A DNA stretch of 64,000 bases from Mobula hypostoma (Eukaryota), in contig NC_086108.1 of the NCBI RefSeq assembly GCF_963921235.1, positions 15,376,001 through 15,440,000 on the forward strand. The letters are read 5' to 3'. Below, piece by piece: positions 1-64,000 of the stretch. Both the position numbers and the translations under genes were made by a program. Positions within the stretch are counted from its first letter, which is position 1. Each line of letters begins with the position of its first letter. The notes below the pieces were generated by a model. The model was not told the DNA's origin, ran no database searches, and saw only the letters and a list, made by a program, of their open reading frames with translations.

Positions 1-848
1 GATTTATGGATCTCTGTGGGTGGAAGTTAGGAACAGGAAGGGGTCAATAACTGTACTGGATTTTTTTTTATAGACCTCTGAATAGCAACAGGGACATCGA
101 GGAGCAGATAGGAAGACAGATTCTGGAAAGGTGTAATAATAACAGGGTTGTCGTGGTGGGAGGTTTTAATTTCCCAAATATCGATTGGCATGTCCCTAGA
201 GTGAGGGGTTTAGATGGGGTGGAGTTCATTAGGTGTGTTCAAGAAGGTTTCTTGACACAATATGTAGATAAGCCTACAAGAGGAGAGGCTGTACTTGATC
301 TGGTATTGGGAAATGAACCTGGTCAGTGTCAGATCTCTCAGTGGGAGAGCATTTTGGAGATAGTGATCACAATTCTATCTCCTTTACCGTAGCATTGGTG
401 AGGGATAGGAACAGACAAGTTAAGAAAGTATTTAATTGGAGTAAGGGGAAATATGAGGTTATCAGGCAAGAACTTGGAAGCATAAATTGGGAACAGATGT
501 TCTCAGGGAAATGTCTGGAAGAAATGTGGCAAACGTTCAAGGGATATTTGCATGGAGTTCTGCATAGGTACGTTCCAGTGAGACAGGGAAGGGGTGGTAG
601 GGTACAGGAACTGTGGTGTACAAAGGCTGCTGAAAATCTAGTCAAGAAAAGAAGAGCTTACGAAAGTAACTAGGTAATGATAGAGATCTAGAAGATTATA
701 AGGCTAGCAGGAAGGAGCTTAAGAATGAAATTAGGAGAGCCAGAAGGGGCCATGAGAAGGCCTTGGCGGACAGGATTAAGGAAAACCCCAAGGCATTCTA
801 CAAGTATGTGAAGAGCAAGAGAATAAGATGTTAGAGAATAGGACCATC
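1..848 (+). mobile_element. CR1-clade LINE, ORF2 endonuclease end and linker (5' piece, interrupted by L1)
   Basis: GGFNFPNIDW, VLDLVLGNEPGQ and EHFGDSDHNSISF APE-endonuclease motifs; frameshifted; ends at ...RIGP and resumes at ~11683. Confidence 0.88.
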
Positions 849-3800
849 GAACTTTCTAGGAGGCGCTCATGGAGTGAGGTACACTTCAGCTTCGCTCCAT
901 TCCCTTTACTTTTTTTTTACCCGTAACCAACCTTATTCATATTGATTAAACCTACACTAAAGGGTTTATATACAGATATATTTTTTGAACTTTGATTTCA
1001 AGTTGTTGGAAATGACAACTCTCAGACGAAGGGATGTTAAAAACAGCAAAGATTCTGACGGCAAGGTAAGAAAAAATGGCGATCCTAAGCCATCTACAGA
1101 CATCCCATTAACTTTAGATACAATTTCGAACCTTTTAGATGAAAAATTCAACCGTCAAGATGAAAAAATTTCCTACAGATTTTCTGTGATTGAAGGAGTT
1201 TTAAAGACAGTTGAAGATAATCTTAGATCGTTTAGACGCAAATTTGAACAACAATAAGCAAGAATTTCAGAACTCGATGAAGCTGCTCGGCGAAGGGATT
1301 GGAAAATTGAATCCTTGGAGCAAAATTTATCTTTGACACCTCAAATGTTGGAACGTTATAAATCCAAGATTATCGATCTTGAAAATTGCTCCCGAAGACA
1401 GAATTTGCAGATAATCGGACTCCCCGAAGACGTTGAGAAGGGTGATCCTGTTAAATTCTTTTCTCAATTTTTAATGGACGCGTTTGGATCAGAAGTTTTG
1501 GATACCCCTCCATTAATAGACCGAGCTCACCGTATTCCTTTCGCCAAACCGATCGCAGGTTCTAAACCAAGAGTTGTTATTATTTGGTTCCATTATGTTC
1601 ACTTCAAAGATCGTCTGGTACGAGCTGCCCGAAGAATAGGAATGATCGAATTTCAAAGTTTCAAATTTAGTTTGGTTGAGGATTTTAGTTCTGAAGTTTT
1701 AAGGGAAAGGAATGGCTTTTAAACCATTGTCTTCTGAATTTTATCAGAAAGGTTTTAAACCAGCTCTCCTTTACCCAGCTTGTCTGAGAATTGTCCTCGC
1801 CTATAAGTCTCACCGTCTCTTTAAATCTCCGATTGAAGCTCAAAAATTTCTTGATGATCTGAATTTGTCTGCTAAGACCTAATTAATCTACTATTTCTTT
1901 TTTCATGTTTGTTCTTACTTGTTTTTGATTAATAACAGATTTACAGATTTGAATCTTTGATAGTTTGAGGACTATGTTCTTGGTTTGTAGTGTAGGTATT
2001 TTTCTTATACTTTTAGATTAAAGTTTTTTCTTTTCTTAATGGTTCTGCCTGTTTTTAAAAATTTATTTTCTATCCTTATTTTTACTTTTTCTGTTTTTGA
2101 AAGTAATTAAGTAGAAGATTCGGGGTTTAATTTTGTTTTCCTGTTGAAATGTTGGGGGAAGTATTTGTTTTTTTTTTGGTTCTTTACATCTCAAGATGGC
2201 AGCTTTTTTCCCCCTACATTGTTTTTTCACTCTCGTTGCGTCTTTTTTATTGTTTCTGTTTGAAAAGAATTAACAATATGAGTTGGCGCTTGGTTTTTAA
2301 AAAAATATTAATAAGATGATATTTTGTCTTATGCTTTCAGTAACTGCAGTTTTCATTTATTTAGGGTAATTTCTTTCGGATGGTTTTTTAAAAATATAAT
2401 AATATATATCTTTTGGGCTGCCTTCTAGAAAGATGCGGTTAAATTTAGTGTTAGGTTACCTTTTCGCCTTTGGCTTTTTTTCCAGGTCTTTGTGGGTGGG
2501 GGGGGTGGGGGTCTTTCTATCTTTAGATTAGTTTTTTCAATGGGGCTGACTTGCAACTACAAAACTGTCCGAAATGTCGTAACTTCTGGTTCCTCCTCAA
2601 ACCTCTTTTTCCTCTTCTGGATCCATGAGTTTGTACTCTGGTTAACCCTTTATATACCAAATGGTTAACTCTAGTTATATGCATAATATTATTAATTTTG
2701 TTTCATGGAATACAAGCGGTTTAAACCATCCGATTAAACAGAAATTTAAAAAAAATGTATTCCACAGAATGAATGCTCACATTATTTTTGCACAAGAAAC
2801 TCATGTGAGGAAAGAGGAAAATCAGTGTTTTTTTAGGTTTTGGAAGGGTCAACAATATCATTTGAACTCGAATGCCAGAAAGGTGTTTCCATTTTTAGAT
2901 CCTTCAGTTTTATTTATTCATTATGAAACTATTTCAGATCCGAATGGTAGATTTTTGTTAATTACTGGTTTACTTTTCAACAAAAAAGTTGCTATGGTGA
3001 ATGTTTATGCTCCAAATATTGATTATCCTGAATTCTTTAAGTATTTGTTTACATCTCTTCCTAATTTAAATGATTATATGTTGATAATGGGTGGAGATTT
3101 TAACTGTTGTTTAAATCCCTCGATGGATAGATCTGCCTCTAATCAGACACTTCCGAATAAATCTGCTACTCTTATCAATTCTTTTATGGTTGATACAGGA
3201 ATTTTGGAAATTTGGAGATTTTTACACCCCAAGGATAAAGATTCTTTTCTCATGTATATCATAATTATTCTAGAATTGATTACTTTATTGACTCTTGTTT
3301 AATTCCATCTGTTAATGACTGTAATTATGATTCCATCGCAATCTCCAAACATGCGCCTTTGAAACTATCTATCAAATTAACGGATACATCTTCCAGCATT
3401 AGACAATGGCTGTTTAATTCTACTCTTCTTCAAAACTTGAAATTTATTAATTTTATTAAGGATCAGATCGATTTCTTTTTTTCAACAAATGTTACAGAAG
3501 AAGTTTCTAGTGGGGTACCACGGGACTCTTTTAAAGCATATATATGTTGTCAAATTATTTCATACTCTACTGGACTGAAAAATTGAATTAATAATGAAAT
3601 ACATATGCTGGTTGATAAGATTAAAGAAATTGATAAGGAATACTCTATTGCTCCTAGTAAGGAGCTTTATAAAAAGAGAGTTGAACTTCAAATGAAGCAT
3701 AGTTTATTACTAACATCCTCGATCGAAAATCAATTAATTAAAATTAGGAGTCAGTTCTATATACATGGTGATAAATCTGGTAAATTACTGGCCAATCACT

Positions 3801-4253
3801 TGAAAACTGCTTTGGTCAAACGTCAGATTCTTAAGATTCGTAAAAGAGATGGTACCTTGACCGTTGACTATGATGAGATAAATAAATCCTTTCAAGAATT
3901 TTACACTTCACTATACCAATCAGAATTTCCTGATGATTCTACTATAATGCACGAATTTTTAAGGAAACTGAATTTCCCGAAATTCTCATTCAATGAACAT
4001 TTAGTATTAGAAGCTCCCATTACTGAAAATGAAATTAAAAATGCTATTTCTTCGATGAATTCAGGTAAAACACCTGGTCCGGATGGTTACACAGTAGAAT
4101 TTTTAAAATCCTTCTCTAATATTCTCTCACCTTGGCTATATAGAATTTTGGAGGATGCATTATCTAAAGGTAAATTACCACAATCCCTTTATGGCGCTAC
4201 TATTTCTTTAATTCTTAAAAAAGATAAAGATCCTACTGAATGTGCATCATATA

Positions 4254-6380
4254 CACATATACAGCTAAGATAGACTGGCAAATGACACTTAAAGGATTGA
4301 CGGTGGATATGCAATGGCAAGCATTTAAAGGTTGCATGGATGAACTACAACAATTGTTCGTCCAGTTTGGCAAAAGAATAAATCAAGGAAGGTAGTGCAC
4401 CCGTGGCTGACAAGAGAAATTAGGGATAGTATCAATTCCAAAGAAGAAGCATACAAATTAGCCAGAGAAAGTGGCTCACCTGAGGACTGGGAGAAATTCA
4501 GAGTTCAGCAGAGGAGGACAAAGGGCTTAATTAGGAAGGGGAAAAAAGATTATGAGAGAAAATTGGCAGGGAACATAAAAACTGACTGTAAAAGCTTTTA
4601 TAGATATGTAAAAAGGAAAAGACTGGTAAAGACAAATGTAGGTCCCCTACAGACAGAAACAGGTGAATTGATTATGGGGAGCAAGGACATGGCAGACCAA
4701 TTGAATAATTACTTTGGTTCTGTCTTCACTAAGGAGGACATAAATAATCTTCCAGAAATAGTAGGGGACAGAGGGTCCAGTGAGATGGAGGAACTGAGCG
4801 AAATACATGTTAGTAGGGAAGTGGTGTTAGGTAAATTGAAGGGATTGAAGGCAGATAAATCCCCAGGGCCAGATGGTCTGCATCCTAGAGTGCTTAAGGA
4901 AGTAGCCCAAGAAATAGTGGATGCATTAGTGATAATTTTTCAAAACTTGTTAGATTCTGGACTAGTTCCTGAGGATTGGAGGGTGGCTAATGTAACCCCA
5001 CTTTTTAAAAAAGGAGGGAGAGAGAAACCGGGGAATTATAGACCGGTTAGCCTAACGTAGGTGGTGGGGAAACTGCTGGAGTCAGTTATCAAAGATGTGG
5101 TAACAGCACATTTGGAAAGCGGTGAAAGATAGAATTTTTTGAGGATGTAACTAGTAGAGTGGATAGGGGAGGACCAGTGGATGTGGAATATTTGGATTTT
5201 CAAAAGGCTTTTGACGAGGTCCCACACAGGAGATTAGTGTGCAATCTTAAAGCACACGGTATTGGGGGTAAAGTATTGATGTGGATGGAGAATTGGTTAG
5301 CTGACAGGAAGCAAAGAGTGGGAATAAACGGGACCTTTTCAGAATGGCAGGCGGTGACTAGTGGGGTACCGCAAGGCTCAGTGCTGGGACCCCAGTTGTT
5401 TACAATATATATTAATGACTTGGATGAGGGAATTAAATGCAGCATCTCCAAGTTTGTGGATGACACGAAGCTGGGTGGCAGTGTTAGCTGTGAGGAGGAT
5501 GCTAAGAGGATGCAGAGTGACTTGGATAGGTTGGGTGAGTGGGCAAATTCATGGCAGATGCAATTTAATGTGGATAAATGTGAAGTTATCCACTTTGGTG
5601 GCAAAAATAGGAAAACAGATTATTATCTGAATGGTGGCCGATTAGGAAAAGGGGAGGTGCAACGAGACCTGGGTGTCATTATACACCAGTCATTGAAAGT
5701 GGGCATGCAGGTACAGCAGGCGGTGAAAAAGGCGAATGGTATGCTGGCATTTATAGCGAGAGGATTCGAGTACAGGAGCAGGGAGGTACTACTGCAGTTG
5801 TACAAGGCCTTGGTGAGACCACACCTGGAGTATTGTGTGCAGTTTTGGTCCCCTAATCTGAGGAAAGACATTCTTGCCATAGAGGGAGTACAAAGAAGGT
5901 TCACCAGATTGATTCCTGGGATGGCAGGACTTTCATATGAAGAAAGACTGGATGAACTGGGCTTGTACTCGTTGGAATTTAGAAGATTGAGGGGGGATCT
6001 GATTGAAACGTATAAAATCCTAAAGGGATTGGACAGGCTAGATGCAGGAAGATTGTTCCCGATGTTGGGGAAGTCCAGAACAAGGGGCCACAGTTTGAGG
6101 ATAAAGGGGAAGCCTTTTAGGACTGAGATTAGGAAAAACTTCTTCACACAGAGAGTGGTGAATCTGTGGAATTCTCTGCCACAGGAAACAGTTGAGGCCA
6201 GTTCATTGGCTATATTTAAGAGGGAGTTAGATATGGCCCTTGTGGCTACGGGGATCAGGGGGTATGGAGGGAAGGCTGGGGTGGGGTTCTGAGTTGGATG
6301 ATCAGCCATGATCATAATAAATGGCGGTGCAGGCTCGAAGGGCCGAATGGCCTACTCCTGCACCTATTTTCTATGTTTCT
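4254..6380 (+). mobile_element. 5'-truncated CR1 LINE inserted in L1 ORF2
   Basis: KSPGPDGLHP, YLDFQKAFD, GVPQGSVLGP, KFVDDTK, LVRPHLEYCVQFW; 3' tail ctattttctatgtttct; ATATA on both sides (4249-4253, 6381-6385) restores L1 ...ASYKPIS. Confidence 0.93.
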
Positions 6381-6791
6381 ATATAAGCCTATATCCCTGT
6401 TGAATGTGGATTCCAAGATTTTTTCTAAAGTATTAGCAACTAGATTGGAGAAGGTATTGCCTCAAATTATTTCTGTTGATCAGACTGGATTCATTAAAAA
6501 TCGTTATTCATTTTTTAATATTAGGAGGTTAATGAATATTGCTTATACCCCTTCATCTAGAATTCCAGAATGTGTCATTTCACTAGATGCTGAGAAAGCA
6601 TTTGACAGAGTTGAATGGACATATTTATTTACTATGCTTGAGAAATTTAACTTAAGACCGATATTTATATCTTTATATATTTATATTTTATATTTATATA
6701 TTTAATATATCTTACCCCTTCGGCGTCGGTATTTACCAATAGTCAAAGATCTCCCTTTTTTCAGTTGTTTCATGGCACCAGGCAAGGTTGT

Positions 6792-9539
6792 AGAAACATA
6801 GAAAATAGGTGCAGGAGTAGGGCATTCGGCCCTTCGAACCTGCATCGCCATTCAGTATGATCATGGCTGATCATTCAACTCAGAACCCTGTACCTGCCTT
6901 CTCTCCATACCCCCGATCCCTTTAGCCACAAGGGCCGTATCTAACTCCCTCTTAAATATAGCCAATGAACTGGCCTCAACTGTTTCCTGTGGCAGATAAT
7001 TCCACAGATTCACCACTCTCTGTGTGAAGAAGTTTTTCCTGAAGTTTTTCCTCATCTTGGTCCTAAGAGGCTTCCCCTTTATCCTCAAACTGTGACCCCT
7101 CGTTCTGGACTTCCCCAACATCGGGAACAATCTTCCTACATCTAGCCTGTCCAATCTCTTTAGTATTCTATACGTTTCAATAAGATCCTGCCTCAATCTT
7201 CTAAATTCAAGAGAGTATAAGCCAAGTCGATCCAGTCTTTCATCATATGAAAGTCCTGCCATCCCAGGAATCAATCTGGTAAACCTTCTTTGTACTCTCT
7301 CTATGGCAAGAATGTCTTTCCTCAGATTAGGGGACCAAAACTGCACACAATACTCCAGGTGTGGTCTCACCAAGGCCTTGTACAACTGCAGTAGTACCTC
7401 CCTGCTCCTGTACTCAAATCCTCTTGCTACGAATGCCAGCATACCGTTCGCCTTTTTCACCGCCTGCTGTAACTGCATGCCCACTTTCAATGACTGGTGT
7501 ACAATGACACCCAAGTCTCGTTGCACCTCCGCTTTTCCTACTTGGCCACCATTCAGATAATAATCTGTTTTCCTGTTCTTGCCTCCAAAGTGGATAACCT
7601 CACATGTATCCACATTAAATTAGTCATAGTCATACTTTATTGATCCCAGGGGGAAATTGGTTTTCGTTACAGTTGCACCATAAATAATATATAGTCATAG
7701 AACCATAAATAGTTAAATAGTAATATGTAAATTATACCAGTAAATTATGAAATAAATCCAGGACCAGCCTATTAGCACAGGGTGTCTGACCCTCCAAGGG
7801 AGGAGTTGTAAAGTTTGATGGCCACAGGCAGGAATGACATTCTATGACGCTCTGTGCTGCATCTCGGTGGAATGAGTCTCTGGCTGAATGTACTCCTGTG
7901 CCCACCCAGTACATTATGTAGTGGATGGGAGACATTGGCCAGGATGGCATGCAACTTAGACAGCATCCTCTTTTCAGACACCACCGTGAGAAAGTCCAGT
8001 TCCATCCCCACAACATCCCTGGCCTTACGAATAAGTTTGTTGATTCTGTTGGTGTCTGCTACCCTCAGCCTGCTGCCCCAGCACACAACAGCAAACATGA
8101 TAGCACTGGCCACCACAGACTCGTAGAACATCCTCAGCTTCGTCCGGCAGATGTTAAAGGACCTCAGTCTCCTCAGGAAGTAGAGACAGCTCTGACCCTT
8201 CTTGTAGACAGCCTCAGTGTTCTTTGGCCAGTGCAGTTTATTGTCAATTCATATCCCCAGGTATTTGTAATCCTCCACCATGTCCACACTGACCCCCTGG
8301 ATGGAAACAGGGGTCACCGGTACCTTAGCTCTCCTCAGGTCTACCACCAGCTTCTTAGCCTTTTTCATATTAAGCTGCGAATAATTCTGCTCACACCGTG
8401 TGACAAAGTTTCCTACAGTAGCCCTGTACTCAACCTCATCTCCCTTGCTGATGCATCCAACTGTGGCAGAGTCATCCGAAAACTTCTGAAGATGACAAGA
8501 CTCTGTGCAGTAGTTGCATCTGCCATGAATTTGCCCACTCACCTAACCTATCCAAGTCACCCTGCATCCTCTTAGCATCCTCCTCACAGCTAACACTGCT
8601 GCCCAGCTTCCTGTCATCCGCAAGCTTGGAGATGCTGCATTTAATTCCCTCCTCTAAGTCATTAATATAAATTGTAAACAACTGGGGTCCTAGCACTGAG
8701 CCTTCTGGTACCCCACTAGTCACTGCCTGCCATTCTGAAAAGGTCCCGTTTATTCCCACTCTTTGCTTCCTGTCTGCCAACCAATTCTCTATCCACATCA
8801 ATACCATACTCCCAATACCGTGTGCTTTAAGTTTACACACTAATCTCCTGTGTGGGACCTTGTCAAAAAGCCTTTTGAAAATCCAAATATACCACATCCA
8901 CTGGTTCTCCCCATCCACTCTACTAGTTACATCCTCAAAAAAATTCTTTGAGATTCGTCAGACATGATTTTCCTTTCACAAATCCATGCTGACTTTGTCC
9001 GATGATTTCACCGCTTTCCAAATGTGCTGTTATCACATCTTTGATAACTGACTCTAGCATTTTCCCCACCACTGATGTCAGGTTTAATTCCCCGGTTTTT
9101 CTCTCCCTCCTTTTTTAAAAAGCGGTAGTTACATTAGCCACCCTCCAATCCTCAGGAACTAGGCCAGAATCTAAAGAGTTTTGAAAAATTATCACTAATG
9201 CATCCGCTATTTCTTGGGCTACTTCCTTAAGCACTCTGGGATGCAGACCATCTGGCCCTGAGGATTTATCTGCCTTTAATCCCTTCAATTTACCTAACAC
9301 CACTTCCCTACTAACATGTGTTTCCCTCAGTTCCTCCATCTCACTAGACCCTCGGTCCCCTACTATTTCCGGAAGATTATTTATGTCCTCCTTAGTGAAG
9401 ACGGAACCAAAGTAGTTATTCAATTGGTCTGCCATGTCCTTGTTCCCCATGATCAATTCACCTGTTTCTTACTGTAAGGGACCTACATTTGTCTTAACCA
9501 ATCTTTTTCTTTTCACATATCTATAAAAGCTTTTACAAA
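6792..9539 (-). mobile_element. 5'-truncated CR1 LINE (same subfamily as 4254-6380), antisense in L1 ORF2 and itself interrupted
   Basis: Minus-strand ORFs 6861-7613, 8472-8918 and 9115-9456 are near-identical to the + copy; splits the L1 motif GTRQGC|PVSPLLF. Confidence 0.92.
7622..8513 (-). mobile_element. 5'-truncated Rex1/Babar-type LINE nested in CR1
   Basis: HLQKFSDDSATVGCI, LVVDLRR, YKYLG, FYESVVASAI; 3' end AATAAAG(TATGAC)n; splits the CR1 at cacattaaat|tgcatctgcc. Confidence 0.85.
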
Positions 9540-11682
9540 GTCCAGTTAGTCCATTGTTATTTGATATTGCTTTGGAACCTTTGGCCATTGCTATTCGTGA
9601 ATCAACTAATATATTTGGTATCACTCCGGGGAATGAAATACATAAGTTATCACTATATGCTGATGATTTATTACTATATACCTCTATCCCCGAAAAATCT
9701 ATTCCAGCAGTAATATCCTTGCTTGATCCGTTTAGTAATTTTTCTGGCTACAAATTGAACCTTGATAAGAATGAACTCTTCCCTTTAAATATGCATATTT
9801 ATAGATGTTCACCATTCAGAATGGTTACTCATTATTTTACTTATCTGGGTGTTAAAATTACTAAGAAACATAAGGATTTATTTAAGAATAATTTTTTACC
9901 TTTAATTGATCAGGTTAAAGAATTGTTTATTAAATAGTCCCCATTGTTTCTATCAATGCTTGGTCGAATTAATGCTATTAAGATGATTGTCCTACCTAAA
10001 TTTTTATACTTGTTTCAAGCATTACCAATTTTCATTTCTAAATCCTTTTTTGATACTTTAGATTCTAAAATTTCTTCATATATATGGCAAAATAAAAATC
10101 CTAGATTAAGTAAAAAATGTTTACACTAGTCTAAAAAGGATGGTGATTTAGCATTGCTGAATTTTAGATTTTACTATTGGACAATTAATATTCGATATTT
10201 AATATTTTGGACACAAGATCTGGATATAATTTTAATCCCACAATGGGTAAACCTGGAATGTAAATCCGTGCAAGGGTTTTCTCTGACTTCCATTTGTTCT
10301 TTCTAAATTAAATAAACAAATGGTTAATCCAATAATTAAACATACACTACGAATATGGTTTCAATTTCGTAAATTTTTTGGTTTGAACCAACTTATTTTA
10401 TCAAGCCCTATTATGTCTAACTTTTTCTTTCAACCATCTGTTATAGATCAAGCTTTTTTAGTATGGAAAATGCAGGGTATATTAAGCTTTCGTGATTTAT
10501 TTTTGGATAGCTGTTTTATGTCTTTTGAACAGTTATCTAATAAATATAATTTGCCTAGATCTCATTTTTTCAGATATTTACAAATTAGAAACTTTTTAAA
10601 TACTAAGCTACCTACATTTCCAACTTCATATCCATTTGATATCACGGAAAAATTTTTAGGTTTAAATCCTTATCAGAAGGGTTTAATAGCAATCATTTAT
10701 GATTTGAATATGAAAATAAATTCAGGTATATCTGATAAAATTAAGACTGAATGGGAAAGGGAACTTCAACTTCATTTATCTACAGAAAAATGGGAAAAAA
10801 ATTTCAATTAGTTAACCTGTCCTCTTTATGTGCTAAACATACATTGATACAATTTAAAGTGGTATATAGGACTCGTATGTCTAAAGATAAATTAGCTCGT
10901 TTTTATTCTCATATAAGCCCTATTTATGATAGATATCATTCTGAAGTTGTTTCTTTGACTCATATGTCCTGGTCTTGCCCTTTTTTTGGATAAATATTGG
11001 AAAGATATCTTTGATATTATTTCTACAGTTTTGTGTATTGATTTACAACCTCACCCCATTACTGCAATTTTTGGGTTGCCAATGCTGGAAGATAGTTACT
11101 TATCCCCTTCAGCCTGCTGGATGATTGCATTCCTTACGTTAATGGCTAGAAGATCTATCTTATTGAATTGGAAAGAGGTCAATCCTCCTACTGCATTTCA
11201 ATGGTTTTCTCAAACTATATCTTGCTTAAATTTCGAGAAAATCAGAAGTGGCACCTCTGATTCTTCGGCTAAATTTGAAGAAACTTGGCGACTATTTATT
11301 CAGCATTTTCAAATGATGTAGTTTGACCTTTTTCAAAACTTTTTTTAACTAAAAATATACAGATAGAGGAGTGGAGTTAACGACTTTAATGATTGTATCC
11401 AATGTAATATGTTAGCCCGACTTTGTTTTAGTTTTGTTTAGTTTAGTCTAGTTTTGCTTAGCTTAATTTATTGTGTTTTTTTTCTTTTCTAGTTTGGGTT
11501 TTTTTCCCCAGTTTTTTTTTTCCATTTATCTTTTACCATATTCAATTATATTTAGAGTTGGGGAGATCTAACATACGTGTACTGTCAGCAATTTTATATT
11601 TGCAAATGTTAGCTATCAATAATGTAATCCCATTCTCTGTTTACCAATATTATTGTTATGTTTAAAATTTTGAAAATTAATA

Positions 11683-12628
11683 AATGTGACAGTGGAAAAG
11701 TGTGTATGGAACTGGAGGAGATAGCAGAGATACTTAATGAGTACTTTGTTTCAGTATTCACTATGGAAAAAGATCTTGGCCATTGTAGGGATGACTTACA
11801 GTGGACTGAAAAGCTTGGGCATGTAGATATTAAGAAAGAGGATGTGCTGGAGCTTTTTGAAAGCATCAAGTTGGATAAGTCACCGGGACCGAACGAGATG
11901 TAGGTCAAATATGACTGAATATAGCATTAATGGTAAGGCTCTTGGTAGTGTGGAGGATCAGAGGGATCTTGGGGTCTGAGTCCATAGGACGCTCAAAGCT
12001 GCTGCATAGGTTGACTCTGAGGTTAAGAAAGCATACGGTGCATTGGCCTTCATCAATTGTGGGATTGAGATTAGGAGCCGAGAGGTAACGTTGCAGCTAT
12101 ATAGAGCCCTGGTCAAACCCCACTTGGAGTACTGTGCTCTGTTCTGGTTGCCTCACTGTAGGAAGGATGTGGAAACCATAGAAAGGGTGCAGAGGAGATT
12201 TACGAGGATATTGGGGAGTATGCCTTATGAGAATAGGTTGAGTGAACTCGGCCTTTTTTCCTTGGAGCGACAGAGGATGAGAGGTGACCTGCTAGAGGTG
12301 TGTAAGATGATAAGAGGCATTAATCGTGTGGATAGTCAGAGGCCTTTTTCCAGGGCTGAAATGGCTAACATGAGAGGGGACAGTTTTAAGGTGCTTGGAA
12401 GTTAGTACAGAGGAGATGTCGGGGTAAGTTTTTTACGTGGAGAGTGGTGAGTGCATGGAATGGGCTGCCGGCGGTGGTGACACGAGGGGGTCTTTTAAGA
12501 GACTGCTGGACAGGTACATGGAGCTCAGAAAAATAGAGGGCTATGGGTAACCCTAAGTAACTTCTAAGGTAAGAATATGTTCGGCACAGTTTTGTGGGCC
12601 GAAATGCTGTAGGTTTTCTATGTTTCTA
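11683..12628 (+). mobile_element. CR1 LINE 3' piece (continuation of 1-848; internal deletion at ~11901)
   Basis: KCDSGKVCMELEEIAEILNEYFVSVFT, KSPGP, then LVKPHLEYC and tail ggttttctatgtttcta. Confidence 0.87.
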
Positions 12629-13280
12629 ATAAGCAGGTGTACCTGATAAAGTAGCCACTGAGTGTAGGTTCCATTCTTCCATACTTTTGTATGGTGCAGA
12701 GAAGGCAGTATAGCTATTACACCTGTGCCAGGCCTTTGATAGTTAACCCCTTGTTTTCCCTTTGCCCACTTAGTCCTTTTCAATTGCATTCTCATTCAAG
12801 CCATTCACAGAGTCTTCCTTGGGCAGGGCATTGCAAGCTGTCTTTCAGAGCCATTATGATAAGGATACTTTTATGGTGTAGTAAGGTGAGGAATACAGAA
12901 TTCTGAGCAGGATTAAAGTACATCCCTTTATGTCCAAGTTGAATGATATGTGAATTGGAAGAGGTTTTGAACATCACTGTGTTCCCTGAGATTGTTGGAA
13001 CTGTACATGCACAGGACAAGGTACTTCAGCGCACAATGTCTTTCTCAATCCCGATGCCAAATTAAACTAATCCCTTCTGCCTGCACATGATCTGTTTTTT
13101 TCCCTCCATTTTCTGTGTATTCATGTGGCTACCTACAAGTGTCTTGCGTTCCACTGTTCAACTGTTTGAACTACCACCCCTGCCAGCATGTTTCAGGCAT
13201 CTATGACTCTGTTTCAAGAAAAGCTGCTTGCCCTATGCATTGCCTTTAAACCTTCCTCCTCTCACCTCAAAGCTAGTCCC

Positions 13281-13471
13281 AATCACAGAGAAAATCTGCA
13301 GATGCTGAGGATCCAAGCAACAGACACAAAATGCTGGAGGATCTCAGCAGGCCAGGCAGCATCTATGGAAAAAGAGTACAGTCGACTTTTCGGGCCAAGA
13401 AGCGTCGAATGTACTTTTTTCCATAGATGCTGCTTGACCTGATGAGTTCCTCCAGCATTTTGTCTGTTCTT
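13281..13471. mobile_element. Miniature palindromic Penelope-like-derived insertion
   Basis: Inverted arms (caaaatgctggagg...catctatggaaaa / ttttccatagatg...cctccagcattttg); 12-bp TSD aaagctagtccc at 13269-13280 and 13472-13483. Confidence 0.8.
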
Positions 13472-16359
13472 AAAGCTAGTCCCTCTCCTTTTGTATTCTC
13501 AAACTCTCCTTTTATTCACCTTTTGGGAGCTATCCCTCTGTACTTCAGTGCTATTAAGGGTCTTACCTTTAACTTTGTGCTTTCTCCTTATATTTGACCT
13601 CCCAAAATTGCAACACTTCATACTTGCTTGATTAAACTAGATCAATCATTTCTCAAAGTCGTATAAGTTCAAAGACTATTTACTATCAAACTACGTCATT
13701 ATTACAGTATTTTACTGTGACATTTTCTTGCAGGCATTTACAGAAAAAATAAACAAAATTTTATGAAAAACTATCCATGAATAACCAAAGACTGACAAAC
13801 ACCATTGTGCAAATTAAAAATTAAGTTGTGTTAACAAACTGTGCAAATAAAGCTAAGCTGAGAACTTGAGTTGCAAAGAGTGCTTGATAGTGAGTCTATA
13901 GGTTGTAGATTCATTTCAGAGTGGAGGTTGGGACTTGATGGAGGTAGGGTAATAGCTATCCCCAAACCAGGTGGTGTGGGACCTAAGGCTTCTGTATTCT
14001 TGCCCGAATGGTAGTAGTGAGAAGAAGGGATAGCCTGGGTGGTGGGAGTCCTTGATGATGGATGCTGCTTTCTTGTAGCAGTGCTTCATGTAAATGTACT
14101 CAATATTGAGGAGGACTTTGTGGTGGACTGGGCTTTACACATCCTTTTCTGTTCTGTGGCATTGGTGTTTCCAGACCAGGCTGTGATACAACCAGTCAGG
14201 ATACGCTCCACTGTGCATCTTTAGAAGTTTGTCAAAGTAGAATCTATGCAAACTTCTAAGGAAGTAGAGTTGCTGCTGCTTCACCCATAATTGTGACTCT
14301 CACTATTGTTTCTAGGTGTTAAAGGTCACAACTCTTGAAGTTTTTTATGACCTGATCTTTAGTGCTGGGGCCATGGTCCAGTGGGCTTTTGTGTAGATGT
14401 CAGGGGGCTAATTTTTCAACAATGGAGCAATCAGTTTGCCAGAGAGAGTAGCAATATCCATTGTAAAGAGATTTGAGGAAGGCATGGTTGGTCTGTTGTG
14501 AATGGAACAGGGGTGGGGGTATGTTAGAGTGTAAAAAGGCGCAGGAGGAATTGAAACAGTTAATGTGTAGTAGCAGTTAGTGTTAATACATCTGGACAGG
14601 GTAAGAGGCCAAAGGGAGGGGTGTAGGTGGATTAGGCATTATCAAGATGAGGGAAAAGATTCACAGTCTGGGGCAAGAGTTCCTAACCTATTTTATGCCA
14701 TTAAGCAAGGGGTCTTTGGATCCCAGGTCTGGGGTAAGGATTCCTGGGTAAATAAGGAAGGTCCTGGGGCAAATACAGTGAGAGAATCAACATCATGCCA
14801 GGCTCAGTCTTAGGGTGGGGACAGAGAGAATGAGGTTCTGTGGGGGACTGATCATCAAGAGTGGAGAAGATCAAGAAGAACAGTGAAACAGAAGAAGTAG
14901 GATTGGGAGGGGAGATGTAATTAAAGGAATATGAAGGGGACAAAGATCAATGGTAACAGAATTAAGAATTGTTCAACTTTATGACCTTTCTGTGGAAGGA
15001 AGCAAGTCATCTGTTGAAAGCAGATGTGGTGAAGGGTGAAGTAGAACTGGATCAGGATAGCATTGAGTCAGTGCTGTTGCTGAGAGGGGTCAAGAGAATG
15101 TACACCTCAGCATGGTTCCCAGGATGTGATGAAGCTCGCAATTTGAGAAATGCCGAACTGCTTGAATGTACCTGTGGTCTTGCACTTTCACAATCTCAAC
15201 TGTAAGGTGAAATTTTAGTTCAGATCAGCTACATGTACTTGCTCTATTCTACTTAATTGATGTTGCTGTTACTCTTTTGATAAAAAGAGTGAAGAAAAGA
15301 CTGTCTCTACAAACAGTACAAGGCAATTGAGCTGTGATCATGTACTACATTAGATAAATGCATCTATAGCAGATAGATGCTGAAATATGGCTCTTCTTGC
15401 TGACCCCCCACCCAGTCTGAAAGGACTCAACCAGCTTGGCCAGTGTTGGCACAACTGTGACATTTGGAATGAAGGTTGATGTCCCACACCGACAGCACTC
15501 TACTCTTGCTTTTTATGTGTTGTTTAGCATGGAATATTAAGTGTTCTGCTAAAGGAAGGCAACGTGGGAATAGAGGAAGATGTTTTCTTGCTTGTGTTTG
15601 ATCTAATGCCATGAAGCTCACCTGAAATCACTTAGAGGGGCCAGTATGATTACTGGTGGGATTGCACGACTGATAGGAGAGGTTATATCAAGGGATCAAT
15701 GGAGGAGTCTTGTATGTTGGCTGAAAGGTGCGATTTCATATGGACTGTGTCAGGTTATTGCTTGAATAATCAGTAAGATAACTCTCCCAATGTAGATACA
15801 AGCCTACATATGTTAATGAAGTCCTTGTCAATTCAAACCCGGTGGCTGAGAAAAAAAATTTCAGGATGTATGTTGTATACATTTCTCTGACATTAAATGT
15901 ACCTATTGAAACCTGTGGTTTTTTTTAAACTTCCTTATAAGGCTTTGATATTGAGGCATATTAACCCATTTCAGAAGACGTTTGAGACGACCACTGTGTG
16001 CTTAGAATCCCAGATAAACCAACCTAGGTGAAGAAAGCATTTTAAAGCTTGTAGCTACTATTGCCAATGCTGTGTTTTGAATTTGGATCATTTTGCACAT
16101 TTCCCTTTGAAGTTATTGAATCAGTTTTCACTCCCCTTTCACAGTGCTTTTGAGATGATAGTTTCCTCTACTGAAGAAGGGTTTTCCTCTCCAACCCTCT
16201 GGTTCTTTTGCCAGCCTTAAATTTATTTTCTTCGGTTTCTAGACTCCTGTCAATGAAATATTTGTTATCTGTTCAACCAAACCCTTTCATAATGTTAAAA
16301 ACCTTCATAAAAACGGTCGTGAATGTCCCTTAGACATGAGATTCTGAAGATACCGGTGT

Positions 16360-17250
16360 GCCTGTCCATGGTCTCCCCTAATGCTTTCATGCCAACCTCA
16401 GGTTGGAGGAGCAACACATTATATTGAATTGAATTGACTTTATTACTTGCATCCTTCACATACATGAGGAGAAAAACAATTTACGTTATGTCTCCATCTA
16501 AATTTGCAATGTCCAATTTATAGTAATTTGTAATAAATAGTATGTACAACAGGACAGTCAATATAGCATAGAAATACAATTGTATCAGCGTAAATTAATC
16601 AGTCTGATGGCCTGGTGGAAGAAGCTGTCCCGGAGCCTGTTGGTCCTTGCTTTTATGCTGCAGTACCGTTTCCCGGATGGTAGCAGCTGGAACAGTTTGT
16701 GGCTGGGGTGACTTGGGCCCCTAACAATCCTTTGGGCCCTTTTTACACACCTGTCTCTGTAAGTGTCCTGAATGCTGGGAAGTTCACATTTACAGATGCG
16801 CATCTACATATTCCGTCTGTGTAGCCTCCGCCCTGTTGGCTTGAACATTGACTTCTCCAACTTCTGGTAATTACTTCCACTTCCCCCTTCGCTCACCCAT
16901 TTCACATTCTGGTTACCCACTCACCCCTTCTCACCTGCCCATCACCTCCCTGTGGTTCCCCTCCTCCTTCCCTTTATCCCGTGGTCCACTTCTACTTAGA
17001 TTTCTCTTTCTGTAGCTCCACCTCTTGCATCTGTCACCTCCCACCTTCTTGCTTCAACTCCTTCCCCACCTGATCTTACTTATCACCTGCAAGTTATAGT
17101 CCTTCCCCTACCCTCACCTTATTCTAGCTTCTTCCCCCTTCCTTTCCAGTCCTGATGAAAGGTCGCAGCTGAAACATCAACCGTTTATTTCTGTCCATAG
17201 ATGCTGCCTAACTTGCTGAGTTCATCCAGCATTTTGTGTTTGTTGCTTCT
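16360..17250 (+). mobile_element. Penelope-like element 3' fragment (GIY-YIG C-terminus and 3' UTR), interrupted by a Rex1-type 3' end at ~16425-16807 (- strand)
   Basis: RLEEQH..FRL..L.P.GLNIDFSNF remnant, pyrimidine-rich UTR, degenerate hammerhead core ctgatga...gaaacatc at ~17147-17182; the insert encodes HPSHKLFQLLPSGKRYCSIKARTNRLRDSFF. Confidence 0.72.
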
Positions 17251-17506
17251 GAACATTCCTTGCCATGAGGCAGACCATTTCAGGGTTTTCCTCATCCTGG
17301 GTATCATTTTTCTGCACCCTATTTCTCTCATTAGTGTGCTTGCTAAAGTGTGGTGTCCAGGTGGTCCAAATGTACAAACTGCAAACTAATCTATGGTTCA
17401 GCTCTTATCAGAGTCAGAAGTTAAAGTCAGTCAAGTTTATTGTCATCTGCACAAATACAATGAAAATCTTTCTTGTTTGAGGCATCATAGTGGAGGTGGT
17501 GGTTTC

Positions 17507-20500
17507 TAATGCATCTTCAATTACTCCAAAAGACTGGAAGTAGGGTAAATACTGAAAGGCTTTTATTCACAGTAAAATATAACCTCCATGCTGAGTGTCT
17601 GCCCCTGGACTGAGGAGGAGGAGCAATGGCGAAATGGTCTTTATTCAGGGATCTGTGGGAGAAGCCACAGGGGCCGTCAGCAGAGGGGCGTGTCCAGACA
17701 GGTAACCCAGTTATGGTTTACCACATTCACCCCTCCTTTTTTTTAAAAAGAGTCCCGTGGGGTGAAGTGACTGACAATATTTAAAACAAGTATATTTACA
17801 GGTCAAGTCTATCAGGCGGTCGAGTCCGTCGCTGTGATCTACGTAGCACCGGTGGTGATTGCACCGGTGACAGCTGTTGTGCTGGCCCCGGCCTGACTTG
17901 AGGTGCCAGCACGTTAGGCGTCGGTAATCCCTCGTGCGTGTGCGTCGCGCCCGTTATGGGAGTGCCGTGGGGTGTTTCTGTAGGGGATGGCGAGGGGGAA
18001 CTGCGAGTACTCGTCGATAACGTTAAGAAAGTACACATTGCGGTCGGTGGAGGGAAGGGGGCCCTTAAAGTCAACACCCAGTCACTCAAAGGGGCGGGTG
18101 GCCTTGATGAGTTGTGCCTTTTCAGGTCGGTAGAAGTGCGGTTTGCACTCTGCGCAGACTTGGCAGTCCCTGGTCATCGTCCTGATCTCCTGAAGGGAGT
18201 AAGGCAGGTTCTGGGCTTTCACGAAGTAGAAAAGCCGGGTGACCCCCGGCTGGCAAAGATCTACATGTAGGGCGTATAGCCGGTCGATCTGCGCGCTGGC
18301 GCACATTCCCTGGGATAGGGCATCGGAGGGCTCGTTGAGCTTCCCAGGCCTGTACATGATGTCATAGTTGAAGGTGGAGAGTTTGATTCTCCACCTGAGA
18401 ATTTTATCATTTTTGATTTTGCCCCGCTGTTGGTTACTAAACGTGAATGTGACTGAGCGCTGGTCAGTTAGCAGGGGGTGAACTTTTTGCTGGCGAGATA
18501 GTGCCTCCAGTGCCTAATAGCTTCCACTATGGCCTGGGCCTCTTTCTCCACCGCGGAGCGCTGAATTTCAGGGCCTTGAAGGGTACGGGAGAAGAACGCC
18601 ACCGGTCTTCCTGCCTGGTTGAGGGTAGCAGCCAGTGCAAAGTCGGAGGCGTCACTCTCTACTTGGAAGGGAATGGCCTCATCCACCGCATGCATTGCTG
18701 CTTTGGCAATGTCCCCTTTTATGCGGCTGAAGGCCGCGTGGGCCTCGGCTGAGAGGGGGGATGTGGTGGACTTGACCAGGGGGCGGGCCTTGCCTGCGTA
18801 GTTAAAGACCCATTGGGTATAATATGAAAAGAAGCCCAGGCACCTTTTGAGGGCTCTGAGGGTGTTGGGAAGAGGGAGTTCCAACAGGGAGCGCATACGG
18901 TCGGGGTCAGGGCCAATGACTCCGTTCTCCAGGACACACCCAAGGACAGCAAGTCGGGTGATCCCGAACACACACTTGTCCTTGTTATAGGTGAGATTGA
19001 AAGCTTTGGCCGCTTGGAGAAATTTTTGGAGGTTGTTGTCGTGATCCTGCCGGTTGTGACCGCAGATGGTGATGTTATCCAGATATGGGAACATGGCCTT
19101 CAGTTGGCACTGGTCCACCATCTGGTCCATTGCCCTCTGGAAGACAGATACACTATTCGTGACACCGAAGGGGACGCGCAGGAGGTGATAAAGCCTGCCG
19201 TCCGCCTCGAAGGCGGTGTAGGGCGGTCCTCCCGGTGGATGGGGAGCTGGTGGTAAGTGGATTTTAGGTCTATGGTCGCGTACACCTTGTACTGTGCTAT
19301 CTGATTGGCCATATCCACGATGCGGGGTAGAGGGTATGCGTCGAGCTGCATGAACCTATTGGTCTGGCTATAGTCCACGACCATCCTATTTTTTTCCCCG
19401 TTCCGAACAATGACCACCTATGCCCTCCAAGGACATGTGCTTGCCTCAATGACCCCCTCCCTGAGCAGCCGCTGCACCTCCGACTTAATGAAGGCTCTGT
19501 CCCCCGCGCTGTACCTCCTGCTTTTAGTTGCCACAGGTTTACAGTCGGGGGTCAGGCTGGTGAACAGTGGTGGGGGAGAGATCTTGAGGGTGGAGAGGCC
19601 ACAAGTGGTGTCGGTAGTGCGACAGTTGGCATGGTGTTGGGTGGGATGTGCGGGTCGGTGTGTGTGTGTGGTCAGTAGCAGGGTATGTGACGTATTCCTA
19701 CAAAACTGGGGATTTGCGACAGTGATTGGTGGGAGGGGCCCATCATACTCCATTGTCACGCTTTTCAGGTGGCTCTGGAAATCGAGCCTCAACAGCACAG
19801 GGGCACACAGTTGAGGCATGAACAGTAACGTAAAGTCTCGATATTCTATGCCCTGCGCCACTAGCGTCGCTACACAATGCCCCCCCCCCCGCCCCCCGGA
19901 TGTCTGTTGTATGCGACCCGGAAGCCATGGCAATCCTCTGACTTACCAGTTGTATCGCGAGTCCGCAATGCTGCACCATGTCCGGGTGGATAAAACTTTC
20001 CATGCTGCCTATGTCAAACAGGCAGCTTGTCCTGCGCCCCTCCGCCAGGATATCCATCATTGACCTTGCCAGCTGGTGGGGAGTGCTTTGGTCGAGAGTC
20101 ACAGAGGCCAGGGTTGAGGCCATTGTCTCGCATGTGGTGGCGGCGTGCAGGGAAGATGGCAGCAGGCAAGATGGTGACCCCCATGTCTCGCATGTGGTGG
20201 CGGCGTGCAGGGAAGATTGCGGCAGGCAAGATGGCGACCCCCATGTCTTGGGCGCTGCTCGATCCCGCTCACGGTTTGGACTTACCTTGGCGAAGTGGCC
20301 CTTCTTTCCGCAGCTGGAGCAGGTAGCTTCTCGGGCCGGGCAGTGTTTCCAGGGGTGCTTCTCGAGTCTGCAGAAGTAGCACTTCGCGGACTCGCAACTG
20401 GCAGCAGCCGAGGTCGATTTGCTGGCGGGTTGCGGGGTCTGCAGTGCCCACGAGGCCATTGGGGGATCGTGTGCCTGGAGAGCCTCAGGGTTGTGCAGAA

Positions 20501-21260
20501 CGGCCTCCAGCGTGTTGGCCAGCTCGATCACCGAACTTAAGGTAAGATCAGCTTTTTCCAACAGCCGCTGGCACACTTACACTGACCTGGTCCCCGTGAC
20601 GAAGGCATCTCTCACTAGGAGCTCTGCATGCTGTCCTGCCGTTAGCCCCTGGCAATCGCAGGCCCGCACGAGCGTCTGTAGTGCCTGGACAAACTCAACA
20701 GTTGATTCCCTGGGCCGCTGGTGCCGAGTCGCAAAGCGATGCTGCGCGTAGACGGTGTTTACCAGCCACAGGTATTGTCCTTTAAGTGCGCTCATCGCGC
20801 CAACGTAGCTCGGCTGGTCTCTGATCATCGAGTAGACCCGTGGACTGACCCTGGAGAGTAGAATTCTGCGCTTCGCTGTGGAGTCGGTCGCTTCAATCGC
20901 CTCTAGGTATGATTCGAAGCAGGCCAGCCAGAGTTCGAAAGCGTTTCCAGCTTCAGGTGTTTGTGGGTTGAGGTCTAACTTGTCGGGTCTCAGAGTGCGT
21001 TCAATGCTTTAAAATTACTGCGAATAAAATTGATGCACCTTCAATTACTCCAAAAGACTGGAAGTAGGGTACATACTGAAAGGCTTTTATTCGCAGTAAA
21101 ATGTGACCTCCATGCTGAGTGTCTGCCCCTGGACTGAGGAGGAGGAGCAATGGCGAAATGTCCTCTATTCAGGGGTCTGTGGGAGGAGCCACAGGGGCAG
21201 TCAGCAGAGGGGCGTGTCCAGACAGGTAACCCAGTTACAACATATATATGGTTTACCACA
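17507..21260 (-). mobile_element. Gypsy/Ty3 LTR retrotransposon (Mag-like gag), two LTRs, decayed gag-PR-RT-RH-IN with integrase core deleted
   Basis: LTRs 17507-17725 and 21031-21260 (minus strand TGTGGTAAAC...TGCATCA; left copy ends TA); PPT next to the left LTR; TSD gtttc/gcttc; CYFC..H..C and CSSCGKKGH knuckles, FDIGS protease, LDAYPLP and YLDN RT, SDASD RNase H, H..C..C integrase Zn finger, VDFKGP..IDEYS then deletion. Confidence 0.92.
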
Positions 21261-21529
21261 GCTTCCACGTCCAAGTGAGAGAAATGAGCCGATGTTTGAC
21301 TGATTTAAACGCTGGGTGAGATTGGAAAGGTATGGGCTGAATTGAGACAGACGGGCCCAGCCCTAAGAGTGTATTGAAGCTGCAAAGCCTGGGTCTGAGA
21401 GTGAGGAACAAGTCAAGGTTTGACTGATTTAAGCACTGGGCCAGACGCGGGGGACAGGCTTCTGCTTGGCGAAATTTACTTGTCTCTGCACTGGCCTGCA
21501 ACTAATGGGCTCCTGGATTGACTGTGAAC

Positions 21530-21705
21530 ATGAGGAAATCTGCAGATGCTGGAAATTCAAGCAACACACACAAAATGCTGGTAGAACACAGCAGGCCAGG
21601 CAGCATCTATAGGAAGAGGTACAGTCGATGTCTCAGCCCGATGCGTCGATTGTACCTCTTCCTATAGATGCTGCCTAGCCTGCTCTGTTCTACCAGCATT
21701 TTGTG
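21530..21705. mobile_element. Miniature palindromic Penelope-like-derived insertion
   Basis: Inverted arms around a centre at ~21635; 16-bp TSD tggattgactgtgaac at 21514-21529 and 21706-21721. Confidence 0.85.
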
Positions 21706-22088
21706 TGGATTGACTGTGAACTCACTTTCATGAACTTTAGTTCTAAATGTTGTTTGCTTTTTTTTTATTACATGCACAATTTATTTTTCTTTCACATTGG
21801 GTGTTTTATGGTCTTTTTAAATATGTTCTATTAAGTTTCTTTGTTTTTTGGTTCCCTGTAAGGAGATGAATCTCAAGGTTGTAATAGTGCACATACTTTG
21901 ATAATAAATGTACTTTGAACTTTGTACTTAAAGCAGCATCATGGGCACATAACATCAGATAAGCAGCGTTCATAAGAAAAACAAACATATTGACAAGAAA
22001 TTATTTCTGCAATTAGAACAAGGTCCATTGTAGTGAAAAGTGGTTGCAGTATTGCTTTTCATAGATAACGATTAGGGATGTGCTAGTT

Positions 22089-22835
22089 CAGCGGTCCCCA
22101 ACCACCAAGCAAAGCATGTGCTACCGGGCCATGAGGAAACGATGAGTCAGCTGCACCTTTCCTCATTCCCTGTCACGCACTGTTGAACTTGAACATAGGA
22201 TTGCTAACTGTCCCGTATTTGCAGGGACATCCCGTATATTGGGCTAAATTAGTTTGTCCCATATGGGACCGCCCTTGTCCCGTATTTCCCCCGCTAAGGT
22301 AGAGCGTTCCTATGAAACCTTTCATGCCGAAATGGCGTAAAGTGAAAAAGCAATTACCATTAATTTATATGGGAAAAATTTTTGAGCGTTCCCAGACCCA
22401 AAAAATAACCTAACAAATCATACGAAATAACACATAACACCGAAAATAAATAACACTAACATATAGTAAAAGCAGGAATAATATGATAAATACACATGAT
22501 ATGATATAAAGTAGAAATAATGTGTGTACAGTATAGTCGGGAAGATGAAGGCAAAACTGATTTGTGGGGAAAAAAATTGGCACGTACGCGCATGCGCACA
22601 TAGGTGCCCGCGCAAGACTTCATGGTCATGGTAGTGTTTCCTGGGGTAAAGTGTCCTGGGATTTGACTGCTACTTTTGTCCCTTATTTGGGAGTGAGAAA
22701 GTTGGCAACCCTAACTGTAAAAGACATGTTGAGGTGATTTTAACCCTACTTGAACACCCTCCCCGGTCGGCCGGTCTGCAAGAATATTGTCAATATTAAA
22801 CAGGTCCGCGGTGCAAATAAGGTTGGGGACCCCTG
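22089..22835. mobile_element. Non-autonomous hAT (Charlie/Buster-type) element, composite
   Basis: TIRs cagcggtccccaacc / ggttggggacccctg; 8-bp TSD tgctagtt/tgctaatt with central TA; interior carries a Tigger end fragment. Confidence 0.82.
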
Positions 22836-23635
22836 TGCTAATTGATTCAAGAACTGAATGGTTGAAGGAAAGTATCTGTTCTTGAACTTTGTGGTGTAGG
22901 ACTTCAAGCTTCTGTACCTTTTCCCTGATAGTCATTGTGAGATGAATGGATAGCCTGGATGGTGGGGGTCTTTGTTGATCAATGTTGCCTTCTTGAGGCA
23001 GTATCTCATGTTGGGGAGGGATGAGCCCATGATGCATTGAATAGAATTCAGTACTCTGTGCTTTTTTTTTCCTACCCATTTAAATTGCTGTATCAGACCA
23101 TGATATAACCAAATAGGACACTTTCCACAGTATATCTGTAGAAGTTTGTGAGATCATTTGGAGACTTGCCGAATCTTCTTAACCTTCTAATACAGTAAAG
23201 GTGCTGGCACTCCTTCCTTGTGATTGTATCTATGGGTTGGGCCCAGGCGAGGACATCCAGTATGTTCACACACAGGACTTTAAAGCTGCTAATCCTCTCC
23301 TCTGCAGATTTCTCCCCCTTCTCCCCATGCCCTTATCCTCCTCCCCCTTACCCTTACTCAGCAAAGCCAAGAACTATTATTTTTAGATAGCCTTCTGTTC
23401 TAAATGGAATTTGGTATTGAAGGACAAGTATTTGCAGAAGAGCAGGGGAAAAGTAAGGGATTAGGACCTTACTGGGTGGCACTTTCAAAGAACTAACATA
23501 CCATATCATAACATAAATGGTCATTCAGGTTGCTATGCTGATAAATTCTGATCCGTCACTCTGTTGTTTGAATAACTTAGAACCTTTGCAGTTTACAGTA
23601 AAAGCTCTTTTCTGTAAAATGATATTACCCAAACT

Positions 23636-24270
23636 TGAGCAACACACACAAAATGCTGGTGGAACGCAGCAGGCCAGACAGCATCCATAGGAAAAAACAC
23701 AGTCGATGTTTCGGGCCGAGACCCTTCATCAAGACCAACTGAAAGAAGAGATAGAGATTTGAAAGGGGGAGGGAAGATCCAAAATGATAGGAAAGATAGG
23801 AAAGGGAGGGATAGAGCTAAGAGCTGGAAAATTGATTGGCAAAAGGGATACAAGGCTGGAGAAGGGAGTGGATCATGGGACTGGAGGCCTAGGGAGAAAG
23901 AAAGGGGGAGGGGAGCATCAGAGGAAGATGGAGAGCAGGTAAGGAGTAATTGTGAGAGGGACAGAGACAGAAAAAAGGGGAAAAAATAATAGAGTAATAA
24001 ATAAGAGATGGGGTACGAAGGGGAGGAGGGGCATTAACGGAAGTTAGAGAAGTCAATGTTCATGCCATCAGGTTGGAGGCTACCCAGATGGAACACAAGG
24101 TGTTGTTTCTCCAACCTGAGTGTGGCTTCATCTTGACAGTAGAGGAGGCCATAGATAGACATCCCAGTGGCCACACATTGTAGTTCCACGTCCCATTCTC
24201 ATTCTGATATGTCTATCTATGGCCTCTTCTACTGTCAAGATGAAGCCACACTCAGGTTGGAGGAACAACT
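23636..24270 (-). mobile_element. Penelope-like element 3' end with short inverted segment
   Basis: Same family as 45951-47197; degenerate hammerhead at 23701-23735 (-); inverted arms ~24101-24162 / ~24208-24268. Confidence 0.8.
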
Positions 24271-24391
24271 TGATTAGTTTCATTTGTGGAATAAAACATC
24301 TTGTGGGCCACTGTTTGCACTGTCTGTTAACTAACTTCTTTGTTCCTTCCTTCCCCCAAACCTTCCCACCCCTACCTCCATCCCACTTCAG

Positions 24392-24566
24392 GATAATAGA
24401 CCAGGCTACGACTAGAGAGATAGCAGCATTTCCCATATACACAGTGCTGTTCTGCGTCCGAGACGTTGATGGTACTTCAGAGAGTAATTGCTTTGCATTT
24501 ACTGAAAGTTACTGTAGTACAGAAGAGTTCCAGCTTCATGTGTTCTGTTGTGAGATCAAAGAAGCT
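24392..24566 (+). CDS. RABGAP1L: RABGAP1L internal coding exon A (PTB domain, C-terminal half)
   Basis: Pyrimidine tract + cacttcag|G acceptor, GCT|gtaagt donor; 175 nt (phase 2 to 0); encodes (R)IIDQATTREIAAFPIYTVLFCVRDVDGTSESNCFAFTESYCSTEEFQLHVFCCEIKEA, recognisable as the RABGAP1/RABGAP1L PTB domain. Confidence 0.93.
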
Positions 24567-26719
24567 GTAAGTAATGTATTTTAACTAAGTGTTGAAATTT
24601 TAGTTTTCAAAATGTTTGTGAATCAAAAGCAGAAATAATAAACCGTATATTTTTCCTTGTGTCAGCAGATTTATTTGTGAAAAATTAATATGACTATAAA
24701 TAACTTCAGTATCTGACTTCAATGCAGTTTGTATATCTGTTAGGTCTCAAAGCACATCACGTGCAATGAATTAGTGTTGAGCATTGAGCAGGTGAGTACA
24801 GCTTAATAAACACTCCACCAAACTATGACTCAGTCTATAAACTACGAGAGAGATTTATTAACTAAATTGATTAACACCAGAGAAAACTGTACGAAAGCAA
24901 ATGGTTAGTGTCAGGGTCAGAAGCAGTGGATGTTGCTTACATTAATCCACTCTCATGCCTTGTCACAACGTCTTTTGTTGAATTTTGATACAGGAGTCAG
25001 ATGCTTTACCTGTTTTCCTGATTTGGTAACACAGAAAGACTACTGAATAAGAACAAGAAATGATTGAGATAAATGTGTGAAAACGCTAGTAGTGATCAAT
25101 CAGTCCTTTTCATCAGAACTGAATTTGATGCAAGCTGTAGTGGCTCGCTCCTTTGGTTTTAGATCTAAAATGGAAGTATTTTCATTGAATCATGCCTAGC
25201 TGTTGCTCACAGAGGGACTGCCAGCCTTTTGAACTGATGTTGCTTTGTCTGATCAGCTGGAGTCTAGATGGTGTTTTCCTACTGTAACAGTAGTGGAGCT
25301 CTGCAGATGAGGGCTTTTAGAACAGAGCCAGGCTGATGGCAGTGCAGTTCAATAGACTAACAAAAGTCATCTAGCACAGGACAGACTATCCAGCCCAACA
25401 AGTCCATGCTGACACTACAGCTCCAGGATATCTTTCCTTGTCTGATCTACTAGTGAAACCCTCTGTTCACCACTTAGCAAACAAGAGTTGAAAAGGTATT
25501 TAATGACTGCTAGTGATTTTGTGAATTCTGTAAGACTGAATTTCCATTGTCTGAATAGCTGTAACAAGGAGCTACCTACACAAGAGCATGTGCTCCAGCT
25601 TTATAAAACACTGGTCAGACCTCAGATTTGAGCAATGGGCAAAGCAATAAGCTTTGTCAATAAGTGACATTAGCTCACTTCAGGATGTGGTGTTGTCCAC
25701 ACACCAGTTATCGGTATGGCAACTGCTCTGCTGGGAACCGCAGGCATCTGCTCTACAGGGAGCCTCAAGAAACTGCAGAGCTGTGGATACATCTCAGCAC
25801 AACATATAAACCAGCCTTCCCTCCATGGACTCTACACAGTTCCCACTGCCTTGGTAAAGTTGCCAAATTAATCAAAGACTCCACCCACCTTAGACATTTC
25901 CTCTTTTCTTCCCACCACCCAAATTGGAGAAGATACAAAAGCCTGAAAGCATGTATCATGGTGCGCGGACAGCTTCTATAAGACTGTTGAATGGCCCACT
26001 AGTACAATAAGATGGATTCTTGACTTCACAGTCTATCTTGTTATGGCCTTGCATCTTATTTTCAGCCTTGCACTGTACTTTCTCTGTAACTGTGATACTT
26101 TATTCTGCATTCATTATTTATTTGTTATTATGACAATAAACTTTCCAATATTATTGTTTTCCCTTGTACTGTCTCAATGTACCATTATGATGAAATGATC
26201 TGTATGGATGACATACAAAACAAAGTTTTTCATGTGACAATAATAAACAATTTACCAATTTCCTTTCAGATAGGTAATAAGTTGTCACTGGGTACAACTG
26301 ACTTGGTTCAGTATTCCTGCTCTGAATCCAGTGCTACCTTTTAAATGTAGTGTTTCAATCAATCTGGATGATACTTATAACTAATCCTGCACCTACGTTG
26401 TCTACACGTGCAGTACCTGAGGTAGGCTGAGCACTGTGAGTATGCGTGTTGAAGAAATGCCAATTTCAGGCTGAAACCCTGCATCAGGGGTCTTCCCTCC
26501 CTCTCCCCACCCCATGCACAGATGATGCTCAACCAGGCTGAATTCCTCCAGCAAATGGTGTTGCTTCAGATTACAGCAAATGCAGTCTCTAGTGTCTCCT
26601 CTGACTTAATGACTTGCTTAGTTTTAATGCTGGGATAATGTCCTTTTATTTTGGAACCCTTCAGCAGAGAAAAGGTTATCACCATTGATATCCTGAAATG
26701 TCTTAGATCATCCAACACT

Positions 26720-27082
26720 TTCACAGAATCATAGCATGGAAACAGGCCCTTCTGGCCATCTTATTAATGCTAATCAACATTCCAACTAAGTTTATCCCAT
26801 TTGCCTGCATATGGTCCATATACTTCTAAACCATTCCAATCCATGTTCCTGTCCAAAAATCTTTTAAATGTCTTTATTGTACCTGCCTTAACCACTTCCA
26901 ATGGCAGCTTGTTGCATATACGCATCATCCCCTGCGTGAAGAAGTTTCCCCTCAGATCCCCTTTAAATCTTCCCTTAAACTTATGCCTATAGTTTTTGAT
27001 TCCCTTTTCCCAAAGGAAAAGTCTATGCACATTCAATCTATCTATGCCACATATGATTTTTATACACCTCTATAAGGTCACC
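26720..27082 (-). mobile_element. Old CR1 LINE 3' fragment
   Basis: RFKGDLRGNFFTQGMMRICNKLP...FKRFLDR on the minus strand. Confidence 0.75.
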
Positions 27083-27484
27083 CCTGCAAGAAATATCCAA
27101 GCCTTTCCTATAATTCAGACCTTTGAATCAATGTGGTGTATGTTAGTCATAGTTACAGTGAAGGTCTGGGGGTATACCAAGGACTGTTTTAGTGAAGGTT
27201 TGGGATATATCTGACATCATTATAATGGGACAGTGCAGACTTGAGGTAAATTAAGTAAACTCTGTTCATCTGCCTTCATAATTTAGCCTTTTAAATCTAG
27301 TGTGGTGAATCTGCATAGCACTTCACTATCTGCCTCAATTCCCCTTGTTCTTCTTTGAGCAGTTGTACCAGAACTGAATGTAAAACTCCAGATAGGGTCT
27401 TGGCAGTGCTTTGTAAGAGTGGAAGATGAGGACAGTGATCATGAATTAAAAATTTGAACCTGTACATCTCTCCCTGTCTTTCAG

Positions 27485-27642
27485 GTCAGTCGAATTCTGT
27501 ACAGCTTTTCTACTGCTTTCCGCCGGTCTTCCAAACAGACAACAGAGGTAAAAGACATGGGTGACACAAGCCCCGAGAGTGACAGCTATAACTTCACAGT
27601 CTCTCTGGAAATAAAGGAGGATGATGGAAAAGGCAACTTCAG
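27485..27642 (+). CDS. RABGAP1L: RABGAP1L internal coding exon B
   Basis: ctttcag|GTC acceptor, TTCAG|gtgaac donor; 158 nt (phase 0 to 2); VSRILYSFSTAFRRSSKQTTEVKDMGDTSPESDSYNFTVSLEIKEDDGKGNF(S). Confidence 0.93.
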
Positions 27643-28753
27643 GTGAACCGAGATTAGATTGAGGAACAGGAGTGGATCATTCAGTCCTTTGGGCCTGCTC
27701 AATTTAACACCATAGCTGATTGTTCTGGGCTCTTCAACCATCAGGAACATCCCATCTGGTTTCTACTCTGTGTGGTTATGTTCAGGTTTCGTAGATTCCT
27801 CTTATTATTCTAAAATCCAGTAAACGCAAGCCTAGCACCCAATCCTTCATGTTTTGACGTCACAGGAATCAGTCATTGTTGTAATCCCTCCCTGGCAAGA
27901 ACATCTTCCTTCCTTCTCACACAGCTTCAAGTGGTGTCTCAGCAAAGTCCTGTACAGCTGTAGCTGGATATTCTTGCTCCTGGGCTCAAGTCCTCATACA
28001 ATGAAGACCAGCATACCATTTATCTTTCTAATTGCTTGCTTTTAGTAACCTACACCCAGGTATTGTGGCACTATTCTTTTTCCCCAACTGTCATCATTCT
28101 GATTCATTGTTTCTGTAAACAGTGGACACCTTGTATTTCTCTACACTAAAATTCATTTTCCAGGCACTTATCCACTGAGCCAACATGTCTAAATGCACTG
28201 TTGTTTCTTTGTGTCCTCATAGTTCTTCACACTTCCCCCAGCTTTGTGTGGTCTGCAGACTTGGCGATGTTACATTTCTCATGGTTTTGAACATATTGGT
28301 AAATATCCTTCTCTCCTGCTCTGCTGGAAGGAGAACTGTCCTAACTTTCCAGTTTCTTCAATCTATTGAATTCTAAAAGTGGTACTGCTCCAATCTCCTC
28401 TGCACTCTCTCCCAGCCTGTAGCATTATTTCCAAAGCCTGTAATTGGACAAGGTAGAGGTACAGATTTAAACAGTGTTTAATAATGTTACAGCAAGACTT
28501 CCTAATGTTGCTAACTCTCTGCAGCTATGTGAAATTACCAATGTTCGGATGTTTTGATGATGTTGGGCAGTATCAAAATGCACCAAACTATGTACTTTCT
28601 ATAGTGGTTTCTTGTACTGATGTCTGCAAAACATTAGGGAACAATCTCCTTGAGGTAGATTTTACAGCAAACTATTATTCATAGTATGACTCAGTAGTAA
28701 GTGATTTTTTGTTTTGATTCCTGAACCTGAAATAATCTATTTTCTCTTTACAG

Positions 28754-28864
28754 TGCTGTACCGAAGGACAGAGACAAACTTTATTTTAAGTTGCGACAAG
28801 GGGTAGAGAAAAAATTAATAATCAATGTGCAGCAAACATCAAACAATGAGCTCTCCATTGAGAG
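28754..28864 (+). CDS. RABGAP1L: RABGAP1L internal coding exon C
   Basis: ctttacag|T acceptor, GAGAG|gtaata donor; 111 nt (phase 2 to 2); AVPKDRDKLYFKLRQGVEKKLIINVQQTSNNELSIE(R). Confidence 0.93.
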
Positions 28865-28927
28865 GTAATATTCTTATAAACTGATTGATGTAGTTCTTAT
28901 TAAGGTTGGTTAGCTATAATAATGATG

Positions 28928-29106
28928 ACACAAGAGACTGCAAATCCCAGGATCTGGTTAAAAAGCAAACTGCTGGAGGAATTCAACAGGCTAGGCATCA
29001 TCTGTGGCAGTCGAAGTTTTGGTTCTCAGCCTGAAATGTTGATCATCCCTTTGCCTCCATGGATATTGCTTGACCCACTGAGTTCATACAGCAGTTCGCT
29101 TTTTGC
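28928..29106. repeat. Degenerate miniature palindromic Penelope-like-derived element
   Basis: ctgctggaggaattcaacagg / ctgagttcatacagcag inverted arms with cctgaaatgttga remnant at the centre. Confidence 0.55.
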
Positions 29107-29934
29107 TACAGTAATGATGCATTTCTTACTTTCACTGCAAGTTGGTGCATTTTATAAATTCTCATCATCTTTGCTTCGTTGCCATGATTCTGTGATGTCT
29201 CGCCCAGCTGTTCATTCCTAATTGTGAAAGCTGGCAGAATATTTGATTGATCATGCTTCCTACACACGCTTTAGTATAGTTTATAGGTTGCTGTCATTAT
29301 ATTTGATTTTGTTTACTTGTTTTCCCCCACACCCCTCCCAGCCATTCTGTGCATGGATTCTGAAGGAGCTGTGTCAGAGAATTTGGGTGGGAGAAAGGAG
29401 GAAGATTACACTACCATATCAAAGTGCAGCATTCCATAACAGATCTGTTGAAAGGTGAAAGTACTCGACACAGAAAATGTGTTTCCTGGTAGTGAGCAGA
29501 GTTCTGTAGCAGCCAAGTCTGGCTAAGTGTTGCCCTTGTGATTTGTGATGAGAGATCAGGAGTCAGGATTCTCTTCACACACGGTCAGGAAACGTCGACA
29601 CGCCATATCCTTCCACAGATGCTGCCTTGTTTGCTGAGTTCAACTAGCATCAAGTTTGTTGTCTTCCCATTGCTTGAAAATTCTGATTACAATGAAACTC
29701 CAATCATCTGTTGTCTGACTTTAGGAATTGACCTAATTAAATTCTGTTCCACGTGTGGCAGCAAATTGTAATCGTATTACTGGTATTTTCAAGCTATTGT
29801 ACAACATTGGATGTGTTTTGGAGAGTCTGCATTCCTATTGCCTTGAGTAAAACAACAACTTCCATTTATGTAACACACCTAAAGCATCACAAGGTCCCAA
29901 AGTACTGGCATGATGCAGAAGATATATATAAAAG

Positions 29935-32005
29935 CGTGAGATATAGGAGCAGAAGTAGGCCATTTGGCCCGTTGAGTCTGTTCCGCCATTCAATCATGGG
30001 CTGATCCAATTCTTCTAGTCATCCCCACTCCCCTGCCTTCTCCCCATACCCTTTGATGCCCTGGCTAATCAAGAACCTATCTATCTCTGCCTTTAATACA
30101 CCAAATGACTTGACCTCCACAGCTGCACCCTCTGACTAAAGTAGTTTCTCCGCATCTCTGTTCTAAGTGGACGTTCTTCAATCCTGAAGTGGTGCCCTCT
30201 TGTCCTAGACTCCCCTACCACAGGAAATAGATTGCCATATCTAATCTGTTCAGGCCTTTTAACATTCAGAATGTTTCTGTGAGATTCCCCCTCATTCTCC
30301 TGAACTCCAGGGAATACAGCCCAAGATTTACCAGATGTTCCTCATATGGTAACTCTTTCATTCCTGGAATCATTCTTGTGAACCTTCTCTGAACTCTCTC
30401 CAATGTCAGCATATCCTTTCTTAAATAAGGAGCACAAAACTGCACACAATACTCCAAGTGTGGTCTCACGAGCGCCTTATAGAGCCTCAACATCACACCC
30501 CTGTTCTTACATTCTATACCTCTAGAAATGAATGCCAACATTGCATTCGCCTTCTTCACCACCGACTCAACCTGTAGGTTAACTTTTAAGGTATCCTGCA
30601 CAAAGACTCCCAAGTCCCTTTGCATCTCTGCATTTTGAATTCTCTCCCCATCTAAATGATAGTCTGCCCATTTATTTCTTCCACCAAAGTGCATGATCAT
30701 ATTCTTTCCAACATTGTATTTCATTTGCCACTTCTTTGCCCATTCCCCAAAACTATTTAAGTCTCTCTGCAGGCTCTCTGTTTCCTCAACACTATCTGCT
30801 CTTCCACCTATCTTTGTATCATCGGCAAATTTAGCCACAAATCCATTAATTCTATAGTCCAAATCATTGACGTACATCATAAGAAGCAGCAATCCCAACA
30901 CCAACCCTTGTGGAACTCCACTGGTAACTGGCAGAATATGATCCCTGTATTCCCACTCTTTGTTTTCTGCCATTCAGCCAATGCTCCACCCATGCTAGTA
31001 ACTCCCCTGTAATTCCATGGGCTCTTAACTTGCTAAGCAGCCTCATGTGCGGCACCTTGTCAAAGGCCTTCTGAAAATCCAAGGGCACCACATCTACTGC
31101 ATCTCCTTTGTCTACCCTACCTGTAATTTCCTCAAAAAATTTGCAGTAGGTTGGCCAAGCAGGATTTTCCTTTCAGGAAACCAGGCTGGCTTTGGTCTAT
31201 CTTGTCATAAGCCTCCAGCTTCCTGAGCACCTTCTCAGTCATAATTTTCATGGCACATACTTCACTTCCCTGACATGCTTGAATGTCCGGTATACTGCAG
31301 ATATCTTTCACTGTGAAGACTGATGCAAAATATGCATTCAGCACCTCTGCCGTCTCTGCATCTCTCATTACAATATCTCCAGCGTCATTTTCTATTGGTC
31401 CTATATGTACTCTCGACTTTATTTTACCCTTTATATACTTAAAAAAGCTTTTAGTATCTTTGATATTAGTTGCCAGTTTCCTTTTATAATTCATCTTTTC
31501 CTTCCTAATGACCTTCTTAGTTTCCATCTGTAAGTTTTTAAATCCCAATCTTTTATTGCCCACTAGGTTTAGCTGCCTTGTATGCCCTCTCTTTTGCTTT
31601 TACTTTGGCTCTGACAGGGTAGTGTCCTTCTTCCATTAGAAAATTTCTTCTTCTTTGGAATATATCTGATTTGCAGTTCCCTCATTTTTCGCAGAAACTC
31701 CAGCCATTGCTGCTGTGCTGTCCTTCCTGCTAGTGTCCCTTTCCAGTCAACTTTGGCCAGTTCCTCTTTCATGCCATTGTGATTTCCTTTATTCCACTGA
31801 AATACCGATACATTGGAATTTAGTTTCTCCTTCTCAAATTTCAAAGTGAACTCGATCATATTGTCCCTAAGGGTTCCTTAAACTTAAGCTCTTTTATCAC
31901 CTCCGGATCATTGCACAACACAGCTGATTCCCTAGTGGGCTCAACAACAAGATGTTCTAAAAAGTCATCCCTTAGACATTCCACAAATTCTCTCTCTTGA
32001 GGTCC
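29935..32005 (-). mobile_element. CR1 LINE, truncated and internally deleted
   Basis: LDFQKAFDKVPH, GVPQGLVLG, KFADDTK, LVRPHLEYCVQF on the minus strand; CR1 3' tail near 29940. Confidence 0.9.
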
Positions 32006-32184
32006 AATATATATAGCTATTTTACAGTTTGTTTTAGAAGTTCATTATAAATTGAGAGGCTGCACCAGTTGAATCCAGGAAAATGTTCCTATTATAACAT
32101 TTTGACTGCCTATATTATTCAAATAATATTTGGCTCATTTGATGTGCAGCTATTAGCTTTTGTGTGTTTTGGAGTGTTATAGAA

Positions 32185-34715
32185 CTGAGAGACCTAGGAA
32201 TGCAAGTACATAGTTTGTTAAAAGCAGCATCACAGGTTAATACAAGGTGTTGGGCATGTTAGCCTTTAGTCAAGGCATGAAGTTTAAGACAAGGGGTGAT
32301 ATGGTGCAATTACATAAGTTATTGCCAAGGCCATTCTTGGGGGTACTATATACAGTTTTGGTTACCCTGTTATATAGGAAAGATGTAATTAAATTAAAAA
32401 GTGCAGAAAAAATATACTGGATGTTGCCCGGACTTGGGGGCCTGAGATGCAAGGAGAAGTCATGTAGGCAATACAGCGTAGGAGCAGAATTAAGTAATCG
32501 GCCCATCAAGTCTGCTCCACCACTTCATCATGGCTGACCCATTTCATAGTAGTCGTACTTTATTGATCCCGAGGGAAATTGGTTTTCGTTACAGTTGCAC
32601 CATAATTAATTAAATAGTAATAAAACCATAAATAATTAAATAGTAATATGTAAATTATGCCAGGAAATAAGTCCAGGACCAGCCTATTGGCTCAGGGTGT
32701 TTGACCCTCCAAGGGAGGAGTTGTCTCAATCTCCCTCTCAACCCCAATCTCCTGCCTTCTCCCCATAACCTTTCACACCCTGAAAAATCAAGTACCTATC
32801 AACCTCTACCTTAAATTCACCCAGTGACCTGGCTTTCCCAGCTGCCTGTGACAATGAATTCTGCAGGTTCACTGCTCTTTGGCTAAAGAAATGCCTCCTC
32901 ATCTCCATTCTAAATGGACGTCCCTCTATTCTGAGGCTGTTCCCTGTGGTCCCAGGCTCCCCAACTACAGGAAACATCCTCTCCACATCCGCTCTATCTA
33001 GACCTTTCAACATCCGATAGATTTCAATGAGATCCTCCCGGATTCTTATAAACTCCAGCGAGTACAGGCCCGGAACTATCAAGCACTCCTCCTCTGAACC
33101 CTCTCCAATGTCAGCATATCCTTTCATAGATAAGGGGCCCAAAGCTGCTTACAATACTGCAAGTGAGGCCTCACCAGTGCCGAAAAAGCCTCAGCATTAT
33201 ATACTTACTTTTATATTCTACTCCTCTCAAAATGCATTTACCTTCCTCACCACCGACTCAACCTGCAAGTTAAGCTTTAGGGAATCATGCAAAAGGACTC
33301 CTAAGTCCCTTTGCACCTTGGATTTTTGAATTCTCTCCCCATTTAGAAAATAGTCTATGCTTTCATTCCTTCTACCAAAGTGCATGACCATACACTTCCC
33401 AGCACTGTATTCCATCTGCCACTTCTTCGCCCATTTTCCTAATCTGTCTGAATCTTTCTGCAGCCTCCCCACTTCCTCAATACTACCTGCCCCTCCACCT
33501 ATCTTAGTATCGTCCACAAACTTGGCCACAAGGCCATTAATTCCGTCATCCAAATAATTGACATACAATGTAAAAAGAAGTGGACTCAATACCAACCCCT
33601 GTGGAATGCCACTAGGAATGAGTAGCCAACCAGGAAAGGCCCTCCTTATTTCCACTATTTGCCTCCTGCCAGTCAGCCAATGTTCTATCCATGCTAGTAT
33701 CTTTCCTGTAATACCATGGGCTCTTATCTTGCTAAGTAGCCTCGTGTAGCATCTTGTCGATGGCTTCTGAAAATTCAAATGCAAAGCATCAACCAATTCT
33801 CCTTTGTTTATCCTGCTTGTTATTTCTTCAAAGAATTCCAATAGATTTGTCAGGCAAGATTTTACCTTAAGGAGACCATACTGACTTTGGCCGATTTTAT
33901 CATGTGCCTCCAAGTACACCGAAACATCATCCTTAACAATTGACTACAACATCTTCCCAACCACTGAGGCCAGGTTATTTGGCCTATAATTTCCTTTCTC
34001 CTGCCTCTCTGCTTTCTTGAAGAGTGGAGTGACATTTGCAATTTTCCAGTCTTATGGAATCATTTTAGAATCTATTAATTCTTGAAAGATCATTACTAAT
34101 GCTTCCATAATTTCTTCAGCTATCTCTTTCAGAACCCTGGAGTGTAATCCATCTGGTCCAGGTGATCAGACCTTTCAGCTTCCTAAGCATTTTCTCCCCA
34201 GTGATGGCAACTTCACTGACACCCTGACACTCTCGAACTTCCTGCATACTGCTGGTGTCTTCCACAATGAAGAACGGTGAAAAATACTTATTCAGTTTGT
34301 GCGCCATTTCCTTGTTTCCCCATTACTACCTTTACAGTGTCATTTTCCAGTGGTCCGATATCTACTCTTGCCTCTCTTTTACTCTTTCTATATCTGAAAA
34401 AGTGATATAAACAATATAAAACTATAACTATATAAAGTGTAGACTCCAACTTTACTTCCTGGAATGTTAAGAGAATGAGGAGTGACCTGATAGAGGTATA
34501 AGGTCATGAGGGGCATGGACAGAGTGAAAGCATGTAGTTATTTTCTCAGGGTGCTAAAAACAAACAGGTTTAAGATCAGAGGTGAGTGATTTAAAAGGGA
34601 CATCTGATGCAGCCTTTTCATACAGAGTATTTGAAATGAGCTGTCAGAAATGGAGGTTGAGGCCGGCACATTAGCAGCATTTAAAAGCCATATAGATAAC
34701 TACATGCATAGAAAG
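32185..34715. mobile_element. Nested cluster: old + strand CR1 (~32185-32470, resuming ~34441-34715), interrupted by a - strand CR1 (~32478-34422), which is interrupted by a Rex1-type 3' tail (~32546-32723)
   Basis: CR1 RT motifs on both strands (KSCLTNLLEFFEE, KFVDDTK); the 32546-32723 insert matches the 3' end of the element at 7622. Confidence 0.8.
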
Positions 34716-35103
34716 AGGTCCTACTTGTTATTTATTTATTTATGTATTTGTGCAGTTTGTTGTCTTTTGCACATTGGTGGTTTGTCAGTCTTTGTAGTTT
34801 TTCAATGATTCTCTTACATTTCTTTCTTCTACTGTGAATACCTGCAAGAAAATGAATCTCTGGGTAGTGTATATGTACTTCGATAATAAATTTACTTTGA
34901 AGCTTAAGTCAGAATCAGGTTAATTATCACTGACATGTTATGAAATTTATTGTTTTGCAGCAGCGGTACAATGCAGTGCTTAAAATACAAGTTACAATAA
35001 GAAATATATTTAAAAAAAACATAGTGCAAAAAGAGAAAAAATGGTCAGGTAGTGCTCATGAGTTCAGGGTTCATTCAAACATTTGGTTCTGTGTGCGAAA
35101 CAC

Positions 35104-35134
<31 letters not shown>

Positions 35135-35153
35135 TGTGTGTCTGTCTGTCTGT
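35104..35153. repeat. (TG)n/(TCTG)n microsatellite
   Basis: Direct reading. Confidence 0.95.
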
Positions 35154-36024
35154 CTTCAGGCTCCTGTATTACCTCCCTGATGGTAGCAATGAGACAAGGG
35201 GATGTCCTGGGTGGTGAGAATCCTTTGAAGATGTTCTCAGTATTGGGGAGGCTGAGTTTACAAGCCTCTGCTGATTTTTCCAATCCTGTGCATTGGTACC
35301 TTAATACCAGACGGTGATACTCTCCAAGGTATATCTGCAGAAATTTGCTAGAGTCTTTGGTGATGTACAAAATGTCCTTAAACTCCTAATGAAATATAGT
35401 TGCTGGTGTGCCTTCTTCATAATTGCCTCAATATGTTGAGCCCAGGATAGATATGTTGACACCCAGGAACTTGAAGCTGTTCATCCTTTCCACTGGTGAC
35501 CCCTTGATGAGGACTGGTGTATGTTCTCTTGCCTTACTCTTTCTCCTGATGTTAGAGGGCTATGGGCCAAGTGTGGGTAGATGGGGCTTCCATGCTGCTC
35601 AACACAGTCAGCATGGATAAGTTGAACCTAAACTCCCTCTCTCTGGTTCAAACCCCTCCCACACCTATGCTGTTTGATTCTTATGTCAAAGGTATAACTT
35701 TAATATTGAGTTTTTTAACCCCAGTAAAGTAAAAGCTGCAGGAAATGCAGTCGGTCAGGTTCACAGATCTGTCATTGAATGAAATGCATGTACGTTGGGG
35801 AAAGAAAGAGATGTTTTTTTATTTCTCATGCTCTTGATCCGAGGATGATAGATCTTGAAGCATAATGGCTCAAATTTTTCTGACCATGGCATTTTATTCA
35901 TATTATTCTCCAGCCTGTTTATATTTGAGGGCATTAAAGGAAGCAAGTGAGGAAATTGTGTACGTTTGAGACGTAATCTTCTAAATCTGTTAGAATTAAA
36001 GGATTACTAAGAATAAATAAATGC

Positions 36025-36770
36025 AAATATAAAGCAACCCACACAAAATGCTGGAGGAACCCAGAAGGTCAGGCAGCATCTATGGAAATGAATAGATAGT
36101 CGACATTTTGGGCCGAGACCCTTCTTCAGGACTGAGAAGGAAGGAGGAAAATGCCAGAATAAAAATGTGGGGAGAGGAAAAGAGACTAGCTGGAAGGTCA
36201 TAAGTGAAACTAGGTGGGTGGGAAAGATCAAGAGCTGGCGAAGAAAGAATCTGATAGGAGAGGAGAATGGACGATAGGAGAAAGGGAAGAGGAGTGGACC
36301 CAGTAGGAAGAAATATGTAAGAAATGAAAAGTCAGAGTGGAGAATAGGGTGTAGGGGTTAGGTTTCTCGAAGGAGAAATCAATATTCATGCCATCAGGGT
36401 GGAGAGTACCAAGATGTTGCTCCTCCATCCTGAGGGTGGCCTGGGAATGGGAATTAAAATGTTTGGCCACTGGGAAGTCCCGCTTGTGGCAGATAGTGTG
36501 GAGGTGCTGGACGAAGTGGTTCCCAATTTACGCGAGTCTCGCCAATGTAGAGGAGGAGCATCAGAAGCATTGGACACAATGGACAACCCCAGCAGGTTTT
36601 CAGGTGAAGTGTTGCCTCACCTGGAAGGACTGTTTGGGGACATGAATGGAGGTGAGGGAGAATGTGTATGAGCAGGTATCCTTGCACTTGGGGTGCTTGC
36701 AGGGATAAGTGCCTGGAGGGAGATTGGTGGGGAGGTATGAATGAACAATGGAATCGTGGAGGGAAGTGCA
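36025..36770 (-). mobile_element. Penelope-like element 3' fragment including GIY-YIG endonuclease remnant
   Basis: LLYIGETR, AKHFNSHS, LRMEEQHL..LHPDGMNIDFS; degenerate hammerhead at 36098-36134 (-). Confidence 0.8.
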
Positions 36771-37496
36771 AATATACTATTTTTAAAATGAAGTCTATAG
36801 GACAGAGTGAACATTTGGAAATTTAAACTGATTAAAATTGTGTAGCATATCTATTAGTAGTCAAGGGAAAACCTTTGAATGAGTTTTTTGTAGACTGCTC
36901 AAGGACAGAACTGTTGCACATAAGAGATTGCTAGCTGAAATTGAAATGGAATTTAATATGCATTATTGCTCTGATTTAGGAGATTGGCTAGTCAGGTTTC
37001 TTCTGCAGAATGCAAGTAGAATGCTGTTCACTCAGTTTCATGAATGTAACAGCTAGTATTAATCGTTGCTTGGGTAGTTTCGGAGGGGCTAATATTATGA
37101 GTGTTGAGCAGCAGTTAAAACCAGTTACTACCAATCAATGTTTACCAGCATCTTTTAAATGGCTGGAGCATGAGCTAGCAGGTGTACTACACTGAATAAC
37201 GGCACATCCCAGGAAAGCAAAGGTGCTGGTTGTCTGATTCACATAGGAGGATATGGAGTATGAAGAGTTCTCCTTTATTTGCAGCAAGCTCTCCATGCTC
37301 ACTATAAAGATGCTGAGAGTGCAAGTGGAGGTTGGAGAAGACAGTTCGGGCCCTGGTGAGATCCTGCCTTACCGAGGCCACTTTCTTGTGCGAGCCCTAT
37401 ACCCCTTGATTCAATACCACCTAAAAAATTATCAAGTTTAGTCTTGTAAATACTAGGTGTAACCCTCAGGCTCGCCCAGCTTGCGTTCGTCTAAGG

Positions 37497-38632
37497 CAGG
37501 GGTCCCCAACCTTTCTCGCACTGCGGACCGGTTTCATATTGAGAATATTCTTGCGGACCGGCGGATGGGGGGGGGGGCAGTGGTGGTAGGGTTGCCAATG
37601 GACAAGAGTAGCAGTCAAATACGCTGGGTTTTCCCCAGGAAAGACTACAATGACCATGAAACCATGCGTGATTTGGCATGCGTGTACGATTTTTTTCTAC
37701 AAATCGTTTTTGGCGATTCTGTTCGGGGGGGGTCTTATTCATGACTGGAATATCGGTGATAAGTGGCTAATACACTCAATTTCCTTTCTAAAAGGGTTTA
37801 TCTAACAAATTTAATATTAAACACACAGTGCATATTTTCCTCGCATGAATATAGTGATAAGTCAATTATCAGGGGAGCTTGAAATAAGTGTTGAACGAAC
37901 TTCCAGTAGAACTGGTAGAGGCAGGTTCGATATTATCATTCAAAGAAAAATTAGAGTAGCGTTAAAATTAGAGTAGGTGAGAGTAGCGTTCGGCACGGAC
38001 TAGAAGGGGAGAGATGGCCTGTTTCCGTGCTGTAATTGTTATATGGTTATATAAGTCAATAGCATTATAATATTTTAAGTAACCTTTGGATATTAAACAC
38101 GCAGCGCATGTTTTTCCCGTATGAACATATGAAAGCATTGCAACACACCAATATCGCTGAATCAGTGGGAGCCCTGGGCTTGTGTTCCTGCAACAACACG
38201 GTCCTATCGAAGGGTGATGGGAGACAGCGAATGGGAGACAGCGATAGTTGAACGGGGTTCCTTATGTCCAGTCTGTTCCGCAGTTTAGTTTTCGTTGCAT
38301 TCATTGCAGAGATATGTTGGAAATGGAAGCAACCTTTTCAGTGCTTTCGTGGCTACCTCAGGATTTTTAGCCTTGACTTTGATCCAGAATGCCGGCAGAG
38401 ATGTTATGTCAAACATACTTTCCAGCCCGCCGTCATTTGCAAGCTCGAGGAGTTGATCTCCTTTCCGCGCTGACGTGGATGACGCGCGGGTAATGACCTC
38501 GCATGCGTAATGGCTCAACAGTGGCCGTGACAGGGAATGAGGGAAGGTGCAGCTAACTCATATCGCCAAATCACATAACTGCCTCGCAGCCCGGTAGTGC
38601 ATGCTTTGTGGCCCGGTGGTTGGGGACCGCTG
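37497..38632 (-). mobile_element. Non-autonomous hAT (Charlie/Buster-type) element with transposase C-terminal remnant
   Basis: TIRs caggggtccccaacc / ggttggggaccgctg; TSD gtctaagg (37489-37496) / gtctaggg (38633-38640); LPAFWIKV..PEVATKALKRLLPFPTYLC dimerisation-domain remnant; small CR1 3' piece inside at ~37880-38050. Confidence 0.85.
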
Positions 38633-38712
38633 GTCTAGGGGAATCGGCCTTCGGCCCCGCCAAACTGGGTAATCACGTTTGTGTGGATGCTGTGTAATAC
38701 ACCCCCAGTTAC

Positions 38713-39393
38713 AAACCCAGACTCCCTGTCGTGGTCTTCTAGAGCATCCACTAAGAGGGCTTCACCCTCAGGCACTCTGGGAAATTTGGGGGTCCCCATC
38801 ACTCTCGCTACTTCCCCGGGCCGTACCACCATTGGCTTCGACTGGGTGAACCACACAGTCCCTCGTTTAAATTTGGCATCCGGCCCAATGCTGCCACACA
38901 CTTCCTCAAAGGCAGCTCAAAACACTGGGTGCACGGACAATATTCCCAAAAAACTCTCACTCTTCACTGGGGGATTGGGACTAATTAAACTTTCCAAGTC
39001 TGCCCACTCTTACCCCTCATTCCTCAGAAACGATAGAACCCTGTCTCTGAAATCTCTGCCCCCAACTGCAGGCAACTCAGCTTGTGACCCAGCCTGCTGG
39101 GCTCCCTTCTCTTCCTCCCTGACAGTATGGACACGCCATGGCCCCGCCTCACCTGGGTCACCAATAGACGTTGGCAGACCCACCGCTGTTACGTCAGCGC
39201 TAGTCTGAACTAAAACAAGGTCTGAGCCTGCCATGTTGTCAAACTTTCGCACTATGATTTCAACCTTGCCAACATCTGTACAACTGTACACAAACATCGA
39301 ATTAACAATTCATCCGGGGTATGAATATCCACACCACTCAACACACACGCATTAATTACCGGCAATCCCACAGAGGCACACCACTGCTGTAAC
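38713..39393 (-). mobile_element. Gypsy gag remnant of PNMA type, with a probable LTR at ~37458-38712 split by the hAT element
   Basis: GKVEIIVRKFD..DLVLVQT...GPWRVH...DFRDRVLSFLRNEG resembles the PNMA/Gypsy gag N-terminus; tgtaac...gttaca termini around the hAT insertion. Confidence 0.55.
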
Positions 39394-39734
39394 TCAGCAG
39401 CATCCATACCAGCAGAGATTTACAGATTTAAACAGGGCAGTCACACAGCGTTCAACGGAATCAATCCAGGACGTAGCCCTCAGGGAAGCATGGAAGGTTT
39501 TGAACTCATCTGGAAACAAAGCCCTACTGTCTCTCATATCACTTGATTCAACTTTATAAGAGGTAATAGTATTCAAGCTCTGCCACAACTGTGAAGCCTC
39601 CTTTGTTGATTCAAGTTTGGTTTGGAATTGCAACTTCACCTGTGGAATGGCTTTACAGTGATCATACTGAACCTCTGGTGCTACACGTTTATGCTGATGG
39701 TAATTGGGCATCATAAATAAATCTTTACTGATGG

Positions 39735-40520
39735 AGATCAGATATTTGCAATTAATGTCAGAGAAATGTATACAATATACATCCTGAAATTCTTTTTCTT
39801 CGCAAACATCCACGAAAACAGAGGGGTGCCCCAAAGAATGAATGACAGTTAAACGTTAGAACCCCAAAGCCCTCCCACGCACAGGCAGCAAAGCAACGAC
39901 CCCCCACTTCCCCCCCACCAGCAAAAACCTGCACCCTCCACCAAGCACTCAAGTGTGCAGCAAAGCATCAGTAAAGACACAGATTTGCAGTACTCAAAAG
40001 ACTGCTCGTTCACCCATTAATTCGAGATATCATAGGCTCGCTCTCTCCCTAATAAAGGAAAAAGAGGTGTCCCTGTTTCACAGCGAGAGGGGAGACATAA
40101 CAAAACAACTCACTGATCTAAGTCTGTTGCGTCACTTTTTCCGAGTTTTGTGCCCAAAGAGTATCTGGACACACATCCAGCAGCCAGCCCGCTGCTTTCG
40201 ATCTTCTGTGTACTCCCATGGCACATCAGGCAGCGGCACTGGCCTCGAATCTGCCTGCCTCCAGAGCCACGAAGATCTGGCAACCTGAAGACACGCTAGT
40301 CTTCAAAGCTGCATCATTGGCATATTGAAAAGCGGCCGGTCGTGAGGCCCTGAGAGTGGGTCCCATTTCCGCCAAGAACCGAAGTCAACGTGTAACTCCA
40401 GGTCAGGGTCTTCAAAAGAATCCTGAAAAGGAAAAAAAGAGATATTAAAGATAGAAATAGAGCTGTTTCTGAAGATGCAAACAAAGGAGTTGCCGTTAGG
40501 TGCCATCATCCTAAGCTCTG
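39735..40520 (-). repeat. Non-coding interspersed retroposon (related copy at ~50830-51790, 3' fragment at ~15855-15910) inside a decayed Rex1-type fragment
   Basis: Shared segments agagaaatgtatacaatat.catcctga, gtgccccaaagaatga.tgaca and gtaactccag.tcagggtctt between copies. Confidence 0.65.
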
Positions 40521-40947
40521 TGCAGTATTCCAGATGCTATCCTAGCAAGGCAGCAAAACGTCTTTCCTCTCAAGCACACTTCAATAAAGGCCAGTGTTCC
40601 ATTTACCTTTCTAATTAATTGCTGCTTTTGCATGTTAACTTTGTGCAAGGACATCCTTATCCCCAAGATACCAACACTTTCCAATCACTTACCATTTAAA
40701 AAAGTCACATTTTTGCACATCATTACACTGTCTCCATATCCTTGTTTAATCACTTCATCTCTGCATGTCTGTCTAAAGATGAGATTGTGCAGATGCTGGA
40801 AATCCAGAGTAACACAGTTAAAATGCTGGAGGAACTTAGCAGGGCAAGGAGTATCTGTGGAAAGGAATAAAGAGTTGAAGTTTAGGGCTAACACCCATTC
40901 TGATGAAGGGTCTTGGCCTGAAACGTTGACTCTTTATTCCTTTACAT

Positions 40948-43519
40948 CAGGGATGGGCAACCTATGGCGCATTGGATGATTAGAAGTGGCGCATTGCACC
41001 CCAGTGATAATAATAAAAAAATAAGCCTACTCATGCAAAAGGTATTAACCAAAAACAGATTTGTAGCAAAAAATATCTATAACAGGAATTCAAGTAGCTT
41101 AGAGCTAGAAATGGGTTTTACTGAGAATAAATCTAAAACTTAGCAATTATTTTTAGCGATTTTATTATTTCGTGCACGCCTTTTGGCGAATGTTATCTTC
41201 TTTCACATTAATCTGTTTACAATTAAAAAAAATGTTCAATGAGTAAAACTAGGAAAGAAGGACTTTTGTTCTGCAGTCATTCCATAACTGTTCAATACAC
41301 ATTTGGTACTTGTTTGATCCTGAGGTGCCAGGCGTCTGCACCAGCGGTGCATCGCAGGTTTTTACCAGTCAGTTTACAATTGACACTCGTGCACTGCGGA
41401 GTTGTCCTTTGTGAACATTTGCAGTTTTGTACTTTTTTGAAAATTAAGCCTTGTTTTTACATTCAGTTACCCATCACAGTGTAAAAGAAAATGAGCAAAA
41501 GAAAAGCAGAAAGTGATAGTAAGCGTGAATTCAATGAGCAGTGGGAAAATGAGTTCTTATTTATAGCGGGTCCGTCTGGAAAACCATTGTGCATTGTTTG
41601 TGAAAACACTTTTTCACATAATAGAAGACATGATCTTAAAAGACACTATAAAACACAACATCAGACTGAAATAGAAGGAAAACTGAAGCTAGTGCTTGGG
41701 TCTGAGTTACGGAAAGAATATGTGATTAAGAAAAAGAAATCAAAAGAAGACAAAATATATTTGTTAAAAGAAGTTGTGAAAGTTTGGCGATGACAGAAGT
41801 GTCCTACGGAATTGCTTTAGCATTGGCCAAAAAACGGAAGTCTTTCTCTGATGGAGAAGAAATTGTTAAGCCTTGTCTCCAAATATTTGCAAGATGTCTT
41901 GGTGATAAAAATATCGAAAGGAAAGTAGACAAAATTGCTCTGTCAAAGCAAACCGTTACGAGACGCACTAAAGAACTCTGTCATGATGTATCTGAGCAAC
42001 TGAAAGACCTTGTCCGTGCTTGTACTTTCTTTTCTTTAGCTTTGGACGAATCTGCTGACATATGTGATGTAGCCCAGTTAAGCATTTTTATAACAGGAAT
42101 TGATAATTTTAGCATCTTTGAAGAACTTATCTGTCTTGTCGCTTCATAGAAAAACAAGAGAATCAGACATATTTGACAAAGTAAAATCATGCCTAGAAAA
42201 TCTACAACTAGATTCTAGTAAGTTCATTGGTGTTTGTACTGACGGAGCACCGTCAATGATAGGTAAAGCCACTGGGACTACAACTTTGCTTGAAAACTTT
42301 TTAGGTCGTCCTCGACTAAAATATCACTGCATTATACACCAAGAGTCACTGTGTGGAAAAACTTTAAACTTGCAGCATGTTTTGTTACTGGTTTGAAATG
42401 CGTGAATAAAATTAGAGCAAGAGGATTAAACAGACGAGTTCAGAGAATATTGTGGCATGTTAGATTTGGAATATGGCAATCTCGTCCTTCATTGTGAGGT
42501 GTCTCAGCTTTCTAGAGGACAGGTTCTGAGTAGATTTTGGAAACTGAAAAATACTGTCATAATTTTCTAGAAGAGAAAAATGAGCTGCCTGAGGAAAGAG
42601 CCCTTTTATGTGATAACAATTGGCTATTTGATTTAGCGATTTTTGTTGATGTTACCAACCATCTCAATAACCTAAATTTGAAACTCCAGGGCAAGAACAA
42701 ATTGTTTCTTAGCTTAGTAAATGATGTCAATACATTCAAGATGAAGTTAAAACTGTTCACCTCTCAGTTAAAAAATGAGGATTTGGCCAGTTTCCACACT
42801 TAAAAGAGCAGAGTGAATGTGCTGAAGATAATTACAATTTTACAAAATATATTGAAAAAATCAGGTTATTGCAAGGGTCATTTGAAAGTCATTTTTGTGA
42901 TTTTGCTAAAGAAGAAGACTACATACTTGCATTTATAAACCCATTTAGTGAAAATGACCCACTAAGTGATAGTGAACAAAAAATCATGAAGATGTCTAGT
43001 TAACATACAAATGCAACTTATTGACTTGAAAACAAATTCATTATTGAACATGAAACTTGATGAGCTTCCCTCAGTCCCAAATGTTTCTGACATGATTAAT
43101 TTCTGGCGATCATTACCCTGTGAACGTTTTCCAGAACTAAGAAAATTTGCCCAGAGTTATATCTGTCGTTTCGGAACAACGTACAGATGTGAACAAGTAT
43201 TTTCAGACATGAAATTGATTAAAAACAAAACGAGGCACAATTGACTGATTCAAATTTGAAGAATTCTGTGCTGCTCTCAGTAATTAATTTAACTCCAAAC
43301 ATTAAAAGCTTGGTAAAATCAAAACAGACTCAAAAGTCTCATTAAGGTAAGTAATGTTTATATTGTTTTTATATTAAATCAATATATCATGTAAAAATGC
43401 TAAATATGTCTATATTAATGTATTACAAGAATTGAATGGGGGTACAGGAGTTGTAGGGCGCATCTGAACTCGTGCCTGAAAAAATTGACTCATGGAATAT
43501 AAAAGGTTGGCCACCCCTG
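40948..43519 (+). mobile_element. Full-length hAT DNA transposon (Buster/Charlie group, GTF2IRD2/SPIN-like transposase pseudogene ~41491-43345)
   Basis: Perfect 8-bp TSD ctttacat (40940-40947, 43520-43527); imperfect 16-bp TIRs cagggatgggcaacct / aggttggccacccctg; BED-like CIVC..HYKTQH, SLALDES, VCTDGAPSM, HCIIHQESLC, FGTTYRCEQVFS; several frameshifts. Confidence 0.93.
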
Positions 43520-43813
43520 CTTTACATAGATGCTGCCTGACCTGTTGAGTTCCTCCAGCATTTTTGTGTGTTACTTTGTCGGTGTCTTCCTTACAACCCA
43601 CACTGCCATCTAGCTGTAGTTCCCCATTATTTCTGAAAGGTTTTCTGTATCTTTGTGGTGAAAATAGGCAACACATTTATTTAATTTCTTTTCTGCTTCC
43701 CAGTTCCTCTTAGTAATTCTTTCTACCTCATTTCACATTTCATGAAGTAATTTCCTTTTCACATTTCTACATAAATTCTTGCAATCTTTGTCTTCCACTT
43801 ACTGTTGTTTTCT

Positions 43814-43957
43814 TAAAAATGCAAACAACAGGAACTCTGCAGGTGCTGGAAATTCAAGCAACACACATCAAAGTTGCTGGTGAACGCAGCAGGCGACTGT
43901 ACCTCTTCCTAGAGATGCTGCCTGGCCTGCTGTGTTCACCAGCAACTTTGATGTGTG
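43814..43957. mobile_element. Miniature palindromic Penelope-like-derived insertion
   Basis: Arms acacacatcaaagttgctggtgaac / gttcaccagcaactttgatgtgtgt; 15-bp TSD ttactgttgttttct at 43799-43813 and 43958-43972. Confidence 0.85.
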
Positions 43958-44771
43958 TTACTGTTGTTTTCTACTTTTTTGTCTTTATTTATTGTAACTT
44001 ATAGCAATTTTTATATCTTGTTCTGTACAGCTGTTGCAAAATTTCCTGACATGTAATTGACACATTGTAGGCTAAAGGGCCTGTGCTTTACCGTTCTATG
44101 TTCTATAATAAACCCGATTTTGATTCAATGCCTTGTTCCATTTTTGCTGAGTGCTGACATTTTCCTAGATCTTTTCTTTAGTATTCAGTAGCAGTATTAA
44201 AAACCTTTGATCTAGTATTGTCTTTCAGTTTATAGTTGTTCCAGTTTTTCTGCTGCTATTCATTTGCCTTAATATGATGTAATGTATTGAATCTTTAAGG
44301 TTCCCACCAGATTACGCTTCATGCTTTGAGCCCTAGTTTCAGACTGAACAAAAACACCTTAAATTCCTATGTAGCACTGTTGTAGAATACTCAGTGATAA
44401 TGTTCACAGTGACTCCTTAACTAGTAATTAATCACTTAACCCTTTCTTATCACACATTTCTCGTGTTAAAATAGCTTCATTGGTTCCTGTATATCCTGAT
44501 GTGGAAAACTGCTACTAATACAGGCTATGCATTTGTTTTTACACTATTACTGTTCCTTTGGATTGCCCAGTTAACATATAGAGCAAAGCTTGTATGTTTA
44601 TTGCATTACCTTTATTATTTGCATCCTTACTTTCCAGATTTACGACGCCCTGGTATTCCACTACTTAACTCCAATTCCCACTGATGTTTCCTGGCCCTCA
44701 TTGTTTCTCAGCTCCATCAAAAATGATTCCAGCTACAATCCTTCTCTCTACAACCTTTAATTGTTGAGTCT

Positions 44772-44878
44772 TAAACACAAACTACTCTGCAGATGCTGGG
44801 GACAAAGCAACACTCTCAACATGCTGGAGGAACTCAGCAGGTTGGGCAGCATCCATGGAAACGATCAGTCAACATTTC
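44772..44878 (-). mobile_element. Short Penelope-like terminal fragment with TSD
   Basis: ctgcagatgctgg...gctggaggaactcagcagg...gtcaacatttc; flanks aattgttgagtct / aattgttgggtct. Confidence 0.65.
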
Positions 44879-45671
44879 AATTGTTGGGTCTATCCCTTTT
44901 CCATTTTCCCATCTAAATGTTGAGAATCCTGGAATATACAATTCCTAACTGGGTCAGTTTGCAACTACGTTCCACTAATGTTAATTGGACTGTTCCAATC
45001 AGTGTCAGGTTTATGACCCAAATGCTGCAGAAAATTCTAAATGGTGTGCCTGCATGCCTTGATCTGTGAGCTGTCAATAATAGATATGGATTTTATTTGA
45101 TTGTGCTGATCTATAATTTCCCTGTGTCATACTCTTGTTCTTTTCCAGAATATACTTAAAAGGGAATACTTAATTGTTCATTAGAGACTAACAGTATTTG
45201 CATAGTTTGGAATTTACAATAAGTGTATATTTTGAGATCTTGGTGTATATTTTCTTCATAATGTGCTGTGGAAAGTTTTGTACATGAAATACAGATTTTC
45301 TACTCCATTCTGTAATGAAATTGGCATAATTATTGTCTCTGAATTCACTTAAAAACAATAATTTATAGCTTGCAGATCTGACAATTTCTGTCCAAAGAAA
45401 GAAATTCTTTCCAACATGTTCATATTACTTGTGTCATTTTCAATAAAATCTGTTTTATTCTACAAATTCCACAAACTCATGAGATCCTGCCTCCTGCAAC
45501 CCACATGGAAAACCTTAAGTGCATTTACAATTTGCCAGCCTTTTGGTATTCCACTGTAGAATGAGAAATGGCTGAGGTTTCAAAATAAATATGGTTTTGA
45601 TTCAGTTGCTGAAGCTATAAGGGAATGTCATGCTTTCAAGTCGGGGCATAGTTTTCAGCACTTTGATAGTT

Positions 45672-45935
45672 GATGCCACAGTGGCGCAACAGTTAATGTT
45701 GCTCCTGCACAGTTCCAGCAACCCATATTTGATGCGGACTTTCAGTGCTGTGTGCATGGGGTTTACAGGTTCTCTTTGTGACCATGCAGATTTCCTCTGG
45801 GTGCACTGGTTCCATCCCACATACCAGAGATGCAATGATGAGTTATTTGACCCAGTATAAATTGCCTCTAGTGTGGTTAACTGGCTGATGGGAGATGGAG
45901 GATGATAGGAATATGAAAGCAAATGGAGTGCAGGA
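45672..45935 (+). mobile_element. Old tRNA-derived V-SINE (HE1-like)
   Basis: cacagtggcgcaacagtta head and the V-domain-like gatttcctctgggtgcactggttccatcccaca. Confidence 0.6.
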
Positions 45936-46047
45936 GAATGAATTGAGGCAAACAACAGGAATTCTGCAGATGCTGGAAATTCAAGCAACATACATCAAAG
46001 TTGCTGGTGAACGCAGCAGGCCAGGCAGCATCTGTAGGAAGAGGTGC

Positions 46048-46083
46048 AGTCGACGTTTCAGGCTGAGACCCTTCGTCAGGACT
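46048..46083 (-). ncRNA. Minimal type-I hammerhead ribozyme motif (mirror copy)
   Basis: Reverse complement reads AGUC CUGACGA AGG gucucag CCU GAAAC GUC GACU. Confidence 0.72.
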
Positions 46084-47100
46084 AACTGAAGGCAGAGTGA
46101 GTAAGGGATTTGAAAGTTGGAGGGGGAGGGGGAGATGCAAAATGATAGGAGAAGACAGGAGGGGGAGGGATAGAGCCGAGAGCTGGACAGGTGATAGGCA
46201 AAAGGGGATATGAGAGGATCATGGGACAGGAGGTCCAGGAAGAAAGACGGTGGGGGGGGGTGACCCAGAGGATGGGCAAGAGGTATATTCAGAGGGACAG
46301 AGGGAGAAAAAGGAGAGTGAGAGTTGCATAAAAATGAGTAACAGATGGGGTACAAGGGGGAGGTGGGGCCTTAGCGGAAGTTAGAGAAGTCGATGTTCAT
46401 GCCATCAGGTTGGAGGCTACCCAGACGGAATACAAGGTGTTGTTCCTCCAACCTGAGTGTGGCTTCATCTTTACAGTAGAGGAGGCCGTGGATAGACATG
46501 TCAGAATGGGAATGGGATGTGGAATTAAAATGTGTGGCCACTGGGAGATCCTACTTTCTCTGGCGGACAGAGGTAGATGTTCAGCAAAGCGGTCTCCCAG
46601 TCAACATCTACGCTCTGTCCGCCAGAGAAAGCAGGATCTCCCAGTGGCCACACATTTTAATTCCACATCCCATTCCCATTCTGACATGTCTATCCACGGC
46701 CTCCTCTACTGTAAAGATGAAGCCACACTCAGGTTGGAGGAACAACACCTTGTATTCCGTCTGGGTAGCCTCCAACCTGATGGCATGAACATCGACTTCT
46801 CTAACTTCCGCTAAGGCCCCACCTTCCCCTCGTACCCCATCTGTTACTCATTTTTATGCAACTCTCACTCTCCTTTTTCTCCCTCTGTCCCTCTGAATAT
46901 ACCTCTTGCCCATCCTCTGGGTCACTCCCCCCCTTGTCTTTCTTCCCGGACCTCCTGTCCCATGATCCTCTCGTATCCCCTTTTGCCTATCACCTGTCCA
47001 GCTCTCGGCTCTATCCCTCCCCCTCCTGTCTTCTCCTATTATTTTGGATCTCCCCCTCCCCCTCCAACTTTCAAATCCCTTACTCACTCTTCCTTCAGTT

Positions 47101-47136
47101 AGTCCTGACGAAGGGTCTCGGCCTGAAACGTCGACT
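47101..47136 (+). ncRNA. Minimal type-I hammerhead ribozyme motif (PLE-associated)
   Basis: AGUC (stem I) - CUGACGA - AGG gucucgg CCU (stem II) - GAAAC - GUC - GACU (stem I'); complete catalytic core; stem III reduced to the palindrome ACGU; predicted cleavage after C47132. Confidence 0.75.
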
Positions 47137-47388
47137 GCACCTCTTCCTACAGATGCTGCTTGGCCGGCTTCGTTCACCAGCAACTTTGATGTATGTTGAA
47201 TGAATTGAGGCAGTGAGGTTCTTTGGAAGTCTCTGAGAGCAGTAGGACACCATAGGCCAAACAATCTCTTGTGCTGTAAGGAAATGTTACAATAGGACAC
47301 ATAAGTTTATGGTCAAAGTAGGTTAGTTGCAACTTCCCTTTTCTGTTTGAAGTACTGTTTGATGTTTTCTGTGTTTTGTGTTTTTTAG

Positions 47389-47455
47389 ATGTTTTGGTAT
47401 GCTTTTGAGCCCAGGGACAAATGTGCGGAATAGTGACATGCACCTGCTTGACATG
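47389..47455 (+). CDS. RABGAP1L: RABGAP1L internal coding exon D
   Basis: ttttttag|A acceptor, ATG|gtgag donor; 67 nt (phase 2 to 0); CFGMLLSPGTNVRNSDMHLLDM; too short for the ORF track. Confidence 0.92.
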
Positions 47456-47559
47456 GTGAGTTTGGAGTGAACAGATTAATTATGAGGTTAAATTCAAAAT
47501 TACTTATGTTGAAGTGCCAGCTATGACATAGGCACACTTTTGCCTCAGAAGGTGGTTTT

Positions 47560-50500
47560 GAGTGACTGAACTCAGGCCAGCATTACAGTGCAATGCAGAG
47601 AGAATATTTCAGTGTTAGAGCTGCATTCCTCTGAATCAGTGGACTGGTCCATGTTCAAGCACTCATCTAGCGATGTGAATGAATACACCAGGGTTTTAAT
47701 AGACTTGATTAAAACAGCTGTCGAAGAGTGTGTCCCACTAAATCGTTCAAAGTCTTCGTCAATCAGAAGCCCAGGATGAACCATGAGATCTGAAATTTGC
47801 TGAGGGCCATATCAGAGGTAGTCAAGGCTGGAGATAAAGAATGCTACAAGAGGTGCGGATATGATCTCCGGTAAACTATCTCACGGGTGAAGTGGAGATT
47901 CTGGACTAAACTGGAATCAACGAGGGATGCTTGACAGCTGTGGAAGGGTGGAATGCCATAACCTCCTACAAAGTTGAATCGAGTGACTTGGGGAACAATG
48001 GAGCTTCGCTTCACTTGCCTTCTATGGTTGATTTGCCCATCAGAACATTGAGAAACCATCACGAACCCCCACATCTCCTGATTATCTTTTGAGTTCAGTA
48101 TCTGAATCTGGCTTGCAGGCTGCCTTCTGGAGGGTGAATCCAAGGAAAGCATCTGGACCAGACAGAGTACCTGCTCATTTACTTCTACAGACCAGTGCTG
48201 GTGTGTTCACTGAGATCTTTAACCTCTCACGTTGGCATTGTGAGGTACCCACCTGCTTCAAGCAGGCTTCAATTATACCGGTGACTAAGAAGAGAATGGT
48301 GACCTACCTTACTGACAATCACCCAGTTGCACTTACATCCACAGTGATGAAGTGTTTTGAGAGGCTGGTGATGAAAGATATCAGCTCCCGTCTGAGTGGC
48401 AACTTGGATCCATTCCAATTTGCCTCCCGCACAACAGGTTCACAGCAGATGCCATTTAATTGGCTCTTCATACAACCCTGGAACATCTGAACAGCAAAGT
48501 TGCATACATCAGATGCTCTTTATCAATTACAGCTCAGCATTTAATTCCCTCATCCACTCAAAAAAAATCAATAAGCTCCAAGACGTTGGCCTCAATGCCT
48601 CTTTGTGCAATTAGATGCTGAATTTCCTCACTTGTAGACCCCAGTCAGTTCAGATTGGCAGCAACATCTCCTCAACATCAGCACAGCTCACCATAGGGCT
48701 GTATGCTTAGCCCCACGCTCTACTTGCATAACACCTATTGACTGTGTGGGTAAGCACAGCTCCAATACCATATTCACCTACGGACACAACTGATCGACAG
48801 ATGACGCAATAGCCACAGTTCTACGCACTGTCCTTACATATCTGGAAAGAAGGATGTTTATCTGAGAATGCTGTTCTTGGACTACAGTTCAGCATTCAAC
48901 ATCATAACCCCTCCAGGTTCGACAAGAGGTTCAGAGACCATGGCCTTCACCCTGCCTTGTGCAGCTGGATCCTGGCCTTCCTGTCAGATGGTAGGTGGTA
49001 AGAGTGGGCTCCCACATCTCTGCCCCTCTGACCCTCAACACAGGTGCCTCTCAAGGCTGTGTACTAAGCCCTGTCCTTTACTCTCTCTATACCCATGACT
49101 GTGTCGCCACCCACAGCTCCAATCTACTAATTAGTTTTGCTGGCGATACTACATTGATTGGCCTAATCTTGAATAATAACGAGGCAGTCTACAGAGAAGT
49201 CATCACCCTGACACAGTGGTGTCAAGAAAACAAACAAAGGAGCTGGTTGTGGACTACAGGAGAAATGGAGATTGGCTAACCCCTATTGGCATCAATGGAT
49301 TTGGGGGTTGAGAAGATGAACAGCTTTAAGTTCCTTGGCATACACATCATCGAGGATCTCACGTGGTCTATACATACCAGCTGTGTGGTGAAAAAAGCAC
49401 AACGGTGCCTCTTTCAGCTCCTGTCTGTTGAAGAAGTTTGTTATGGGCCATCAAATCCTAAGAACTTTCTACAGGGGCATAACTGAGAGCATCCTGACTG
49501 CTGCATCACTGCCTGGTAGGGAACTGTGTTTCCCTCGATCGCAGGACTCTGCAGAGAGTGCTGTGGACAGCCCAGCCCATCTGTAGATGTGAACTTCCCA
49601 CTATTCAGGACATTTACAAAGACAGGTGTGTAAAAAGGGCCCGAAGGGTCATTGGGGACCCGAGTCACCCCAGCCACAAACTCTTCCAGCTGCTACCGGG
49701 AAGCTGTACCGCAGCATAAAAGCCAGACTCCGGGACAGCTTCTTCCACTAGGCCATCAGACTGATTAATTCACACTAATAAAATTGTATTTTTATGTTAT
49801 ATTGACTGTCCTGTTGTACACACTATTTATTACAAATTACTATAAATTGCACATTGCACATTTAGACGGAGATGTAATGTAAAAATTTTTACTTATGTAT
49901 GTGAAGGATGTAAGTAATAAAGTCAATTCAATCTACTTCAAAGATGGTGATGAATCGGCATACAGGAGGGAGATTGAAAATTTTGCTGAGTGGCGTCAGA
50001 ACAACAACTTTTCACTTAATATTAGCAAGACTAAGGAACTGATTGTAGACTTCAAGAGAGGGAAACCAGAGGTCCATGAGCCAGTCCTCATTGGAGAATC
50101 AGAGGTGGAGAGGGTCAGCATCTTTTAATTCTTGGCTGTAACTATTTGAGAGGACCTGTCCTGCAAAGAAAGCACGGCAGCACTTCTACTTCCTTAGGAG
50201 TCTGTGGAAGTTCAGTACGATATCAAAAATTTTGACAAACTTCTGCAGATGTGTAGTGGAGAGTGTATTGACTGGCTGTATCACAGCCTGGTATGGAAGC
50301 ACCGATGTCTTTGAGCAGAAAATCCTACAAGTGGATTCAGCCCAGTACATCATGGGTAAAGCCTTCTCAACCACTGAGCACATCTACGTGAAATGTTGTC
50401 ATTGGAAAGCAGCAGCCATCATCAGAGATCCTCACCACCAACGCCATGCTCTTTTCTCACTGCTGCCATCAGGTAGAAGGTTCAGGACTTGCACCACTAG

Positions 50501-50820
50501 GTTCAAGAACAGTTACTACCCCACAACCATCAGGCTCTTGCCCATCCATTGAGATGTTCCCACAACCAATGATCTCACTTTCAGGACTCTTTATCTCATT
50601 ATCTCATGTTCTCATTATTTATTGTTATTTATTTTTATTTGCATTTGCACAGTTTGTTGTCTTCTGCACTCAGGATGATCTTTCACTGATCCTGTTATAA
50701 TTACTATTCTGTTGATTTGCTGAGTTTGCCTACAGAGAAATGAATTTCAGGGTTGTATGTAGTGATATATACTTAATGTACTCTGATAATAAAATTTACT
50801 TTGAACTTTGAATTTTGAAG
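47560..50820 (+). mobile_element. Decayed Rex1/Babar-type LINE interrupted by a second Rex1-type copy (~48780-49930)
   Basis: VNPRKASGPD, HPVALTSTVMKCFERLV, MLFLDYSSAFN, GASQGCVLSP, KTKELIVDF, VVESVLTGCITAWYG; two separate 3' tails (aataaagtcaattcaat at ~49916; aataaaatttactttgaactttg at ~50790). Confidence 0.82.
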
Positions 50821-51171
50821 TCCCATCTGCTATTTCAGTAGTTCAATAGTCCCGTTTAATAGCAGAGAAATGTATACAATATGCATCCTGAGATCCCTTT
50901 TCTTCATAGACATCCACAGAAACAGAAGAGTGCCCCAAAGAATGAGTGACAATAAAAATGTTAAAATCACAAAGCCCCCCCTTCCCACGCACAAGCAGCA
51001 GTCAAGCAATGCCCCTCCCCCACCTCCACCCACTTCTGCAAAAGAGCATCAGCACCCTCTACCCGCCAAGCAAGCAATAGCAAAGCTCCTAATAAAGGCT
51101 ATGATCTGCAGTACAACAAAAACTAATTGATCACCCAACAACTCAACATACCACAGGCGTGCGTGCGCATT

Positions 51172-51336
51172 CCCTCTCCCTCTCCCTCGCCCTCGCCCTC
51201 GCCCTCGCCCTCGCCCTCGCCCTCGCCCTCGCCCTCGCCCTCTCCTTCTCCTTCTCCCCTCCCCTCTCCCCCCCTCTTTCCTCTCTCTCTCTCGCTCTCT
51301 CTCCCTCTCCCTCTCCCTCTCCCTCTCCCCCTCTCT
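51172..51336. repeat. (CCCTCG)n / (CCCTCT)n / (CT)n compound microsatellite
   Basis: Direct reading; a (GA)n tract also lies at 51477-51502. Confidence 0.95.
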
Positions 51337-52219
51337 CAGAAAAGAGGTGCCTCCTTTCACAACAAGGGGGAAGACATAGCAAAACCACTCACTGGTTTAT
51401 GGTTTTAAGAACCTGTTAGGTTTTTTTTTCTGAGTTCTGTGACTTAGGAATTGTCAACAATCTTTCCCTTACCAATGAGAGAGAGAGAGAGAGAGAGAGA
51501 GAGCGGCTTGTTGAGTACACAGTCTCCGACAGCTGCTGACCCCAATGTTCTGTTTTCTCCCGCGATGCATCAGCTAAGTATTAGCTTGTCCTCAGGGCTG
51601 CGAAACCTCGGAACCCTGAAGGCACACTCAACTTCTAGGCTGCATCATTGGGATATCGAAAAGCAGCCATTCATGATCACCAAGAGCGGGCCCCGTCACC
51701 ACCAAGAATCGAAGTTTGAGTGTAACTCCAGCTCAGGGTCTTTAACAGAACCACACCCACCCTGAAAGGAATGAATTTAAGATTCTTCTGTATTTTCAAA
51801 GATGAGCAAAGTGTTCCCCTCTGGTTCAAAAGTGAAATCCTTTTATCAGAACTGGGGAACAGTAAATGGATGTTATAATTTAGAAGTGGGGTGAGTGAAG
51901 TGAGAGCCAATGAAGTGTGTGGAGGGCAGGGAGAGGAAATGACAGAAGAGATGATAGTACAAGTTGAAAAACTACGGAGATAATAAAGGCAAAAAAAAAC
52001 CAGGAATGTGAATGGGAAAGTGGCAAAGGAATTCACAAAGGCATTGTGGCATGTTGTCAGGCATTTCCCCATGATATTTGGATGATTGTAGTTGATGTGT
52101 TTTCCTTTGAAGGAGACAATGCTTCTTCAGTAGAGAGTATTTTCAGGGGTGTGGCACAACACTTTATCCTTTTGACATTTGCCTTCTGACTGCTGATTTT
52201 ATTTTTGTTTTGCTTTCAG

Positions 52220-52322
52220 GAGTCCATGGGGAAGAGTGCTGATGGGAAGTCCTATGTCATCACGGGGATATGGAACCCTAATGGTCCTGCCTTTCAGGCG
52301 CTGAATGAAGAAACTCCCAAAG
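52220..52322 (+). CDS. RABGAP1L: RABGAP1L internal coding exon E (DUF3694/kinesin-associated region)
   Basis: ctttcag|GAG acceptor, AAAG|gtaaaa donor; 103 nt (phase 0 to 1); [34 protein letters not shown]. Confidence 0.93.
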
Positions 52323-53484
52323 GTAAAAACAGCTCATTTTCATCCACTACGTTTAGTAGTATGTGGAAAAGCACACAACGGAGAGCAGTACAGCAGAGAA
52401 CAGGTCTTTTGATACACAATGTTGTGCCAGTCTAATTAAATACCCAAGTTAATGCCTTCTGCCTACACAATGTCCTTATCCCTTTTTGTGCCTATCTAAA
52501 AGTCTCTTAAATGCCTCTATCGTTTCTGCTTCCACCACACCCTGGCAGAACATTCCAGGCACCCAGCACTCGCAAAAGGAAGTGGTTTGGTGTGGGAGTC
52601 ATGTTTCTATAATGCTTTATTTTGACCCCACTTCATTCATTTAGGGATAATATATTGGACCTGTAAAGTTTTTCCAGAATGTTATCTGGTCCAAAATGTT
52701 TAAAATAAACAGATTGCATCATCTTCGTAACAGTTTACAGTAAAGGATAATTAAACAGAATTATTTAATAATTCTGTTTAATAATTAAACAGATTGCATC
52801 ATCTTGGTAACATTTACAGTAAAGGATAATTAAACAGAACTATCAGCCCACTATACCCACACTGTCCAGCAAGGTCCTAACTAAACTAGTTCCTTTTTCA
52901 CTTACGTCTCAAGTTGAGTTTGTTGTCATGTGCGTAGTAGGGTGAGATAGAGGTACAATGAGAAACTTTCAGAATAGTCATGACAGCACACAGTTTATTA
53001 ATTATACAAGGCAGTGAAGAGACAGTCAAACACAAGACCTTGTGGCAAACAAAAGACAATCAGAAGTAAGTCCATGTTGATGCAGCAGATGGTCTGTAGT
53101 ATTCTGTTGTTGAGGTACGGTTAGGGTTGTGCAGGTTCCTTTAAGAACCTGATGGTTGCTAGAAAGTAGGCCTTCTCTGCATCTGGTGGAGCGTGGGACT
53201 TAAGGCTTCTGTGCCACCTGTTGCCTGACAGTAGCAGTGAGAAAAGTGTCTGACCTGGGCAGTGGGAATCCTTGATGACAATTGCGGTCTTGTTGAGGCA
53301 CTGATTTCTGCAAATTCTGTCAGTGGTTGGGAAGGCTGAGTCCCTAATGGACTGGCCTGCGTTCACTCACTACTTGATGCAGCCTCGTGTTTCTGTGCAT
53401 CAGAACTATTGTATCAGACCATGATGCAACCATTTCTTGGCACAGGAATGTGTAGTGACTCTTGCAGAATGCTCCTAGCACATT

Positions 53485-54502
53485 ATAGAAACATAGAAAA
53501 CCTACAGCACAGTACAGACCCTTCAGCCCACAGAGTTGTGCTGAACATATCCCTACCTTAGAAATTACTAAGCTTACCTATAGCCCTCTATTTTTCTAAG
53601 CTCCATGTACCTATCCAAAAGTCTCTTAAAAGACCCTATTGTATGTGCCTCCACCACCGTTGCTGGCAGCCCATTCCATGCACTCACCACTCTCTGAGTA
53701 AAAAACTTACCCCTGACATCTCCCCAGAACCTTAAACCTGTGTCCTCTTGTGGCAACCATTTCAGTCCTGGGAAAAAGTCTCTGATAATCCACACGATCA
53801 ATGCCTCTCATAATCTTATACACCTCTATCAGGTCACCTCTCATCCTCCATCGCTCCAAGGAGAAAAGGCTGAGTTCACTCAACCTGTTTTCATAAGGCA
53901 TGCTCCCCAACCAGGCAACATCCTTGTAAATCTCCTCTGCACCCTTTATATGGCTTCCACATCCTTCCTGTAGTGAGGCGACCAGAACTGAGCACAGTAC
54001 TGCAAGTGGGGTCTGACCAGGGTCCATATAGCTGCAACATTACCTCTCGGCTCCTAAATTCAATTCCACGATTGATGAAGGCCAATACACCATAGGCTGC
54101 CTTAACTACAGAGTCAACCTGCGCAGCTGCTTTGAGTGTCCTATGGACTTGGACCCCAAGATCGCTCTGATCTTCCACACTGCCAAGAGTCTTACCATTA
54201 ATACTATATTCTGCCATTATATTTGACCTACCAAAATGAACCACTTCACACTAATCTGGGTCGAACTCCATCTGCCACTTCTCAGTCCAGTTTTGCATCC
54301 TAACAGTGTCCTGCTGTAACCCCTGACAGCCCTCCACACTATCCACAACACCTCCAACCTTTGTGTCATCATCAAACTTAGTAACCCACCCTTCCACTTC
54401 CTCATCCAGGTCATTTATAAAAATCATGAAGAGTAAGGGTCCCAGAACAGATCCCTAAGGCACACCACTTGTCACTGACCTCCATGCAGAATATGACCCG
54501 TC
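53485..54502 (-). mobile_element. 5'-truncated CR1 LINE (subfamily of the 1-848/11683-12628 element)
   Basis: VHFGRSN..EYSINGKTLGSVEDQ, MRGDLIEVYKIMRG, FFTQRVVSAWNGLP; tail tagaaacatagaaaacc. Confidence 0.88.
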
Positions 54503-55020
54503 TATATCCTTATGTTGTGTTGGTTGTTAATGCAAACATTTCACTGTATATTTTTGATGTATATGTGTTAAATAAATGAATCTAAATTTGAATTGAGAAT
54601 ATTTTCAACATTCAACATTCTGAAAGTTTCTTAGAGTATTTGGTGACACTCCAAATCTTCTTAAACTTTGGAGTGGTATGCCTCCTTTGTGATTGCATCT
54701 ATGTGCTGGGCCAGGGACTGGTTGCCTAAGATGTTAACATCCAGGAGTTTGAGGCTGCTATCCCTCTCCACTTCTAACCCACCATTGACAGTCTCCATCA
54801 GTTTTCCTACTCCTACCACTGATGTTCCCACTATTATCTCCAGTTGCCCGTTTACTTATTCAACACATCTTGGAATGTGTAAGTAAACCAGAATACCTGG
54901 AGCATTACCTCTGTTTCTCTTTCCATGGATGCTGCCTGACTTGCTGAGTGTTTCCAATAGTTCCTGTTTTCAGTACAACATTGGTTGACTAATTTTAGCT
55001 TGGATTTGTTTTACTTGCAG

Positions 55021-55187
55021 ACGTGAGGGTATACATGACGGTAGCTGTGGACTTGGTGATCACTGAGGTGGTGGAGCCAGTTCGATTTCAGTTAGAAACT
55101 GTGGTCCGTGTGTATTCAGCCAACGAGAGGTTCTGGTACTTCAGCAGAAAGACCTTCAGTGAAGCCTTCCGCATGAAGCTGAAACAG
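55021..55187 (+). CDS. RABGAP1L: RABGAP1L internal coding exon F
   Basis: acttgcag|AC acceptor, CAG|gtaggg donor; 167 nt (phase 1 to 0); (D)[55 protein letters not shown]. From recall, the [11 protein letters not shown] motif matches RABGAP1L rather than RABGAP1. Confidence 0.92.
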
Positions 55188-55204
55188 GTAGGGGTATTAC
55201 CTAC

Positions 55205-55630
55205 ACACAAGAGATTCCGCAGATGTTGGAAATCCAGAGCAACACACACAAAATGCTGGAGGAACTCAGGAGGTCAGGCAGCATCTATGGAAGTGAATAA
55301 CAAAACTGGAAGCCATGGACTGACATGATGGAACGGGAATGGGGATAGGAATTAAAATGGTTAACCACCGGGAAATTCCACTTTTGGTGGATGGAGTGAA
55401 GGTGCTGTACAAAGCGGTTCCCCAATTTATGTCGGGTTTCACCAATTTAGAGGAGGCCACATTGGGAGCACTGGATACACTAGATGACCCCAACAGATTT
55501 GCAGTTGAAATGTTGCCTCATCTGGAAGGACTTTTTGGGGCCCTGGATGGAGGTAAAGGAGGAGGTGAATGTGCAGGTGTAGCATTTCTGTTGTTTGCAG
55601 GGATATGTGCAAGGAGGGAGATTACTGAGG
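55205..55630 (-). mobile_element. Penelope-like element fragment (terminus and GIY-YIG remnant)
   Basis: gcagatgttggaaatccagagcaacacacacaaaatgctggagg terminus; body similar to 36440-36720. Confidence 0.7.
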
Positions 55631-56104
55631 AAAGAAAACACACTACCTCAGGCCCATGGAGGAGAAGAAATGGTCACAAATTAACACTGGAATTTAACAA
55701 GCTGTAACTCTACTTCAGGGTCAGGAATCATCTACACTTTGGTATCTGAGCCCAAGATGCCTGAAGTTGTTATTTAGAGGTGGATCTCCTCTGCTGATAC
55801 CAAGAGATGCATCCCTTCCTTGGCACTAAATGTATTCCTTAGTGTAACACTACATCCCTCCCTTATAGGCATGTTGTTGAATCTTGACACTGATCCCCAT
55901 GTCCCTTCATGATTCCCTTTCCAGGGACTCATCCCTGCTGTGGGGTGAATGTAGACCGTTCCCCATTTAGGAGATTGGAGGCATAGTCACTACCCTGTGG
56001 TAGAGGTGGAGAGAAGGTTGAGAGACAGTTCCACTCCCTCAGGTCAGGAAGAGAACCAGTTCATTCCTTGGTTACAGTTGTTGTCATTATTCTATATGTA
56101 AAAT

Positions 56105-56672
56105 ATATATGGGGTGTCAGGGAGGGGTAGCACCTCTGGTGGGGGAACATGTCGTGTCCTTTTCAGGGCGGTTAGTCCACCTTTGGTCCCCACCTGGCAT
56201 TCAGCTCTCACCTGTGGCTCCCCGTAGCTGTTTGCATGCAACAGCGGCCACAGCCCGGGCAACGGCAACGGCTTCGACAAGCCGGCTAAACCAGGTGATG
56301 GTAGCCGATGGGTCTCAAACCCTCGGTGAGATAGGGAGTTGTCTATTCCAGCATGTGAAGACAGACTTCGGCGGATTGAGCGGACGAGACAAATGGAAGG
56401 TCCAACGGTCAAGAAGGCGGTCTCTGCAAGCGTTGTGGAACGTGTAGAGCAGGACAAGACACAGAAGATGTCCTGGTCATCCACTGCGCCTAGTCCCATC
56501 TCCAGCCGTCTAGACTCTGTCTTGCCACTGGACCCAGATGGGAATTGGGAAGAGAGAGTGAGGCTGATGCTGTGCAACTCTCCCTCACTTAAATCCAAAT
56601 CACGCGCTAGTCTCGACACCATCATTATGGTGTCGAGGTCCTCATCGACGTCAACGATGGACGAACAACTAA
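56105..56672 (+). mobile_element. ~570-bp non-coding retroposon (probably RTE-related SINE) with TSD
   Basis: Perfect 13-bp TSD ctatatgtaaaat at 56092-56104 and 56673-56685; GC-rich structured body; 3' hairpin tcgacaccat/atggtgtcga and short aacaactaa tail. Family assignment is an inference. Confidence 0.7.
56111..56298 (+). ncRNA. Candidate HDV-like (nested double pseudoknot) ribozyme
   Basis: P1 GGGGUGU 56111-17 / ACAGCCC 56250-56 (one mismatch); P2 UCACCUG / CAGGUGA; P3 GGC/GCC; L3 starts UCC, with GG at 56257-58 for P1.1; P4 CGGCU/AGCCG; J4/2 GCUAA with putative catalytic C56286. Folded by eye. Confidence 0.55.
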
Positions 56673-56789
56673 CTATATGTAAAATTCAGGACATTTTATA
56701 GAAAAATCTGACCAGCTTTAGCAATCAAGTAAAAAAAAAGTCTCTAAACATCCCAAAACACTCCATGCAATTAAAGTACTTTTGATGTG

Positions 56790-57140
56790 CAGTCTCTGTT
56801 GTCTTCTTCTTGGGCTGTTTCTCGGGATTGAGGATGCTTGTTTCCACTGCAGTTTTGAGGTATCTGCAGACTACCATAGATGGGGCAAGAGCTGTTTGAT
56901 TGGTGAGTGGGTAGCTTGAGAGGTCGTGTGCTCCTTCCTCTGTTTCGCTGGAGTTCCCAATGCATAGACTTGAGCTTCTCAGTCCTATCCCAGAACTGTT
57001 CCATTTTGAGCAATAACAGACCAAGAATCCCAAGAGTTGATAAGGATGTTTTATTTTTTCAAGGAAGATTTCAGAATATCTTTGAACCATTTCCATTGTC
57101 CAGGTAATACTTTGCTGTGACAGAGTTTAGAATAGAGTGG
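56790..57140 (-). mobile_element. Old RTE-clade LINE 3' fragment
   Basis: Minus strand LPGQWKWFKDILKSSLKK..I..NSWDS resembles the RTE ORF C-terminus. Confidence 0.55.
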
Positions 57141-58723
57141 CTATTTCATCTTGGTGGAACCTCAAAGTAATTGTCATTGCCGGTAATAAAATAAATAGAA
57201 TAAAATAAGTACAATAACTGGGCCCAGAAGATCTCCATACTTATGACTCAAGCATTCTTTTTATTTCACTTGTGCACAAGGAGAACAGCATGAGCCCCGT
57301 CACCCACACTTGCTATTTTTATATAGAATTGGCTTATCAGTTACGGATATTGACCATTTAATAAATTATATATGTTGAATTCCTTGCTTGCAGGATCAAT
57401 TGCCACTCATAGTAAAGGTGTTAAAAATCGATTGAAACTTGGAGTGGGCAGCTGATGGTATTTTGAAGTTAGTAAAGACAATTGTGCCTTAGTTGTTGGG
57501 TATGTGTCACAAACTCAAAATTCAAAGTAAATTTATTATCTAGGTACATTTATGCCGCCATATACAACCCTGAGATTCGTTTTCTTGCGGGTATTCACAG
57601 TAAATACAAGAAATACAATCGAATCAATGAAAGGCAGCCCCCAACAGGGCAGACAAGCAACCAAAGTTCAAAAGACAACAAACTGCAAATACAAAAAAAA
57701 AAAAAATAATAATAATAAATAAATATTGAGAACATGAGATAAAAAGTCCTTGAAAATGACTCCATGGTTTGTGGGAATAGATTAGTGATGGGATGAGTGA
57801 AGTTATCCCCTCTGGTTAAAGAGCCTGATGGTTGAGGGGTAATAACTGTTCCAACCATGGTGATGTGGGTCCTGAGTCTCCTGTATTCCATCTGTTATCC
57901 TTATCTTGTTTTTTCCTGCACCACTGTTGTGTTAAAAGGACTCTATGTTTTAGGAAGACCAATCTGGAAAAGTCTCACTGCAGAGACCTTATTTGTCTGG
58001 CTTGAATTCACACTGTCCCAGTCACCCCAGCCTATCTTGCCTGTACTAAGCAGAGGTTCTCCAGTAATCGCACTTACTGCAACTGCCCTAAGATATTCTT
58101 TCCTGGATGTGGTCTTTAACTCTTCCCTTACTGCAACTTTCACACTCCCTCCTCTTTGCCCTGTGTAGAACAACATAAATCTTACTGAATTTCAATAGCT
58201 CAGAGTTTCTGAAACTCTGTGACAGTTTTGACTAGGGCAGCTGGCTGTTGTATCATGATGGAGGTAGCTGCTCTGTGAGCTAATATTCCACAGAGTAATC
58301 TCAGGCAAGAGACTAAATTGAATATGACAACTAACAAGAATAGCGGTCCCCAGGGTGAGCATGGAGTCTTGTGCAGCTTTTTCTCAATCACCCTAACCTT
58401 ACCAGCTTCTACTTGGATGTTCACAGCTAAACTGGTGATATTCTTGGACATATCAGGAATGTATATGCAACACACCTGGCCAGTGATAGCATAAGTACCA
58501 CCCTGATTTGTATCATGTTGTGCTAAGATTGCATCATTAGCCAGTTTCTCCAGCGCTAAGGCTATATTGACGCTCTTGCAAGCGAGTCTGGCAGGTCCTC
58601 AGAATAGGGATGTTACTATCTGGAAACACTCAGTTTGCATAATGTTCCTTTGGTAGCAGGCCTGCACAGTGGGATTTAGAGTGTGGGAAGGTGGTACATA
58701 CGTGGTATGATGTAGGACAGATA

Positions 58724-60326
58724 CAGGTGTCCCCCGCTTTTCGAACATTTGCTTTACAAAACCTCACTGTTACAAAAGACCTACATTAGTACCCTGTTTT
58801 CGCTTTCAGAAGGTGTTTTCACTGTTACAAAGAATGGCAGCGTGCGATAAAAAATCAGTGCGCGATAAAAGGCAGCGCGCGTCCCGAGCAGCCGCTCTCC
58901 CCCGGATTCGGAACGGCATTGCTTAAACACGTGCAGCCATTAGCAAGATGAGTTCTGAGGTATTGGAAAAGCCTAAAAGAGCTTGTAAGGGTGTTACACT
59001 TAGCGTAAAACTAGACATAATTAAGCGTTTCGATTGTGGTGAACGAAGCGAGGACAAAGTGAGTTTGGCTTGGGGAAGCTGATGAAGATGATGTTGAAGA
59101 GGCTTTGGCATCCCATGACCAAGAACTGATAGATGAAGAGCTGATGCAATTGGAAGAGGAAAGGATAACAATCGAAACCGAATGCAGTAGCGAACTGAAC
59201 GTGAAGCAACTGCGTGAGATTTTTGCTGCAATGATAAAGTACGACTTTAATTTTGAAAGGGTACGTAAGTTTTGGGGATATTTGCAGGATGGTTTGAGAC
59301 CTTACAAACAACTGTATGATGGAAAAATGAGCGAGGCTCAGCAGTCAAGCAAGCCTTCCACATCAGCCACAGCAGATGACGAACCTCGATCTTTGACATC
59401 GAGGCGGGCAGTCATAGGAGAAGATGAGCTGCCTGCCCTGGTCGACAACGAGATGACACCCCCGTGTCCCACCACCCCAACACCCGGACCCCGGACAGAT
59501 ACTGTGCCGATTCGCGAAGAACGTAGCAGTAGCCGGGAGGCAGACAGCACATCTTTAAGAAAAAAGCCAAAATAAACAAGCTAATTAATTAGGTGCCGCC
59601 GACACGTAATTGTCGGCCCAGATCAGTGCCGATTTCCGATTGCATCGCCTCTGATCTGGGCCGACAATTGCGTGTTGGCGGCACCTAATTAATTAGCATG
59701 TTTATTTCGGCTTTTTTCTTAAAAATTTGCTGTGTGCCTCCCGGCTACTGCTGCGTTCTTCGCGGCAATGTATCGGGTCGGCGGCCTGGAGGGTGGGGGC
59801 CACTGCACCACCCAACCTGCAACGACTCAGCCTAACACACCATCATCAGTTTGCTCGGCAAGCTGTCTTCCTGATTCCGGTAAGTGATACTACACTGTAC
59901 ATACATTATTTCTACTTTATATAGGCTGTGTATTTTTACGTGTTATTTGGTAGATTTGGCAGCTTCATAGTTTAAAGGTTACTGAAGAGCGCGTTTATGC
60001 CAACAGCACTTGCGTGAGATTTTCTGCCGAGAGTGCTTGCGTGAGATTTTCGCTACGGAGATCTGTGCAGGCAGTCGTTGTAGAGAAGTATTTCTACTTT
60101 ATATAGGCTGTGTATTTATCATATCATTCCTGATTTTACTATATGTTACTGTTATTTTAGGTTTTATGTGTTATTTGTCATGATTTGGTAGGTTATTTTT
60201 GGGTCTGCGAACGCTCACAAAATTTTCCCATATAAATAAATGGTAATTGCTTCTTTGCTTTACGACATTTCGGCTTACGAACTGTTTCATAGGAACGCTC
60301 TACCTTCAGATGGCGGGGGAAACCTG
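58724..60326 (+). mobile_element. Tigger/pogo (Tc1-mariner) internally deleted DNA transposon
   Basis: TA TSD (58722-23, 60327-28); TIRs caggtgtcccccgc / gcgggggaaacctg; N-terminal HTH remnant KRACKGVTLSVKLDIIKRFDCGE fused to C-terminal DDVEEALASHDQELIDEELMQLEEE; DDE core missing. Confidence 0.9.
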
Positions 60327-60427
60327 TAACAACATCCACTGGACAGTTTGGTTCAGGCCAATGATCCTATTTTTTTAAGCGGTACTCCTGGCAATCAGAC
60401 ACCTGGAAAATACCATTAATATGATTC

Positions 60428-62377
60428 CATAAGACCATAAGACATAGGAGCAGAATTAGGCCATCTGGCCCATCGAGTCTGCTCTGCCATTTAATCATGG
60501 CTGATCCTTTTTTTTCTATCTCCTCCTCAACTCCAGTTCCTGGCCTTCTCCCCATAACCTTTGCTGCCATGTCCAATCAAGGACCTATCAATCTCTGCCT
60601 TAAATAACCCAACAACCTGCCTCCACAGCTGCATATGGCAACAAATTCCACAAATTCACCATCCTTTGACTAAAGAAATTTCTCTGCATCTCTGTTTTGA
60701 AAGGGTGCCCCTCTATCGTGAAGCAGTGCCCTCTTGTCCTAGACTCTCCCACCATGGGAAACATCCTTTGCACATCTACTTTGTCTAGGCCTTTCAACAT
60801 TTGAAAGGTTTCAATGAGATCCACCCTCATCCTTCTGAGTTCCAGCGAGTACGGGTCCAGAGCCATCAAACGTTAGATGGCTCTGAGCCCATACAATGCT
60901 CCACCAGTCTGCGTATCATTGGATGATAACCCTTTCATTCCTGGAATCATCCTTGTGACCCTCCTGTAGACCTTCTACAATGCCAGCACGTCTTTTCTAA
61001 GATGAAGGGCCCAAAAATATTCACAATTCTCAAGGTGAGGCCTCACCAGTGCCTTGTAAAGCCTCAGTATCACATCCTTGCTCTTGTATTCTAGACCTCT
61101 TGAAATGATTAGATTAGATTAAACTTTATTGTCATTGTGCCGAGTACAGATACAAAGCCAATGAAATACATTTAGCATCTGACCAGAAATGCAAAGAATA
61201 GTGTTATTTACAAAATAACTGCGAATAAAAAAAGTGCCACACCTCACAAATATAAAAGTACTGAGACAGTAGAATACGGATGCTTAGTGCTGTGATGAGC
61301 GGTTCAGCAGTGTCACAGCCTCAGGGAAGAAGCTCTTCCTGTGCCCGATGGTGCGGGAGCGGAGGCTCCTGTAGCGCCTACCGGGTGGGAGGAGAGTAAA
61401 AAAATCCACGGTTAGGGTGAGATGCATCCTTGATAATGCTTTTCGCCCTGCCCAGGCAGTGTTTATGGTAGATGTTCTCAATGGTGGGCAATTGGGTGCC
61501 GATAATCCACTGGGCAGTCTTCACCACATGCTGGAGTGCTTTGCGGTCCGATATGGGACAATTGCCATACCACACTGAGATGCAGTTGGTGAGTATGCTG
61601 TCAGTGGTACAGCGGTAGAAGTCAATGCTATCATGGCATTTGCCTTCCTCACCACCAACTCGACCTGCAAGTTAACCTTTTGGATGTTCTGCACAAGGAC
61701 ACCCAAGTCCCTTTGCATCTCAGATTTTTGGATTTTCTCCCTGTTTAGAAAAAAGTCTGCATACTTATTTCTACTACCAAAGTGCATGACTGTGTATTTT
61801 CCAATAGTGTATTTAATTTGCCACTTTCTTGCCCATTCTCCAAATCTGTCTAAGTTCCTCTGCATCCTACCTGTTTCCTCAACAGTACCTGCCCCTCCAC
61901 CAATCTGCAAACTTGGCAATGAAGCCATCTATTCCAACATCTAAATCATTTATATACAGCATAAAAAGAAGTGGTCCTAACACCGACTCCTGTGGAACGC
62001 CACTAATCACTGGCAGCCAACCAGAAAAGGATCCTTTTATTCCCACTCATTGCCTCCTTCCAATCAGCCAATACTCTAACCATGTTAGTAACTTTCTTGT
62101 AATACCATGGACTCTTAACTTGGTAAGCAACCTCATGTATGGCAACTTGTCAAAGGCCTTCTGAAAGTTCAAATATACAACATCCACTGCGTCCCCTTTA
62201 TCTATCCTACCTGTAATCTCCTCAAAGAATTCCAACAGGTTCGTCAGGCAGGATTTTCCCTGAAAGAAACCATGCTGACTTTGTACTATCTTGTTCTGTG
62301 TCACCAAATACTCCATCACCTCATCCTTAACAATTGACTCTAACATCTTCCCAACCACTGAGGTCAGGCTAACTGGT
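60428..62377 (-). mobile_element. 5'-truncated CR1 LINE interrupted by a Rex1-type 3' fragment (~61108-61623)
   Basis: VGKMLESIVKD, KSCLTNLLEFFEE, YLNFQKAFD, FFSQRMVNLWN; tail cataagaccataagacatagg; the insert has WYGNC..DRKALQHVVKTAQ and a (AATCT)n tail. Confidence 0.88.
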
Positions 62378-63187
62378 TGGGGGGGGGGTGGTCACCAGTG
62401 GTATAGGCGTTGCACATACTGTTACCGTAGTCTAGTCTTGTCCCTTGTTGGTTACAATAACATACTTCACCCCTGTTCACATGAAGCAGCTTAAGCGTGG
62501 GGGGGGCGATGGTGGGGGAGTTTATACACTCCATTGTAGGTGGGTTAATACTAATCCTGGAAACAGTTGCATTGACAGTACAGTTTCTTGGTTCCTTTAC
62601 AGTTCTGGTTTCATTATCAAAGTAAAACGCTGAATCAAACTCACTATGATTGAGGAGAATAGGGCACATTGACAATCCACCTTCTGAATGTGTAGGTCCT
62701 TAGAGCACACTCAACAACCTGACCAGTAAGTATGCGATGCATATTCATAACCGAATAAAGTGTTAGGAGTTTTAGTGTTGTGTATACTTCTGCATTTACG
62801 CAGAAAATAGATACCCAGGTTACCCAAAACTTAGAATGCATATTGGTTACTTAAGGTGGCAAATAGTAAAGATCAAGAGTTCATTCCATCAGTTTATCAA
62901 GCTCTGGTAATCTGCTCCCTGGTCTGGTGACATCACTGGCCTAATGTGCAAGGTTTGCATCCATGCTGGCTTTCCTTGGACCTTTAAAGCCGTCAAAAAG
63001 ACTTGGAATGGACCTTCCCAGCGTACTCCAGGCAGTTCTTTCATCAGTAGGCTCTCACCAGTACCCACACTCCTGGCTGATGGGTCTGACAGTGCAGTAG
63101 TCACGATCTTCTGGGGTTCAAGTACTTGTTGATGAAAACCTTTAAGATCTTATATTAGTTATAATAATGCACCATGTTTACACTCAT

Positions 63188-63360
63188 AATAGGCTGGTCC
63201 TGGACTTATTTTCCATCTGGCATAGTTTGCATTTTGTTGTTTGATTGTTTGTGGTTTTTGTATTGCTGTATTTATGCTCTATTCTCGGTTGGTGCAGCTG
63301 TAACGAAACCCAATTTCCCTCGGGATCAATAAAGTTTATCTATCTATCTATCTATATATA
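63188..63360 (+). mobile_element. Rex1-type 3' tail with (TATC)n, inserted in the ERV integrase
   Basis: aataggctggtcctggacttatt...gggatcaataaag(tatc)n, same family as the ends at 7622 and 32546. Confidence 0.75.
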
Positions 63361-64000
63361 ATATGGCTATCCATCTGTTTAATTAAAAAGGGAGGGGTGA
63401 CTGCCAAGTGCATGGTTCATCTGGGGATAGGCCTGTCACACAGTTGGAGTGCAGTGCATTGCCATGACGGCCAGTAGAAGCATCTCTGGCCACTTCAGCT
63501 TGATCTTGTTGCACAACTAAGCTAACCTGTTTTTCGGGGTCCCATTCTGCCTTTCAGCTGCCCTGTGAGATTGAGGGTGGTAAGGGCAGGTGAAATGATG
63601 CTTACACTACAAGATTTTTGTCAAATCCTAGACAATTTAACCAATAATGTGAGGACTGTTATCACTTAAGATTATCTTGGGAATTCCAAAGCTAGGAATA
63701 AATTCTCATAATACAAGTTAACGCCAATTACAGCATCGTTTTTCTTGGTTGGGTAAGCTTTTACCCATGGAGAGAATAAACACAATAACAAGAATTTAAT
63801 CACAACCCATACAAAAGGAGATGCACAAAGGAGTTCTGGGGGAGGGCCCAGGAGTGGAAGATATTGGCAGCGTCTTTTGGGATTATGTCTCTGGCAAATC
63901 ATACATTTGCTGCTACTTTTCTTGATATGGTTGAGCATCTCTCATTTTCGATTATACCCATCATCCTTTATAGTTTTATACATATTGTGCTTTATTCCAT

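Follow-up and report, generated by a model that had tools for sequence, protein, structure and literature searches.

A truncated, folded-back Penelope-like element with a minimal hammerhead motif of known type, likely inactive, in a RABGAP1L intron of Mobula hypostoma

The insertion in RABGAP1L

The window analyzed here is a stretch of 64,000 nucleotides of the Mobula hypostoma genome (contig NC_086108.1, positions 15,376,001 to 15,440,000, forward strand), and coordinates given without a locus name refer to it. Exons of RABGAP1L follow one another on the plus strand at ~24366, 27485, 28749, 47389, 52220, and 55020. A 55-residue exon is 94–98% identical to ray proteins named RABGAP1L, and a PDB sequence search with a 22-residue exon gave no match. 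The intron considered here is flanked by exons that match consecutive residues of protein P0005 (281–325 and 319–344; tblastn), and near its 3′ end it holds an insertion of a Penelope-like element (PLE), the parts of which are given in Table 1. The first-pass annotation of the window had named RABGAP1L as the host and placed a hammerhead ribozyme motif some 250 nt upstream of an exon. Both statements hold, the predicted cut site being 257 nt before the exon start.

Table 1. Coordinates of the insertion, of its minimal hammerhead ribozyme (min-HHR) motifs, and of the surrounding intron and exon
Feature	Position	Strand	Basis or remark
RABGAP1L intron holding the insertion	28865..47388	+	tblastn of P0005; GT and AG read in the sequence
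Left target-site duplication, 14 bp	45937..45950	.	14-mer within the window only at 45937 and 47199
Inverted arm: end of endonuclease frame, pyrimidine-rich pseudo-LTR, hammerhead, long tail	45951..46603	-	antisense PLE 3′ end; inner boundary (46603) set by eye
min-HHR motif, antisense to host pre-mRNA	46048..46083	-	intact core; blastn, descriptor
Last PLE ORF codons, 5′-truncated (end of GIY-YIG endonuclease region), and stop	46604..46814	+	translation
Pyrimidine-rich 3′ UTR/pseudo-LTR	46815..47100	+	acceptor-like cag at its end, two bases before stem I
min-HHR motif, sense	47101..47136	+	core descriptor, blastn, folding, published consensus
Plus motif, stem I	47101-04/47133-36	+	4 bp
Plus motif, C3-A9	47105-11	+	extra A after A9 at 47112
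Plus motif, stem II	47113-16/47121-24	+	4 bp
Plus motif, G12-A14	47125-27	+	
Plus motif, palindromic ACGU	47128-31	+	
Plus motif, cut site	after C47132	+	predicted
Short tail	47137..47198	+	3′ end of the insertion
Right target-site duplication, 14 bp	47199..47212	.	copy of the 14-mer at 45937
RABGAP1L exon downstream of the insertion	47389..47455	+	92% identical to P0005 residues 319-344

The 36-mer reported on the plus strand and its mirror on the minus strand are both present, and they differ by one base of loop II. They are the sense and antisense arms of a single 5′-truncated, inverted PLE insertion of 1,248 bp, in which the antisense arm runs into a long tail and the sense arm into a short one. 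The arms are 97% identical over 604 nt (blastn), and the two motifs are therefore not independent. The fragment of the element's open reading frame (ORF) is 97–99% identical to the C terminus of 149 other copies listed; on its own it has no Pfam match. The full-length copy at locus L031 has an equivalent pyrimidine-rich region, and evidence that the acceptor is used comes from just two genomic copies elsewhere.

Folding of the pre-mRNA predicts pairing of the sense motif, over its full 36 nt, with the mirror motif in the antisense arm, which in the direction of RABGAP1L is transcribed before the sense arm. The first-pass annotation inferred a dimer-dependent hammerhead for the family; the two copies at this locus, being on opposite strands, do not make up a dimer pair, and any transcript through it carries one sense and one antisense copy. 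With every base of the plus motif predicted to be taken up by the antisense arm, dimer formation by the pair and cutting of the pre-mRNA are both unlikely. The sense copy is predicted to be locked in a duplex of ~600 bp and is likely inactive, and the flagged pair is likely to be a dead passenger, as far as the predicted fold can be taken as a guide.

The insertion (45951–47198) forms a near-perfect hairpin of ~600 bp that ends ~190 nt before the splice acceptor, and this hairpin is a likely substrate, on the modeled structure, for A-to-I editing or double-stranded RNA pathways. The window contains at least 17 tail copies of the family (among them 13314–13467, 21558–21712, and 43851–43959), several of which are short fold-backs truncated inside the hammerhead. 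A second and much larger fold-back, of another repeat family, is found at ~4587–9537, with arms that reach 90–96% complementarity along separate stretches adding up to more than 1.5 kb.

Sequence and fold of the motif

Both motifs have the complete core that had been attributed to them, with CUGACGA, GAAA, the GUC triplet, and a 4-bp stem I. Both also lack a loop on stem III, where A-C-G-U stands alone and which a monomer cannot close, again as first described. The original reading of stem II as AGG/CCU with a 7-nt loop has a predicted pair probability of 0.02 and must be abandoned in favor of a register that begins with G10.1-U11.1 and comprises four base pairs and a loop of 4 nt, with one more A following A9, for which the predicted pair probabilities are 0.86–0.96. 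An extra base that separates positions 9 and 10.1 is used by 16 of the 17 matches to a min-HHR descriptor. Position 11.1 is U in both window copies, giving a G-U pair; C occupies it in 25 of the 53 copies sampled, 22 of these being among the 35 older ones; the youngest subfamily has G10.1-U11.1 instead of G-C.

The descriptor finds its 17 matches in 864 kb of genome, two of them in the window, and none in each of 10 dinucleotide shuffles. The exact 35-nt motif pattern is matched 41,774 times genome-wide and not at all in the reversed control. On these two counts, the motifs do not arise by chance. The bare core pattern is a weak criterion when used alone, with 12 matches against 6.7 expected and 12 reached in 5 of 100 shuffles, and Rfam at its gathering score gave no match in the window. 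A genome-wide count, which the first-pass annotation had proposed as a check, gives 65,202 motifs with an intact core when the loop is left free. The four degenerate copies noted earlier in the window were also recovered, with small shifts in position: that at ~17147 (17152, plus strand) has lost the 15.2/16.2 palindrome, that at 23701 (23702, minus strand) has C3>T, that at 36098 (36099, minus strand) has G12>A, and that at 40900 (plus strand) has an intact core and a broken stem I.

A minimal hammerhead of type I does lie, as first described, in the PLE's terminal repeat and past the GIY-YIG stop codon. The suggestion that its zero-loop form is an extreme one is not borne out, because the absence of helix III and loop 3 is what defines the min-HHR of Cervera and de la Pena (2014, PMC4209133). 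In Fig. S3 of that paper, by our own count, loop 3 is absent from 41 of the 56 aligned motifs, and 13 of the 56 read GAAACGUC.

The Penelope-like element family

The pattern of the young tail is matched 77,240 times genome-wide and that of the junction between pseudo-LTR (pLTR) and ORF has 372 exact matches, from which it follows that nearly all PLE copies are truncated ends. The full unit measures 3,516 bp between same-sense motifs at L031, a locus that holds ~1.7 units. At L182, an uninterrupted frame of 1,043 codons matches PF00078 with E 2.8e-5 and PF01541 with E 1.1e-3; neither match reaches the curated cut-off, and the same is true of similar matches in L033 and L036. The single ORF encodes a reverse transcriptase followed by a C-terminal GIY-YIG endonuclease, with a CX2-5CxxC linker between the two at residues 910–918 of the L182 frame. 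The family is probably of Neptune type, an assignment made by this linker, which is common to Neptune and Nematis elements. Pseudo-LTRs, inverted 5′-truncated copies, and a one-sided tail are all present. The 3′ ends of 167 young copies cluster at 57–67 and at 91–101 nt from the anchor, ~35 nt apart.

Sixty-one loci with the ORF junction were compared, 59 taken from the top of the match list and two picked for a tandem junction. A motif stands on both sides of a full unit in 26; seven have the full unit with an upstream motif that is not complete; in 14 a second motif lies within 600 nt, forming short hammerhead tandems; and a further 14 are arranged in other ways. The 1,043-codon frame is uninterrupted in 10 of the 61.

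Some individual copies have peculiarities of their own. The first in-frame ATG of the long frame (L031 5481, unit position 93) is GTG in 11 of 25 full-length copies, and the start is therefore probably the next ATG, at codon 28. Full-length copies at L042, L186, L210, and L226 have in common an internal duplication of ~210 bp (unit 810–1021) that marks a sub-lineage. L006 (8091–8200) packs three hammerhead motifs into ~110 bp, one antisense and two sense, the latter 46 bp apart.

Conservation of the core

For an estimate of conservation, copies were collected by means of the tail alone, which gave 137 matches in 864 kb and none in the reversed control. Fifteen of these were left out because the anchor start was missing or lay at a locus edge. 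Of the remaining 122, 69 were left out for a 5′ flank without pyrimidine richness; 53 were kept, and the 35 older copies among them were tested. The first-pass annotation had counted a core no better conserved than its surroundings, together with uncut dimers, against its reading, and for the core the opposite was found. Outside CpG columns, 13% of core cells (41/315) and 15% of stem cells (79/525) deviate, against 33% of cells in the 5′ flank (289/875) and 37% in the 3′ spacer (183/490), so that core and stems are conserved ~2.5 times as well as the flanks. Of the two comparisons, that with the 3′ spacer is the cleaner, since the sample filter acts on the 5′ flank, and the associated p values of ~1e-5 to 1e-4 are indicative only, the 35 rows being related and not independent. 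CpG columns inside the motif deviate in 136 of 350 cells, as expected of decay after insertion. Among the best conserved columns are A13 and A14.

Contigs from three other organisms (B, C, and D) come loose on L031 at 5389 and 5425, which are the exact borders of the motif and mark the end of the conserved block in these organisms; the loose contig ends number 36, 10, and 37 on one side and 43, 15, and 38 on the other. Compensatory changes in the stems, which hardly vary, were not seen within the family, either in the 53 sampled copies or in the 17 descriptor matches, and the structure of the motif thus rests on conservation together with the published consensus.

One core position behaves differently. 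Changes at A6 number 1,609 genome-wide and those at A14 356, a ratio of 4.5. Some 70 of the first 100 A6 variants listed are A6C, which is also found in six of the 35 older copies. A single A6C lineage was considered and is not supported, as nine A6C loci of 12 fetched (L239–L250) occur on both old and young backgrounds. The excess of A6 changes may stem from more than one source lineage or from a hot spot of mutation.

Short tandems

Four of the 61 junction loci repeat one non-homologous junction within a single insertion, L173 four times and L197, L231, and L192 twice each, with flanking duplications of 13, 9, 13, and 6 nt, respectively. L173 (3473–4735; G000:C2:157.816 Mb) consists of 4.1 units of 310 bp comprising hammerhead, tail, and ORF start, and L197 (~1502–1963; G000:C50:58.41 Mb) has 310-bp units of the same composition, with two junctions. 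In both, an unambiguous junction connects a GT at unit position 309 with the AG that precedes stem I by two bases, and this exact GT-AG join has six matches genome-wide, only at these two loci. Four sites at which full-length copies vary distinguish the two loci, which also have different subfamily backgrounds; the differences at the four sites make independent origins probable. L231 940–1476 and L192 2724–3264 (element strand) each have one non-canonical junction twice over, in units of ~262 and ~343 nt, respectively; its repetition within one insertion is as expected of copying that extends over more than a unit. Single-junction mini-tandems, in which two same-sense hammerheads stand ~200–440 nt apart, occur at L174, L178, L180, L199, L201, L206, L207, L211, L213, L214, and L223. 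Their breakpoints lie upstream at unit positions 202–437 and downstream at 0–125 nt before stem I, and L174 and L213 have a common downstream breakpoint.

These arrangements, and the exact GT-AG join common to L173 and L197, suggest small circular templates; splicing would have made a circle, or else a tandem, that was then copied repeatedly. Several details speak against this. The donor used at L173 and L197 looks weak, and a better-looking donor at 246 is unused in L173; the other tandem joins have microhomology and shared hot spots without splice signals; and the alternation of variants among the four L173 units suggests a later duplication at the level of DNA. No clear splice joint was present among 15 of the 85 contig joints listed, in contigs of runs without an RNA record. 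No common spliced upstream exon recurs among the first 100 of 502 copies that start at the acceptor, in a search whose pattern barred A at −2 and hence missed the L173 join itself.

Whether the family is now giving birth to retrozymes by way of ~300-nt spliced circles or tandems is a further idea, one that we regard as possible though on the whole not probable. Splicing would connect a donor that lies 308 nt into the unit with the acceptor two bases in front of the hammerhead, or a deletion would extend to that same region. The resulting circles or tandems of ~300 nt would hold the hammerhead, the tail in which reverse transcription starts, and the first part of the ORF, and the PLE reverse transcriptase would go round them repeatedly as it copied them into the genome. 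The same spliced circle would then have been captured twice, independently, as L173 and as L197; the two loci provide natural dimer substrates for a cleavage assay.

Cleavage and copying

The monomer is predicted to fold into a rod of −10.0 kcal/mol, in which G5–G8 pair with 15.2–17 and G12–A14 are unpaired. A double hammerhead of two motifs is predicted at −9.5 kcal/mol by a nearest-neighbor calculation that leaves out tertiary contacts, and when this fold is forced on the natural tandem at L197 it is ~20 kcal/mol worse than the free fold. These energies fit the low activity published for dimers, min-HHR monomers being inactive and dimers and trimers weakly active (PMC4209133), and also the protein-assisted cleavage in the anole, where the hammerhead of the Poseidon element PAc cuts only with protein (Frangieh et al. 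2024, PMC11167929).

The traces that cleavage would leave in the ends of genomic copies are weak. No peak of 5′ ends at the cut site was seen in 167 young copies, of which two end within 1 nt of it. Among 71 copies from loci not chosen for the motif, one ends within 1 nt of the cut site, 21 end inside the motif, and 48 pass it. Starts at the cut site behind two purines number 322 in the whole genome, a count made at that position only, and 40 of 100 such starts listed read AG-GACT, a sequence that can arise in fold-backs from microhomology in stem I. By comparison, 865 copies start at the front of stem I, so that front-edge starts exceed cut-site starts at least 5-fold when set against approximate denominators (865/41,774 versus 322/77,240). 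Since so small a number of copies begin at the cut site, the template of reverse transcription is probably RNA that is uncut or has been re-ligated. Apparent 5′-end peaks at 162 and 1068 nt were discarded as artifacts of copy extension at subfamily indels.

We consider it quite probable that the locus holds a truncated, folded-back copy of a Neptune-type PLE with a published min-HHR, likely inactive where it now stands, and that the family as a whole works broadly as follows. Of this, the anatomy of the insertion, its target-site duplication, the family, the copy number, and the conservation of the motif have been demonstrated, and the steps that follow are proposed. Source loci with the arrangement pLTR-ORF-pLTR, and with two same-sense motifs ~3.5 kb apart, would be transcribed. 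A lone motif would fold into the inactive rod, its two core strands paired. The PLE protein, bound near the start of the ORF, may help two motifs to pair by way of their ACGU palindromes, an analogy that comes from a Poseidon element and not a Neptune one, and the paired motifs would then be cut slowly after C17. Reverse transcription would begin in the tail just downstream of the motif, on a template that is mostly uncut or re-ligated RNA at that point, and frequent fall-off and fold-back would scatter tens of thousands of dead copies, single or inverted. Several observations tell against this account, among them the energy cost of the double-hammerhead fold at L197 and the 322 copies that do start at the cut site; the G10.1-U11.1 pair of the youngest subfamily and the surplus of A6 over A14 changes tell against an absolute requirement for catalysis.

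One alternative is that the element keeps the motif as a folded signal, be it a rod read by the PLE protein or reverse transcriptase or a mark of the RNA 5′ end, with cleavage incidental or lost. This we rate as unlikely. In its favor, the rod is the predicted fold of the monomer, copies start at the front edge of the motif far more often than at the cut site, and the changes at A6 are so often A6C, in older copies too; in addition, hammerhead mutants had no effect on insertion in vitro (PMC11167929), and eight of nine Xenopus retrozyme dimers did not cleave (bioRxiv 2026.07.22.740005). However, the rod leaves G12–A14 unpaired, although few columns are as well conserved as A13 and A14. The same core letters are moreover found across 40 species with unrelated stems, and min-HHR dimers of Schistosoma do cleave (both PMC4209133), and A6C is known as an active, manganese-preferring variant (PMC7151607) and so need not be dead.

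A second alternative follows the model of 2014, in which cleavage at both motifs and ligation would yield a circular RNA as the main template for reverse transcription. Copies that read straight through the cut site are what ligation would allow, and the ~1.7 units of L031 and the junctions repeated two to four times in single insertions point the same way. A linear tandem transcript with homologous template switching would, however, give the same products; the alternating variants at L173 speak for later duplication of DNA; and the exact GT-AG form of two among the repeated junctions points to splicing rather than ribozyme ligation. We consider the circle as main template unlikely. Finally, an undescribed zero-loop ribozyme whose intronic copy may cut the RABGAP1L pre-mRNA is highly improbable: the core is intact, the plus copy lies on the sense strand of the host shortly before an exon, and tens of thousands of intact copies could in principle supply partners in trans, but most published examples have the zero-loop form, this copy, with arms 97% identical, is young and one of 41,774 exact matches, and its own antisense arm, transcribed first, is predicted to sequester it.

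The flagged locus itself thus matters little, as what is likely one dead copy among tens of thousands. The role of PLE hammerheads in vivo is the question that this family can address, as it offers a very large set of young copies, many uninterrupted ORFs, and natural same-sense tandems 200–440 nt apart. Together these permit direct tests of dimer cleavage, of assistance by protein, of circle formation, and of the proposed origin of non-LTR retrozymes from PLE ends, and the short tandems are the part of the family that is worth experiment.

Comparison with known systems

Judged by its sequence, the motif is a min-HHR of the type already described and not a new variant. The consensus in PMC4209133 has an extra base between 9 and 10.1, a G10.1-C11.1 pair, and a palindrome at 15.2–16.2. 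The present family shares with the elements of 2014 the sequence GAAACGUC (in 13 of the 56), the lack of loop 3, the palindromic 15.2–16.2, the additional base that follows position 9, G at 10.1, a short stem I, and the location in the pLTR, as well as the predominance of solo copies or of copies on opposite strands 100–700 bp apart (PMC4209133). It differs in having U rather than C at 11.1 in its youngest subfamily and a stem II of 4 bp. The wider rule that PLE hammerheads usually lack helix III was stated in a review of 2017 (PMC6155905). In copy number, the 65,202 intact cores stand against ~4,000 in the coelacanth and ~9,000 in Xenopus (PMC4209133); the 120,000 retrozymes reported in the axolotl are more numerous.

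Among the 40 species listed in PMC4209133, none is a cartilaginous fish, and retrozymes have been reported in one chondrichthyan (bioRxiv 10.64898/2026.07.22.740005). A search of the literature found no report of PLE hammerheads for cartilaginous fish, although Lunse et al. may list some, or give larger counts. Lunse, Weinberg and Breaker (RNA Biol 14:1499) are said, to go by their title, to describe dimer-cleaving small hammerhead variants of PLEs, which by title alone would be of the same class, and share the same dimer mechanism, as the motif found here.

As an element, the family closely resembles the Neptune and Nematis PLEs described by Craig et al. (2021, PMC8557442), with which it shares a single ORF for reverse transcriptase and C-terminal GIY-YIG, the CX2-5CxxC linker, partial tandems, inverted 5′-truncated copies, and a tail of 30–40 bp at one end only. 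The two clusters of 3′ ends in the young copies agree with that description of PLE tails. The Poseidon element PAc belongs to another clade. It likewise has its hammerhead at the pLTR-ORF junction, copies that do not end at the cut site, and two 3′ termini, which in PAc match two start sites for reverse transcription, and in vitro uncut RNA is its main insertion substrate (PMC11167929). The ORF of PAc starts inside the hammerhead, in contrast to the long frame here, which opens ~90 nt downstream of stem I. In Penelope of Drosophila virilis, an intron ends at the 5′ side of helix I (PMC4209133).

The non-LTR retrozymes of animals (PMC7229834) are approached by L173, L197, and L231, where tandem units of 200–440 nt contain one hammerhead each. 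The window copy is an inverted pair and not a direct tandem repeat of 150–450 bp. Classical retrozymes carry canonical hammerheads and form very long arrays, whereas the arrays here have two to four units, which include the first part of the ORF. Retrozymes have been proposed to derive from the termini of PLEs (bioRxiv 10.64898/2026.07.22.740005).

What the first reader, a model, noticed from the sequence alone, without database searches (positions are those of the whole stretch)
56105..56672. Candidate HDV-like self-cleaving ribozyme heading a TSD-flanked SINE-like element, sense to the RABGAP1L pre-mRNA
Seen: a ~570-bp non-coding insert bounded by a perfect 13-bp TSD. It begins (after atatat) at GGGGUGU, and its first ~190 nt contain all helices of the HDV fold in the correct order: P1, long J1/2, P2 (UCACCUG), P3 (GGC), L3 (UCC...), P3' (GCC), P1' (ACAGCCC, one mismatch), GG for P1.1, P4 (CGGCU-ucgaca-AGCCG), J4/2 GCUAA, P2' (CAGGUGA). 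L3 is unusual in carrying an inserted hairpin (GCUGUU-ugcaugc-AACAGC). Established: R2, RTE and L1Tc retroelements use 5' HDV-like ribozymes to define their 5' end, and mammalian CPEB3 has an intronic one. Inference: this is a ribozyme-headed non-autonomous retroposon family with an L3-expanded variant. It lies ~920 nt downstream of exon F on the transcribed strand, so it could cut the host intron co-transcriptionally.
Basis: partly seen in the sequence, partly recalled or inferred. Interest (0 to 1): 0.82.

Follow-up and report, generated by a model that had tools for sequence, protein, structure and literature searches.

The report
Ribozyme-headed mini-RTE retroposon, clipped copy
This is one of thousands of short jumping elements made by deleting the middle of a 4-kb RTE retrotransposon; they start with a predicted hepatitis-delta-type self-cutting RNA bearing an unusual extra hairpin, but this copy has lost the likely cut site and probably cannot cut its host gene's transcript.

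Summary
The insertion is real: a 13-bp TSD, an empty site in another organism and at least 1,863 related copies. It is an internal-deletion derivative of a 4.1-kb RTE LINE: first ~524 nt plus last ~43 nt. All HDV-like helices are present, and 1 of 2,000 shuffles gives the fold. P4 and J1/2 covary across three families; P1, P2 and P3 are too invariant to test. The second GGGGUGU pairs inside J1/2. This copy lacks G1-G3 and has a G·G mismatch, so it is likely dead and intron cutting is unlikely here. Cleavage is untested. Ribozyme-headed deleted elements are known (R2 SIDEs, NARTc). The L3 hairpin was not found in print, but this scan noted it before at other loci of this genome. New lead: three RTE families each show a different 5'UTR/3'-end complementarity, two of them at deletion junctions. 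It holds in site-anchored tests but not in a whole-element test.

The parts
56092..56104 (+). 5' target-site duplication (13 nt)
   Evidence: a contig of another organism runs from 56091 straight into 56673 (run X15, record 17)
56105..56672 (+). Non-autonomous RTE element (SINE-like, internally deleted), 5'-truncated by 3 nt
   Evidence: 95-96% identity to the 29 best other copies; nt 4-524 match the LINE 5' end at 83-92% and the last ~43 nt match the LINE 3' end at 80-86% in 4 of 4 long copies
56105..56108 (+). Remnant of the family's first GGGGUGU, the inferred true P1 5' strand; G1-G3 are missing here
   Evidence: P1 pairs 2 of 7 in this register
56111..56202 (+). J1/2 domain. The second GGGGUGU (56111-56117) opens helix P1.2 (56112-56121 with 56193-56202); inner stems follow
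   Evidence: U-A/U-G exchanges at two P1.2 pairs between families and double-sided changes in the inner stems
56207..56218 (+). P2 5' strand and P3 5' strand
   Evidence: P3 98% and P2 95% of cells paired, with no double-sided change
56219..56246 (+). Expanded L3: U56219, C56220-C56221 (P1.1), G56224, then a 19-nt inserted hairpin 56227-56245
   Evidence: present in families A, B, C and the LINE; 95.6% of cells paired, 1 double-sided change in one sequence
56247..56258 (+). P3', P1' (G56253 is a copy-level mismatch; C in 28 of 30 copies) and the GG of P1.1
56259..56299 (+). J1.1/4 with a copy-specific 6-nt duplication, P4 hairpin, J4/2 with putative catalytic C56286, P2'
   Evidence: P4: 4 of 6 pairs change on both sides; the C is kept in 16/16 A, 14/14 B and 11/12 C rows
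56612..56637 (+). 11-bp hairpin spanning the deletion junction (~56626-56628); its two arms lie ~3.55 kb apart in the LINE
56627..56672 (+). RTE 3'-UTR tail with terminal hairpin and (CAA)n-type end
56673..56685 (+). 3' target-site duplication
55021..55187 (+). Upstream host exon (DUF3694-bearing; RABGAP1/RABGAP1L-like by recall); shows the element is sense to the host transcript
   Evidence: AG/GT boundaries; Pfam PF12473 E=5e-8

Best explanation
The insert is a non-autonomous derivative of a 4.1-kb RTE retrotransposon, made of its first ~524 and last ~43 bases, whose head is predicted to fold as an HDV-like self-cleaving ribozyme that likely cuts 9 nt upstream of G56111; this copy has lost that site and is probably inactive. 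Shown: the insertion, the family, the partner LINE and the start point of the copies. Inferred: copies are read through from host transcripts; the first GGGGUGU forms P1, while the second is held in a P1.2 helix that pinches P1 and P2 together; cleavage releases a unit-length RNA; the RTE protein copies it from the 3' tail by target-primed reverse transcription. The L3 hairpin is inferred to bulge out 3' of the U·G reverse wobble and to be tolerated.
For: Empty site in another organism and 13-nt TSD. 4 of 4 long LINE copies share the 5' ~520 nt and the tail; the ORF has endonuclease and RT domains. 37 of 39 distinct full-span copies carry the 9-nt leader; 28 of 30 TSD-defined starts lie at -14 to -5, mode -9, none at 0. 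159 contigs of another organism extend the same leader. Families B and C and the LINE start at the same place. The first register folds 7.5-10.4 kcal/mol better in 10 of 10 copies that passed the script's filters, of 89 loci given. Double-sided changes: 81 cells against 29±5 in shuffles, mainly P4 and J1/2. Descriptor hit in 1 of 2,000 shuffles. A stable P1.2 with short linkers speeds HDV-like ribozymes (PMC4908430, part 1 of 4 read). A P1 mismatch near the cut site silenced an R2 ribozyme until corrected (PMC3774820, passages). RTE-like loci from metagenomes carry small HDV-like folds (L258, L259: Rfam RF02682, E 4e-4 and 8e-4, below the gathering score).
Against: No cleavage data. P1, P1.1, P2 and P3 show no double-sided change; the number of covarying pairs (10) is not above shuffles (186/500), and relatedness inflates the cell count. 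Both GGGGUGU strands match P1' equally, so covariation cannot pick the register directly. A sub-lineage with an A·C mismatch at P1 position 6 spread without compensation (25 of 61 copies have A). Rfam finds no ribozyme match in the window region or in L073, L104, L156. RNAalifold prefers an extended P3 that steals P1' and P2 bases, and a different J1/2 fold. A 28-nt L3 has no precedent in what I could read.
Confidence: 0.7

Rival explanations
1. One reading: P1 starts at G56111, the ribozyme cuts there, and this copy can cut the host intron.
For: 6 of 7 P1 pairs are possible in this register in the window copy, 7 of 7 in most family copies; the descriptor accepts it. Two competing P1 strands occur in R2 after 5' duplications (PMC3774820, passages).
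Against: 0 of 30 TSD-defined starts at this offset. The leader is inherited with a sub-lineage variant, so it was templated by the RNA. The strand is tied up in P1.2. In this copy, P1 formation costs about 5 kcal/mol, and G56253 mismatches P1 and lengthens the competing P3 extension.
Confidence: 0.1
2. The head is a structured, non-catalytic RTE 5'UTR element (internal Pol II promoter, protein-binding site or translation element) descended from a ribozyme; the uniform 5' ends reflect a transcription start.
For: The L3 insert could block the active site. Core helices are invariant rather than covarying. L1Tc Pr77 is both promoter and ribozyme (PMC3383444, search listing). A related RTE family D spreads without this head.
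Against: The 5' end coincides with P1 position 1, and all catalytic-core positions are kept in three families 75-78% identical while neighbouring positions vary.
Confidence: 0.17
3. The HDV-like arrangement is a chance pattern in a GC-rich repeat.
For: No Rfam match; the descriptor was loosened after the fold had been proposed.
Against: 1 of 2,000 element shuffles and 0 of 10 window shuffles; P4 and J1/2 covariation; position exactly at the 5' end of an RTE.
Confidence: 0.03

Closest known systems
R2 SIDEs and R2/R1 hybrid SIDEs of Drosophila (Eickbush and Eickbush 2012, PMC3414825, abstract read)
   Same: 5' HDV-like ribozyme joined to a LINE 3' end by internal deletion. The hybrid type (ribozyme of one LINE, tail of another) matches family B here.
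   Different: RTE clade rather than R2; dispersed, thousands of copies, 7-14 nt TSDs rather than rDNA-specific; L3 hairpin.
Bipartite non-autonomous RTE LINEs (RTESINE1/2, RTE-N1/N2_Lch, MAR4_MD, Bov-A; Kojima 2018, PMC5786205, parts 1-4 of 5 read)
   Same: 5' part plus short 3' end of an RTE. [quoted passage not shown]
   Different: No ribozyme structure or 5'/3' pairing is described in the parts read. Whether this family is already in Repbase could not be checked.
Large HDV-like ribozymes such as drz-Agam-2-1 (Webb et al. 2016, PMC4908430, part 1 of 4 read); RTE ribozymes of Ruminski et al. 2011 (not held; known through PMC6765202 passages)
   Same: Nested double-pseudoknot order, structured J1/2 with P1.2 and short linkers, extended P2.
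   Different: 28-nt L3 with a 19-nt hairpin; doubled P1 strand; a bulged or extra base at the P2/J4/2 junction; activity untested.
L1Tc/NARTc Pr77 ribozyme (PMC3383444, PMC4035085, search listings only)
   Same: An autonomous element and its deleted derivative share a 5' HDV-like ribozyme.
   Different: Ingi clade, 77-nt minimal fold, trypanosomatids.

Membership tests
Non-autonomous bipartite RTE LINE | Retro-insertion with TSD and empty orthologous site | tested here: met
Non-autonomous bipartite RTE LINE | 5' and 3' ends shared with an autonomous LINE, ORF deleted | tested here: met
   4 of 4 long copies
Non-autonomous bipartite RTE LINE | Partner is RTE clade (single ORF, AP endonuclease plus RT, short 3'UTR, microsatellite tail) | tested here: met
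   1,109-codon open frame with PF03372 and PF00078; clade name assigned from this anatomy and recall, no RT tree was built
Classical SINE (Pol III, small-RNA head) | tRNA, 7SL or 5S-derived head | tested here: not met
   head is LINE 5'UTR; no tRNA gene and no such Rfam match
HDV-like ribozyme | P1, P2, P3, P4, P1.1 in nested double-pseudoknot order | tested here: met
   family level; in the window copy P1 is broken in the family register
HDV-like ribozyme | Core nucleotides: G1, L3 U and G of the reverse wobble, CC/GG of P1.1, J4/2 C and AA | tested here: met
   compared with the descriptor in PMC6326823 (passages); families B and C have A in place of the C before the wobble G
HDV-like ribozyme | Short L3 (about 7-8 nt) | tested here: not met
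   28 nt; no descriptor hit with L3 of 9 or less; no Rfam match
HDV-like ribozyme | Covariation of core helices P1, P2, P3 | tested here: inconclusive
   invariant across the three families; only P4 and J1/2 covary
HDV-like ribozyme | Element 5' end at P1 position 1 | tested here: met
   for the first GGGGUGU, not for G56111
HDV-like ribozyme | Mg2+-dependent site-specific self-cleavage needing the J4/2 C | not testable with these tools
   needs a bench assay

The most novel reading that the evidence does not exclude
An active HDV-like ribozyme class with a hairpin grafted into L3 and a doubled P1 strand heads RTE LINEs and acts as a portable, promoter-free SINE head at perhaps a thousand intact loci in this genome. 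In addition, RTE RNAs close into a loop through a 5'UTR/3'-end duplex, which guides internal deletions or is needed for recognition. That would explain why RTE-dependent SINEs keep both a 5'UTR piece and a 3' tail.
Probability: 0.3. Interest if true: 0.78.

Novelty: new variant of a known kind. Interest (0 to 1): 0.55.

Why it matters
If active, the fold shows that the L3 loop of HDV-like ribozymes tolerates a whole hairpin, so standard descriptors and Rfam miss a high-copy vertebrate class. About a third of sampled family A copies keep a complete fold (9 of 27 and 11 of 28, overlapping sets), so sense-intronic copies elsewhere could cut pre-mRNAs even though this one probably does not. The 5'UTR/3'-end complementarity gives a direct test for an open question stated by Kojima 2018: why only a few LINE clades, RTE above all, spawn bipartite elements.

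Tried and rejected
Rfam on the window region and on full-head copies L073, L104, L156: no ribozyme match; on LINE-B loci: none. RNAalifold did not recover P1 and gave another J1/2 fold; it cannot model pseudoknots and the rows are decayed copies. Covariation of P1' with the G/A variant of the first GGGGUGU: none. Whole-element test of the 5'/3' duplex: weak for LINE A (P 0.027 and 0.10) and absent for D (1.0, 0.99) and B (0.71); only the site-anchored test supports it. Sequencing runs: no RNA holder listed, contigs only, so nothing on expression or RNA 5' ends. Metagenome scan: 16 RTE-like loci, none with this head seen by eye; the descriptor was run on 7 of them and hit only L259, with a 7-nt L3. 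An HDV fold in LINE-B's own 5'UTR: no descriptor hit. Bacterial promoter scan uninformative. Ruminski 2011, Webb 2009 and Webb and Luptak 2011 were not held; their text and supplements could already list RTE ribozymes with L3 inserts, and Repbase/Dfam could not be searched. Searches that found no description of an L3 hairpin. Searches that found none of RTE 5'/3' pairing.

Full report
Observation. A contig from another organism covers 55900-56091 and continues directly at 56673, so the element and one repeat copy are absent there: the insertion and its bounds are real (run X15, record 17). A descriptor for the HDV fold that allows a long L3 finds the core at C56286 and nothing else in the window. 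It hits 1 of 2,000 dinucleotide shuffles of the element and 0 of 10 shuffled windows; with L3 of 9 nt or less it finds nothing. Rfam gives no ribozyme match. The upstream exon is on the + strand and matches DUF3694; the gene name rests on recall.

Family. A 24-nt word from the head occurs 1,863 times and a 19-nt word from the tail 581 times, with 0 for the reversed controls. These are lower bounds. The best other copies are 95-96% identical to the window copy. Two diverged families share the first ~380 nt: B (78%) and C (69-75%).

Partner LINE. A tail pattern that excludes the usual junction letter led to an ORF end. Four extended copies are ~4.1-kb elements; all four match element nt 4-524 at 83-92% and the last ~43 nt at 80-86%. 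One has a 1,109-codon open frame with endonuclease and reverse-transcriptase domains and a C-terminal zinc-finger-like motif. This anatomy is that of the RTE clade (recalled; no tree built). The finding is therefore an internally deleted RTE, not a Pol III SINE (no tRNA head).

The 5' end is not G56111. Among 60 loci chosen by a 3' word or an internal word, 39 were distinct full-span copies; 21 were dropped as truncated, incomplete or duplicate. Of the 39, 37 carry a 9-nt leader upstream of the G56111 equivalent. A TSD of 7 nt or more was found in 30; 28 of these end between -14 and -5, the mode is -9, and none ends at 0. Families B and C and the LINE start at the same leader, and 159 contigs of another organism extend into it. 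The head therefore begins with two tandem GGGGUGU strands, either of which could pair with P1'.

Which strand is P1. With the first strand as P1, the second forms a 10-bp P1.2 helix with 56193-56202. This register is 7.5-10.4 kcal/mol better in 10 of 10 copies that passed the script's filters, of 89 loci given. Two P1.2 pairs switch between U-A and U-G across families. The layout P1, 3 nt, P1.2, 4 nt, long P2 is the one that accelerates drz-Agam-2-1 (PMC4908430, part 1 of 4). R2 elements gain such doubled P1 strands by 5' duplication (PMC3774820, passages). Against this, a sub-lineage with an uncompensated A·C at P1 position 6 has spread (25 of 61 copies); mismatches at the top of P1 are common in R2 ribozymes according to the same paper.

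Covariation. I aligned 43 heads: 11 of 27 full family A heads from one sample, 5 of 14 LINE, 14 of 27 B, 12 of 14 C, and the window copy. 93.4% of cells pair, and 81 cells change on both sides against 29±5 in shuffles. The number of covarying pairs (10) is not above shuffles, and kinship inflates the cell count. The signal sits in P4 (4 of 6 pairs) and inner J1/2 stems. P1, P1.1, P2 and P3 are invariant and so uninformative. The L3 hairpin is kept in all three families (95.6% paired) while its loop changes, but has only one double-sided change. RNAalifold prefers an extended P3 that competes with P1 and P2, a likely misfold.

This copy. It lacks G1-G3 and keeps 2 of 7 P1 pairs in the family register. 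The free fold of 56080-56310 keeps P1.2 and the extended P3. A P1 mismatch three bases from the cut site accompanied inactivity in the horseshoe crab R2 ribozyme (PMC3774820). The copy also has a 6-nt duplication and a broken last P2 pair. Cutting of the host intron here is unlikely. Other copies differ: 9 of 27 and 11 of 28 family A loci (overlapping sets), 11 of 30 B, 1 of 28 C and 4 of 23 LINE loci pass the descriptor in the first register.

A further lead. The deletion junction lies inside an 11-bp hairpin (56612-56637) whose arms are ~3.55 kb apart in the LINE. A second RTE family, D (65% protein identity), has different letters at both homologous sites, and they are again complementary at 11 of 12 positions. 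Family B is a hybrid: this head (77% to LINE A), then 91 nt of the 5'UTR and ~55 nt of the 3' end of a distant RTE (23-28% protein identity over the long matches), with an 8-bp complement flanking its junction. Two further deletion products of that LINE, L277 and L279, keep both arms. Site-anchored nulls give 0.005, 0.002 and 0.003, but a whole-element null is weak for A and negative for D and B, and the sites were chosen after A was seen. This is a hypothesis: looping guides the deletion, or the duplex is part of what the protein recognises.

Comparison and novelty. Ribozyme-headed deleted elements, including hybrids, are known as R2 SIDEs (PMC3414825, abstract). Bipartite RTE elements and predicted RTE ribozymes are known (PMC5786205, parts 1-4 of 5; PMC6765202, passages). 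Active HDV variants that break the descriptor exist, for example with an extra base between P2 and P3 in fungi (PMC5640933, passages). I found no L3 hairpin, but three key papers were not held and Repbase could not be searched. This scan had already noted the L3 hairpin and doubled strand at other loci of the same genome; those are AI notes and not independent support. It held no note on the 5'/3' duplex. Verdict: a new structural variant of a known kind; activity is inferred, and this copy is probably dead. Interest 0.55.

Noticed in passing
L221 (reverse strand, ~1834 and ~5397), L271/L272, L294:1555-1566 and 4506-4516; window 56612-56637: Three RTE families each have a 5'UTR motif complementary to their own 3' end, with different sequences; in A and B the deletion junctions fall between the arms. 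The terminal 3' hairpin also covaries among A, C and D.
   Followed up: partly
L101-L130 (family B); L294; L277, L279: Family B is a hybrid: this ribozyme head grafted on the 5'UTR piece and tail of a distant RTE whose own 5'UTR lacks the head.
   Followed up: yes
L248-L254, L271, L272 (family D; over 100 places): An abundant RTE family, with several open frames over 1,000 codons, lacks the HDV head and carries GC-rich 5' leaders; one leader reads like a piece of a methylmalonyl-CoA epimerase mRNA (recalled, untested), suggesting capture of host 5' sequence in place of a ribozyme.
   Followed up: no
L082, L090, L175: A tRNA-like short element sits exactly at the deletion junction, between the 5' part and the same RTE tail, in several copies.
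   Followed up: no
L133, L134, L138, L140, L145, L146, L150, L153, L158, L160: A sub-family of C starts inside J1/2, lacks both GGGGUGU strands and is nested in another repeat; a natural no-P1 control for decay of the core.
   Followed up: no
L258:840-915, L259:667-738, L268 (metagenome contigs): RTE-like elements with small canonical HDV-like folds (Rfam RF02682, below the gathering score for L258 and L259; L268 by eye only) starting right after (GT)n runs.
   Followed up: partly
L209 (reverse strand, 414-467): The first ~50 nt of the head are joined directly to the RT region of the LINE: another internal deletion.
   Followed up: no
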